64,000 nt of DNA. Origin: Macrostomum lignano (taxonomy: Eukaryota). Where the stretch lies: the NCBI GenBank assembly GCA_002269645.1, contig NIVC01000006.1, positions 62,001 through 126,000 of the forward strand, read 5' to 3'. A model generated the notes under the pieces. That model did no database searches. It saw only the letters and a program-made list of their open reading frames with translations, and was not told where the DNA came from. Position numbers and translations under genes: made by a program. Positions 1 to 64,000 of the stretch are shown in pieces (position 1 is the stretch's first letter; every line of letters begins with the position of its first letter).

Positions 1-1307
1 ATCCATTCCAACTCGGACTGGAAGGTGTGTTTAGCCCAAGCGCGATTTTGTAAATGCATATTCTGGCTCAGATCTGGCCGCTTTAATCGACTTGAAAGAA
101 CACGCTTTACTTTACACTGAGCTGCCGCACGACATGGCAAGCTGTTGTTAATTTACTCGCTTTATTCTTGTACGGACCATCGAGTGTGCATTTATGCTAC
201 GCGAGCGCGTCGCAACACTTTCGACTGACTGTTGATTGAAACTTCTGTCATTGTGTTGTAATTTTTGTTTTTTTTTCAACAAAAAGACGAGCGGTCTGTT
301 TTAAGCAAATGCATACTCTGGCCCGTACACGAAGCGACTGTTCGACTTTGAGATGCTCCCCGAAATTCACCCCCAGTTTGTTGTGTTACCTGCTTGTTTG
401 CCCGACCTTCGGTGGGTACCAGAGACTGCAGTTTGTGCCGAGATTAACAACTTCCAACTGCTGAATTCGACCGCCTAAATGCATTCTCTGGCCCATCGGG
501 TCACTCGAGGCTTGATCGACTGCCACTTCCCATTCGATTTGTTTCTTACTCTCCCTATCCCAATTTTCCCCAACTATCGCAAAGCAAAAGATTATTGCCT
601 GCGTACTGGCTTGTGCATTTCTACCGAGTCCAAGTTTGGCTTGCCAAGTATAAATGCATGATCTGGTATGTAAACCATAATCTGAGCGCGTCCGTGATGT
701 GTCTTTGCCATTGTTTTAACAATAATTGCGGTATGAGATCGAAACATATTAAAATATAATTTCAAGTCGCTCTTCATACTTTTAACACTTTGTTCTGTCA
801 TCTTTATTATTTAATCAATTGATTCGAAAAACTTGCTTATATTTATGATATTATAAGAGTGACTAAATAAAGATTAGCAGCTGACAGCTACTTGAAAGAG
901 ACCAATAGTTATGACTACTAAATCTCTTAATTTATCTAATCAATTATAATTATCAATACGCTCGTACATCGGGTCTAGAGTAAAGAAACTCTGTTAAACT
1001 CAAAGAGCAACATTTCGCATTAACACGTGCTCTGCAAAATTGAAAAAGCAGCTCCGATATCTGGAAAATAAGTCCGTTTAAATTGTGTCCGTGTCATATT
1101 TCGACTGAAGTCCCGTCAGATGACGCTTAATCTCAGCAGCAGGTGTTACTTGCACACCGTTTTCACCGGTTCGTCGCACACTTTTGTCGTGGTGGTGTAC
1201 ACGCGCTGAAGTTGGTTTAGCGAACAAATTGAATCTGATAGATTTTGTGTCTCAAAATTGACAGTTCGTTGCTGAAAATACATTTATGACAGACGCCTTG
1301 TTACTTC

Positions 1308-2262
1308 GGGCTGCCATTCCTGTCCCCCCATCCTTCAGGCTGTCATGACTGTTCCCCCCGGTCATTCAAGCTGGCATTCCTGTTCCCCCCGGTCCTTCAA
1401 GCTGGCATTCCTGTCCCCCCCCCCGATCCTTCAAGCTGGCATTCCTGTTCCCCCCGGTCCTTCAAGCTGGCATTCCTGTTCCCCCCCCCGGTCCTTCAAG
1501 CTGGCATTCCTGTTCCCCCCGGTCCTTCAAGCTGGCATTCCTGTTCCCCCCGGTTCTTCAAGCTGGCATTCCTGTTCCCTCCGGTTCTTCAAGCTGGCAT
1601 TCCTGTTCCCTCCGGTCCTTCAAGCTGGCATGCCTGTTCCCCCGGTCCTTCAAGCTGACATGCCTGTTCCCCCGGTCCTTCAAGCTGACATGCCTGTTCC
1701 CCCGGTCCTTCAAGCTGGCATGCCTGTTCCCCCCGGTCCTTCAAGCTGGCATGACTGTTCCCCCCGGTCCTTCAAGCTGGCATGCCTGTTCCCCCCGGTC
1801 CTTCAAGCTGGCATGACTGTTCCCCCGGTCCTTCAAGCTGGCATTCCTGTTCCCCCCGGTCCTTCAAGCTGGCATGCCTGTTCCCCCGGTCCTTCAAGCT
1901 GGCATGCCTGTTCCCCCGGTCCTTCAAGCTGGCATGCCTGTTCCCCCGGTCCTTCAAGCTGGCATGCCTGTTCCCCCCGGTCCTTCAAGCTGGCATGACT
2001 GTTCCCCCCGGTCCTTCAAGCTGGCATGCCTGTTCCCCACCCCCGGTCCTTCAAGCTGGCATGCCTGTTCCCCCCGGTCCTTCAAGCTGGCATGACTGTT
2101 CCCCCCGGTCCTTCAAGCTGGCATTCCTGTTCCCCCCGGTCCTTCAAGCTGGCATGCCTGTTCCCCCCGGTCCTTCAAGCTGGCATGCCTGTTCCCCCCG
2201 GTCCTTCAAGCTGGCATGCCTGTTCCCCCCCGGTCCTTTAAGCTGGCATGCCTGTTCCCCTG
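1308..2262. repeat. Minisatellite, ~30-bp unit (CnGGTCCTTCAAGCTGGCATGCCTGTT), ~31 copies
   Basis: Direct tandem repetition with variable C-run length (frequent indels); explains ORFs 1345-2291. Confidence 0.95.
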
Positions 2263-2328
2263 TTCTTTCAGACATGGCTATCTTCATTTAGCTCAGACTT
2301 GGATTTCACTAATCACTTTATAAAGATT

Positions 2329-2844
2329 TTATTTGCGCCTCGATGATGCATTTATTTTTACTTTCTGAACCATAACGCAGCAGGATTTTTTAGGCTTGCA
2401 GGGCTTGTTGCAGACTGGCGCGCGCGGCTTGCAGACTGGCGCGCGGAGCTTGCAGACTGGCGCGCAGGGCTTGCAGACTGGCGCGCAGGGCTTGCAGACT
2501 GGCGCGCAGGGTTTGCAGACTGGCGCGCAGGGCTTGCAGACTGGCGCGCAGGGCTTGCAGACTGGCGCGCAGGGCTTGCAGACTGGCGCGCAGGGCTTGC
2601 AGACTGGCGCGCAGGGTTTGCAGACTGGCGCGCAGGGTTTGCAGACTGGCGCGCAGGGCTTGCACTCAGTTTTTTTGCAGCTGCTGTTACTGCTTGATGA
2701 GGAAGATGATGAAGAAGACGATGAGCTCGAAGAAGAAGAAGAAGAGGAACAGGAAGGCATGGCGTTCGATTTCGATGACTTCTTTGCTGTGTTTTTTGTT
2801 TTTATGCGCTGGACTTTAACCGTTATTGGGCAGAGGTGCGAAGT
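2329..2844 (-). CDS. Exon or short gene encoding a Ser-rich, Cys/Pro-repeat protein, (CKPCAPV)x12
   Basis: ORF 2760-2329 (ATG), extendable in frame to acceptor tttcag|ACT at 2844. The poly-Ser run uses mixed TCN and AGY codons. The 21-nt units vary synonymously (AAG/AAA Lys). Unique Cys/Lys-rich flanks (SCKKTE, CNKPCKPKKSCC). Confidence 0.65.
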   Translation of the reverse strand, partial: TSHLCPITVKVQRIKTKNTAKKSSKSNAMPSCSSSSSSSSSSSSSSSSSSSSNSSCKKTECKPCAPVCKPCAPVCKPCAPVCKPCAPVCKPCAPVCKPCAPVCKPCAPVCKPCAPVCKPCAPVCKPCAPVCKLRAPVCKPRAPVCNKPCKPKKSCCVMVQKVKINASSRRK

Positions 2845-3420
2845 CTGAAATTGGGGTTATAGTTTGTAAATTACGCGCAAGTTTAAATTTCTGAATTATG
2901 AATACGAAAATGAAAGAAAATTAGCGCAGGGAAAATTACAAACTTACAATTGTTTTAGTAATCCAGAAAAAATACTAGCAAAATCAAACAAATCCAATGT
3001 TTATTTCAAATTTAATTTTTAGAATCCGATTAAACTAATCCATGTAACATAGGCTAACTGAGAAATGAGATGAAAAGTACATGCAAAAATCTTGAATTGT
3101 GTCAATAAGGTATTGTATTGGACCTGTGAAGTGATAAATCCGGACAGTCGATTGCATTTTTTTAAAAGCTGCAATTAAGTGTGTTCATTTACTTGTACAG
3201 TATGCAAGCCTACTGAATAACTTAAGTAGCGTGTTTCGAGAGTATGAGCTTAATTAAGTATATTTAAATTAATTTAAAATAAAAAGGTTAATTTGTCATC
3301 AGATAATGAATGATGAAAATTTGGAAAAAAAACTCAACAAGACTTCAATTTCATATTTTAATAGCACAGTTCGGAAATAAAGAAAACACTTAGTCACATA
3401 CAGCCGTTCGTTGTACTACT

Positions 3421-3785
3421 GAAGAATCTAAGGAAGGGCAGTGACACCCCACTGTAGAATCTAAGGAAGGGCAGTGACAACCCACTGCAGAATCTAAGGA
3501 AGGGCAGTGACACCCCACTGCAGAATCTAAGGAAGGGCAGTGACACCTCACTGCAGAATCTAAGGAAGGGCAGTGACACCCCACTGCAGAATCTAAGGAA
3601 GGGCTGTGAAACCCCACTGAAGAATCTAAGGAAGGGCAGTGACACCCCACTGCAGAATCTAAGGAAGGGCAGTGACACCTCACTGCAGAATCTAAGGAAG
3701 GGCAGTGACACCTCACTGCAGAATCTAAGGAAGGGCAGTGACACCTCACTGCAGAATCTAAGGAAGGGCAGTGACACTCCACAGG
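3421..3785. repeat. Minisatellite, 33-bp unit (GAATCTAAGGAAGGGCAGTGACACCCCACTGCA), ~11 copies
   Basis: Direct tandem repetition. Confidence 0.95.
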
Positions 3786-3846
3786 TATATTCAAACAGTG
3801 ATTCATAGGTTCAGCGATTGTTTTGTTTCGCTGTCAACTCATCTTT

Positions 3847-4240
3847 CTAAGCCTTCTTGCTAGAAACTTTGCCGTAGTGCCGGAACGCCGAGGTCGGTGT
3901 CGGCTCGTCTGCATCCGCGGCGGCGGCGGCAGCAGCAGAAGCGGCGCGACCGCCGAGTTCGTCGTTAGCTGACAGGCGATGATGGTGCTGGTGCAGGTGA
4001 TGCGGATGCGACCGGTGATCCCGGTAGTGCGGCGGCGAGCTGCACCTCGTGACGCCGCTGGCAGCTTCGACATTGTGTCGCCTGGTGGCCAGGTGCCGTC
4101 GCGTCCCGCCGTACTCCTCGGGAGTCTCTGCCGCCGATGTTGAATTGCCGGCTGGTCTACAGTTGCTGGCCGAAGTCTGCTTTGAGAGGAGGTCGGAGCG
4201 AAAATGATTGTCCAGAACTACGGCTCGTACTTTACAATTT
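3847..4240 (-). CDS. Probable exon of an unidentified gene (His/Ala-rich low complexity)
   Basis: GC-rich open frame (HPHHLHQHHH, AAAAAAA) resembling the other exons in the window. No domain recognised; splice sites not resolved. Confidence 0.35.
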
Positions 4241-4251
4241 GTAGTGTACGC

Positions 4252-4527
4252 CCGTACCCAAGTACCCAAGTACCCAAAGTACCCAAGTACCCAAGTACCC
4301 AAAGTACTCAAGTACTCAAGTACCCAAGTACCCAAGTACCCAAAGTACCCAAGTACACAAAGTACCCAAGTACCCAAGTACCCAAGTACTCAAGTACCCA
4401 AAGTACCCAAGTACCCAAGTACCCAAGTACCCAAAGTACCCAAGTACCCAAAGTACCCAAGTACCCAAGTACACAAATTACCCAAGTACCCAAGTACCCA
4501 AGTACCCAAGTACACAAAGTACCCAAA
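4252..4527. repeat. Short tandem repeat GTACCCAA(A), 8/9-bp units
   Basis: Direct repetition. Confidence 0.95.
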
Positions 4528-4875
4528 GCGGCATCGGCAATGACTGCAGTGCCCAAGCCCCCCTGCGATCAACTTCCTCAACAGAGGCGGGGCAAAATCA
4601 GAACGAGGTGCCGAGCCAAACAGCACGATTGTCGGACGAATTCTGTGCCCGTCTCGATGAAAAAATAGTGGCGCAATATTTTAGCCCTTGTCAAGGCCCC
4701 CATCAGCTGTCGGACCCAGCTGCAAGTGGGCCTGGACGCGGAAGTTCTCTGAAGGATGTAATCGCTGGCTTAATTTTACTTGACACAGCTGCGCCTCTGT
4801 CCGACACTTGTGCTCTGTAGCTCGCTTGCTCTGACAGTTTACACTGAGGGCTGCTTAGCGATGGTTTACACCGGC

Positions 4876-5092
4876 GGGGAGAGATGGAGACCGGGGAGAG
4901 ATGGAGACCGGGGAGAGATGGAGACCGGGGAGAGATGGAGACCGGAGAGAGATGGAGACCGGGGAGAGATGGAGACCGGGGAGAGATGGAGACCGGGGAG
5001 AGATGGAGACCGGGGAGAGATGGAGACCGGGGAGAGATGGAGATCGGGGAGAGAGGGAGACCGGGGAGAGAGGGAGACCAGAGAGAGAGGGA
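4876..5092. repeat. Minisatellite, 17-bp unit GAGATGGAGACCGGGGA
   Basis: Direct repetition, ~12 copies. Confidence 0.95.
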
Positions 5093-5289
5093 TTGAGATC
5101 AGCTAGATGCGGGATAAAGGGGCTCGCTAGCATGAGCGAGTTCAGATGGGCACTCACACTAGGTGAGGATCAGAGAAGGGAAGTATAGTTTGTTTCCGGA
5201 TCCCTAAACCCAACGCACTACATACTGTAAGTAGGCTGTTAAGAGCACAATTAGGGCAAATATAAGAAAGTGACCAAAGCCAGAAAAGC

Positions 5290-5582
5290 ATTCGAACCCT
5301 GTAGTGATGATGCTGCAGGCTGTGCTCATCTCGATTCATCCGGCTCGAGCTGGACGTCCTTCGGCGCCTTATCGACAGCAGCTCCCCGCACGGGTCGACG
5401 TCCGCAGCTTCGTGGTGACCAGCGGCTGAAGCCCCGGTCGGCCGGGACGAGTTCAGCAGCTGCTGCCTGCTCGGGCGCAGCCGGCTCTGCGCGTCGTGGT
5501 AACAGGCAGTGTCTTCGTCGTTGTCGCGTTCTTCGCTGTTGTAGGACTCGTACACATGCTGCGTCCTGCGGCGTTCGCTTTG
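5290..5582 (-). CDS. Probable exon of an unidentified minus-strand gene
   Basis: GC-rich open frame (VYESYNSEERDNDEDTAC...HHHYR). Candidate acceptors at 5582 and 5565; only 5565 is in phase with the donor at 6159. Confidence 0.35.
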
Positions 5583-5597
5583 CTGATAGAGTGACTC

Positions 5598-5637
<40 letters not shown>

Positions 5638-5646
5638 GCTAACTAG

Positions 5647-5677
<31 letters not shown>

Positions 5678-5736
5678 GCTAGCTAACTAACTAACTAACT
5701 AACTAGCTAACTAGCTAACTAACTAACTAATTATCG

Positions 5737-5782
<46 letters not shown>

Positions 5783-5824
5783 CTAACTGACTAACTAACT
5801 AACTAACTAACTAGCTATAACTAG

Positions 5825-5866
<42 letters not shown>

Positions 5867-5895
5867 GACTAACTAGCTAACTAACTAACTAACTG

Positions 5896-5948
<53 letters not shown>

Positions 5949-5978
5949 CTAACTAACTAACTAACTAGCTATAACTAG

Positions 5979-6020
<42 letters not shown>

Positions 6021-6030
6021 GACTAACTAG

Positions 6031-6072
<42 letters not shown>

Positions 6073-6122
6073 TTCTAACTATCTAACTAACTAAATAACT
6101 ATCTAACTAACTGACTAACTAA
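5598..6122. repeat. (TAAC)n microsatellite with TAGC/TGAC variants
   Basis: Direct repetition; lies between two candidate exons. Confidence 0.97.
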
Positions 6123-6158
6123 TACCTCGCTGCAATTAGCTAAAGCTAAAAAGTTCAC

Positions 6159-6595
6159 CTGTGCTGAGACGGCTCCTGCTTGTGGTGATGATGCTGGAGG
6201 TCGTGGCAGCTGCAGCCCCGGCTCAGTCCCATTGTGGACGGATCAGCAGCAGGATGTGCGGGTCCACCGTGAATGCCGCAGTGCCAGTTCACGTTGCCAC
6301 AATAAGGCCGCTGCTGCTGCTGATGTTGCAGCTGATGCTGGCACTGATAAGGCATCATGGCCGGCTGCTGCTGGAAGCTGCCGTAGCCTCCGTAGGTGCA
6401 GCCGGGATGCGCAGCCGCCGCGGCGTTCCAGCAGTAAGCGGTTCCGGGACCTCCCGGTGCGACAGCAGCGGCTGCCGACGGTGGTGGCAGGTGAATAGCA
6501 TAGCAACTGGACGACAGGCTGGACTTGTCCATGATGGAGAGCAAGGCTGAAAAGTAGATCCGTGTGAAGTCTGTTGTGTGTAGGATACTGGCCAC
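6159..6595 (-). CDS. Probable first coding exon of an unidentified Ala/Gln/His-rich protein
   Basis: ATG-initiated GC-rich ORF ending at donor CACAG|GTGAAC (6159); no recognisable domain. Confidence 0.45.
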
Positions 6596-6664
6596 TCAAC
6601 TACTACCTCTAGAGACTGCGGGAGTCATGGGCCGTGAAGACTTAATGGCTGTTTTAATGTGCCA

Positions 6665-7043
6665 CAGTGTGTGCCTTCAGCTCCCTTCATTGATTGTCTC
6701 AGTGTGTGCCTTCAGCTCCCTTCATTGATTGTCTCAGTGTGTGCCTTCAGCTCCCTTCATTGATTGTCTCAGTGTGTGCCTTCAGCTCCCTTCATTGATT
6801 GTCTCAGTGTGTGCCTTCAGCTCCTTTCATTGATTGTCTCAGTGTGTGCCTTCAGCTCCCTTCATTGATTGTCTCAGTGTGTGCCTTCAGCTCCCTTCAT
6901 TGATTGTCTCAGTGTGTGCCTTCAGCTCCCTTCATTGATTGTCTCAGTGTGTGCCTTCAGCTCCCTTCATTGATTGTCTCAGTGTGTGCCTTCAGCTCCC
7001 TTCATTGATTGTCTCAGTGTGTGCCTTCAGCCCCTTCATTGAA
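6665..7043. repeat. Minisatellite, 35-bp unit CAGTGTGTGCCTTCAGCTCCCTTCATTGATTGTCT, ~11 copies
   Basis: Near-perfect tandem repetition. Confidence 0.97.
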
Positions 7044-7751
7044 TAATTTCAATACTTTCCAAAAAATCATCTGTCGACTTAAATTTTAAATATTCGAATA
7101 TTTTAACCTGTTACTTGGTATAGTACAATAAAAATTTAATGAGTTGTGCCTCGTTGCAATAAAATTATTGTCTGAGTTGAAGCAGGTGAACTCTAAGACG
7201 TAAACCAAAAAAAAAGGCAATCCATTTTTAGTAAAATAATAATTAGTGCTGCTAAACAGAAATGGAAAATAAAAAGTGCATTTTTACAAAGTTGTCCATT
7301 TATTTCACGAAACAAAATTTAGTTAACGAGCCAAAAGAACTCAATAGAATATAAAAGAATCATAAAAATAACATTGTGCGTAAATTTCACGATTTAGTAG
7401 TCCTAAATACTAAGATAATACTTACAAAGTTTTAAATAACAATGGCGGTCAACGCGTAGGATAAAATGTGTTACTTTTTTGTTACAATGCGCCTCCAATG
7501 TTGGCAATTTATTAAAAAAATATAACAAAAAATCTCTTTTATTATCATGGCGGGAAGACATGGACAGCCTATCAGTTATGAGATTATAATTGATAGAATT
7601 AATTAATAAGTAATGCTAGCTTGGAATGTGCATTCAGTACAGTTGGAAGACAAAGTAACGTAGCAATCGATTGCATACATAAACTATTGGATAAAAGGCG
7701 AGATTTTTCACTTTAGTAAAACCTACTACTAAGATTTTTGCTGTGACAAAG

Positions 7752-8670
7752 TTGGGGTTGCACTGTGGGGTGTGTAGGGGTGGCATTGTGGGGTGTGTTT
7801 GGGTGGCACTGTAGAGTGTGTTGGGATTGCCCTGTAGAGTGTGTTGGGGTTGCACTGTGGGGTGTGTTGGGGTTGCACTTTAGGGTGTGTTGGAGTTGGA
7901 CTGTGGGGTGTGTTTGGGTAGCACTGTGGGGTGTGTTGGGGTGGCATTGTGGGGTGTGTTGGGGTGGCATTGTGGGGTGTGTTGGGGTTGCATTCTGACG
8001 TGTGTTGGGGTGACACTGTGGGGTGTGTTGAGGTTGCACTGTGGAGTGTGTTTGGGTTGCAAGCTGTGGGGTGTGTTGGGTGGCATTGTGGGGTGTGTTG
8101 GGTGGCATTGTGGGGTGTGTTGAGGTTGCACTGTGGGGTGTGTTTGGGTGGCACTGTAGTGTGTTGGGGTTGCACTGTGGGGTGTTGGGGTGGCATTGTG
8201 GGGTATGTTGGGGTGGCACTGTGGGGTTGCATTGTGACGTGTGTTGGGGTGACACTGTGGGGTGTGTTTGGGTGGCACTGTAGATTGTGTTGAGGTTGCA
8301 CTGTGGGGTGTGTTGGGGTTGCACTGTGGGGTGTTGGGGTGGCATTGTGGGGTATGTTGGGGTGGCACTGTGGGGTTGCATTGTGACGTGTGTTGGGGTG
8401 ACACTGTGGGGTGTGTTTGGGTGGCACTGTAGATTGTGTTGGGGTTGCACTGTGGGGTGTGTTGGGGTTGCACTGTGGGGTGTGTTGGGGTGGCACTGTA
8501 GAGTGTGTTGGGGTTGCACTGTAGGGTGTGTTTGGGTGGCACTGTAGAGTGTGTTGGGGTTGCACTGTAGGGTGTGTTTGGGTGGCACTGTAGAGTGTGT
8601 TGGGGTTGCACTGTGGGGTGTGTTGGGGTTGCACTTTGGGGTGTGTTGGATTTGCACTGTGGGTTTGCAA
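7752..8670. repeat. G/T-rich minisatellite, ~23-bp unit CTGTGGGGTGTGTTGGGGTTGCA
   Basis: Degenerate tandem repetition; explains ORFs 7634-8745. Confidence 0.93.
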
Positions 8671-8856
8671 TTTGGAGTGTCCTTCGAGTTAATCAGGCGT
8701 TTTAAAAGTAATGAAATTTTGAAAAATTATTTTACAAATTTGTAAATACCATTACAAAAATGGAAACTTCTCAGTCCTGCAGCTGTGTTTCGTTAAAGGT
8801 CTAAAATGAACTCAAATATTATATAGAGTAAATGGAGAGAGAGAGAGCGGTGCACT

Positions 8857-11800
8857 CTAGTCTGCATAATATGAGCCAGTCCTGCCTTTGGCGGAGGCTG
8901 CGGCTGCCTCTGTGGCGGATTGGCTGGCAGTGCCAGATTCTCTGGTGGGCTGACCTGCGGGTTGGGGAATAGCCGGGTAGATAGATGGGGAAATAGGTAG
9001 ATAGATGGGGAAAGTGGTAGATAGATGGGGAAATAGGTAGATAGATGGGGAAAGTGGTAGATAGATGGGGAAATAGGTAGATAGATGGGGAAATAGGTAG
9101 ATAGATGGGGAAAGTGGTAGATAGATGGGGAAATAGGTAGATAGATGGGGAAATAGGTAGATAGATGGGGAAAGTGGTAGATAGATGGGGAAATAGGTAG
9201 ATAGATGGGGAAATAGGTAGATAGATGGGGAAATAGGTAGATAGATGGGGAAATAGGTAGATAGATGGGGAAATAGGTAGATAGATGGGGAAATAGGTAG
9301 ATAGATGGGGAAATAAGTAGATAGATGGGGAAATAGGTAGATAGATGGGGAAAGTGGCAGATAGATAGGGAAAGTGGTAGATAGATGGGAAAGTGGCAGA
9401 TAGATGGGAAACTTGTCAGATAGACGGGAAAATGGGTAGATAGATGGGAAAAGTGGCAGATAGATGGGGAAAATTGGTAGATAGATGGGGAAAGTGGCAG
9501 ATAGATGGGGAAAGTGGCAGATAGATGGGGAAAGTGGCAGATAGATAGAGAAAGTGGCAGATAGATAGAGAAAGTGGCAGATAGATAGGGAAAGTGGCAG
9601 ATAGATGGGGAAAGTGGCAGATAGATAGAGAAAGTGGCAGATAGATAGAGAAAATTAGTAGATAGATGGGAAAAGTGGCAGATATTCATAGATCGGAAAA
9701 GTGGCAGCTGGATGGGGAAATTGGCAGATAGATGGGGAAGCGGTAGGTAGATGGCTAGAGTGGCAGTTGGCTTCGCAGTCTCACCGGACTCCAGCCCCCT
9801 GGCAGGCGAGCCAGATCTTGATCCGAAATTTCTAGAAGTACTCCGTGTTCTTTGAGTCTAGAAACGGGATGTTTGAAGATTTACTATAAATGATTTTTTG
9901 TTGCTGAAGATAATCCCACCTGTTGCTAATGATAATCCCACCTGTTGTTAACGATAATCCCACCTGTTGTTAACGATAATCCCAGCTGTTGCTAACGATA
10001 ATCCTGGCTGTTGTTAACGATAATCCTAGCTGTTGTTAACGATAATCCCAGCTGTTGTTAACGATAATCCCAGCTGTTGTTAACGATAATCCTGGCTGTT
10101 GTTAACGATAATCCGTGCTGTTGTTAACGATAATCCCTGCTGTTGTTAACGATAATCCCACCTGTTGTTAACGATAATCCCACCTGTTGTTAACGATAAT
10201 CCCAGCTGTTGTTAACGATAATCCCAGCTGTTGTTAACGATAATCCCAGCTGTTGCTAATGATAATCCCAGCTGTTGCTAACGATAATCCCACCTGTTGC
10301 TAATGATAATCCCACCTGTTGTTAACGATAATCCCACCTGTTGCTAATGATAATCCCAGCTGTTGTTAACGATAATCCCACCTGTTGTTAACGATAATCC
10401 GTGCTGTTGTTAACGATAATCCCAGCTTTTGTTAACGATAATCCAAGCTTTTGTTAACGATAATCCCACCTGTTGTTAACGATATTCCTAGCTGTTGTTA
10501 ACGATAATCCCAGCTGTTGATAACGATAATCCCAGCTGTTGTTAACGATAATCCCACCTGTTGTTAACGATAATCCCAGCTGTTGTTAACGATAATCCCA
10601 CCTGTTGTTAACGATAATCCCACCTGTTGTTAACGATAATCCCAGCTTTTGTTAACGATAATCCCACCTGTTGTTAACGATATTCCTAGCTTTTGTTAAC
10701 GATAATCCCAGCTATTGCTAACGATAATCCCTACTGTTGTTAACGATAATCCCAGCTGTTGATAACGATAATCCCACCTGTTGATAACGATAATCCCTAC
10801 TGTTGTTAACGATAATCCTAGCTGTTGTTAACGATAATCCCAGCTGTTGATAACGATAATCCTGGCTGTTGTTAACGATAATCCCTGCTGTTGTTAACGG
10901 TAATCCCAGCTGTTGTTAACGATAATCCCAGCTATTGCTAACGATAATCCCTACTGTTGTTAACGATAATCCTAGCTGTTGTTAACGATAATCCCAGCTG
11001 TTGATAACGATAATCCTTGCTGTTGTTAACGATAATCCTGGCTGTTGTTAACGATAATCCCTGCTGTTGTTAAAAATAATCCTAGCTGTTGTTAACGATA
11101 ATCCCAGCTGTTGTTAACGGTAATCCCAGCTTTTGTTAACGATAATCCCAGCTATTGCTAACGATAATCCCTACTGTTGTTAACGGTAATCCCAGCTTTT
11201 GTTAACGATAATCCCAGCTATTGCTAACGATAATCCCTACTGTTGTTAACGATAATCCTTGCTGTTGTTAACGATAATCCTGGCTGTTGTTAACGATAAT
11301 CCCTGCTGTTGTTAACGATAATCCTAGCTGTTGTTAACGATAATCCCAGATGTTGCTAACGGTAATCCCATGTAGCCAGTTACCATCAGCCGCCTCTTCA
11401 AAGCCAGCAAATCCACGTTCCATCTGACGCCAAGCTCGTAATCGCTTGCGACACTGGCAGGATTAGGGTTAGAGTTAGAGTTGGATTGGTTAGCGGTGTT
11501 AGCAGTTTCTTGTTTGGGAGATTTGCAGCCTGAGCCGCTGGTCTCTTCCTCATCTTCATCGCTGTCGCTCGTGGGAGTTGCCAGGCAGGACAGCGGGATG
11601 GCGCAGCGCGGGTTGAGCACCGTCTGGAGTTGAGTAGGGGATTGAGTAGGGGATTGAGTAGGGGATTGAGTAGGGATTGAGTAGGGGTTGAGTATAGTAG
11701 GGGATTGAGTAGGGGACTGAATAGGGTGGTTGAGTAGGGTATTGAGTAGGGTATTGAGTAGGGGATTGAGTAGGGGATTGAGTAGGGGCTTGAGTAGGGG

Positions 11801-14800
11801 TTGAGTAGGGGATTGAGTAGGGGATTGAGTAGGGGATTGAGTAGGGGATTGAGTAGGGGCTTGAGTAGGGGCTTGAGTAGGGGTTGAGTAGGGGTTGAGT
11901 AGGGGTTGAGTAGGGGATTGAGTAGGGGATTGAGTAGGGGATTGAGTAGGGGATTGAGTAGGGGCTTGAGTAGGGGTTGAGTAGGGGTTGAGTAGGGGTT
12001 GAGTAGGGGATTGAGTAGGGGATTGAGTAGGGGGTTGAGTAGGGGTTGAGTAGGGGATTGAGTAGGGGATTGAGTAGGGATTGAGTAGGGGGTTGAGTAG
12101 GGGTTGAGTAGGGGGTTGAGTAGGGGTTGAGTAGGGGCTGAGTAGGGTATTGAGTAGGGGATTGAGTAGGGGATTGAGTAGGGGATTGAGTAGTGGGTTG
12201 AGTAGGGGTTGAGTAGGGGTTGAGTAGGCGACTATTGAAGTAAATGGAGTTTGACGAACTGTTGGATAACGGAGTTGGGAAACTATAAAAATCTGAGGAA
12301 TTATACAGTTCATCGATAAAAAAATCGGGTACAGTGTGGGGATGCAGTGTCTCACCCTGTTGCAGCACTGTGTGCTCCGGCCGCCACAGCAGCAGCAGCA
12401 ATGCGAGACTGCTGTAGCTATCGAAGCGACGCTGCCGGCAATACTCGACGCCGGTTTGACTTGCCGGTTGCCATGGTAACCAGTGTGATGAGGATGTCGG
12501 TGCAGCTGATGGCAGTTAAGGCCGCCGCTCAGGTCTATCGCTTCAGTCTGTTGCGTGTTAATAGCTTGCGACTCAAAGTTAAAGAAGGCACTCTCAAGCG
12601 TTGTTAATAAAATATATTAGTAAGTTAGCATCCGATGGCGCTACAAAGTTATGCTATGGCATTATGATTAAACTCACACTTGAGGTGGCTGCACCTCGAC
12701 GGGTGCAGGCCTCGCCTCTGGCTACGACTTCGGAGCCTTGGACAAGCGCTGGCCAGGTGTAGTGAGCGACCAGCGGCGCAGCGAACTCGGAATCGTACGT
12801 GCGGCGGTACCTGGCAATTATTTTTATTGCTGTTCTCTTGCTGGATTAAAAGCCGCAACCGGGCTCAACGAATGACGGGAGCTCAGACCGAGAGACAGGG
12901 GCGCCCACCCCCAGAGGAACAAAGTGCGCCCACTAGGAGACAAGGGCCCCCCAACAAGAAACAGGGGGCGCCATCAAAAGACAGGGGCGCCCATCAGAAG
13001 ACGAAGGGCGCCCACCAAGAGACAGGGGCGCGCACTAAGAGACAGGGGCGCCCACCAAGAGACAGGGGTGCCCACCCAAGAGACAGGGGCGCCCACCAAG
13101 AAACAGGGGCGCCCACCAAGAGACAGGGGCGCCCACCAAGAGACAGGGGCGCCCACCAAGAGACAGGGGCTCCCACTTAGAGACAGGGGCGCCCACCAAG
13201 AGACAGGGGCTCCCACCAAGAGACAGGGGCTCCCACCAAGAGACAGGGGCACCCACCAAGAGACAGGGGCTCCCACCAAGAGACAGGGGCTCCCACCAAG
13301 AGACAGGGGCGCCCACCAAGAGACAGGGGCGCCCACCAAGAGACAGGGGCGCCCACCAAGAGACAGGGGCTCCCACCAAGAGACAGGGGCGCCCACTAAG
13401 AGACAGGGGCGCCCACTAAGAGACAGGGGCGCCCACCAAGAGACAGGGGCGCCCACCAAGAGACAGGGGCGCCCACCAAGAGACAGGGGCTCCCACCAAG
13501 AGACAGGGGCTCCCACCAAGAGACAGGGGCGCCCACCAAGAGACAGGGGCGCCCACTAAGAGACAGGGGCGCCCACTAAGAGACAGGGGCGCCCACCAAG
13601 AGACAGGGGCGCCCACCAAGAGACAGGGGCTCCCAAGTGATCCAGGTGATGGAGCATCGAAGACGGAAGTGCTGATGAAGAACAAAAACAAACTCTCTTT
13701 GAAGCGCACCTTTACTCAATATTTTATAACTCACTTCTTCTCGTCGAATACTTCGCCATCTCGACACCAGGCCAATTCTAGCGGCTGCGCCAGGGTGGCC
13801 ATCTCCCAGGCTAGCTGACAGGCAGCTCGAATGAAGGGACCGATGACGTCATAGCTGATTCCGGGCGGCAGGTAAAGCCGGTTGTCTCGCGTTAGGGCCC
13901 GAATGACGTCCTTGAAATTCGATGTTAGGACAGTGAGAGAACTTAATTAAAAGAATAAATTCTGTGTTTTTCATTGGAGAACTTCAGTAACTCTGTTTTG
14001 GGATTTGACCCTCCCTTTTAGGACCCTTTTGGGATGTTAAGATGTCAAGACTCATGGGGCTCATAGTGGATGCTGATATCTTAGGCTAGATCCCTGGCTT
14101 TCAGGGTGAATGCTTTTCTGCCTCACAGATGGAGTAATTTTTAGAGGCCAATTTCCTGCAAAAATACACAGCGGAGATGGAAAAACTTTTTTACCACAGA
14201 ATCAATTATTGTATTTGATCTGTGGGGCAGTGAAGATTAACCATTCAAAAGTTGTAAACAAAACTTTCTGTGTTGTTCCTTCTTCAATCAAGAATATTTG
14301 TAATAAAAATGTTAAATTCGGGTACTCTTAGGCTATTATTGTTATTGTAGGTATGCTTAAAATCCAATGCATGCAGTTCCTACATACATGCATAATTCTG
14401 CAATCATTGATTATTTGATCCTATCTTCGCAGTCTATTTTTGCCAGGAAATCGGCCTCCAAAAAAGTCCAGAAGATTTACCTCAGTCATGCCCTGCAGAT
14501 CCTCCGGCTGGTGATGGCAGTTGATGAAGTCTTGCACAGCCTCATCTAGACTAGCCGGCCCCGTGTGGCTCAGCAACAGTTGGGTTCGAACCCGGGACTT
14601 GTACTCGCGGAAAGTCAACTTGGCTAGTGAAAATGCTTCCTGCCATAGTTTCATGTGTTTTATCTGGCTAGCAGTTGTAGAAAAACTGAATTGAAGTGTT
14701 TAATTAATTAGTCCTGTTCTACCTGAACTGTCGCGCGAATTATTCTTTCATTGTTCTCCTCGTCGTCATAGCAACGACGCAGCGCGTCGCTCGCTTCGCG

Positions 14801-15984
14801 CCTGGCTGACCCAGCCAGATCCAGGTAGCGGGCTATCAGTGCCTGGTTTAAAAGTACAAAATTTTGGGAAATGTCTGCTTGCTTAAAAAATGGTAGTTCT
14901 GGCTCCTTCATTCTGCTCATAGCATTAACCAGACATTCTGCTCATAGAATTTAACCAGACATTCTGCTCATAGAATTTAACCAGACATTCTGCTCATGGC
15001 ATTTAACCAGACATTCTGCTCATAGCATTTAACCAGACATTCTGCTCATGGCATTTAACCAGACATTCTGCTCATAGCATTTAACCAGACATTCTGCTCA
15101 TAGCATTTAACCAGACATTCTGCTCATAGCATTTAACCAGACATTCTACTCATAGCATTTAACCAGACATTCTGCTCATAGCATTTAACCAGACATTCTG
15201 CTCATAGCATTTAACCAGACATTCTGCTCATGGCATTTAACCAGACATTCTGCTCATAGCATTTAACCAGACATTCTGCTCATAGCATTTAACCAGACAT
15301 TCTGCTCATAGCATTTAACCAGACATTCTACTCATAGCATTTAACCAGACATTCTGCTCATAGCATTAAACAGATATTCTGCTCATATCATTTAACCAGA
15401 CATTCTGCTCATAGCATTAACCAGACATTCTGCTCATAGCATTAACCAGACATTCTGCTCATAGCATTAACCAGACATTCTGCTCATAGCATTTAACCAG
15501 ACATTCTGCTCATAGCATTAACCAGACATTCTGCTCATAGCATAAAACAGACATTCTGCTCATAGCATTTAACCAGACATTCTGCTCATAGCATGAAACA
15601 GATATTCTGCTCATATCATTTAACCAGACATTCTGCTCATATCATTTAACCAGACATTCTGCTCATAGCATTAACCAGACATTCTGCTCATAGCATGAAA
15701 CAGACATTCTGCTCATAGCATTTAACCAGACATTCTGCTCATAGCATTTAACCAGACATTCTACTCATACATAGCATTAGCCTGAATTCTGCTCATAGCA
15801 TTAGCCAGTCAGCTCTTTCCTGACCTTTCACTGAAGCATCCAGCGACATTTTCTCACCTGTCGACGCGACCGGAGCAGCGGATCCGCCTGGGACAGCGGC
15901 GACACCTCAGGCGGAGGTCCGTGCAGCCCCGCCAGGTGCCCGCTGATGGACCTGGCCAACCGGCCGTCCGTTGGCGTCAACGGA

Positions 15985-16021
<37 letters not shown>

Positions 16022-18961
16022 ACATCGGCGGCGGAGCGAAGTAGTCAGGATAGCCGCAACCCCCAGGGCCTGGCAGCCTTAGCGGCGGCGGCGGCGGCGG
16101 CGGAGGCAGCGGCGCGGGGCCGTACAGCCTGGCGTGAAGGTCGTCGATTTCGCCTCGAAGTAGGCGAACTCGGCGATCATAGTCGTCTACTAATTCGGCT
16201 CGGCTCTGAAGGCGACTGCGGTCCGCCTCGGCCTCGGACAGTCTGGCGTTCGGATGATGGAGTGACAGCTGGTGGAGTGACAGCTGGTGGAGTGACAGCT
16301 GGTGGAGTGACAGCTGCTGGAGTGACAGCTGCTGGAGTGACAGCTGGTGGAGTGACAGATATGAGACAGAAGACAGCTGGCAGAGTGACAGATGAGAGAC
16401 AGCTGGCAGAGTGACAGTTGAGAGACAGCTGGCAGAGTGACAGATGAGAGACAGCTGGCAGAGTGGCAGTTGAGAGACAGCTGGCAGAGTGACAGGTGAG
16501 AGACAGCTGGCCGGGTGACAGGTGAGAGACAGCTGGGCCGGGTGAAAACTTACCTCTGCCGTAGTTGGCGCAGCTCGGCCTCGTCGAACATCTTCTCGCT
16601 GGCGGAGGCCCTGCCCTGCCGCTCCAGCTCCTGTCGGGTGCTCTCCAGTCTGGAATCTGCGCGCGATGCAAAATATAAAATTCAATATAAAGCTGACCTA
16701 TCGAAAAAAATATTTCATTTCAAAGAGTCAATTGAAGCATTTAAATATCAGGCGGAGCTGCTCGGGTATTTGCCAGCACAGGAAGCGGTGAGCAGCATTC
16801 TAAGAAACGGGACTGCAGCCCGACTCGACAGAGCGGAATAAATACTTCTCATTGCCAATCCGACTCAGCCCTCAGCTGGGCCATCCGGCAGCGCTGCGCA
16901 ATAAAATTTCTACTGCATGAAAAACTGTCTTCCTGTGTACCCTGCTTGGCCGCGAAGAACTTGGCGATGCTGAATATTGGTCTGCCTGTCCTTATAAAAC
17001 TGCGCTTAATTATAAACTCAGCCACCTTTGCAGTTCTGTTTTCATTGCTAGTTTAACATAAAACTCTGTGTTTTCATTAACAATAAGTATGGTGCTGCCG
17101 CCCTTGGTGCTGGTGCTCCTGGTGCTAAAGCCCCTTGCTGCTAAAGCCCCTGGTGCTAAAGCCCCTTGCTGCTAAAGCCCCTGGTGCTAAAGCCCCTTGC
17201 TGCTAAAGCCCCTGTGCTAAAGCTCCTTGCTGCTAAAGCCCCTGTGCTAAAGCTCCTTGCTGCTAAAGCTCCTGGTGCTAAAGCCCCTTGCTGCTAAAGC
17301 CCCTGGTGCTAAAGCCCCTGGTGCTAAATCCCCTGGTGCTAAAGCCCCTGGTGCTAAGGCCCCTGGTGCTAAAGCCCCTGATGCTAAAGCCCCTGGTGCT
17401 AAAGCCCCTGGTGCTAAAGCCCCTGGTGCTAAAGCCCCTGGTGCTAAAGCCCCTGGTGCTAAAGCCCCTGGTGCTAAAGCCCCTGGTGCTAAAGCCCCTG
17501 GTACTAATTAAAGCCCTTGGTTTTAAAATAGTGCTCCCGATTTTTTCCGCCATAGACAAAAGCTCAGAGCCAATGAAAACCTGGACATCGTACTTGACTA
17601 GACGCTATGAGTTTATCAAAAATTGAAATTGACATTTATGAATAATTTCTAAACAGATGACCAAATTAAATTACATTAAGAGTGGCCTATACACATGTAA
17701 TGTTTTTTAGTATGTCTACATGTACATGACATCGGTTCCAGGAGGTTCGCTGTTTCTGCTGACATAAACTCACTCAGCTTTGATGTCTTCATTCTCGGCT
17801 CTGGACCGGCTCAAAGCTTCTTCTAGCTGGGCGAGCGACTCCTCGTACGAATTTTGCGTTTCGTTTGCTCGGCCCTCCTTGCTGACGGCGTCCTTGATGA
17901 CGCTTAAGGAGGCGTCGGAACTCAGGCCGCTGGCGAAGAAGCCCTGGCCCAGCAGCGGCAGCAGGCGGGACTTGATGCCCGCGGCGCCAGCTCCGTACAG
18001 TCGGCCTGTTGGTTCCCATTGGGGGATTGGGGTAAATTGGGGTAAATTAGTAGAAATTAGCTGGGGAAATCATGTGGACAATACCGGTATTTCTTCGAAA
18101 ATTAAAAAATTCTTATGCTTTTTAGCCTACTTGCAGTAGCTTAAGTTTTTTATGTTTTCTATCTATTAACTTCAGTAAATGTTTAATCTACTGCATGTGA
18201 GTCGCGACAAAGGCGAAAACAGGGTGCTAGCTGCTGTATATGGATGCGGGATTCCTGTATTACAAACCTTTTACTGACTGAACTTTAGAACACAAATTAA
18301 CAAAATTCATGTGCAGTTACTTATGGACGCCACAATTATGGACTAAAAAATGGTTAGGTTAAGTAATCGTTATATTTATTTGTAGCTCAACTAAACAGAG
18401 ATAAATTACCTTCCGACGCGCACAGACTGAGCAGTTTGAATAGCTGACCTTGAAGTCGAGCGTTCAGCTCGACAATTTCACAAGCTTTGGCCAGGTTTTC
18501 GTCAGCTGTATTTATCTTAAAATCGAAAATGCGCATAGTTAAGTAAATATATTTTCATGGTACATGTATGTACGAGTATAACATTGATCAATCTGTCTTT
18601 AAAACGGTTTGTATTTCTCAGTTACTGAAGTCTGAAGTGTCATTGACCAGTACATGTAAAGTACAACATGTACATTTAGTTAGTCAGCACAAGCCTGTTC
18701 CTGGCTAAGTCTAAGTTGGAAGCTTATCAATTAGCTTATCAAAGACAATCAATTAGCGAGCGCATCCTATGAAAACAGTGGAAAAGTTGTAGCGTGCATC
18801 CCTGAAGCAAAGTACTTCAAAACCTTAGCAAACGTTTTGTTTGGCATCGATTTTTTTCAAATTCACCACCTAACCTTGTACTCGTCACTCCATTTCTGCA
18901 GTTTCCCTTGAAGATGTGAGAAAGCACCGATTTCCACTAGACGTTGTAACGACTCTGACAT
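8857..18961 (-). CDS. SPATA18: Mitochondria-eating protein (Mieap/SPATA18) homolog, 13 exons, 698 aa
   Basis: Exons (minus): 18961-18875, 18515-18410, 18005-17774, 16649-16554, 16242-15858, 14842-14723, 14639-14481, 13910-13735, 12810-12678, 12547-12356, 11623-11384, 9857-9785, 8954-8857. All GT-AG, phases consistent, total 2097 nt. The translation has Mieap-like motifs [80 protein letters not shown] and GEACTRRG. The last four exons are less certain. Confidence 0.92.
8978..9760. repeat. Minisatellite, 20-bp unit GATAGATGGGGAAATAGGTA, Mieap intron 12
   Basis: Direct repetition filling the intron. Confidence 0.95.
9909..11370. repeat. Minisatellite, 22-bp unit ATAATCCCAGCTGTTGTTAACG (~66 copies), Mieap intron 11
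   Basis: Direct repetition filling the intron. Confidence 0.97.
11628..12228. repeat. Minisatellite, ~12-bp unit GAGTAGGGGATT, Mieap intron 10
   Basis: Direct repetition. Confidence 0.95.
12890..13636. repeat. Minisatellite, 20-bp unit GAGACAGGGGCGCCCACCAA, Mieap intron 8
   Basis: Direct repetition. Confidence 0.96.
14910..15805. repeat. Minisatellite, 26-bp unit CATAGCATTTAACCAGACATTCTGCT, Mieap intron 5
   Basis: Direct repetition. Confidence 0.96.
16258..16540. repeat. Compound minisatellite (15-bp GGAGTGACAGCTGGT then 26-bp GAGTGACAGATGAGAGACAGCTGGCA), Mieap intron 4
   Basis: Direct repetition. Confidence 0.9.
17105..17520. repeat. Minisatellite, 15-bp unit GCTAAAGCCCCTGGT, Mieap intron 3
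   Basis: Direct repetition. Confidence 0.95.
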
Positions 18962-19989
18962 GCTGTCGAAATAATATAAATAAATGAGTACTTAGACTTC
19001 TTAACACTGTCTATCACTCGAGAATATATATAGTTCGATAATGATATATTTGTAGATTTTTGCAAATAGACGCATAGAAGTTAGTGGTCCAATTGATATA
19101 TTCGTATAATATTTACCACCTGCCGTATCAAATTTAAGAATGAATATCTTAGATACGAGTTAAAACAAGCAAATTGCTTCCTATATACTTTAAATGTATT
19201 AAACAAAAATTTAAGATGTTCCTTGCTAAGAAGAAGCAACTTTTTAAAGTTTATTTTCTATACCTTGAATTTAGTTGATAGTAGTTTGAAAAAAGTTCAT
19301 ACAAATAAATGCATTGAGCAAAACATGTTTTGCATTTTAAATTCCTACTTTAGAACATTTTTATCTGATTTCGTAAATACGATTTTTTTACGCAAAGCAG
19401 ACAGAAAGTTTCACGGTATCTTGTAGAAATGCTTTATAAGCATTATTTCAAAGTGACTTCTATACCTTCCTTTTTAGATTAACACATTTTAAGTTCATTG
19501 GCAGAGCACCTATATGAGAATATTTTAAAAGATTCCTTCGGCTTCAATATAGGGCCTAGTATAGCCATAGGAGTATAGTCTAGCCTTTATACTATTTTAT
19601 TCAATTCTATTGGGTTATATAGAGCCTACATACGGATATTAATCCTTACTTGTATTGACAGTTTATCTGGCTCAACAGTAAAAGTACAGAGAAAACTGAG
19701 GGGCTCATGACTCATTCTCAAATCTTTAGTTTTGCTGCTGTGAAATAAAAGTAAGAATACGCCTAACCCTCTATGTCTATTGTCTAGCGTCTATGTTCAG
19801 ACAAACCTTAAATAGGATGAAAAAATTGGGATCAGCCGATCAGGATCTGCAACTAAAAAACGTGATCAAGTGATTCAGGTCAAATCATGAGGCCTATATC
19901 TTTGAATTAGGCCCCTAGTTGTCTTTAAATAGGTCTTTGTCTTTAAAAGTTTAGTTGTCAGTATTTAAAGGCTGGGCCCCTAGTATCAA

Positions 19990-21190
19990 TTTTTAAAGGA
20001 AGTGCTTATTCCTATGGTCCCATGCTGATAATTCCATTTTTAGGCCTATCCACATGGATCTATGACTAGGCCCTATGTTGATAATTTTTAGCTTATCCCC
20101 ATGGCTAAGCTTGTGCAGTTGTTTGTGTTTAGTTTGTATAGGCCTACTAATGTTAAATGCTGCTACAATATTAGTCTTTTTATTGTAATGTTTATAACAT
20201 AGGCCTAGCTTAAAGTAATTGTTAATTTGTTACTTCAATGTTGTGTGACTTTTTGTTGAAAGTCATAAAAAGTCTATGACAATGTCATTTTAACACCTTA
20301 TTAACTCTCTAGGCCCTATTCAAAATTGATATATCATTATTATTAAATATCAAATTTTGGATTTTGCAAGTCTCATTTGCCTCAATCTTAGGGTCATTCA
20401 GTTCTAAGCAAAGCCAACAACTAAACAAATATTTAATATTAACCCTTTTAACAACAAAAAAGTTTCAACAAAGACAAAGTATTCAATACTATTTAATATT
20501 CAGTAGTTTATTTGGAAAATGTATAAAATAGTAAAAACAAAAAGATAGTTTTTGGAAGCAATTTTTTAGAATATTTGAACATTTAATTAAATATATCTTA
20601 TAGAGTCATATGGATATGATGACTCATGACAAACACTTAATGAAAAACAAAATAATATATTTTTTATTAACATAAAATTATTATAATATGCTAATAAATT
20701 ATATATAAATACCAGACTCAGAAGGACCTTTAGGGTCTTTGAACAGATTCATACATGCGCAACAGTCGGCCGAGTCGGCCGATCCGGCCGACCGATTTGG
20801 CGGCCAATCAAGGAAGTCGCAAAAATGCCCACCCAAAAAATAACCTGAAGAGTAGTACTAAGTAGCTGACGAGGCATTTTAGCTTAATAAAACAGTTATA
20901 GTTACTCCTGCCGTTTACCCAAAGTTGCGTTAATTTTGCTTTCGGGTTTTTTTATATGTAAGTCGCATTTTTGGCCAAAAACTACGTCGCATTTTTGTTA
21001 AAACTAAGTCGCACGGCTGACCGAATTTTGGAGGTTGCACATGTATGAACAGATTCATTTTAAGGTTCTCTATTCCAATAAGCTGCTATAGGGATAAGCT
21101 AAAAATTATTAACATAGATCTATGTGAATTGAATAGAATTATAATTATTGGCACAGAACCATGGGGATAAACACTTCCATTTTTTAAATC
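19990..21190. mobile_element. Degenerate TIR element: ~110-bp diverged inverted repeats at 19990-20104 and 21085-21190
   Basis: Shared motifs GGAAGTG.TTAT.CC.ATGG, GATCTATG and ATAATTTTTAGCTTATCCC in opposite orientation; no TSD resolved. Confidence 0.5.
20750..21046. mobile_element. MITE (297 bp), TIR CATACATGYGCAAC, 8-bp TSD AACAGATT (P- or hAT-like)
   Basis: TIRs at 20750-20763 and 21033-21046 (1 mismatch); AACAGATT at 20742-20749 and 21047-21054. Confidence 0.85.
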
Positions 21191-21307
21191 TATCATACAT
21201 TCACATAGATAAATATATACCTATAACCAAACCATTTTTAGCATATGGTTTGTTTAAAAAACTTGTATATACTAAAGACTTGATAGATATGATGCTCACA
21301 TAAAAAG

Positions 21308-21808
21308 GGGTTGCTTTTACAAACACAAAATTTCACAACTGCTAAATCATCTACTTTCATAAATGCAAAACTTCATAACCACAAAACTTGACAACACTAA
21401 AAATTTTGTTGTCACTTTCATAACACAAAACTTCACAACCATGAAACTTCACAACTGCTAAATCACCTATTTTCATAAGTGCAGAACTTCACAAATGCAA
21501 AACTTTACAACTGCAAAACTTCATAGCCACTAAAAAGACTGCTGTATATAAAAATAAATGCAAAAATTTAGCAGTTGTAAAGTTTTGCGGTTATGAAGTT
21601 TTGCAGTTGTAAAGTAGATGACATTTAGCAGTTGTCAAGTTTCACATTTGTGAAGCTTTGTAGTTGTAAAGTTTCACATTTGTGAAAGTGACTGCAAAAA
21701 TTTTTGCAGTTGTAAAGTTTTGTATTTATGAAATTTAGTGCTTATGAAAGTAGGTGATTTAGCAGTTGTGAAGTTTCATATTTGTAAAATTTTGCATTTA
21801 TGAAACCT
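21308..21808. mobile_element. Small foldback-like element: inverted arrays of degenerate AAAACTTCACAACTGC repeats
   Basis: Left half has forward units and right half reverse-complement units, including the shared longer motif CACAACTGCTAAATCA.CTA.TTTCATAA; no TSD found. Confidence 0.6.
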
Positions 21809-22244
21809 ATGCATATTTGAAAGTTATAAAAGCCTCATTGAAGCCAAGCTCCAGAAAGTTAACTTGTATGTCAAAAATTTCTAGCATACAAATGACCTCT
21901 TTCAAAGTTTCTATACATATTTTTGCATACAAATTCATGCCAATTTTTGGTGTACAATTTTTGTATGCAAAAAATATACAAGTTTTAGAGTGCACATATA
22001 TTTAGCAATAAAATCAAGAGTAATTGCTAAAAACTGTACATGTAGCTGCTCTAAAGCTAAATAAGTGGTTTATATTAGCTACACCATGTTTATGTATATC
22101 CACAGCTACCATGGAAACCTCTATGGCTGTAGGCTGTCAATAAACAGCTCACGATTTGAAATTGCAGAAATGCCAGGCTAATATCAATCGCCAACAGAAC
22201 TGCTCAACTGTCAGCTCCCTGAGCCAATCAGCAGTTAGCGCACC

Positions 22245-25200
22245 ATGCAGCAGCATCAGCAGTCTGATGACAGCTGCTTAGATGAAACAGACGATTCGCC
22301 TGCGGCTAACCGCCGCTCCACTGCCGCTAGTGGACGTAGCGGCGGCGCTGGCGGCAGCGAAAACATTGCTAGTGTCAACGCCGGTTCGACGCGCCGTCGA
22401 AGCAGTCGTCGCAGCGCTCTGCTACGTTGCGGTGGCAGCAGCGTCGATGGCGCAGCCGGCCCGGCGGCTGGCAGCTCCGCGTCCGCGGCAGCGTCGTCTT
22501 TGCGTCCTCAACGTCGGTTGCCTCAGCAGCTAGTGCCGCAGCCGCTACCAGCGTCGCCTTCTCTGTCGGCGGCTTCGGCAGCGTCGCCAGAGGAGCCCTC
22601 TGAGCAGGAGGATGTCGAAGACGAGGAGGCCGCGTCGGAGGCGTTCAGCGCCACGGCCAGCGTCAACGAAGCCGAAGCAGCGGAAGACGACGAGGATGGA
22701 GACAATGAGGAAGACGCCGATGAAGATCTCGACGAAGACTACGAGGCGGAGGAGGAAGAGGATGAAGAAGAGCAATCTGCTGGCGCTGTCACTTCTTCTT
22801 CGCGTTCTCGGCGACGCCTGCCTGAGACTCGGTCGCTGTCGGAAGCATTGCCAGCTTCGACGGTGTCGGCTGATGGGTCGGCAACCGGCGGTGGAGCGCG
22901 GAGTCTCCGATTGCGCAGTCGACTACGACAGCTTCACCGGGCCGGAACGAAGCGACGTACCGGTTCCGCTGAGTCCGATGACGATTTGTCGTCTGCTGAC
23001 AGGTGAAAATTTATTATCACCATAAAAAATTATTGTCACATGTCACCAAAATTGAAGCATCAAACAACTTTCAATTGAGCCTTGACAACTTGGCACTTTT
23101 ATTAGGCATGCATATAAAGTGTCTTTGAACTTTTTGTAGTGCATGCGCACTTTTAAAGTACAAGTGGTTTTGATGTTTTAGTACTTTACCCGAACCCGTT
23201 AAGTACGTACTTGTACTTTAGTAGTTTTGAGTTTTCCATACCGCCTGTACTTTGCTGCTTGTTTTATATTTGTAGTGTATACGAGTCAGCTGATCAGTCA
23301 GCCAGCCAGCAGCAGCAGCAACAACTAGAACAAGATCAACAACAGGAGCAGCAGCAGCAACAGCTTTGTTGCTTTTGCAATCTATCAGATTGCAACACAA
23401 CTTTTGGCCAAGGCGACATGACCAGATTCCGCTTGGCTGCAATGCCCAGCAGCAGCAGGCGGCTGCCGCAGCATCAGCAGGCGATTGCGGACGATGACGT
23501 CGGCTGTCTGGATGTAATTCGACGCCGCCGCGACGGTCAGCCAGTCGATTCCGACAGGCCTGGCGTGCCGAACCCCTGGCTGGACGCCGACGGCCGGCCC
23601 TACGGCCTGGTGCACGAGCTGGCCCGGATCGGGCACGCCGAGTTGCCAGACCTCTCCAGCCTTGCTGATGCCGATGGCGGTGCCTGGGCGCATCACTGCT
23701 GCGCCGCCTGGTCGCCGGAGGTTGTCATGAATGCCGCCGGTGAATTGGAGAACGTCGATAAAGCGCTTGGCAACAGTCTGTGGCAGCGGTGCGCCTTCTG
23801 CAAACGGCTGGGCGCCAGCATCCCCTGCTGCGCTGCTCGCTGCTCCAGGCGCTATCATTTTGTGTGCGCCGCGGCTGCCGGCTGCTTTCAGGTACTGTGT
23901 CTAATTGCTTCTGTCTAATTTGCTTCTGTCCAATTGCTTCTGTCCAATTGCTTCTGTCCAATTGCTTCTGTCTAATTGTTTCTGTCTAATTGCTTCTGTC
24001 TAATTGCTTCTGTCTAATTGTTTCTGTCTAATTTGCTTCTGTCCAATTGCTTCTGTCCAATTGCTTTTGTCCAATTGCTTTTGTCCAATTGCTTCTGTCT
24101 AATTTGCTTCTGTCCAATTGCTTCTGTCCAATTGCTTCTATCTTATTGCTTCTGTCTAATTGCTTCTGTCCAATTGCTTCTGTCTAATTGCTTTTGTCCA
24201 ATTGCTTCTGTCTAATTGCTTCTGTCCAATTGCTTCTGTCTAATTTGCTTCTGTCCAATTGCTTCTGTCCAATTGCTTCTATCTTATTGCTTCTGTCTAA
24301 TTGCTTCTGTCCAATTGCTTCTGTCCAATTGCTTCTGTCCAATTGCTTCTGTCTAATTTGCTTCTGTCTAATTTGCTTCTGTCTTATTGCTTCTATCTTA
24401 TTGCTTCTGTCTAATTGCTTCTGTCCAATTGCTTCTGTCTAATTTGCTTCTGTCCAATTGCTTCTGTCCAATTGCTTCTGTCTAATTTGCTTCTGTCTAA
24501 TTGTTTCTGTCTAATTTGCTTCTGTCTAATTTGCTTCTGTCCAATTGCTTCTGTCCAATTGCTTCTGTCTAATTGCTTCTGTCCAATTGCTTCTGTCTAA
24601 TTTGCTTCTGTCCAATTGCTTCTGTCCAATTGCTTCTGTCTAATTTGCTTCTGTCTAATTGTTTCTGTCTAATTTGCTTCTGTCTAATTTGCTTCTGTCC
24701 AATTGCTTCTGTCCAATTGCTTCTATCTTATTGCTTCTGTCTAATTGCTTCTGTCTAATTGCTTCTGTCCAATTGCTTCTGTCCAATTGCTTCTGTCCAA
24801 TTGCTTCTGTCTAATTTGCTTCTGTCTAATTGTTTCTGTCTAATTGCTTCTGTCTAATTTGCTTCTGTCTAATTGTTTCTGTCCAATTTGCTCCTGTCTA
24901 ATTGCTTCTGTCTAATTGCTTCTGTCCAATTGCTTCTGTCCAATTTGCTCCTGTCTAATTGCTTCTGTCTGTCTGTAATTGCTCCTGTGTGTCTGTATGA
25001 ATTGCGAATTTCAAATTCGTTTTGTGTCCGTTGTTTCTGTCTGCTTTTGTTTGCTTTTGTCTGCTTTTGTGGCAGTTTCTGTTTAAATTAGCTTTTCTCG
25101 TGTCTCCGTGTGCTTGTATCTGCTTGTGTTGCTCTATTGAGTTTCTGCTTGCTCTATTTAGCTGCATTATGCTATATTACCCCCGACTCTCCTTTGTTCC

Positions 25201-28200
25201 GCAGGACTACAGCACGCTGCGCCTGTGGTGCTGGGACCACCTGGCCCTGGCGGACACATCGGACGAGCACGCCATGTGCTACGTGTGCGACAAAGCCCTG
25301 CCAGACCTGGCGGACCTACTCTACTGCACCGCCTGCGGTCAGCACTACCATGCCAGCTGCTTGGAGCCGCGCGTCACCCTCAGCCCCACAGTCCGGGTCG
25401 GCTGGCAGTGCCCCGACTGCAAGGCCTGCATTCACTGCGGCGAAAATAAAAACGAAGAGAAATTATTAATATGCGACGTCTGCGATAAAGCATTTCATAC
25501 CTACTGTCTGAGGCCCGCTATGCGCTGCATTCCTAAGAGCGGCTGGAAGTGCACCCGCTGCCGCGTCTGCTGGGACTGCGGCGCCAGGAGCCTCGGCATC
25601 GGCTCCGCGCCCTCCTCGCTATCATCGTCACCAACGTCGAGTCGAGTTGCAGTCAGATGGCACGCCAACTATACTCAGTGCGACCGCTGCCATCACGCCG
25701 CTAGAACTAGACAGCAGCAGCACCAGCGACGGCCTTCCGCGTCGCCCACCCAGTCCGAGGCTTCCATGGCGTCGTCGACGCCTTCGACAGTCGGACCAGC
25801 GACTATTGCTGCTGCTGCTGCTGCTGCTACTAATAGCAGTAGTAATAACAGTTCGCTGTCGTCTCCGTCTAGGAAAAAGCGCCGAAGATTGTCCGCTGCG
25901 GCGCCAGTATCGCCGACTCTAGCGGCGCCGACCATGCCGCCGACCATGCCGCCACCACCGCCTCCGCCGCCTCCGCTATCTTCGTCGACCAGATCGGCAT
26001 CCGGTGTCAGGACTAGCGGCACTACTAACAGCACCGCTAGTAGTAAGCATAGAAAATTGGCATCATCGGCTGCTGATACCGGGGACTCCGTGTTAGACAA
26101 AGACGATCATCCCATCACTGTGGTGGTCTGCCGCCAGCCAGACGAATCGTTCTTTTGCTCTCAAGACGTCTGCGTAGCCTGCGGTTCTATTGGCGACAGC
26201 CAGTCTCAGTCGCTGCTGTGCTGCTCCCAATGCGGCCAGTGCTATCACACTTTCTGCGCTGGCGTTTCCAAATTGGCGCAGGTGAACTTTTATTCTTTAA
26301 TTGCTTTTGTGTTGAGATTTGACTACAGTTATTGTTGGATTCTTTCCAATATGTCTTCATTCAAACAAATCAGATCTCAGCGTTTCAATGCTTTCTTAGA
26401 AATCAGCGTTCCCGATGCTTTCCTAGAATTCAGGGTTCCCGATGTTTTCCTAGAAGTCAGGGTTCCTGATGCTTTCCTAGAAATCAGGGTTCTTGATGAT
26501 TTCTTAGAAATCAGGGTTTCCGATGCTTTCCTAGAAAACCTGCGTTTTTGATGCTTTTCTAGAAAACCTGCGTTTTTGATGCTTTCCTAGAAAACCTGCG
26601 TTTTTGATGTTTTCCTAGAAAACAGGGTTCTCCATAAATTCTTGGAAAACAATGGTTCCCAATCCTTTCCTAGTAAATCTTAGAAAATCAAAGTCTCCAA
26701 TGTTTTCTTAAAAAGAATTCAATTTTGTACTGAATTTTTATTTTATTTTTAATAGTAGCTCTGGTTCTCTTTGCTCCTTAAAAAAATTGTGTTCTTGAGA
26801 ATAAGTGATCCCAATGAACCCCGCAGAATAATCACTAGGAGCATATTCCTATACAACCAAATGAAATCAATCCCACACAATTCACTCCGCAGGTGATGGC
26901 CGACAAGGGCTGGCGCTGTTTCGACTGCACAGTGTGCGAAGGCTGCGGCAAGAGCAATCGCGAGTCTCTACTATTGCTGTGCGACGACTGCGACATATCT
27001 TATCACACGTTCTGTCTGGACCCGCCGCTGACTGAGGTGCCCAAAGGCGCTTGGAAATGCCGGCACTGCGTTGTTTGCACCCTGTGCGGCAGCCGATCGC
27101 CAGGCTACAACTGCTCCTGGCAGCATAACTTCAGCCGCTGCGGCCTCTGCCACTCTCACTACGCCTGTCCGCTGTGCACCGCCCAGTACAGGGAGGGCGA
27201 CCTTCTAGTGCACTGCGCCCAGTGCGAGCGCTGGTGCCACGCACTGTGCGACGGCTTAGCCAACGAAGCCGAAGCTGAATTAGCCACCGACCTTAATTAT
27301 CTGTGCTATTATTGTCGGGGCCAGGTGCCGCTCCGGTTGCCGGGCGGTTGCCAGGCAGATCTGCCAGCATATTGCTCATCGGATAGCGGCAAACAGTTTT
27401 TCATGGACGGTGTTGTACTGTCCGAGATCGGCATGCTGCTGGTTCGGGGTGCTATGCTCAAACTGCCAGCTAAAATGTCTGCTCAGCAGTTGCACCAGCA
27501 GCACATGCTGCAGCAGCCTCATCATCAGCCTCCTCAGCAGCAACAAACCTCCCCAGCAGTAGAGCACTCCTCACCGATGCAGCCGCAGGACTCGAATAAA
27601 TTGCGCAAACCAACTAATTTAGGGGTTGGCGGGTTTCGGCCAAGGCAGCAGAGGGGCCGTCAGCCGTCTCAGCTTCCCCTTTATCATTCGCATGATCAGC
27701 AGCAGCAGCAGCTTCAGCATCATTTTCACCGGCAGCAGTCTCTGCCAGGCGGCGTCTCTCAGCTTCAACAGCAGCTTCAGAGACCGCAGCAGCAGCAGCA
27801 GCAATCGCTAATGCAACAGTTGCAACAGCCCAAAAGGCGAGGTCCTCGCCGAAAAATTAGCGATATTGAGGAGAATTATCCCGAATATCTGATGGAGGCT
27901 TTCCTTGGCCGGCCAATTTTAACTGGGGCCAGAGCAGTTGCGGCTGGCGGACCCTCTGCTGCTTCCGGTTCCCAGGCTGCCGCTGCTGTGGCGTCGGCTG
28001 CCGCTCCTGGCTGTGTTTCCGGTTCCGCTTCCGGTGCTGCTGGCGTTGCCGCCCCAGCAGCCGGAAGCAGCCTGGCCGCCGCTGCTCTGACACCTGCAGC
28101 AGCATCGAATGCAGCTTTGTCGCCTGAGACAGCTCAGTCAGCCGCGGTCGCTTCAGTCTCCGGTGCTAAAACTGCCGACGATCCCGAAGCTGAAGACTCC

Positions 28201-31200
28201 GACGAGACCAGGTCGGTGGACGATCTGATGAGCATGCCAGCCATGGCGCCCGCAGGTCCCGCACCTGCCGCTAACTCCGCTGCCGCCACCGCCCCCGCTG
28301 CCGCCCCCGCTTCCTCCTCGTCGACCCCCGCCGCCGCTGCAGCCAAAGTTGACGATGCCGAAGCTGATCGAGACGATCTTGGCGACATCATCCCGGATGT
28401 TGTCGGCGTTGCAGGCGTTGGCGTTGTGGATGACGACGATGAGGACCTGCTGTTTACGATGCTGCGCGAGGACATGCGCAGCGTTGGCATTCGCAAATCC
28501 GACCTGCAGCCTTCGCAGCCGCCGCCTCCCCCGCCGCCTCAGCCGCCGCCGCCTCAGCCGCCTTCATCGGCTGCTTCAACTTCGGGTGCCGCTGCCGAGG
28601 ACGATCTGGACATTGACAATCTGGATCCCAGCCTCACCCAGCTGTGCTGCGATCACACAACCGTGCAAGATGTTATCAAAGGCCTCGGCGGGCCGCTGCC
28701 ACCTCCGCCGCCTCCATCCGCTCCGTTGTCGTTGCAGCCAGCTAGCAGCGGCGAGGACACCGCGGCGGCCAAGCGTCGCATCAACACCCAGCGCTGGTTG
28801 GAAGACGAGAGCCTCGGCGATCGGGCCACGGCCGCCTCGATTTTCTACGCCAATCAGCGAGCCCCGAACCTGCGGCAGGAGATGCCCAATAGCGAGGAGC
28901 GATGCCGGCACGTGAATAAGATGTGGCGCAAATTGCCAGCTGAGGAGCGGCACCAGTGGGTTGTGAGTGACGCTTTAGTTTTATGTGGATTAAACAGTCA
29001 TATCGCCCACAGCACCCAATGAGAATCGCCCACAGACCTCAATGAGAATCGCCCACAGACCCCAACGAGAATCGCCCACAGCACCCAATCAGAATCGCCC
29101 GCAGACCCCAATGAGAATCGCCCACAGACCCCAATGAGAATCGCCCACAGCACCCAATGAGAATCGCCCACACACCCCAATGAGAATCGCCCACACACCC
29201 CAATAAGAATCGCCCACAGACCCCAATGAGAATCGCCCACAGACCCCAATGAGAATCGCCCACACACCCCAATGAGAATCGCCCACAGCACCCAATGAGA
29301 ATCGCCCACACACCCCAATGAGAATCGCCCACACACCCCAATGAGAATCGCCCACAGACCCATTGAGAATCGCCCACAGACCCCAATGAGAATCGCCCAC
29401 AGACCCCAATGAGAATCGCCCACAGACCCCAATCAGAATCGCCCACAGACCCCAATGAGAATCGCCCACAGACCCCAATCAGAATCGCCCACACACCCCA
29501 ATGAGAATCGCCCACAGACCCCAATGAGAATCGCCCACACACCCCAATGAGAATCGCCCACAGACCCATTGAGAATCGCCCACAGACCCCAATGAGAATC
29601 GCCCACAGACCCCAATGAGAATCGCCCACAGACCCCAATGAGAATCGCCCACAGACCCCAATGAGAATCGCCCACAGACCCCAATGAGAATCGCCCACAG
29701 ACCCCAATAAGAATCGCCCACAGACCCCGATGATAATCCTGATAATCACCCACAGACCCCAATCAGAATCGCCCACAGACTCGAATGAGAATTCTCTGCA
29801 AATCGCTCTACTCTCTACATCTGCCCTGTGTTAAAACTGCATCAAATTGGAAAATTCCATCTGTAATTAACATTTTTTTGCAGGTGATGGCTCGCGCGAA
29901 TAAGTCGCAGCAGCAACAGCAACAACCTCAGCAGCAGCAGTCAAAGAAAGCCTCTGGCCCGTCGCTAATGGACAGCTCTTCCGCATCGGGCGCGCAGCAT
30001 CCGCGCACGCCAACCTCTCTGTCGTCGTCTTCGTCGCCGCTGATGTCTTCTACGGTTTCGCCGACTGCCGCTCTCTATCAGCAGTCCAAGCAGGCTGGGG
30101 TATGCGGTCTGGCAGGGGATGAGACATAAGTGGCGATGGGAGAGGGGGGACGAGAGGAGATATAGAGAAGGGAGATGAGAATGTGAAAGAATCACATAGG
30201 ATTGTGAGATATTGTGCATCAGTATCACGCCAGTGCTTAATCGCCAACGCCAATATCCCTAATTCGCAGAGCGCAGACAGTTTTCGACAGTCGCCTGTCG
30301 ACCAATCAAATAGCGAAGCTGAAAGTGCTGAAAAGCGTAACCAGGTACGCGATTTGATTGCTAGACAGTCGAAAGAGCGTCAAATACAAAGGACAATGCA
30401 AATTTCCGGGCCGCAACAGCAGCAGAGTCTGCAACAACAAAGTCTGCAACAGCAGCAGAATCTGCAACATCAGCAGAGTCTGCAACAGCAGCAGAATTTA
30501 CAACATCAGCAGAGTCTGCAACAGCAGCAGAGTTTGCAGCAGCAACAAAGTCTGCAACAGCAGCAGAGTCTGCAACAGCAACAGCAGAGTCTGCAGCAGC
30601 AACAAAGTCTGCAACAGCAGCAGAGTCTGCAACAGCAACAGCAGAGTCTGCAACAGCAACAAAGTCTGCAACAACAACAGCAAAGTCTGCAACAACAACA
30701 GCAAAGTCTGCAACAGCAACAGCAGAGTCTGCAACAGCAGCAGAGTCTGCAACAGCAACAGAGACTGCAACAGCAGAATCTGCAGCAGCAGCAGCAGAGT
30801 CTGCAACAGCAGCAGAGTCTGCAACAGCAACAGAGACTGCAACAGCAGAATCTGCAGCAGCAGCAGCAGAGTCTGCAACCACAGACTCAACAGCCCTGGT
30901 TAACTAGGCCATCACTGTCTCTTCCGATGCAATGCAGTAAGTAGAGCAAGCACAATTAGTACAATTTATCCAGATGCAGCGCAGCAGCAACTTTTTGGCA
31001 CCAACATTGTGTGTTATAACTTTTACATTTCCAGCGCCCGATGTGCCACCCGGAATGGCCACTGTACAGCTAGCTCACGGAAAATGGGCAAGCGTTCCTC
31101 AGGTAGGACTTGGCACCTAGTTAATGCATAATTAATTAAAGGTTTTCCTTGGTAATTCTAGTAGAAACTAGTGTGGCATTTTAATTTCAGTTGACGCGCC

Positions 31201-34200
31201 CAACATCGGCCGCCTCGTTTGGACCCTTGCTGCTTCAGCAGCAGCAGCAGCAGCAGTGCCAGCAATTCCATTTGACGCCTGCCCTGTATAGGCCGCCAAC
31301 TGGTGCTCCGGCTTCCTTCATCGCTTCGCAGCCTCCGCGACCTCCATCGCAATTCGCGTCTAGCTTTGCGTCGCCTGCATTGTCGGAGGCTCTGCTAAGA
31401 AGCGGCGCGCCTACGTCCATTACGCTGCAGCAGCCGCAAATTCAGCAACAACCGAATCAAGCCGCTGCAACATCTCTTGCTTACTCTAACTCGGCTTTAC
31501 GGCCTGAGAATGCGGCTAGGATACAGGAAAACAGTATTAGCTCTCGTGTGATGAGTAATGAGCTGCAGATATGCACGCAAGCCACCGCCAGCGAAAGCGC
31601 TGTGATAACTACATCTGATGTTCATGAAACTGATGAAGCAACACAAATAAATCATCAAAACTGTGAGTCAGTTGGAAACAGCGGCTCAGATATGGAAGCT
31701 AATGATACACAAAGGCCTGCGTGTGAACCAGGCAGTGAAAACTGTGGCACAGATGATGAATCTGATGATGCGCCAAAGCCTCGTTGTGAGCCAGGCAGTG
31801 GAAACTGTGGCACAGATGATGAATCTGATGATGCGCCAAAGCCTCCTTGTAAGCCAGGCAGTGGAAACTGCGGCACAGATGATGAAGCTGATGATGCGCC
31901 AAAGCCTCGTTGTGAACCAGGCAGTGGAAACTGCGGCACAGATGATGAAGCTGATGATGCGCCAAAGCCTCGCTGTGAACCAGGCAGTGGAAACTGCGGG
32001 ACAGATGATAAAGCTGATGATGCGCCAAAGCCTCGCTGTGAACCAGGCAGTGGAAACTGCGGGACAGATGATAAAGCTGATGATGCGCCAAAGCCTCGTT
32101 GTAAGCCAGGCAGTGGAAACTGCGGCACAGATGATGAAGCTGATGATGCGCCAAAGCCTCCTTGTAAGCCAGGCAGTGGAAACTGCGGCACAGATGATGA
32201 AGCTGATGATGCGCCAAAGCCTCGCTGTGAGCCAGGCAGTGGAAACTGCGGCACAGATGATGAAGCTGATGATGCACCAAAGCCTCGCTGTGAACCAGGC
32301 AGTGGAAACTGCGGCACAGATGATGAAGCTGATGGAGCATCAACAAAGCCTCGCTGTGAACTAGGCAGTGGAAACTGCGGCACAGATGATGAGGCTGATT
32401 GCAATGCTACTTCAGGGCCTTCGGTATGTAAACCCGGTAGTGGAAACTGTGACACTGATGATGAGGCAGAAAAAGCAGTTGATTTGAAGCATCAAAGGTG
32501 CGAACCTGGTAGTGGAAACTGCGGCACAGATGATGAAATGGAGGAAGGTGAAACACCGAAATCAGAAACGTGTGAGGCAGCTCAGTCGCAGTCTGATATA
32601 GCTGCGGAAGTTAAGAATGCCGGGAGCTCAAAGTCCTCTAGTTGTGCTTCAGGTAGTGGCAACTGTGGCACAGATGATAAAGAAGATCAAACTAAGACTT
32701 CCGATCTTGAAGAATACCCTTCTGGTACTACAAACTGCTACACTCTAGATAAGTTAGAAGAAAAGGGTAGCATATCATCGAAGGCTAAGAAAGAAACTGA
32801 CACTCGGAACTCTGGTAATGTCGATCTTGAATATTCAAACAAATTAGAAGGCAAAACTGGCAGGCCAAACTGCAACTCGAACGATGCTGCAGTGACAGAT
32901 GACGCAGCAGACAATGTTAATTGCAAGTCCAGCGAGGAGAACAACGGGCCGAGCGGTATGGACACTTCAGAGGTGCCTACGTCAGTCGCTGCCGCAGCGG
33001 ACGTGGCAATGCCAGAAACAGCTACAGTGCTAGCGTCATCTACTCAGGGTACTACTGTTAATAAGTCGACCTCCTTAGCTTCCAAAGATGCAGCAGTCAG
33101 CAGCAGCAATGAATCGCAGTCTGTTTCTCCTAATCAATCAGAGACTTCTGCAGCATCTCAGCCGCCTCAGCGCTGCTCGCCGCCTTTGTCTTCCGCCGCT
33201 GTGCTTACTGGACAAATGCGACAGCTATTAACCAACGTAGACTCCAAAGATGAATCCGCAACCGCAACCACCGTAGTGACCTCGTCGGCCCTTGAAAAGC
33301 AACCAGACCGTCAGAAGTCTGTTGAAGAGTCCAAGTCTGCCACGCCTTCGCAACAAGAGGAGCAAAAACAGAAAGAATCGACAGAATCAGTATCGCAGCC
33401 TCAGCTGCCCAGCAGTCTTGATGACGTCATTTCAAGCGTGATAGCGGACTCCAGCAACTATAAGGCGCCGCCAGCTGCTACGGCAGCTTCGTCAGCTTCA
33501 TCTGCATCCGTTGCTCCGCCGCCCCAACAGCGCCAGGGCCTATTTCCTATATCCGCTGAGGATGTTGAAATGCTTCTTGGCAATGAGCTGCCCGCTAAAC
33601 CGCAGCCTCAACCGCCGCAGCCTCAACCGCCGCAGCCTCTGCAGCAGCAACGTCCAACTCTTCAGCAGCCGCCGCCGCCGCCGCCGCCGCCACCGCAGCC
33701 GCCACCGCCACCGCAATCTCCCGCCGGTTTCGTCATCTCTCCGCATCCTCCGCAGCATCAGCCTCAGCCGCCGTCCCACTTTTATTACGGTGGCCAGTGG
33801 CGCAGCCCCGCAATGCGACCTCCGCCAGCCATGCCGCAGCCTGAGCAGCAGCAGCATCAGCATCAGAACTATCAGCGGCTGGAACTTGAAGCCCAGCTAA
33901 AGAATGTTGAAGAGAAACTGGCGTCGAATAGAAAACTTAAAAAGAATTTAAACGCTAAAGGACGAACGGTGAGTGATTTGTGCAAGATTTTCTTCATGAT
34001 TTGGATAACAGTTAAAATTTGGAATAAATGATGAGAGAATTAAGATTTCGCAACTACCAAATCTCAGGTGTAAAATTTCGCATAGCAATTACCAAATCTT
34101 AGGGCTGAGATTTCGCATAGGTATAATCAAATCTCAGGGGTGAGTTTTCGCACCGGAACTAACAATCTAAGAGGTGAGATTTCGCACCGGGACTAACAAT

Positions 34201-37200
34201 CTAAGGGGTGAGATTTCGCACCGGGACTAACAATCTAAGGGGTGAGATTTCGCACCGGGATTAACAATCTATGGGGTGAGATTTCGCACCGGAACTAACA
34301 ATCTAAGAGGTGAGATTTCGCACCGGGACTAACAATCTAAGGGGTGAGATTTCGCACCGGGACTAACAATCTAAGGGGTGAGATTTCGCACCGGGATTAA
34401 CAATCTATGGGGTGAGATTTCGCACCGGAACTAACAATCTAAGGGGTGAGATTTCGCACCGGGACTAACAATCTAAGGGGTGAGATTTCGCATAGGGATT
34501 AACAATCTATGGGGTGAGATTTCGCACCGGGACTAACAATCTAAGGGGTGAGATTTCGCACCGGAACTAACAATCTAAGGGGTGAGATTTCGCACCGGGT
34601 TTAACAATCTAAGGGGTGCGATTTCGCACCGGGACTAACAATCTAAGGGGTGAGATTTCGCACCGGGACTAACAATCTAAGGGGTGAGATTTCGCACCGG
34701 GACTAACAATCTAAGGGGTGAGATTTGGCATAGGGATTACCAAATCTCAGGGGTGAGATTTCGCATCGAGATGATAAAATAAATTTGCCGGCCTCCGCAT
34801 TCCGCAGGCCAAGAAGAACAACATTCCGCTCAGTCGGCAAGACCAAATCGACACTCAGCAAGTCGGCGAAGAGATCAAACGATTAAGCCAGGAGTCGGAC
34901 AGCCTGCGAGCTCGCCTAAAAGATTGCGGCTCTGGCGGCGCCGGCGCCAGCCAGTGGCCGGCCGGGTCCAGCAGGGCGCCAATGTCGGCGCCGCCGCTCC
35001 CTCAACCTCAGCAGCAGCAGCAGCAGCCTCTTCTGCGCTTCCATCCTCAGCACCAGCCGCAGATTATGGCCGGCGATAATAATCCTTTTAGCGAAGCTTT
35101 CCAACGTCAATTGGTGCAGCAGCAGCAGCAGCACCCTGACAGTAGCAAAGATGGACATTTGATGCCTCGTCCAGGATTTCAGCAGCTTCCAGAGCAGCAG
35201 CAACAGCAATTTGCTGCACCTCGCCTGGTAGTTCAGGGACCGCCGCCGCCGCCGCCGCCAGGCTTCCACCGCCAGGTGTCCTATCCATCCGGCTACATGG
35301 TGGCGCCTCAGTCGGCAGCTGAGCACCAGCAGCACCTGCACCAGTCACCGCATCTTCATCCGCACTTTCACCGGCCTCCGTTGCCACCGCCGCCACCGCC
35401 GCCTCCTGCGCCACCGCAGTTTCAGCACAATCAGCAGCAGCAGCCTCAGTTGTTGCACTTTCAGCCACCAGCTCAAAGAGCTTTTCAGCAGCAGCAGCAG
35501 ATGCAACACCATCAGGCTGTGCGAGGTGAGATTCTGGAGTGGCTAAATCTCTGGGATGAGATTCTAGAGTGGCTAGACCTCTGGGTGAGATTATAGAGTG
35601 GCTAGATCTCTGGGGTGACAATCTGGAGTGGCTAGATCTCTGGGTGAGATTCTAGAGTGACTAAATCTCTAGGGTGAGATTCTAGAGTGGATAAGTCTCT
35701 ATCTCTGGGGTGAGATTCTAGAGTGACTAAATCTCTGGGATGAGATTCTAGAGTGGCTAGACCTCTGGGTGAGATTATAGAGTGGCTAGATCTCTGGGGT
35801 GACAATCTGGAGTGGCTAGATCTCTGGGTGAGATTCTAGAGTGACTAAATCTCTAGGGTGAGATTCTAGAGTGGATAATTCTCTATCTCTGGTGTGAGAT
35901 TCTAGAGTGACTAAATCTCTAGGGTGAGATTCTAGAGTGGATAATTCTCTGGGGTGAGATTCTAGAGTGGCTAAATCTCTAAGGTGAGATTCTAGAGTGG
36001 ATAATTCTCTGGTGTGAGATTCTAGAGTGGATAATTCTCTGGGATGAGATTCTAGAGTGGCTGAATCTCTAGGGTGAGATTCTAAGAGTGGATAATTCTC
36101 TGGGGTGAGATTATGGAGTGGCGAGATCTTTGGGATGAGATTCTAGAGGGAATAGCTCAGCCTAGACTTATCGCACTCTGATTCCCACAAGAGTTTCTGC
36201 ATCTCGCATTCTCTCGCCCCTCATCTCTACCCGCATTCGCTTGCCGCAGCCGATTTTGAGCAGCCAAGGTCAGTCGGCCTTCTGCCCCAGCATCAGCCAT
36301 CGTCAGTGTCCATCAGCGTGGCAGCCTCCGTCGGCGGGCATGTCGCTACGACAATGACGACAAACAGCGGGCAACCGCTGTCCGCTGCATCTGCCGACTC
36401 CGCCGATGCCGCCGCTTCAACTGCGGCGCCAATGTCCGACGAGAGCATCGGCAAGCTCAACGAGACCTTCGACACTGTGCTGAGAAATGCTTCGGCAGCT
36501 GCCGAGGTCGGTGGCGGCGCATCGACTGCCTACCTGGCCGATCCGTCCAAAGCCGACGTGCTGGACAAATTCCATCGCCAAAATCTTGCCGGCGGCGCGA
36601 CGTCGCCTTCGTCAAAGAAAAAGCGTACCAGCGCCGGCGGCAAAGCGGCGACGCCGTCGACTCCGACGCCGCCTCTGTCGCTGTCTGCGTCGATGCCGTT
36701 AGGCGAAGGTGGCTCGGCCGTCTACGACAGCTTGAAGCAGCGCCTGGCTGAACAGCGATTGGCTGGGCCGATGCGAACTTTGCTGCAGGATCCGAAGGTT
36801 TGAGATGAGCAGTGGCGCCTACTGCTGTAGCTCTGGGGACTGAGGGGTTTGTAGCTTCAGTGGCTGAAGGGTTTGTAGCTTCAGTGGCTGAAGGGTTTGT
36901 AGCTTCAGTGGCTGAAGGTTTTGTAGCTTCAGTGGCTGAAGGGTTTGTAGCTTCAGTGGCTGAAGGGTTTGTAGCTTCAGTGGCTGAAGGTTTTGTAGCT
37001 TCAGTGGCTGAAGGGTTTGTAGCTTCAGTGGCTGAAGGGTTTGTAGATTCAATGGCTAAATGTTTTTTAGCTTCAGTGGCTGAATGGTTTGTAGCTTCAG
37101 TGGCTGAAGAGTTTGTAGCTTCAATGGCTAAATGTTTTTTTGCTTCAGTGGCTAAATGGTTTGTAGCTTCAGTGGCTGAAGGTTTTTTAGCTTCAGTGGC

Positions 37201-40200
37201 TGAAAGGTTTGTAGCTTCAATGGCTGAAGGTTTTGTAGCTTCAGTGGCTGAAGGTTTTGTAGCTTCAGTGGCTGAAGGGTTTGTAGCTTCAATGGCTAAA
37301 TGTTTTTTAGCTTCAGTGACTGAATGGTTTGTAGCTTCAGTGGCTGAAGGGTTTGTAGCTTCAGTGGCTGAAGGGTTTGTAGCTTCAGTGGCTGAAAGGC
37401 TTGTAGCTTCATGGGCTGAAGAGTTTGTAGCTTCAGTGGCTGAAGGGTTTGTAGTTTCAGTGGCTGAAAGGCTTGTAGCTTCATGGGCTGAAGAGTTTGT
37501 AGCTTCAGTGGCTGAAGGGTTTGTAGTTTCAGTGGCTGAAAGGCTTGTAGCTTCAATGGCTAAATGTTTTTTAGCTTCAGTGGCTGAAGAGTTTGTAGCT
37601 TCAGTGGCTGAAGGTTTTGTAGCTTCAGTGGCTGAAGGGTTTGTAGCTTCAGAGGCTGAAAGGCTTGTAGCTTCATGGGCTGAAGAGTTTGTAGCTTCAG
37701 TGGCTGAAGGTTTTGTAGCTTCAGTGGCTGAAGGGTTTGTAGCTTCAATGGCTAAATGTTTTTTAGCTTCAGTGGCTGAAGGTTTTGTAGCTTCAGTGGC
37801 TGAAGGTTTTGTAGCTTCAGTGGCTGAAGGGTTTGTAGCTTCAGTGGCTGAAAGGCTTGTAGCTTCATGGGCTGAAGAGTTTGTAGCTTCAGTGGCTGAA
37901 GGGTTTGTAGTTTCAGTGGCTGAAAGGCTTGTAGCTTCATGGGCTGAAGAGTTTGTAGCTTCAGTGGCTGAAGGGTTTGTAGTTTCAGTGGCTGAAGGGT
38001 TTGTAGCTTCAATGGCTAAATGCTTTTTAGCTTCAGTGGCTGAATGGTTTGTAGCTTCAGTGGCTGAAGGTTTTGTAGCTTCAGTGGCTGAAGGGTTTGT
38101 AGCTTCAGTGGCTGAAAGGCTTGTAGCTTCAGTGGCTGAAGGTTTTGTAGCTTCAGTGGCTGAAGGGTTTGTAGTTTCAGTGGCTGAAAGGCTTGTAGCT
38201 TCATGGGCTGAAGAGTTTGTAGCTTCAGTGGCTGAAGGGTTTGTAGTTTCAGTGGCTGAAAGGCTTGTAGCTTCAATGGCTAAATGTTTTTTAGCTTCAG
38301 TGGCTGAAGAGTTTGTAGCTTCAGTGGCTGAAGGTTTTGTAGCTTCAGTGGCTGAAGGGTTTGTAGCTTCAGAGGCTGAAAGGCTTGTAGCTTCATGGGC
38401 TGAAGAGTTTGTAGCTTCAGTGGCTGAAGGTTTTGTAGCTTCAGTGGCTGAAGGGTTTGTAGCTTCAATGGCTAAATGTTTTTTAGCTTCAGTGGCTGAA
38501 GGTTTTGTAGCTTCAGTGGCTGAAGGTTTTGTAGCTTCAGTGGCTGAAGGGTTTGTAGCTTCAGTGGCTGAAAGGCTTGTAGCTTCATGGGCTGAAGAGT
38601 TTGTAGCTTCAGTGGCTGAAGGGTTTGTAGTTTCAGTGGCTGAAAGGCTTGTAGCTTCATGGGCTGAAGAGTTTGTAGCTTCAGTGGCTGAAGGGTTTGT
38701 AGTTTCAGTGGCTGAAGGGTTTGTAGCTTCAATGGCTAAATGTTTTTTAGCTTCAGTGGCTGAATGGTTTGTAGCTTCAGTGGCTGAATGGTTTGTAGCT
38801 TCAGTGGCTGAAGGTTTTGTAGCTTCAGTGGCTGAAGGGTTTGTAGCTTCAGTGGCTGAAAGGCTTGTAGCTTCATGGGCTGAAGGTTTTGTAGCTTCAG
38901 TGGCTGAAGGGTTTGTAGCTTCAATGGCTGAAAGGCTTGTAGCTTCATGGGCTGAAGAGTTTGTAGCTTCAGTGGCTGAAGGGTTTGTAGCTTCAGTGGC
39001 TGAAGGGTTTGTAGCTTCAGGAGCTGATCTTTTAGCTTTAGCTCTTCCACCTTCATACCAACCTACCAACCTCGCAATCGCAATCGCCAATATTGTTTGC
39101 AACAGGTGTACACAGACCTGCGCCTGCTGTTGCCACCCGGAACCGGGTCTCTGGGCGCCTTCTTTGCCAGGCCTGACGGTTCAGTGGGGCGATATCGCTC
39201 CCAGGCGTCCCAGCCGGGAGGCGTCGAGCTGGGCCGATACAGCCTCAAACCGTACAGCTGTTCGGGGCATCCTTCTCATAAATTGCTGCTGGCCAACATC
39301 CCGGATGTTCTGACCAGCTCCGTGCCTCAACCAGCCGATGAATTGATAGCTCCGGTTCAGACTCGCAGCGAGCTGCTGTTACCTCTCGGCGATTCTTGCG
39401 GATCCGAATCCAGTATCCCGTGCGCCGTTGCGGTGCCGCCGGATTTCGGCGAAGACACAGACGATGTCGCTGAACGGATTGTTGAACGGCTGTTGGCATC
39501 TCTGGAGCCCGAGGCGGAGCCCGAATCGCCTAGGGCTGGCACACCTCAGCTGCCCGGCTTCTGCTCCGGTGAGCTCTGCTTTGGGATTAAAAATCGCCTC
39601 TGATAATCCCTCTGAACTGCTTCCGATAATCCCCTGAACTGCTTCCGGTAATCTCTCTGAACTGCTTCCTGTAATCTCTCTGAACTGCTTCCTGTAATCT
39701 CTCTGAACTGCTTCCGTAATCTCTCCTGAACTGCCTCTGATATCCCTCCTGACCTGAACTTTCTCTGGTAATCCCTCCTGAACTTTCTCTGATATCCCTC
39801 CTGAACTTTCTCTGATAATCCCTCCTGAACTTTCTCTGATAATCCCTCCTGAACTTTCTCTGATATCCCTCCTGAACTTTCTCTGATAATCCCTCCTGAA
39901 CTTTCTCTGATATCCCTCCTGAACTTTCTCTGATATTCCTCCTGAACTTTCTCTGGTAATCCCTCCTGAACTTTCTCTGATATCCCTCCTGAAATTTCTC
40001 TGATATCCCTCCTGAACTTTCTCTGATATCCCTCCTGAACTTTCTCTGATATCCCTCCTAAACTTTCTCTGATATTCCTCCTGAACTTTCTCTGGTATCC
40101 CTCCTGAAGTTTCTCTGGTAATCCCTCCTGAACTTTCTCTGATATTCCTCCTGAACTTTCTCTGATATCCCCCCTGAACTTTCTCTGATAATCCCTCCTG

Positions 40201-43200
40201 AACTTTCTCTGATAATCCCTCCTGAACTTTCTCTGGTAATCCCTCCTGAACTTTCTCTGATATTCCTCCTGAACTTTCTCTGATATTCCTCCTGAACTTT
40301 CTCTGATATCCCCCCTGAACTTTCTCTGGTAATCCCTCCTGAACTTTCTCTGATATCCCCCCTGAACTTTCTCTGGTAATCCCTCCTGAACTTTCTCTGA
40401 TAATCCCTCCTGAACTTTCTCTGATAATCCCTCCTGAACTTTCTCTGGTAATCCCTCCTGAACTTTCTCTGATATTCCTCCTGAACTTTCTCTGATATCC
40501 CCCCCCTGAACTTTCTCTGGTAATCCCTCCTGAACTTTCTCTGATATCCCTCCTGAACTTTCTCTGATAATCCCTCCTGAACTTTCTCTGGTAATCCCTC
40601 CTGAACTTTCTCTGGTAATCCCTCCTGAACTTTCTCTGGTAATCCCTCCTGAACTGTCTCTGGTATCCCTCAACTAATTCAAATACCCCAAATGCCCCCC
40701 CCAGAGTCCGTTGCCGTTGTTGCCGACGCTGCGGAAGATTCCATGGACACAGAGGCCAACCTGACGGACACCACCGACACCGGAGTGGCCGGGTCGCCAG
40801 CCGACCATCAGGCAGACGAAGACCAGGTCAGCGCCGACTCTCCAACAGTGCAGAGCGGGCAGCGAAATGGAGTTTCAACTCTAAGCGGCAATGTTATGCG
40901 CTCCCTCACCCGCCTGCTCGGGTTGGATTTCAACAGCCAACTGGAGCAGCTCATCCATCGGAATAAAAAGCACCGATTGAACTCTGCCAGAGACTCAGCC
41001 AGGCCTGCCATCGCCGCTCCGCCGCCGGTTCCGCCGACGCGTAGGCACGCCGAAGACGCGGTGACTGTGTCGTCGTTAATCTCCGCTAAGCAGCCTGTCG
41101 TATGCGCCAGGTGCGACCTGCCGATATTGTCGGCGGCTTCGGCTGTGCGGTGCCGTTCGAATCAGTTGGCTACCGACACTGCTGGAGCCTCTCTTGGCGA
41201 TGATCTTTCCAATTCTACTACTGCTACTACTACTAACCAAGTAGTAGCTCAAGCGTCGCAGCAGCAGGATGAATTGCTGTTCTGCAGTTCGCATTGCATG
41301 TCGTTGCATTCGAGGTCGCTCGCCGATGATGCCCAGCTTCCTGGTAGCGGAGGAAAGGTACGAATGTACTTTAGATAGGTCCCAATGTCCTTGATAGATC
41401 CCACCGTCTCTAGATGGGTCCCAGTATCCTTGATGGATTCCAGCGTCTCTATGTAGGTCCCAATGCCTCTAGGTTAGTCCCAATGCCTCTTGATAGGTCC
41501 CAATGCCTCTAGGTTAGTCCCAATGCCTCTTGATAGGTCCCAATGCCTCTAGCTAGGTCCCAACGTCTCTAGGTAGATCCCAATGCCTCTAGCTAGGTCC
41601 CAACGTCTCTAGGTAGATCTCAATGCCTCTAGATAGGTCCCAATGTCTCTAGATAGGTCTCGATGCCTCTAGATAGGTCCCAATGACTTAGGTAGGTCCC
41701 AATGCTTCTAGGTAAGTCCCAATGCCTCTATGTAAGTCCAATGCCTCTATGTAAGTCCCAATGCCTCTAGATAGGTCCAGAAATCTGACCCCCTTGATCC
41801 GCAATGTACTCTCCACTACAGGTATATACTTAGCAAATTATCGAGTCAAATCCCATATTTTCAATCTCGCCATCCCTGCAAATCTCCACCCCCTACCGGC
41901 AGCGTTCGGACGATTGGCTTGGCATTGCGAGCGAGCTCCGGCCCCAGCTCTACGTTGGCGACGACGATCAGCCGACCTCCGTCCCGGTGCTGCTGCAGCC
42001 GTCAGCCCCTGGCAACCGGGCGCGACAGCACCTGTTGGATCGGCCGCCCAGCCAGGCCCTGGGCGCCACCATCATCGGTATTCGGGCCGCCGCAGCGGCC
42101 GGCCTGGTGTCGCCCGCCTCTATCGCTCCGCCTTTGAGCTCCTTGGCTGCGACTGCGGCCTCCGCTCAATCGGCCGGCTTCTTTGGCGGCAATACCTCGT
42201 CGGCGTCCGCTGCCGCCGCCGCCGCCGCATCCGCCGCCGCGCTGTCTCGACGTCGAAGCTTGTCGTCAGCCGCGTCGACCCTGGATGGCAGCGGCGGTAT
42301 CGGCGGCGGCCTTTCTGAATCTTCCGGCGGCGGCGGTGTGCCAACTAAGAAATGGAAAGGGCTGCGCTGGCAAAAGTTCGGGCCGGATTTCCGGCCGGCT
42401 CAAGAGTACAGGCCGATGTCCGAGACCGAGATTGAAGAGGTGAGTTTTAATATCGAGATTTGCTATAGCTGAGATTTGGGTGGCGCACTTTAGTTCTAAA
42501 TATTGATTTTCTTATTGTAAGTTTGGGATTTCCCTATTCTGAATATTGTGATTTCCCTATTCTAAATATTGGGATTTCCCTATTCTGAATATTGGGATTT
42601 CCCTATTCTGATATTGGGATTTCCCTATTCTAAATATTGTGATTTCCCTATTCTAAATATTGATTTTCTTATTGTAAGTTTGGGATTTCCCTATTCTAAA
42701 TATTTGGATTTTCCTATTGTAAGTTTGGGATTTCCCAGTCCTAATATTGGGATTTCCCTATTCTAATTTTAGGATTTCTCTGTTGTAATGTGAGGATTCC
42801 CTATTCTAATATTGGTATTTCCCAAAAAGGGATTTTCTAAGTCTCACCGTTGGATTATCTATTCCAAAATTTTGATTCTCCAATTTCAAAACTGAGATTA
42901 CCCTACAAAAAATCAGGATTCCCGATTCTAAACTTCAAGTTAAAGAAAGTCTAGCTCCAGGCTTTGCCCTTCCTTCTGCCTTCTCCAGCTTCTCTACCGT
43001 CGCGGCCAGGCCATAAAGGCGCCAGCCGGCCTGGCCGACTACCGTCGCTGCGTGCTCTGCTCCGAGGCTGGCGACCTTCCGGCCGACGGCCCCGGCCGCC
43101 TGCTGAACCTGGACGCCGGGCGCTGGGTTCACCTCAACTGCGCCCTCTGGTGCTTCGACGTTTACGAAACCGTCTCCGGCGGCCTGGTGAATGTGGACAT

Positions 43201-46200
43201 CTGGGTGCAGCAGGCATTGGGAACCCTGTGCAGCCACTGCGGCAGGCTTGGGGCCGGCCTGGTCTGCTACCGGCCAAAGTGTCCGGCCGTGTACCACCTG
43301 GCCTGCGCTCTCAAAGCCAACTGCATGCTGTTCACCGACCGGGGCATGTACTGCGCCGCGCACCGGCCTAGGGAGCATCACATGCAGCTGCACAGCTTGG
43401 CCGCTATTCGCCGGGTCTACATCAGCAGGGACGAGGGCGCTCAGGTACGGCCCGGGTGACGGCTTCCGTTCCCCCTGATCCTTTGAGTACAGAGTCTTGA
43501 GTTGCTTAGCAATCCATTATCTAACCTAAGTTAATCTCAAATGCTCTAATCGTCATGACTGTTGGTTACTTTGAATTACCTAGCTAATCCCTTAGTAGGT
43601 CACCTGACTCACCTAATCCCTTAGTAGGTCACCTGACTCACCTAATCCCTTAGTAGGTCACCTGACTCACCTAATCCCTTAGTAGGGCATCTGACTTGTC
43701 TAATCACTTGGTAGTCTTAGTAGGTCACCTGACTCACCTAATCCCTTACTAGGTCACCTGGCTCACCTAATCCCTTAGTAGGTCACCTGACTCACCTAAT
43801 CCCTTAGTAGGGCATCTGACTTGTCTAATCACTTGGTAGTCTTAGTAGGTCACCTGACTCACCTAATCCCTTAGTAGGTCACCTGACTCACCTAATCCCT
43901 TGGTAGGTCACCTGGCTCACCTAATCCCTTAGTAGGTCACCTGACTCACCTAATCCCTTAGTAGGTCACCTGACTCACCTAATCCCTGAGTAGGTCACCT
44001 GACTCACCTAATCCTTGAGTAGGTCACCTGACTCACTAATCTCTTAGTAGGGCATCTGACTTGTCTAATCACTTGGTAGTCTTAGTAGGTCACCTGACTC
44101 ACCTAATCCCTTACTAGGTCACCTGGCTCACCTAATCACTTAGTAGGTCACCTGGCTCACCTAATCACTTAGTAGGTCACCTGACTCACCTAATCCCTTA
44201 CTAGGTCACCTGGCTCACCTAATCACTTAGTAGGTCAGCTGACTCGCCTAATCACTTAATAAATCACCTGACTCATCTAATCACTTTGTAGTTCACTTGA
44301 CTCATTTTGATCTTCAAAATTCCTACAGTAGGTCACATAACCTCAAGCTGGCACTGATTTTCATCTCTCCCATCCAACACAGGTGGCCGCCGCGCTGCTC
44401 TCCGACCACCCGGAAGAGACCAGCCTGCGGATTGGATCGCTTGAATTGCACCGTCTTGGCCAGCTGCTGCCGGCTCAGATTGCCAGCGGCCAGTTCCACT
44501 GCAGCCGGCACATCTACCCTGTCGGCTACTTGGCCACCAGGATCTACTGGTCCTGCCGCTACACCGCCGTTCGCTGCCGCTATCTTTGCCGAATCGACGA
44601 GCGCGAAGGCGCCCCCGAGTTCAGCGTCACCGTGTCCGAGACCGGCCATCCGGACGAGTCGTTCACTTCGGACACCTGCGACGGTGTATGGCGTCCTCTG
44701 TTGACCCGGATTCACAAGCTCAGATCCTCGGCCGGCCTCATCAACATGTTCCCCGATCACATCACTGGCGAGGACCTGTACGGCTTGACCGAGCCAAACA
44801 TTTTGCGCGCAGTCGAGTCTCTGCCGGGCCTGGACGTGTTGAAAGACTACGCCTTCAGGTTCGGCCGGATGCAGCTCATACCGGAGATGCCGCTGGCTAT
44901 TAACCCCACCGGCTGCGCCCGCTCCGAGCCCAAGATGAGGACCTACTTTTGCAAGTGAGTCTGTCTAGCTGAAAAGGCGACCTAGCTGCCGTTCCTGGCT
45001 GCTGGTAGGGGTTGCGGGTTTATGGTTGAGGTTTAGGGTTTATGGTTGGGTGTAGGGTTTATGGTTGAGGTGTAGGGTTTATGGTTGGGTGTAGGGTTTA
45101 TGGTTGAGGTGTAGGGTTTATGGTTGAGATGTAGGGTTTATGGTTGAGGTGTAGGGTTTATGGTTGAGATGTAGGGTTTATGGTTGTGTGTAGGGTTTAT
45201 GGTTGGGTGTAGGGTTTATGGTTGAGGTGTAGGGTTTATGGTTGAGGTGTAGGGTTTATGGTTGGGTGTAGGGTTTATGGTTGAGGTGTAGGGTTTATGG
45301 TTGGGTGTAGGGTTTATGGTTGAGGTGTAGGGTTTATGGTTGGGTGTAGGGTTTATGGTTGAGGTGTAGGGTTTATGGTTGAGATGTAGGGTTTATGGTT
45401 GAGGTGTAGGGTTTATGGTTGAGATGTAGGGTTTATGGTTGTGTGTAGGGTTTATGGTTGGGTGTAGGGTTTATGGTTGAGATGTAGGGTTTATGGTTGG
45501 GTGTAGGGTTTATGGTTCAGGGCTAGTTGTATGGTCCACCGCTAGGGTTTATGGTTCAGGACTAGGGTTTATGGTTCAGGGCTAGGGTTTATGGTTCAGG
45601 GCTAGGGTTTATGGTTCTGGGCTAGGGTTTATGGTTCAGGGCTAGGGTTTATGGTTCTGGGCTAGGGTTTATGGTTCTGGGCTAGGGTTTATGGTTCAGA
45701 GTTAGGGTTTAAAGTTTAAAATTGAGGTCTCTTGTTTAATGATAGTCGGTTTATGTATGTACAATAACATGATGAAATTCAGTTGAATTCAGAAACGTTA
45801 TCACACTTAATCAGACGATCCATGCTAATGCATTATTAACGGCATTTACCCGCAGGTCGCACGCTCTACAGACAGTGTCCTCAGCCCGGGGTCACCCGTC
45901 GCAGTCCGCCGCATCGCATCCGCATCACCATACTCATCTCGCGCACCATCACCAGCCAGACTCCCTTGCGCAATCGGCCGCTCCCTACTCTAAGCAGTAC
46001 AGCCACTCCAAGTCCTCTCAGTACAAGCGCCTGCGCACCGAGTGGCAGCAGAATGTCTACTTGGGCCGGTCCCGCATCCAGGGCCTCGGCCTGTTCGCCA
46101 CTAGGGACCTGGAGAAGCACTCCATGGTTATCGAGTACATCGGCGAGGTTATTCGCAATGAGATTGCCAACAAGAGGGAGAAGCTGTACGAGTCGCAGGT

Positions 46201-47330
46201 GCGTTTTTACCGTTTGAGATCACTGTGTTGCGAGGGTTGGTTGACGTGGTCACATCGATCCCCAGGTGTGTCTTATCGATTCCCTCAGATCCCCAGGTGT
46301 GTGTCTTATTGATTCCCTCAGATCCCCAGGTGTGTGTCTTATCGATTCCCTCAGATCCCCAGGTCTTATCGATTCCCTCAGATCCCCAGGTGTGTCTTAT
46401 CGATTCCCTCAGATCCCCAGGTCTTATCGATTCCCTCAGATCCCCAGGTGTGTCTTATCGATTCCCTTAGATCCCCAGGTGTGTGTCTTATCGATTCCCT
46501 CAGATCCCCAGGTGTGTGTCTTATTGATTCCCTCAGATCCCCAGGTGTGTGTCTTATTGATTCCCTCAGATCCCCAGGTGTGTGTCTTATCGATTCCCTC
46601 AGATCCCCAGGTGTGTGTCTTATCGATTCCCTCAGATCCCCAGGTGTGTGTCTTATCGATTCCCTCAGATCCCCAGGTGTGTGTCTTATCGATTCCCTCA
46701 GATCCCCAGGTGTGTGTCTTATCGATTCCCTCAGATCCCCAGGTGTGTGTCTTATCGATTCCCTCAGATCCCCAGGTGTGTGTCATCGATTCCCTCAGAT
46801 CCCCAGGTGCCTGATTGATCCCATCCCACTCAGCTCCCCAGGTGCCTGATTGATCCCATCCACTCAGATCCCCAGGTGCCTGATTGATCCCATCCCACTC
46901 AGCTCCCCAGGTGCCTGATTGATCCCATCCACTCAGATCCCCAGGTGCCTGATTGATCCCATCCCACTCAGCTCCCCAGGTGCCTGATTGATCCCATTCC
47001 ACTCAGATCCTCGGAAGCCCCAGACTCCCCAATGGCCGGTCTCCTCCCCTGCAGAACCGCGGCATCTACATGTTCCGCCTCGACGACGACTGGATTGTCG
47101 ACGCAACAATCTGCGGCGGTCCGGCCCGCTACATCAACCACAGCTGCCAGCCCAACTGCTCAGCTGAGGTTGTGGACGTTGATCGCGGCCGCAAGATCAT
47201 CATCTTGGCCAACAGGCGAGTTAAGAAAGGCGAAGAGCTCACCTACGATTACAAGTTCGACTTTGAGGACTCCGGCAGTAAGATCCCCTGTCTGTGCGGC
47301 GCGCCACACTGCCGCAAATGGATGAATTGA
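22245..47330 (+). CDS. KMT2C/KMT2D: Histone-lysine N-methyltransferase 2C/2D (MLL3/MLL4) homolog, 17 exons, 4271 aa
   Basis: Exons: 22245-23002, 23276-23891, 25205-26281, 26893-28962, 29884-30099, 30270-30936, 31035-31102, 31191-33968, 34808-35525, 36250-36797, 39106-39568, 40705-41357, 41903-42439, 42989-43444, 44383-44954, 45856-46198, 47055-47330. All GT-AG, phases consistent, total 12816 nt. Domains: ePHD (WAHHCC), PHD2-3, PHD4-6, HMG box (MWRKLPAEERHQWV), C-terminal ePHD (WVHLNCALW), FYRN/FYRC, WIN motif GCARSEP, SET (SRIQGLGLF, RYINHSC, ELTYDY) and post-SET (CLCGAPHCRKWMN). Confidence 0.96.
23900..24990. repeat. Pyrimidine-rich 14/15-bp repeat TTGCTTCTGTCCAA, KMT2 intron 2
   Basis: Direct repetition. 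Confidence 0.95.
26385..26640. repeat. Degenerate ~27-bp repeat GATGCTTTCCTAGAAATCAGGGTTCCC, KMT2 intron 3
   Basis: Direct degenerate repetition. Confidence 0.8.
29000..29790. repeat. Minisatellite, 23-bp unit CAATGAGAATCGCCCACAGACCC, KMT2 intron 4
   Basis: Direct repetition. Confidence 0.96.
30415..30880 (+). repeat. Coding tandem repeat (QQQQSL-type, 18/21-nt units) in KMT2 exon 6
   Basis: In-frame repeat within a phase-consistent exon. Confidence 0.9.
31722..32680 (+). repeat. Coding 63-bp (21-aa) repeat CEPGSGNCGTDDEADDAPKPR in KMT2 exon 8
   Basis: About 10 near-identical and 4 degenerate copies, all in frame. Confidence 0.92.
34040..34770. repeat. Minisatellite, 34-bp unit GAGATTTCGCACCGGGACTAACAATCTAAGGGGT, KMT2 intron 8
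   Basis: Direct repetition. Confidence 0.95.
35526..36150. repeat. Minisatellite, ~29-30-bp unit GTGAGATTCTAGAGTGGCTAAATCTCTGG, KMT2 intron 9, starting at the donor itself
   Basis: Direct repetition; the first unit begins with the intron's GT. Confidence 0.93.
36835..39020. repeat. 24-bp minisatellite GTAGCTTCAGTGGCTGAAGGGTTT (~91 copies) with a 720-bp higher-order period, KMT2 intron 10
   Basis: Direct repetition; the diagnostic variant pattern recurs every 720 bp (ORF-track starts 37296/38016/38736, 37560/38280, 37752/38472). Confidence 0.95.
39600..40670. repeat. 22/23-bp minisatellite TCCCTCCTGAACTTTCTCTG(A/G)TA(A), KMT2 intron 11
   Basis: Direct repetition. Confidence 0.96.
41375..41780. 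repeat. Degenerate 20-bp minisatellite AGGTCCCAATGCCTCTAGAT, KMT2 intron 12
   Basis: Direct repetition. Confidence 0.9.
42490..42830. repeat. Degenerate ~23-bp minisatellite GGGATTTCCCTATTCTAAATATT, KMT2 intron 13
   Basis: Direct repetition. Confidence 0.85.
43580..44300. repeat. 29-bp minisatellite TTAGTAGGTCACCTGACTCACCTAATCCC, KMT2 intron 14
   Basis: Direct repetition with a recurring interrupting variant. Confidence 0.94.
45015..45715. repeat. 19/20-bp minisatellite TAGGGTTTATGGTTGAGGTG, KMT2 intron 15
   Basis: Direct repetition. Confidence 0.95.
46255..47010. repeat. Compound minisatellite (33-bp GATTCCCTCAGATCCCCAGGTGTGTGTCTTATC then ~35-bp CCCCAGGTGCCTGATTGATCCCATCCCACTCAGCT), KMT2 intron 16
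   Basis: Direct repetition. Confidence 0.95.
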
Positions 47331-49699
47331 TTGACCGCTAACTGCGATACATATCGGTAGGCACGAGACTGTCTAGTACACAGATAGCAACTTGGCAAGA
47401 TAGCTAATAACAAACGATTCGTGCGCTATAATACATTTAAATGCTTATATTTTTAACTGCCTACTGAACTGACAGTAGCTTAACACGCAAAATAAGTATC
47501 TGGAAAGTCTGTCCCAGGCCTGAATTGCACGGAAATTACCCTAGATACCTTTTCAGGCTAATTAAACTGGGTGAGACTGAGTTCTGTTGCTATGCAATTC
47601 AATGCATTTGCGCTGTGTCTAAGTTACTAAAATATTGTCGTTCATCTTTTAGCGGGTTATTTTATTCATATGTACAGATATGATGTACAGAATCCCGCTG
47701 AAACTGCGGTTATTATGAAATCATTTTTATCGTTTTGAACTCGTCCTGTTTTGCTTTGCCTGTGCTGTTTTGCTTTTTTTCGGCCGTCTCCCTTGAACTG
47801 TTATTGTTTGTTTTAGCTTGAACTTATTCTTAAATTATATACTATGGTTAACGCACTTTTATCATGTTGTGAATGCACTTTGGCTGTTGCCATATTGTCC
47901 TGCTTAATTATCTACTGTTGCTACAATGGCGGAAGTCTTGTGTTTTGCCTGTCTGTTTGCATTGGGAGGCAGCTTGCTTGCATTTTTTGCCACGAAATTC
48001 TCTTCTCTCTCTGTTTTAATCTCTGGGATCAGATGATTATGTAATCGTTTTTTATCAGCTTAGTAGTTATTAGCGTCTCCTAGAAGCTGCACTGATCCGT
48101 GATTGATCGATCGATCCATCGTTGATAGTTTGTTTTTTATGATTGTACATAATCGACTATATATTTACAAGCGGCATGCGGTTATATTATTATTATTACT
48201 ATTATTATTATTCTCATTGAACTGGTTTAAACCCATCCTATTTATCTATAAGCAGTCTGTCCGAATCTTATTCAGAAGCTGTGTTTTAATGCCTAGACTA
48301 GCACTAACTGTTGCGCGCTTACTACTTGCTATACTAATACTACTACTGCTCGCCTCATCAGTAGTATGAGTGAATCGGAAATCAGCTAGCATATATTTTT
48401 CAGCTTTACATTATTGTTGCTCATCTAAATTGTGCACCGCAGCCCAGTCTGTATTGATTAGTTATTGGAGCGATTGCTAATTCCTTGTAAATATCGACAC
48501 AATCTCTTAAATGCTACATTTGTATGCGCATCGCCTACTACTGTTATTATCCAATTGCGACCCTGTTCACAGCATCGGTCATAAATTCTAATATTGCAAC
48601 AAAATTTCGCTTATTTCATTGTTGTTTTTTAAAGTAAATTCTATTTCTGATCAGTGCAGCTATTTGCATATAACTTGGCGTTCTCAGATACATAGTTATA
48701 CTTTGCTTCTTGTGTATACATTTTCTCTGTGTTGCTTGGCTGCAATATGGGCAAATGTTCAAAGCGGGAGGCTAAACTGTGCTATATACACTGGCTCCAT
48801 ATTCCGACAGTACATGTATGTGCTTGTCAAACACTCATTAAACCACAATTCTTGACTAGTTAACTATAGTCTATCAAAAAGGTTGCCAATATGTTTTGAC
48901 TATGCTTTTTTAATTTGATAATCAAGCTTTATAAAATCAATCAAATGGATATATATTATAAGTACACCTGGTTTCCAAGCTGCAACACCCCCTGCTCAGG
49001 GCAGTTTAATAATTTAAGGGCAATTTAAAAATTAGTCTCGTCAAAAAGTAGTTTCATCAATGAGTATGCCAAACGCTCAGGCCTATGTTTTGATAATGAC
49101 ATAAATTAGAGAAAACAACATTTTAAAATTATAATCGTTTATGTATGTATTTAAGGGAAATTTCAAGGACCATCTATGGTTATAAATTTTTAGTATATGG
49201 ATTATAATACAGTGGTCCTATGGATATTTTTGTCGAAACTAATGGCAGCCCTCGGGAGCCCTTGCTGTCGTGAACAGTCAAAAACATTATTAAAATGAAG
49301 AATTAGAATTACTATATGCTCCGCAAAATTCATCGAGCCTCTTCAAATCGCCGGTTTGAAAACCGGAACCGGTTCCGAACCGGTTAGACGCTCTTCATAT
49401 CGATGGTTCGAAAAACAGAATCAGTTCTGGAACATGGTTCGAGAAATTTTCTCGAACAGTTGTCATGTTTACACTTTAACAGTAAAATATATTTGAAATC
49501 GTCAATTTTTTTATTGTTATATAATTATTCCGCTTTTTGTCATATCCAAGAGGAAACAAAGTCAAAGAACGACAAAATTAAATTTTAAAGACTGTCAAAC
49601 ATTAAATTGGTCCGAAGCTCCTCATTTCACACTGATTCTGGTTCTAGAACTCGTCGTCGAATTTATTCTGGTTCTAGAACCGATGGCTGTGAAGAGGCT

Positions 49700-50965
49700 G
49701 GGTCTACGATGTTTGCCTGCCGGACGTTTGCCAGCCGACGTTTGCCTGCGGAACGTCTGCCAGCCGACGTTTGCCAGCCGACGTTGGCCAGCGGGAAGTT
49801 TGCCAGCCGACGTTTGCCTGCGGGACGTTTGCCAGCCGACGTTTGCCTGCGGGACGTTTGCCTGCCGACGTTTGCCAGCCGACGTTTGCCAGCCGACGTT
49901 TGCCTGCCGACGTTTGCCTGCGCGACGTTTGCCAGCCGACGTTTGCCAGCCGACGTTTGCCAGCCGACGTTTGCCAGCCGACGTTTGCCTGCGGGACGTT
50001 TGCCAGCCCTCCAAAATGATACAATGGGGCATAGGTTTTAATTTTTGGTGCGGCTAGGGAAGAGAAGGCGGCTACAGACATGTCAGTGCATGCTTGTTGT
50101 TGGCCATGACAGCGTGCACTTGACAAGGCGCTTGCAGGAATTAGTTCGCTTACTTTTGGATCTCCCATGAACTGGGAAATATTCAATTTAAAATTATCGT
50201 TCAGCAGTTATTTTATTTGCTCAAAACTTGGCTCGCTGGAGATTCCCATTCAAATTTGCGTGTCAATTCATTCGCAAATCATGAAATCGCAAATCATGAA
50301 TTCGCAAATCATGCAAAATCAAACATCTTAAACTGGGAAAAGCGATACAAAACTGGCAGAAGTAAACTTTATAATAATATTTTTACATTCAATTAAAGAT
50401 GATGATGAACTGCTAAATATTAATTAATTTAGAGCGTATAGATTTTGTTTTCGATTTATACATCATGCGAATAAGTTAGCCGTCAATTAAAAAGTTGGAC
50501 TAAAATTGTTTTTTCCAAAACAGCTAAACTGCGAATATTTCAGTATCACATTCACTCCGACTTGCTGTTGGTTGGCAAACGTCGGCTGGCAAACGTCCCG
50601 CAGGCAAAAGTCGGCTGGCAAACGTCCCGCAGGCAAAAGTCGGCTGGCAAAGGTCCTGCAGGCAAACGTCCTGCAGGCAAACGTCCCGCAGGCAAACGTC
50701 GGCTGGCAAACGTCGGCTGGCAAACGTCGGCTGGCAAACGTCGGCTGGCAAATGTCGGCTGGCAAACGTCGGCTGGCAAACGTCCCGCAGGCAAACGTCC
50801 CGCAGGCAAACGTCGGCTGGCAAACGTCCCGCAGGCAAACGTCGGCTGGCAAACGTCCCGCAGGCAAACGTCGGCTGGCAAACGTCGGCTGGCAAACGTC
50901 GACTGGCAAACTTCCCGCAGGCAAACGTCGGCTGGCAAACGTCCCGCAGGCAAACGTCGCTATCC
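49700..50965. mobile_element. Non-autonomous foldback/MULE-like element (1266 bp); arms built of 14/15-bp GACGTTTGCCAGCC / GGGACGTTTGCCTGC repeats; 10-bp TSD
   Basis: Forward array 49710-50008, reverse-complement array 50571-50958, GG-starting termini, TGAAGAGGCT at 49690-49699 and 50966-50975. Confidence 0.85.
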
Positions 50966-51130
50966 TGAAGAGGCTCATGTATTATTGTTTTAGCAAAGGT
51001 TTCTGTTATTACTTTCCTAAAGTGCCACTTTTATCAAGAAACGTATGGTTTATTTTTGTTATTCTTGCTTTAACAAACCTATTTTAAACGTTTGAATTGT
51101 GTTCATGGAAAGTTTGATTAATATTCAAAT

Positions 51131-52450
51131 ACCATCCTTTTTGAGCTATATATTGACGACATTGTTGAATATCTTGAACTCTCTAGTGCTAGACGCTCTC
51201 TTACGAGATCTGCTTTCCCACTCATCCTGCTCTTTGCGGACGATCAAGCCATTCTAGCTAAAAACAAAGACGAACTTCAAGACACATTTACGACTATGGA
51301 AAATTACTGCAAGCAAAATTACTTGAAAGTAAATGCAAGCAAAACAAAGTTTATGCAGGGCAGTACCAGACAAAAAAACGACATAGAAAGCTTTGCTACA
51401 AAAATATTCTACGACAACCAAGAAATAGAGGAAGTAAATGAATTTAAATACCTGGGAATTATTTTTGAACCAAAAAACAGCTTCAAAAAATGTATTGAAC
51501 ATCAAACTAAGCAGGGATATACAGCTATGTTTTCCCTACTCCATAGGGTAAAGAATACGTCCCTGGACATCACACTCATTTGCAGACTATTCGACGCGCT
51601 TGTTACCCCCGTTATCACGTACGGCTGTGAGCTCTGGGGCCCTCTGGCCCCATTTCTGAAACAAAAGCTATTGATAACATTCAGCTGAAATTCTACAAAT
51701 ATCTCCTCAATCTACCAAAATTTGCTAGCAACAGCGTGATATCATCAGAACTTGAGCTTACTCCAATCTCCCAACGAATCGCTAAAACCTACCTTACCTA
51801 CTGGCTGAAGATTAGACACCAAAAACTTTGCCAAACGACACTAGAAATTTTCTACTCAAACACCAGCCAAAAAAATCCATGGAAAACGAATGTACTAAAG
51901 AAACTGGAAAGTATAGACTTGAAAGCACTAACTGAAGATAAACTTTCCCAAAGCTTTAATAACGAGAAATACCTAGTGAAAAAGCACCTCAAGATACACA
52001 GAGAAAGAGAACTTAGCCAAAAGCTAGAGAATCAGCAACATATTAGATTCTACAAAAACGCCTATCTCTACAAAAAAATCTGCAGGCCCGACCTTTCAGA
52101 TTACTTTCCATGCACATTTAGAAACAAAAAATTCCTAACAACCCTCCTAAAACTGAAATGCGAGATTACACCCAACATTTTCTCTCAAGAAGCATGTAGA
52201 CTGTGTGGAGCGAGAAATGGTTCCGATATCCTACACTACTTGACCGAATGTCCACAAACTGAAAAGATCAGAAAAAAATACTTCTGTCAATACCTCTTAA
52301 ATGACAAACAAGTACACAAGATAGGATATGCTACAAATGAAAAAAGAGTCAGAAAAGAGCTCACTAGTGTAGCTAAAATATATGAAGTCATGAATAGCTA
52401 AAACAGTTATGCAAACTGAAACAGATACATCAGCAGTGTAATAAATCCGC
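51131..52450 (+). mobile_element. 5'-truncated non-LTR retrotransposon (LINE) ORF2 remnant: RT C-terminal half plus C-terminal CCHC motif
   Basis: TILFELYIDD..LLFADDQAILA (YADD box), KTKFM, FKYLGIIF, YGCELWG, a frameshift near 51658, IQLKFYKYLL and CRLCGARNGSDILHYLTEC. Stop at 52399-52401 and AATAAA near 52440. Clade (L2/Crack/RTEX-like) not determined. Confidence 0.88.
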
Positions 52451-52685
52451 TTTTCAGTTGTTTATTCATTTACTGCCTTTTTAATTTCCTATTTAATTCG
52501 TCGTTAATCGTTAAACGTTAAGTTCGTTCGAAGTGTGTTTATGCTCGTTTTTCACGCTTTGAAATATCACGCGCTTTCAAAAATACTATATCTTTTTACA
52601 AAAATCGCCTATTATTGAGGACAATCCTTAATTATACTAGATATTTGTTATATTGACAAAATAATATTTAACTACCTTTTCTGAA

Positions 52686-53061
52686 GGGTCTCCCTAAAAC
52701 ACGCACCGCACCGCCCCGAACCGCTACACATTATAACATTTTTTGTCAATGCAGTATTTGATTGCAAAGAAAACTATGTGTTGTAAGAGTAATGGAATAA
52801 ATATCTTTAATTAATATTTTAAATAATATTTTTTTTATATTCTCGTTTTCATTATTAAATTATATTATTATTATTTTATGAATATTATTTTTAATATCAC
52901 TTATTACTCACCGAATTCTAAATTTGAAGTAAAAAAAACTAAACTTAATTAAAACTTTGAAGCTTAACAGAAAACGCATTTTGAACTGTCTTCAGTTATA
53001 GTCCAATTTGTTTTAATGTGTAGCGCTGCAGGGCGGTGCGGGGCGTGTTTTAGGGAGACCC
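52686..53061. mobile_element. MITE (376 bp), ~48-bp TIR GGGTCTCCCTAAAACACGC..GCTACACATTA, 8-bp TSD TTTCTGAA
   Basis: TIRs at 52686-52733 and 53014-53061; TSD at 52678-52685 and 53062-53069; AT-rich interior. Confidence 0.9.
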
Positions 53062-53651
53062 TTTCTGAATCGCATTTTAGAAGAATCGTTTTGCATTAAG
53101 GTCATTATATATATACAACATCGATTTTCTATTTTTCCCTGCTAGAATCTTGCTGTTCCGTTCCGTCGTTAGTCGTTAATCGGCTGAAAAAACCGTAAAA
53201 AATTCTTGACGCCCTTTCAAATACCTTACTTAATACAAATATCGTGTAGTACTCGTTTTCAGCGATCGTGTAAAATTTAACCTTTTGAATAAATACTAAA
53301 TAAATCGGATCATACTGGCATAACAGGCTCCTTAAGCCTGAGCCAAAATTTACTACTACTACTACTACTGATTAATATTCAAATTAATGATTCATTCATT
53401 TTCGTTATACACTTTAGTGTGTATTCCAGGGAAATACACAGCCCACAGGCTAACACAGATTTTCTACTACCTACCGTTTTAGATGCAGGGATTCCCCGAG
53501 CGATATTCAAGATCGATATTCGGAAATAACAAAAATCTTTGCTTTTAAAGCACCAAACGCTATGATTTTTTACAGAAAAAACATCACCCACGAGATAAAC
53601 CGACTTGAAAAAAATTACGGCTACAGATAGAAAGGAATTTTTACAATTTGC

Positions 53652-55271
53652 AAAAACTGATGTTCCTATCTCCACAATGCATTAGATTGATATTCGATTT
53701 CGAGTACTTCTGCTTGCTCTCTGTCGCTGAAAATTGACATGCAGGACTTCACCCAGACACTAAGCGATTATCATAACTCAAACCGAACTCAAGGCTTCAT
53801 GCTCGAGAACTATTCGAGAAAAACTGATGTTCCTATCTCCACAATGCATTAGATTGATATTCGATTTCGAGTACTTCTGCTTGCTCTCTGTCGCTGAAAA
53901 TTGACATGCAGGACTTCACCCAGACACTAAGCGATTATCATAACTCAAACCGAACTCAAAGCTTCATGCTCGAGAACTATTCGAGAAAAACTGATGTTCC
54001 TATCTCCACAATGCATTAGATTGATATTCGATTTCGAGTACTTCTGCTTGCTCTCTGTCGCTGAAAATTGACATGCAGGACTTCACCCAGACACTAAGCG
54101 ATTATCATAACTCAAACCGAACTCAAAGCTTCTTGCTCGAGAACTATTCGAGAAAAACTGATGTTCCTATCTCCACAATGCATTAGATTGATATTCGATT
54201 TCGAGTACTTCTGCTTGCTCTCTGTCGCTGAAAATTGACATGCAGGACTTCACCCAGACACTAAGCGATTATCATAACTCAAACCGAACTCAAAGCTTCA
54301 TGCTCGAGAACTATTCGAGAAAAACTGATGTTCCTATCTCCACAATGCATTAGATTGATATTCGATTTCGAGTACTTCTGCTTGCTCTCTGTCGCTGAAA
54401 ATTGACATGCAGGACTTCACCCAGACACTAAGCGATTATCATAACTCAAACCGAACTCAAAGCTTCATGCTCGAGAACTATTCGAGAAAAACTGATGTTC
54501 CTATCTCCACAATGCATTAGATTGATATTCGATTTCGAGTACTTCTGCTTGCTCTCTGTCGCTGAAAATTGACATGCAGGACTTCACCCAGACACTAAGC
54601 GATTATCATAACTCAAACCGAACTCAAGGCTTCATGCTCGAGAACTATTCGAGAAAAACTGATGTTCCTATCTCCACAATGCATTAGATTGATATTCGAT
54701 TTCGAGTACTTCTGCTTGCTCTCTGTCGCTGAAAATTGACATGCAGGACTTCACCCAGACACTAAGCGATTATCATAACTCAAACCGAACTCAAAGCTTC
54801 ATGCTCGAGAACTATTCGAGAAAAACTGATGTTCCTATCTCCACAATGCATTAGATTGATATTCGATTTCGAGTACTTCTGCTTGCTCTCTGTCGCTGAA
54901 AATTGACATGCAGGACTTCACCCAGACACTAAGCGATTATCATAACTCAAACCGAACTCAAAGCTTCATGCTCGAGAACTATTCGAGAAAAACTGATGTT
55001 CCTATCTCCACAATGCATTAGATTGATATTCGATTTCGAGTACTTCTGCTTGCTCTCTGTCGCTGAAAATTGACATGCAGGACTTCACCCAGACACTAAG
55101 CGATTATCATAACTCAAACCGAACTCAAAGCTTCATGCTCGAGAACTATTCGAGAAAAACTGATGTTCCTATCTCCACAATGCATTAGATTGATATTCGA
55201 TTTCGAGTACTTCTGCTTGCTCTCTGTCGCTGAAAATTGACATGCAGGACTTCACCCAGACACTAAGCGAT
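53652..55271 (+). repeat. 167-bp satellite array, left arm (~9.7 copies)
   Basis: Period 167 (CTGATGTTCC at 53657, 53824, 53991...); near-identical units. Confidence 0.97.
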
Positions 55272-55274
55272 TGT

Positions 55275-55757
55275 CTGTAATCTCTCCGTAATCTCTCCTG
55301 AACTGCCTCTGATATCCCTCCTGACCTGAACTTTCTCTGGTAATCCCTCCTGAACTTTCTCTGGTATCCCTCCTGAAGTTTCTCTGGTAATCCCTCCTGA
55401 ACTTTCTCTGATAATCCCTCCTGAACTTTCTCTGGTAATCCCTCCTGAACTTTCTCTGATATTCCTCCTGAACTTTCTCTGATATTCCTCCTGAACTTTC
55501 TCTGATATCCCCCCTGAACTTTCTCTGGTAATCCCTCCTGAACTTTCTCTGATATCCCCCCTGAACTTTCTCTGGTAATCCCTCCTGAACTTTCTCTGAT
55601 AATCCCTCCTGAACTTTCTCTGATAATCCCTCCTGAACTTTCTCTGGTAATCCCTCCTGAACTTTCTCTGATATTCCTCCTGAACTTTCTCTGATATCCC
55701 CCCCCTGAACTTTCTCTGGTAATCCCTCCTGAACTTTCTCTGATATCCCTCCTGAAC
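55275..55757. repeat. 22/23-bp minisatellite identical in variant order to part of KMT2 intron 11
   Basis: Same idiosyncratic variants (CCTGACCTGAAC, CTGAAGTTT, C7 run) in the same order as 39714-40558. Confidence 0.92.
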
Positions 55758-56040
55758 TGAACAGTGCATTAGACTGGGATAATAATTTTGTTCTTTGTGT
55801 GAATATATAGTAAGATATTTGCATGCATGATGTACATATATTGGCTGATTCACAATAATTTTTTAAAAGATTCTCTACGAACTATAGTAAGCACTGACTC
55901 ATTAGGTTCAATCAGTTAAATTGATTTCATTAAGCCATGCAGCACTATTAAAATTTTTCGCGTTGTGTACACTGACCTGCCTACTTGGACTGTTCGTACA
56001 GTTCCATGCCGTGCAATCAAACATGGTATTTCATTTTTAG

Positions 56041-56822
56041 GAAGCCCGTTTGATTTTGGTTCCCATGTTTACTGGAAGCCATTTTACCTGGTAGCGATTA
56101 ACGTATCAGCTAGAAATGTTTACCTCTTCGACTCCTCTACCAGTAATATCCGCCAGCAGAATGCGTTGCCCAGAATTGTAGAAAACTGGAAGTAAGAAGC
56201 TTTTCCCTTCAACCTTTGACTTCAGATAAGACAATTATGAATGTAAGGATACACATCCATGTAAGCTTTTCCGAACACCAATTGTAGTGCTTTTCTACGT
56301 CTGGCACCAAAAGAAATCTACGAGTATTTTTCACTCAAAGAAAATACTACTTTTCGCAGTGACAACGCTCCACACACTAAGCAAGACGATTCTTTTAGTT
56401 GTGGTGCCTTCGTCTGCTTGTATGCCAGAAGCATAATTCTTGGTAGGGAGCTACAATATCAGAAAGCAAGCAAAGAATTTCTTGAGAATGTGCGTTGTTA
56501 CATATGGAAAGTAATCAGTAACAACTCCGTCGATAGCAACCAAGGTTCTTGTGCCATTTGTCAAGCAGAAGAGCCACCAAAAGCAGACGGTGCAGCAACA
56601 ATTGATTGGGTAAGTTGTAAAATTCTTGTACCTATAAATACCTCTGTGCCAAATATCCATACACTTGTACTCACTTTACCTTTACTTCTTTTACATGCAC
56701 TACTGGTAGATTGAGTGCTCATCCTGTCTTGACTGCATGGATCCACTGCGTCTGTGCATCCACAACGCAAGAAGAGGAAAACTTCTGCTGCTCGACCTGC
56801 AGAAGTTCTCGAGCATGAAGCT
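56041..56822 (+). pseudogene. Spliced Ulp1-like (C48 SUMO/cysteine protease) plus PHD finger gene fragment, frameshifted
   Basis: Exons 56041-56191, 56288-56609 and 56710-56822 with GT-AG introns. LILVPMFTGSHF/YLVAIN..YLFDS and KQDDSFSCGAF give the His-Asp-Gln-Cys catalytic set. CAICQ..IDW|IECSSC/..WIHCVC..FCCSTC is a PHD pattern. Frameshifts near 56084 and 56730. Confidence 0.8.
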
Positions 56823-59800
56823 TTGAGTTCGGTTTGAGTTATGATAATCGCTTAGTGTCTGGGTGAAGTCCTGCATGTCAATTTTCAGCGACAGAGAGCA
56901 AGCAGAAGTACTCGAAATCGAATATCAATCTAATGCATTGTGGAGATAGGAACATCAGTTTTTCTCGAATAGTTCTCGAGCATGAAGCCTTGAGTTCGGT
57001 TTGAGTTATGATAATCGCTTAGTGTCTGGGTGAAGTCCTGCATGTCAATTTTCAGCGACAGAGAGCAAGCAGAAGTACTCGAAATCGAATATCAATCTAA
57101 TGCATTGTGGAGATAGGAACATCAGTTTTTCTCGAATAGTTCTCGAGCATGAAGCTTTGAGTTCGGTTTGAGTTATGATAATCGCTTAGTGTCTGGGTGA
57201 AGTCCTGCATGTCAATTTTCAGCGACAGAGAGCAAGCAGAAGTACTCGAAATCGAATATCAATCTAATGCATTGTGGAGATAGGAACATCAGTTTTTCTC
57301 GAATAGTTCTCGAGCATGAAGCCTTGAGTTCGGTTTGAGTTATGATAATCGCTTAGTGTCTGGGTGAAGTCCTGCATGTCAATTTTCAGCGACAGAGAGC
57401 AAGCAGAAGTACTCGAAATCGAATATCAATCTAATGCATTGTGGAGATAGGAACATCAGTTTTTCTCGAATAGTTCTCGAGCATGAAGCCTTGAGTTCGG
57501 TTTGAGTTATGATAATCGCTTAGTGTCTGGGTGAAGTCCTGCATGTCAATTTTCAGCGACAGAGAGCAAGAAGAAGTACTCGAAATCGAATATCAATCTA
57601 ATGCATTGTGGAGATAGGAACATCAGTTTTTCTCGAATAGTTCTCGAGCATGAAGCCTTGAGTTCGGTTTGAGTTATGATAATCGCTTAGTGTCTGGGTG
57701 AAGTCCTGCATGTCAATTTTCAGCGACAGAGAGCAAGCAGAAGTACTCGAAATCGAATATCAATCTAATGCATTGTGGAGATAGGAACATCAGTTTTTCT
57801 CGAATAGTTCTCGAGCATGAAGCTTTGAGTTCGGTTTGAGTTATGATAATCGCTTAGTGTCTGGGTGAAGTCCTGCATGTCAATTTTCAGCGACAGAGAG
57901 CAAGCAGAAGTACTCGAAATCGAATATCAATCTAATGCATTGTGGAGATAGGAACATCAGTTTTTCTCGAATAGTTCTCGAGCATGAAGCTTTGAGTTCG
58001 GTTTGAGTTATGATAATCGCTTAGTGTCTGGGTGAAGTCCTGCATGTCAATTTTCAGCGACAGAGAGCAAGCAGAAGTACTCGAAATCGAATATCAATCT
58101 AATGCATTGTGGAGATAGGAACATCAGTTTTTCTCGAATAGTTCTCGAGCATGAAGCTTTGAGTTCGGTTTGAGTTATGATAATCGCTTAGTGTCTGGGT
58201 GAAGTCCTGCATGTCAATTTTCAGCGACAGAGAGCAAGCAGAAGTACTCGAAATCGAATATCAATCTAATGCATTGTGGAGATAGGAACATCAGTTTTTC
58301 TCGAATAGTTCTCGAGCATGAAGCTTTGAGTTCGGTTTGAGTTATGATAATCGCTTAGTGTCTGGGTGAAGTCCTGCATGTCAATTTTCAGCGACAGAGA
58401 GCAAGCAGAAGTACTCGAAATCGAATATCAATCTAATGCATTGTGGAGATAGGAACATCAGTTTTTCTCGAATAGTTCTCGAGCAAGAAGCTTTGAGTTC
58501 GGTTTGAGTTATGATAATCGCTTAGTGTCTGGGTGAAGTCCTGCATGTCAATTTTCAGCGACAGAGAGCAAGCAGAAGTACTCGAAATCGAATATCAATC
58601 TAATGCATTGTGGAGATAGGAACATCAGTTTTTCTCGAATAGTTCTCGAGCAAGAAGCTTTGAGTTCGGTTTGAGTTATGATAATCGCTTAGTGTCTGGG
58701 TGAAGTCCTGCATGTCAATTTTCAGCGACAGAGAGCAAGCAGAAGTACTCGAAATCGAATATCAATCTAATGCATTGTGGAGATAGGAACATCAGTTTTT
58801 CTCGAATAGTTCTCGAGCATGAAGCTTTGAGTTCGGTTTGAGTTATGATAATCGCTTAGTGTCTGGGTGAAGTCCTGCATGTCAATTTTCAGCGACAGAG
58901 AGCAAGCAGAAGTACTCGAAATCAAATATCAATCTAATGCATTGTGGAGATAGGAACATCAGTTTTTCTCGAATAGTTCTCGAGCATGAAGCTTTGAGTT
59001 CGGTTTGAGTTATGATAATCGCTTAGTGTCTGGGTGAAGTCCTGCATGTCAATTTTCAGCGACAGAGAGCAAGCAGAAGTACTCGAAATCGAATATCAAT
59101 CTAATGCATTGTGGAGATAGGAACATCAGTTTTTCTCGAATAGTTCTCGAGCATGAAGCTTTGAGTTCGGTTTGAGTTATGATAATCGCTTAGTGTCTGG
59201 GTGAAGTCCTGCATGTCAATTTTCAGCGACAGAGAGCAAGCAGAAGTACTCGAAATCGAATATCAATCTAATGCATTGTGGAGATAGGAACATCAGTTTT
59301 TCTCGAATAGTTCTCGAGCATGAAGCTTTGAGTTCGGTTTGAGTTATGATAATCGCTTAGTGTCTGGGTGAAGTCCTGCATGTCAATTTTCAGCGACAGA
59401 GAGCAAGCAGAAGTACTCGAAATCGAATATCAATCTAATGCATTGTGGAGATAGGAACATCAGTTTTTCTCGAATAGTTCTCGAGCATGAAGCTTTGAGT
59501 TCGGTTTGAGTTATGATAATCGCTTAGTGTCTGGGTGAAGTCCTGCATGTCAATTTTCAGCGACAGAGAGCAAGCAGAAGTACTCGAAATCGAATATCAA
59601 TCTAATGCATTGTGGAGATAGGAACATCAGTTTTTCTCGAATAGTTCTCGAGCATGAAGCTTTGAGTTCGGTTTGAGTTATGATAATCGCTTAGTGTCTG
59701 GGTGAAGTCCTGCATGTCAATTTTCAGCGACAGAGAGCAAGCAGAAGTACTCGAAATCGAATATCAATCTAATGCATTGTGGAGATAGGAACATCAGTTT

Positions 59801-60971
59801 TTCTCGAATAGTTCTCGAGCAAGAAGCTTTGAGTTCGGTTTGAGTTATGATAATCGCTTAGTGTCTGGGTGAAGTCCTGCATGTCAATTTTCAGCGACAG
59901 AGAGCAAGCAGAAGTACTCGAAATCGAATATCAATCTAATGCATTGTGGAGATAGGAACATCAGTTTTTCTCGAATAGTTCTCGAGCAAGAAGCTTTGAG
60001 TTCGGTTTGAGTTATGATAATCGCTTAGTGTCTGGGTGAAGTCCTGCATGTCAATTTTCAGCGACAGAGAGCAAGCAGAAGTACTCGAAATCGAATATCA
60101 ATCTAATGCATTGTGGAGATAGGAACATCAGTTTTTCTCGAATAGTTCTCGAGCATGAAGCTTTGAGTTCGGTTTGAGTTATGATAATCGCTTAGTGTCT
60201 GGGTGAAGTCCTGCATGTCAATTTTCAGCGACAGAGAGCAAGCAGAAGTACTCGAAATCAAATATCAATCTAATGCATTGTGGAGATAGGAACATCAGTT
60301 TTTCTCGAATAGTTCTCGAGCATGAAGCTTTGAGTTCGGTTTGAGTTATGATAATCGCTTAGTGTCTGGGTGAAGTCCTGCATGTCAATTTTCAGCGACA
60401 GAGAGCAAGCAGAAGTACTCGAAATCGAATATCAATCTAATGCATTGTGGAGATAGGAACATCAGTTTTTCTCGAATAGTTCTCGAGCATGAAGCTTTGA
60501 GTTCGGTTTGAGTTATGATAATCGCTTAGTGTCTGGGTGAAGTCCTGCATGTCAATTTTCAGCGACAGAGAGCAAGCAGAAGTACTCGAAATCGAATATC
60601 AATCTAATGCATTGTGGAGATAGGAACATCAGTTTTTCTCGAATAGTTCTCGAGCATGAAGCTTTGAGTTCGGTTTGAGTTATGATAATCGCTTAGTGTC
60701 TGGGTGAAGTCCTGCATGTCAATTTTCAGCGACAGAGAGCAAGCAGAAGTACTCGAAATCGAATATCAATCTAATGCATTGTGGAGATAGGAACATCAGT
60801 TTTTCTCGAATAGTTCTCGAGCATGAAGCTTTGAGTTCGGTTTGAGTTATGATAATCGCTTAGTGTCTGGGTGAAGTCCTGCATGTCAATTTTCAGCGAC
60901 AGAGAGCAAGCAGAAGTACTCGAAATCGAATATCAATCTAATGCATTGTGGAGATAGGAACATCAGTTTTT
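56803..60971 (-). repeat. 167-bp satellite array, right arm (~25 copies), reverse complement of the left arm
   Basis: Direct repetition in inverted orientation. Confidence 0.97.
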
Positions 60972-61506
60972 GCAAATTGTAAAAATTCCTTTCTATCTGT
61001 AGCCGTAATTTTTTCAAGTCGGTTTATCTCGTGGGTGATGTTTTTTCTGTAAAAAATCATAGCGTTTGGTGCTTTAAAAGCAAAGATTTTTGTTATTTCC
61101 GAATATCGATCTTGAATATCGCTCGGGGAATCCCTGCATCCGTTTTAGCCTGTCTGTAACTGCATCCAGCTGTGGATGTCTTTAGATAAACTGGATAAAA
61201 TCTATCTATAGACAATTTCGATGATTGTTTTTTAATTTATTTATTTATTTCAGCTCATTAGGCCTACTTAACCCCTAACTTAGCCTCTAGATCTAGCCCC
61301 CTAGTCTAGGGGCCAGGCCACTAGGTCTAATTTAAAGGATATGCTGCATGCATAGTCATAGACATAGGGGCGATCCTACAGTTTTCCACTTTTAATTATT
61401 TTTTGGCTTTTTTGAAAAATTATGGCATAGCTAGAATAAGAAATGAAAATAAACTTATATAATAGTCACAACAGTTAACTCATAGCGATAGCTCATTTTA
61501 GCTCAG

Positions 61507-61736
61507 TTAGCTCATACTCATAGCAATGTTGCAGTTCTTGCACTGCAAAGAGTTCCAGATTAGCCCATAACGACTGAGCCAGCACATTGCCAATTGTGTG
61601 TCTGGTATCAGCAGTACCAGCTCCTGATGATTGACATCCAGGGGGATTCCAGGGCAGCCATTCCAGTCAATGCATCGGCAGGTTCAATTTCTGCAGGTGG
61701 GATGATTGTCGTTGGTGCAGGTGGACAACCGGCCAT
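61507..61736 (-). pseudogene. Possible N-terminal remnant of a Merlin/IS1595 (ISXO2)-like transposase
   Basis: Frame reads DTQLAMCWLSRYGLIWNSLQCKNCNIAMSM, resembling the GL(L/I)..CxxC..M N-terminus of these transposases. Frameshifted, no DDE domain seen. Confidence 0.35.
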
Positions 61737-61913
61737 TGCAGCTTAGCTGAAATGCAGAAAAAAGCCGAAAAATAATTAAAAGTGGAAAACTGTAGGATTG
61801 CCAAGTAGCCAACATAGGGTCTATTATATAGGCCTAATTTATTCCTAATATAAATGACTAGGAATACTTTTGTTTGGCATCAATCTACAACTTAATGCTT
61901 GTACTAACATAAG

Positions 61914-63471
61914 CAGTATTGGGCACCAGTCCATTAATAAGCATTAAGATTTTTCATTAACATTGACAGACTGCTAGTATGATTTTTTTGCACTAGGCCT
62001 AATGGATTAACAAATTTGCATTAATAAATTTGTGAGTTAACAACAAATTCTCTGTTATAGTTAATTTTAATGACAATGTCAATGACAAGATGCAAAGAAA
62101 GAACAAAAATATAATTTTGACATTATAAATTTTTATGAATTTACCTAAAAGCCTAATTAATATCTTAATTATAACAATAATCATACAAATGTATCAACTT
62201 CTTACTAATGAACTTTAATTATTATAAATTAAAATTGTAAACTTTATTGCTTATATCTGAGCATCATTAATCCATTCTTTCCTAATCTTTTGTAACTTTT
62301 TGCTATGCTTGCCAATGGCAATGCTATTGAAATGTCCTTAATTCATAATTTATGATTAGCTAATTAGCTTTCAAGTTTCTAATATATAAACAAGTTACTT
62401 CTTTTACTATATGCTTACTTTTAATAGTATTATTGTAATTTGTATTACTTTTTTAGCTTATAAATTAAGTGTTCCGCTGTAGCCATAGCTATGCCTATGG
62501 GATCCTATGGCAAATATGGTAGAATAGATGCCTATGGCAGCTATGGATACACCTATGGTAGCTAGCTACTCTTATGGCTACGACTATGGAAATATGATAG
62601 TTGCTGTCACATTCCATAGATTCCTTTAGCCATAGTTATTAATTTAAAAAAATATAAAAAATATTAGAAACAGGTAGAGTAAAATGGGTAATGGTCATTT
62701 CGTCAACTGGCGTTTTGTCAACTCGGTTGATGAAGTGACCAAAGTGTTAGGGTGACTTTAAAGATTTTCAAAGGTACTTTAGTAAACTATATTATCAACT
62801 TAGAAACTTATAGAATATACCTAATAAAGTACAATAAAACACTAGCAAACTCTAATTTTTTTAATGTGAAAAAGTTTAGCATTAGTACTTTCAGTAGCAA
62901 TTAAGTATTGTTGCTCTGTAAAAAGATGAAATATAATCTTACAAAGGCAATTGGGTGTTTCATTTATTTTCTAAATTCATTTATAGTTGTTTAAGCACCA
63001 GGTTATCTTGATAAAAAAATATTTTGTTTTCTAGACTTTTTGTTTATACTATGGCTATGGCTATGGGAACTATGGGAATATGATAATATTGGGATCCCTA
63101 TCGCTACAGATTATAGAGAATTGGAATAAGCCATAGTTTTGCTTATGGCTATAGCTACGGTGCATAGACCCTCCTTACAGTGGAATACTATTGTAAATCC
63201 CTTAGATGACCTCTGTTTTTTTGCTAAAAGGTAGAAAGCAATTAATAAAAAAGCAGTGTATTAATGAAGTCTTCTGTATGTTACTTTGTGTTTACTGTGT
63301 GTTTTATATATTAGGCCTACTTTAATAGATTAATGCTTATTAATGATTATCAGTTAATTTTCAGTTAACTTAACAAAATTAAAAGTTAATAAGTTAAGAT
63401 TATTTTGTTTTAATGCTAACACTTTTGCCATTAATGGAAGTTAAGATTTTCATTAATGGTGCCCAACACTG
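61914..63471. mobile_element. Old non-autonomous hAT-like element (1558 bp), TIR CAGT(A/G)TTGGGCACC
   Basis: TIRs at 61914-61927 and 63458-63471; degenerate 8-bp TSD AACATAAG/GATATAAG (6/8); subterminal CATTAAT repeats. Confidence 0.6.
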
Positions 63472-64000
63472 GATATAAGGCTAGCAGCCCTTAGGGTCTA
63501 AGCCCTAATGGTTAGTAGAGTTGGTAGCAATCAATGAGAGAATCACCCCTTTCTATATGATTGATATCTACTCTATATTAACTAGGTATGTATATCCCTT
63601 GTAGCTAAAGCCTAAATGGAAAGCTAAAACATTAGATATGCCTAAAAAGCTTAACAACTTAAATTTGAATGATAATTAAATCATAGGCGTATAATAATTA
63701 CTTAAAGTAAGAACCTTGAGGACTATAGAAGTGGGTATAAAAGGGTTCTATGTAAACATGGGTCAACATAAATGATTGAGTCCAAGAATAACAGTAAATT
63801 TAAAAATAGCTTTTAAAAGTTTGCTTTAATGATATAAAAACCCTAATAAGTGTTGGCAGGAAGCTTTACAAGGAATAAAATTGCTTGAGTGTAGGCTATG
63901 TATGGCATATAAGAAAAAATAGAAGAAAATGGGAGAAAAAAGAAGACCATTTGTATGTAAAGTAAATAAATTAATAGTAGGCCCTATAAATATAATGAAT

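What the first reader, a model, noticed from the sequence alone, without database searches (positions are those of the whole stretch)
53474..61148. 7.66-kb satellite-armed foldback transposon: a mobile vehicle for a 167-bp satellite with protease/chromatin-reader cargo
Structure: TSD, 170-bp TIR, (167 bp)x~10, captured minisatellite, Ulp1-PHD gene fragment, inverted (167 bp)x~25, TIR, TSD. About 75% of the element is a homogeneous, near-nucleosome-length satellite in palindromic arrangement, and the perfect TSD and TIRs imply recent mobility without an internal transposase. The motif GATATTC occurs in both the TIR and the satellite unit, possibly as a transposase-binding site. This could be an undescribed MULE/foldback family that seeds and spreads satellite DNA.
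Basis: partly seen in the sequence, partly recalled or inferred. Interest (0 to 1): 0.82.

Follow-up and report, generated by a model that had tools for sequence, protein, structure and literature searches.

The report
Satellite-armed Rehavkus-type foldback transposon
This is a real 7.66-kb jumping-gene relic whose two inverted arms are built of a 167-bp satellite repeat, but it belongs to an already described kind (Rehavkus/foldback DNA transposons), and its "protease/chromatin-reader cargo" is the leftover tail of its own transposase gene.

Summary
The window shows a 9-bp direct repeat (CCGTTTTAG), 169/168-nt terminal inverted repeats, and inverted 167-bp arrays of 9.7 and 25 copies. These surround a 1.5-kb core made of a 24-bp minisatellite and a Ulp1-PHD coding remnant.

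The remnant aligns (hhalign 98.8%, E 6e-17) with the extreme C-terminus of a family of roughly 1010-1212-aa proteins. The central domain of those proteins matches published Rehavkus DDE transposase domains (hhalign 99.9%, E 8e-34) and does not match canonical MULEs. Published Rehavkus elements have 9-bp target-site duplications (TSDs), long terminal inverted repeats (TIRs), a C-terminal PHD finger and subterminal tandem repeats. In Tribolium they carry 164-bp-class satellites of up to 50 monomers in their inverted termini. The element is therefore best read as an internally deleted, non-autonomous Rehavkus-type foldback transposon, and the Ulp1-PHD piece as vestigial rather than cargo.

The minisatellite is genuinely captured. 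It is a contracted copy of an array in an intron of the neighbouring KMT2C/D-like gene about 15 kb upstream, including 371 bp at 100% identity, which points to filler DNA from interrupted gap repair.

Novelty: new member of a known kind. Interest is modest. Copy number, an autonomous partner and any genome-wide spread of the satellite could not be tested.

The parts
53474..53482 (.). Left copy of the target-site duplication CCGTTTTAG (9 bp; 7-9 bp ambiguity)
   Evidence: Read directly. The flanks are otherwise unrelated.
53483..53651 (+). Left terminal inverted repeat, 169 nt, terminus ATGCAGGGATTCCCC...; contains CGATATTC twice
   Evidence: 99.4% identical to the right TIR, one indel.
53652..55275 (+). 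Left arm: 167-bp satellite, 9.7 monomers; the innermost monomer is cut at position 121
55276..55758 (+). Filler DNA: a contracted copy of the 24-bp minisatellite from the KMT2C/D-like gene intron
   Evidence: The unit-by-unit map is collinear with 39598-40671. 371 bp (55388-55758) are 100% identical to 40189-40559, and 79 bp (55285-55363) are identical to 39713-39791.
39598..40671 (+). Probable donor of the filler: a 24-bp minisatellite array in an intron of the host KMT2C/D-like gene. It lies outside the element and is listed because it explains part of the core.
55759..55964 (+). Unassigned 206-bp AT-rich spacer between the filler and the coding remnant; probably intron or degraded coding sequence of the deleted gene
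   Evidence: Unique in the window. No protein match.
55965..56191 (+). Transposase remnant, exon-like block 1: Ulp1 catalytic His and Asp region
56192..56287 (+). Intron 1 (GT...AG, 96 bp). Splicing recreates the family-conserved W-N-x-F motif.
   Evidence: compared with the A2 consensus WNKFV.
56288..56609 (+). Transposase remnant, block 2: Ulp1 catalytic Cys (QDDSFSCG), linker and the first CxxC of the PHD finger
56610..56709 (+). Intron 2 (GT...AG, 100 bp). A related copy from another organism (L002) has an intron at the same position.
56710..56818 (+). Transposase remnant, block 3: rest of the PHD finger. A 4-nt insertion at about 56735-56738 shifts the frame. The natural C-terminus ...CCSTCRSSRA and its stop codon (56816-56818) lie inside the first inverted monomer.
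56804..60971 (-). Right arm: 167-bp satellite in inverted orientation, 25 monomers. The variant pattern at monomers 5-7 and 13-15 indicates an 8-monomer duplication.
60972..61139 (-). Right terminal inverted repeat, 168 nt
61140..61148 (.). Right copy of the target-site duplication CCGTTTTAG

Best explanation
The element is an internally deleted, non-autonomous member of the Rehavkus group of MULE-related cut-and-paste DNA transposons, in its foldback form. It has two ~169-nt terminal inverted repeats, each followed inward by a tandem array of a 167-bp unit.

Shown:
- the anatomy and the target-site duplication;
- the homology of the coding remnant to the C-terminal Ulp1-PHD module of Rehavkus-type transposases;
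- the absence of any DDE domain in the window;
- the origin of the minisatellite in a nearby host intron.

Inferred:
- An autonomous ancestor encoded one protein made of a zinc DNA-binding domain, a Rehavkus DDE domain, Ulp1 and PHD, with its 3' end abutting the 3' array.
- Excision followed by gap repair copied the element back from both ends. Synthesis broke off inside the left array and in the gene, switched template to the minisatellite ~15 kb away on the same strand, and rejoined.
- That left only the last ~220 codons, and it left arms of unequal length (10 against 25 monomers) through slippage or unequal exchange.
- The copy can now move only if a transposase is supplied in trans and recognises the TIRs, and possibly repeated sites in the arms.
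- The arm arrays expand and contract, and could seed free satellite arrays, as documented for Rehavkus in Tribolium.
For: Structure.

Remnant homology:
- The library-wide HMMER search with block 2 gives 15 hits, including P0017, a 1212-aa protein ending in Ulp1 + PHD.
- Its relatives P0021-P0024 are 1010-1057 aa.
- hhalign of that family against the window's conceptual protein gives 98.8%, E 6.1e-17, over profile columns 856-1028 of 1030.

Family identity:
- BLASTP of all five members covers most or all of the published Rehavkus DDE domains. The best case is P0017 442-765 against Rehavkus-1_TC 1-307 at 89.7 bits.
- hhalign of the family DDE region against the six-sequence Rehavkus alignment gives 99.9%, E 7.6e-34 over 303 columns. 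Against plant MULEs it gives 0.1%. The reference sequences come from PMC6446971 Additional file 3.
- The profile against PDB sequences confirms Ulp1 (1euv, 1.3e-12) and PHD at the C-terminus. Foldseek on the model agrees for Ulp1.

Published Rehavkus traits:
- TSD 9 bp, TIR 26-412 bp, one ORF, PHD finger, and a minisatellite before the 3' TIR (Table S1).
- A 164-bp satellite lies in the inverted termini of Rehavkus-1_TC, and up to 50 monomers in Rehavkus-3_TC.
- Tandem repeats also follow the gene's 3' end in the two related contigs with enough flank: L001 has 186 bp x 15, and L003 has about 310-375 bp x 4-5.

Filler origin.

Pseudogene state: two GT-AG introns and a 4-nt frameshift, with an intron position shared with L002.

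Second element: another foldback with a unique 9-bp TSD lies 2.5 kb upstream of the element's left end.
Against: - No catalytic domain is present in this copy, so superfamily assignment rests on the remnant plus structural hallmarks.
- Ulp1+PHD modules are also reported at the C-termini of Ginger1 and other MuDR-type transposases (PMC2836005). They also occur in proteins without a DDE part (P0013 and P0015), which are as similar to the remnant (33-35% identity) as P0017 is (32%).
- The TSD length is formally 7-9 bp.
- The related family members show D or N at the presumed first catalytic position, and their DDE region could not be modelled (pLDDT below 50).
- No second copy of the TIR or the satellite could be found. 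The collections reachable by DNA are essentially prokaryotic or metagenomic, so mobility as a family is not shown.
- No inverted 5' array was seen in the held part of L001.
Confidence: 0.7

Rival explanations
1. Pack-MULE-like capture. The Ulp1-PHD piece is a fragment of a host SUMO-protease/PHD gene picked up by a foldback element and carried as cargo.
For: - The element demonstrably captured host DNA, the intron minisatellite.
- The piece has introns.
- Ulp1-PHD proteins without a DDE part exist and are equally similar: P0013 and P0015.
Against: - The piece is collinear with the very C-terminus of Rehavkus-type transposases, down to the final CxxC and a stop 5 codons later.
- It points toward and abuts the 3' array, as the intact gene does in L001.
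- A PHD finger at the transposase C-terminus is a Rehavkus hallmark.
- Transposon genes with introns are common (Ginger1 table).
- No close host homologue was found.
Confidence: 0.12
2. The element is a foldback transposon of another superfamily: P/Galileo-like (7-8-bp TSD, long TIRs with tandem repeats), Zisupton/KDZ (8-bp TSD, Ulp1-bearing transposase) or Ginger1 (Ulp1+PHD).
For: - The TSD could be read as 7 or 8 bp.
- Ulp1 modules occur in several superfamilies.
- Zisupton makes 8-bp TSDs.
- One family member gave a faint Tnp_P_element_C hit, E 0.13.
Against: - The only DDE-bearing relatives of the remnant are Rehavkus-type.
- They give no Pfam KDZ or MULE hit even at E up to 10.
- Ginger1 is reported to have a short TSD with TGT..ACA-type termini (figures from my own recall; one search confirms only that Ginger1 TSDs are characterised). 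Here the terminus is (G)ATGCAGG and the direct repeat is 9 bp.
- The 9-bp reading needs the fewest coincidences, and a second foldback in the window has an unambiguous, unique 9-bp TSD.
Confidence: 0.08
3. Assembly artefact. The palindromic arrangement comes from a chimeric long read or a mis-join in satellite DNA.
For: - The monomers are extremely homogeneous.
- A 371-bp block is 100% identical to a locus about 15 kb away. Such sequence is hard to assemble.
Against: - The arms are unequal and the core is unique, with a coherent gene remnant.
- Both flanks are unique and are bracketed by a perfect 9-bp duplication.
- The filler is a contracted copy of the intron array, not a verbatim one.
- The architecture matches a published transposon type.
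Confidence: 0.03
4. Two independent one-ended insertions (TIR plus array) in opposite orientation happen to flank ordinary host DNA.
For: The core contains host-derived minisatellite sequence.
Against: - A single 9-bp duplication brackets the whole structure. Two separate insertions would each have their own.
- The inner ends are truncated monomers joined to filler and to a transposase C-terminus.
Confidence: 0.02

Closest known systems
Rehavkus-1_TC and Rehavkus-3_TC of Tribolium castaneum/freemani (Repbase; PMC6446971, PMC10218199, PMC12581902)
   Same: - 9-bp TSD and long TIRs (412 and 283 bp there, 169 here).
- Satellite-type monomers of nucleosomal length in the inverted termini (164 bp there, 167 here).
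- Variable monomer numbers (2-50 there, 10 and 25 here).
- PHD finger at the transposase C-terminus.
- Relatives of the remnant carry a DDE domain that matches these elements.
   Different: - This copy has lost the DDE domain and is 7.66 kb, against 9.5-18.5 kb.
- The host is not an arthropod or annelid as far as can be told. The best KMT2 matches are to flatworms and a mollusc.
- No nucleotide similarity could be tested, because no Repbase DNA was available.
- The papers read here do not mention a Ulp1 domain for Rehavkus.
Tetris foldback transposon of Drosophila virilis (PMC4079207)
   Same: A non-autonomous foldback element whose TIRs contain ~220-bp internal tandem repeats, which also form free satellite arrays. 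This is the same 'transposon as satellite nursery' logic.
   Different: The abstract read here names no transposase or superfamily for Tetris, and Tetris shares its TIR ends with the MITE DAIBAM. Here a transposase vestige allows assignment.
Classical Drosophila Foldback (FB) and Galileo (P superfamily) elements
   Same: Long inverted arms built of tandem repeats, little or no coding capacity, and unequal arms.
   Different: FB arms are made of short, degenerating repeats without a distinct unique TIR. Galileo makes 7-bp TSDs and encodes a P-type transposase.
Ulp1-bearing transposases: KI-MULEs of plants, MuDR-type elements of hydra and lancelet, and Ginger1 with Ulp1+PHD (PMC2836005)
   Same: A Ulp1 (C48) catalytic domain, sometimes followed by a PHD finger, fused to or carried with the transposase.
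   Different: Ginger1 is an integrase-type element with different termini and a short TSD (one search confirms the integrase-type transposase; the terminus and TSD figures are from my own recall). Plant KI-MULEs carry ULP as a separate, captured gene. Here the module is the C-terminus of a Rehavkus-type DDE protein.
Internally deleted elements with filler DNA from interrupted gap repair
   Same: Both ends and the TSD are retained, the centre is replaced, and the breakpoints are joined to ectopic filler.
   Different: The donor of the filler is identifiable here, ~15 kb away on the same strand. It is a minisatellite whose unit map is preserved.

Membership tests
Rehavkus group (MULE-related DNA transposons) | 9-bp target-site duplication | tested here: met
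   CCGTTTTAG lies at 53474-53482 and 61140-61148. The 9-bp reading is the most parsimonious, but 7 or 8 bp cannot be excluded because of a G/C overlap with the TIR.
Rehavkus group (MULE-related DNA transposons) | Long terminal inverted repeats (26-412 bp in described members) | tested here: met
   169/168 nt with one indel. The published range comes from Table S1 of PMC6446971.
Rehavkus group (MULE-related DNA transposons) | Subterminal tandem repeats (a minisatellite before the 3' TIR; satellite arrays in the inverted termini in Tribolium) | tested here: met
   167-bp arrays lie directly inside both TIRs.
Rehavkus group (MULE-related DNA transposons) | Transposase with the Rehavkus-type DDE domain | tested here: inconclusive
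   This copy has no DDE domain (tblastn), so the feature cannot be scored on the element itself. The only DDE-bearing relatives of its coding remnant match Rehavkus DDE domains (hhalign 99.9%, E 7.6e-34) and not canonical MULEs (0.1%).
Rehavkus group (MULE-related DNA transposons) | PHD finger at the C-terminus of the transposase | tested here: met
   The remnant ends in CAIC...WIECSSC..WIHCVC...CCSTC, aligned to the family PHD. It is disabled by a 4-nt insertion.
Rehavkus group (MULE-related DNA transposons) | Nucleotide similarity of the termini to a described Rehavkus family, or an autonomous partner with the same TIRs in the same genome | not testable with these tools
   Neither Repbase DNA nor the source genome was available. 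DNA and exact-ORF look-ups found nothing.
Foldback-type transposons (structural class) | Long inverted arms composed mainly of tandem repeats, a short middle and no functional transposase | tested here: met
   The arms are 1.79 and 4.34 kb, 76% of the element is satellite, and the core holds only a pseudogene remnant.
Pack-MULE-like gene capture | Internal segment copied from a host locus | tested here: met
   Met for the non-coding minisatellite, whose donor is the intron array at 39598-40671. Not met for the Ulp1-PHD piece, which is transposase-derived.
Zisupton / KDZ | KDZ-type transposase; 8-bp TSD | tested here: not met
   The remnant's full-length relatives give no KDZ Pfam hit at E up to 10 and are Rehavkus-type instead. 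TSD length alone is inconclusive.
Ginger1 | Gypsy-integrase-like transposase, short TSD, TGT..ACA-type termini | tested here: not met
   The termini are (G)ATGCAGG...CCTGCAT(C) and the direct repeat is 9 bp. The relatives have no integrase domain. The terminus and TSD criteria for Ginger1 are from my own recall; one search confirms only the integrase-type transposase.
Satellite DNA in the strict sense (long chromosomal arrays) | The 167-bp unit forms long arrays outside the transposon or is a major genome component | not testable with these tools
   Within the 64-kb window the monomer occurs only inside the element.

The most novel reading that the evidence does not exclude
This could be a snapshot of a currently active Rehavkus lineage in a spiralian (possibly flatworm) host, outside the arthropod/annelid range reported so far. 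In that reading the 167-bp arm repeat is in the act of becoming, or already is, a chromosomal (even centromeric) satellite. The in-situ filler capture from the neighbouring KMT2 intron would then record a very recent excision-repair event.
Probability: 0.2. Interest if true: 0.5.

Novelty: new member of a known kind. Interest (0 to 1): 0.3.

Why it matters
The element is a clean, well-preserved example of how foldback DNA transposons carry and resize satellite-type arrays. That process is already documented in Tribolium (Rehavkus) and Drosophila virilis (Tetris).

Three modest additions come from this copy:
- The vestigial gene links the element to a Rehavkus-type transposase family that ends in a Ulp1 + PHD module.
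- The host appears to lie outside the reported Rehavkus host range (arthropods and annelids), though its identity is unresolved.
- The captured filler can be traced unit by unit to an intron about 15 kb away, which is unusually direct evidence for local template switching during gap repair.

For annotation, the 'Ulp1/PHD gene' here should be masked as transposon-derived and not called a host gene.

Tried and rejected
- **Word-based homologue search** with the spliced Ulp1-PHD protein found nothing. The exhaustive HMMER search with block 2 was needed instead.
- **TIR as a degenerate monomer:** the local alignment is not significant (score 21, reached by 23 of 300 shuffles). The shared GATATTC-type motifs remain only suggestive. 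GATATTCG is nevertheless almost confined to the element (1 of 36 occurrences lies outside).
- **Exact-ORF look-ups** with the satellite ORF and the TIR ORF, meant to find other copies, returned nothing.
- **DNA pattern scans:** the scan of prokaryotic genome contigs gave 0 hits, and the viral scan failed.
- **Metagenome scan for relatives** of the transposase family gave only 2 short loci, with no tandem repeats in the 700 bp available.
- **AlphaFold model of P0021:** confident only for the N-terminal domain and Ulp1. The DDE part has pLDDT below 50, so Foldseek returned only Ulp1/SENP structures.
- **Pfam and NCBIfam** give no transposase family for the relatives. Membership was settled instead with published Rehavkus sequences.
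- **Termini of the full-length relative in L001:** no TIR or inverted array lies in the held 20.6 kb, and the rest of the contig could not be fetched.
- **Rfam and tRNA scans** of 47-64 kb found nothing.
- **Host identification:** only that the neighbouring gene is KMT2C/D-like, with best matches to Clonorchis and Paragonimus (65-66% identity) and to Lymnaea and a pseudoscorpion (58-59%).
Full report
**1. What is in the sequence**

Tandem Repeats Finder reports a 167-bp array at 53652-55272 (9.7 copies, 99% matches). It reports the reverse complement of the same unit at 56804-60971 (25.0 copies, 99%). The inverted-repeat search pairs the two blocks over up to 1667 nt at about 100% complementarity.

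Cutting the arrays into monomers shows only five variable positions among 35 monomers. The variants at positions 142 and 148 are shared by both arms, but at different monomer positions. The right-arm pattern at monomers 5-7 recurs at monomers 13-15, so an 8-monomer block was duplicated.

Outside the arrays lie 169- and 168-nt inverted repeats, 53483-53651 and 60972-61139, which differ by one A-run indel. Immediately outside them the 9-mer CCGTTTTAG is repeated in direct orientation at 53474-53482 and 61140-61148. The flanks are otherwise unrelated. The chance of a 9-bp match at fixed positions is about 4e-6.

Because the repeat ends in G and begins with C, the TIR could be one base longer and the duplication 7 or 8 bp. 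Nine needs the fewest coincidences. Neither the TIR nor the monomer occurs elsewhere in the window.

**2. The core**

The 1.5-kb middle (55276-56803) has two parts. The first is a 24-bp minisatellite (55288-55758). The second is a coding remnant on the + strand.

The remnant has three exon-like blocks: 55965-56191, 56288-56609 and 56710-56818. They are separated by two GT...AG introns of 96 and 100 bp. The first splice recreates a W-N-x-F motif that is conserved in the relatives.

The spliced product matches Peptidase_C48/Ulp1 (24.6 bits, cut-off 20.7) and continues into a PHD-type Cys4-His-Cys3 pattern. A 4-nt insertion at about 56735-56738 shifts the frame between CSSCLD and WIHCVC. Without it the sequence reads IECSSCLDWIHCVCAS...CCSTCRSSRA-stop. 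The stop codon (56816-56818) already lies inside the innermost inverted monomer, so the C-terminus is complete. The N-terminal half of the Ulp1 domain and everything upstream are missing.

**3. What the remnant is a remnant of**

A word-based search found no homologue. The exhaustive HMMER search with block 2 found 15. Among them are short ORF fragments from other organisms: P0006 at 54% identity, P0007 and P0008. P0006 and P0008 come from the same sequencing run, so the sequence is multi-copy there.

The hits also include two Ulp1-PHD proteins without a further domain (P0013, P0015) and P0017, a 1212-aa protein ending in Ulp1 + PHD. P0017 has four relatives of 1010-1057 aa at 37-39% identity over about 80% of its length.

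Their alignment shows the following:
- an N-terminal Cys/His domain;
- a central region with the motifs L[D/N]ATGS, VTDFSWxLIH, C[A/T]NH and SNxxVE[N/G]WFxxVK;
- the Ulp1 and PHD modules.

A profile of the family hits yeast Ulp1 (1euv, E 1.3e-12) and PHD fingers only in its last 270 positions. The window's conceptual protein aligns to profile columns 856-1028 of 1030, the extreme C-terminus, with 98.8% probability and E 6e-17.

**4. Which transposon family**

Pfam and NCBIfam give no transposase name for the central region. An AlphaFold model was confident only for the N-terminal domain and Ulp1.

The literature supplied the lead. The Rehavkus group (Repbase; treated as sister or outgroup of MULEs) is summarised (Table 1 of PMC6446971) as having these features:
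- a 9-bp TSD and TIRs of 26-400 bp;
- a minisatellite before the 3' TIR.

In Tribolium these elements are called foldback transposons. They carry satellite monomers in their inverted termini: a 164-bp unit in the 9.5-kb Rehavkus-1_TC, and 2 to 50 monomers in other families. One such repeat has expanded to an 80-kb free array.

I took the six Rehavkus DDE-domain sequences and five plant MULE controls from Additional file 3 of PMC6446971.
- All five members of the P0017 family align across most or all of a Rehavkus domain, with best hits of 72-90 bits. None aligns with the MULE controls.
- Profile against profile, the family's DDE region matches the Rehavkus alignment at 99.9% probability, E 7.6e-34, over 303 columns. 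Against the MULE alignment it gives 0.1%.

The full-length relatives of the remnant are therefore Rehavkus-type transposases. In the two related contigs with more than 2 kb of downstream DNA, tandem repeats follow the gene. L001 has 186 bp x 15 starting about 570 bp after the stop. L003 has degenerate units of about 310-375 bp x 4-5.

**5. The captured minisatellite**

The same 24-bp family forms a 1.07-kb array at 39598-40671 in the same orientation. That array sits in an intron of a KMT2C/D-like gene that occupies about 22-47.3 kb of the + strand. The gene has PHD clusters, FYRN/FYRC and SET domains.

A unit-by-unit map shows the element's array to be a contracted copy of the intron array:
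- Its units 1-3 equal intron units 2-4, including an odd partial unit (CCTGA|CCTGA).
- Its units 4-5 equal intron units 17-18.
- Its units 6-20 equal intron units 22-36, in the same order.

At base level, 371 bp (55388-55758) are 100% identical to 40189-40559, and 79 bp (55285-55363) are identical to 39713-39791.

The left junction cuts a satellite monomer at position 121, and the array's right end stops mid-unit. This is what interrupted gap repair with template switching leaves behind. That model is established for deletion derivatives of cut-and-paste elements, and its application here is an inference. It also suggests the deletion happened at or near the present site and recently, because minisatellite maps decay fast.

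**6. Most likely mechanism**

An autonomous Rehavkus-type element inserted here, or nearby, and made the 9-bp duplication. A later excision-repair cycle restored both ends but not the middle. It lost the DNA-binding and DDE parts of the gene, filled the gap with the intron minisatellite, and left arms of different length.

The copy is now non-autonomous. [quoted passage not shown] That would explain why such arrays persist. Here it remains an inference.

TIR and monomer share AGATyGATATTCG and ATGCAGGnnTTC, but this is not statistically secure. I put about 0.9 on 'non-autonomous foldback-type DNA transposon with satellite arms', and about 0.7 on the full statement (Rehavkus-type, vestigial own gene, locally captured filler).

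**7. Rivals**

- **Host-gene cargo** is weakened by the collinearity with the transposase C-terminus and by the remnant's position and orientation against the 3' array. Ulp1-PHD proteins without a DDE part do exist, however.
- **Other superfamilies** fare no better. Zisupton has an 8-bp TSD, and Ginger1 carries Ulp1+PHD. P/Galileo I recall as making 7-bp TSDs. None is supported, because the DDE-bearing relatives are Rehavkus-type and the termini and duplication do not fit Ginger.
- **An assembly palindrome or two independent insertions** do not explain a single duplication bracketing unequal arms, a unique core and unique flanks.

**8. Limits**

The source genome is unknown. The KMT2 exon's best matches are flatworms at 65-66% identity and a snail and a pseudoscorpion at 58-59%. 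No collection that I could scan by DNA contains the TIR or the satellite.

Copy number, the autonomous partner, free satellite arrays, chromosomal location and expression are all untested.

**9. Verdict**

The structure is real and attractive, but it is a new member of a known kind. The 'vehicle for satellite DNA' concept is already published for Rehavkus and Tetris. Interest 0.3.

Noticed in passing
window 49691-50975: A second, smaller foldback element of 1267 bp (49700-50966). Its arms are inverted arrays of a 14/29-bp unit (CGACGTTTGCCAGC)n, at about 49707-50007 and 50567-50959, around a ~560-bp spacer. It is bracketed by the 9-mer GAAGAGGCT, which occurs only at these two places in the 64-kb window. 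It has the same TSD length as the main element but no sequence similarity to it.
   Followed up: partly
window 51115-53384: A likely 5'-truncated non-LTR retrotransposon (about 51132-53368). It has RT-C-terminal-like ORFs (51296-51688 and 51736-52401, no Pfam hit), a (TAC)6 tail, and a 16-bp target duplication TGATTAATATTCAAAT at 51115 and 53369. The foldback element sits about 100 bp downstream of it.
   Followed up: partly
window 52684-53063: A 380-bp MITE-like insertion inside the retrotransposon tail. It has 55-nt inverted ends (91% identical, starting GGGTCTCCCTAAAACACGC) and an 8-bp duplication TTTCTGAA, which suggests a hAT-type element.
   Followed up: partly
window 61369-61802: Another MITE-like unit of 434 bp with 45-nt inverted ends (96% identical), just downstream of the element. 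Its TSD was not resolved.
   Followed up: no
window 1-47330: The window is extraordinarily rich in minisatellites: dozens of arrays of 8-70-bp units, 0.2-2.2 kb each. Many lie in the introns of a large KMT2C/D-like gene on the + strand. That gene has ePHD at about 23.2-23.9 kb, PHD clusters at 25-27 kb, FYRN/FYRC at 44.4-45.0 kb, and SET/post-SET ending at 47330. Its exons are GC-rich (55-64% GC), while the intergenic DNA is 27-38% GC.
   Followed up: partly
L001 10001-17285 (JGI metagenome 3300056999, contig Ga0558716_16351): An apparently intact, intron-less 1212-aa Rehavkus-type transposase gene with C-terminal Ulp1 + PHD, followed by fifteen 186-bp tandem repeats. A perfect 52-bp palindrome lies at 18196-18247. 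No TIR was found in the held 20.6 kb. Three of the five family members have N instead of D at the presumed first catalytic position.
   Followed up: partly
L002, L008, L009 (Logan runs SRR31628392 and SRR31628425): Short contigs from another, unidentified organism carry diverged Ulp1-PHD remnants (46-54% identical to the window's). In L002 an intron sits at the same place inside the PHD finger, which suggests a related multi-copy element family there.
   Followed up: partly
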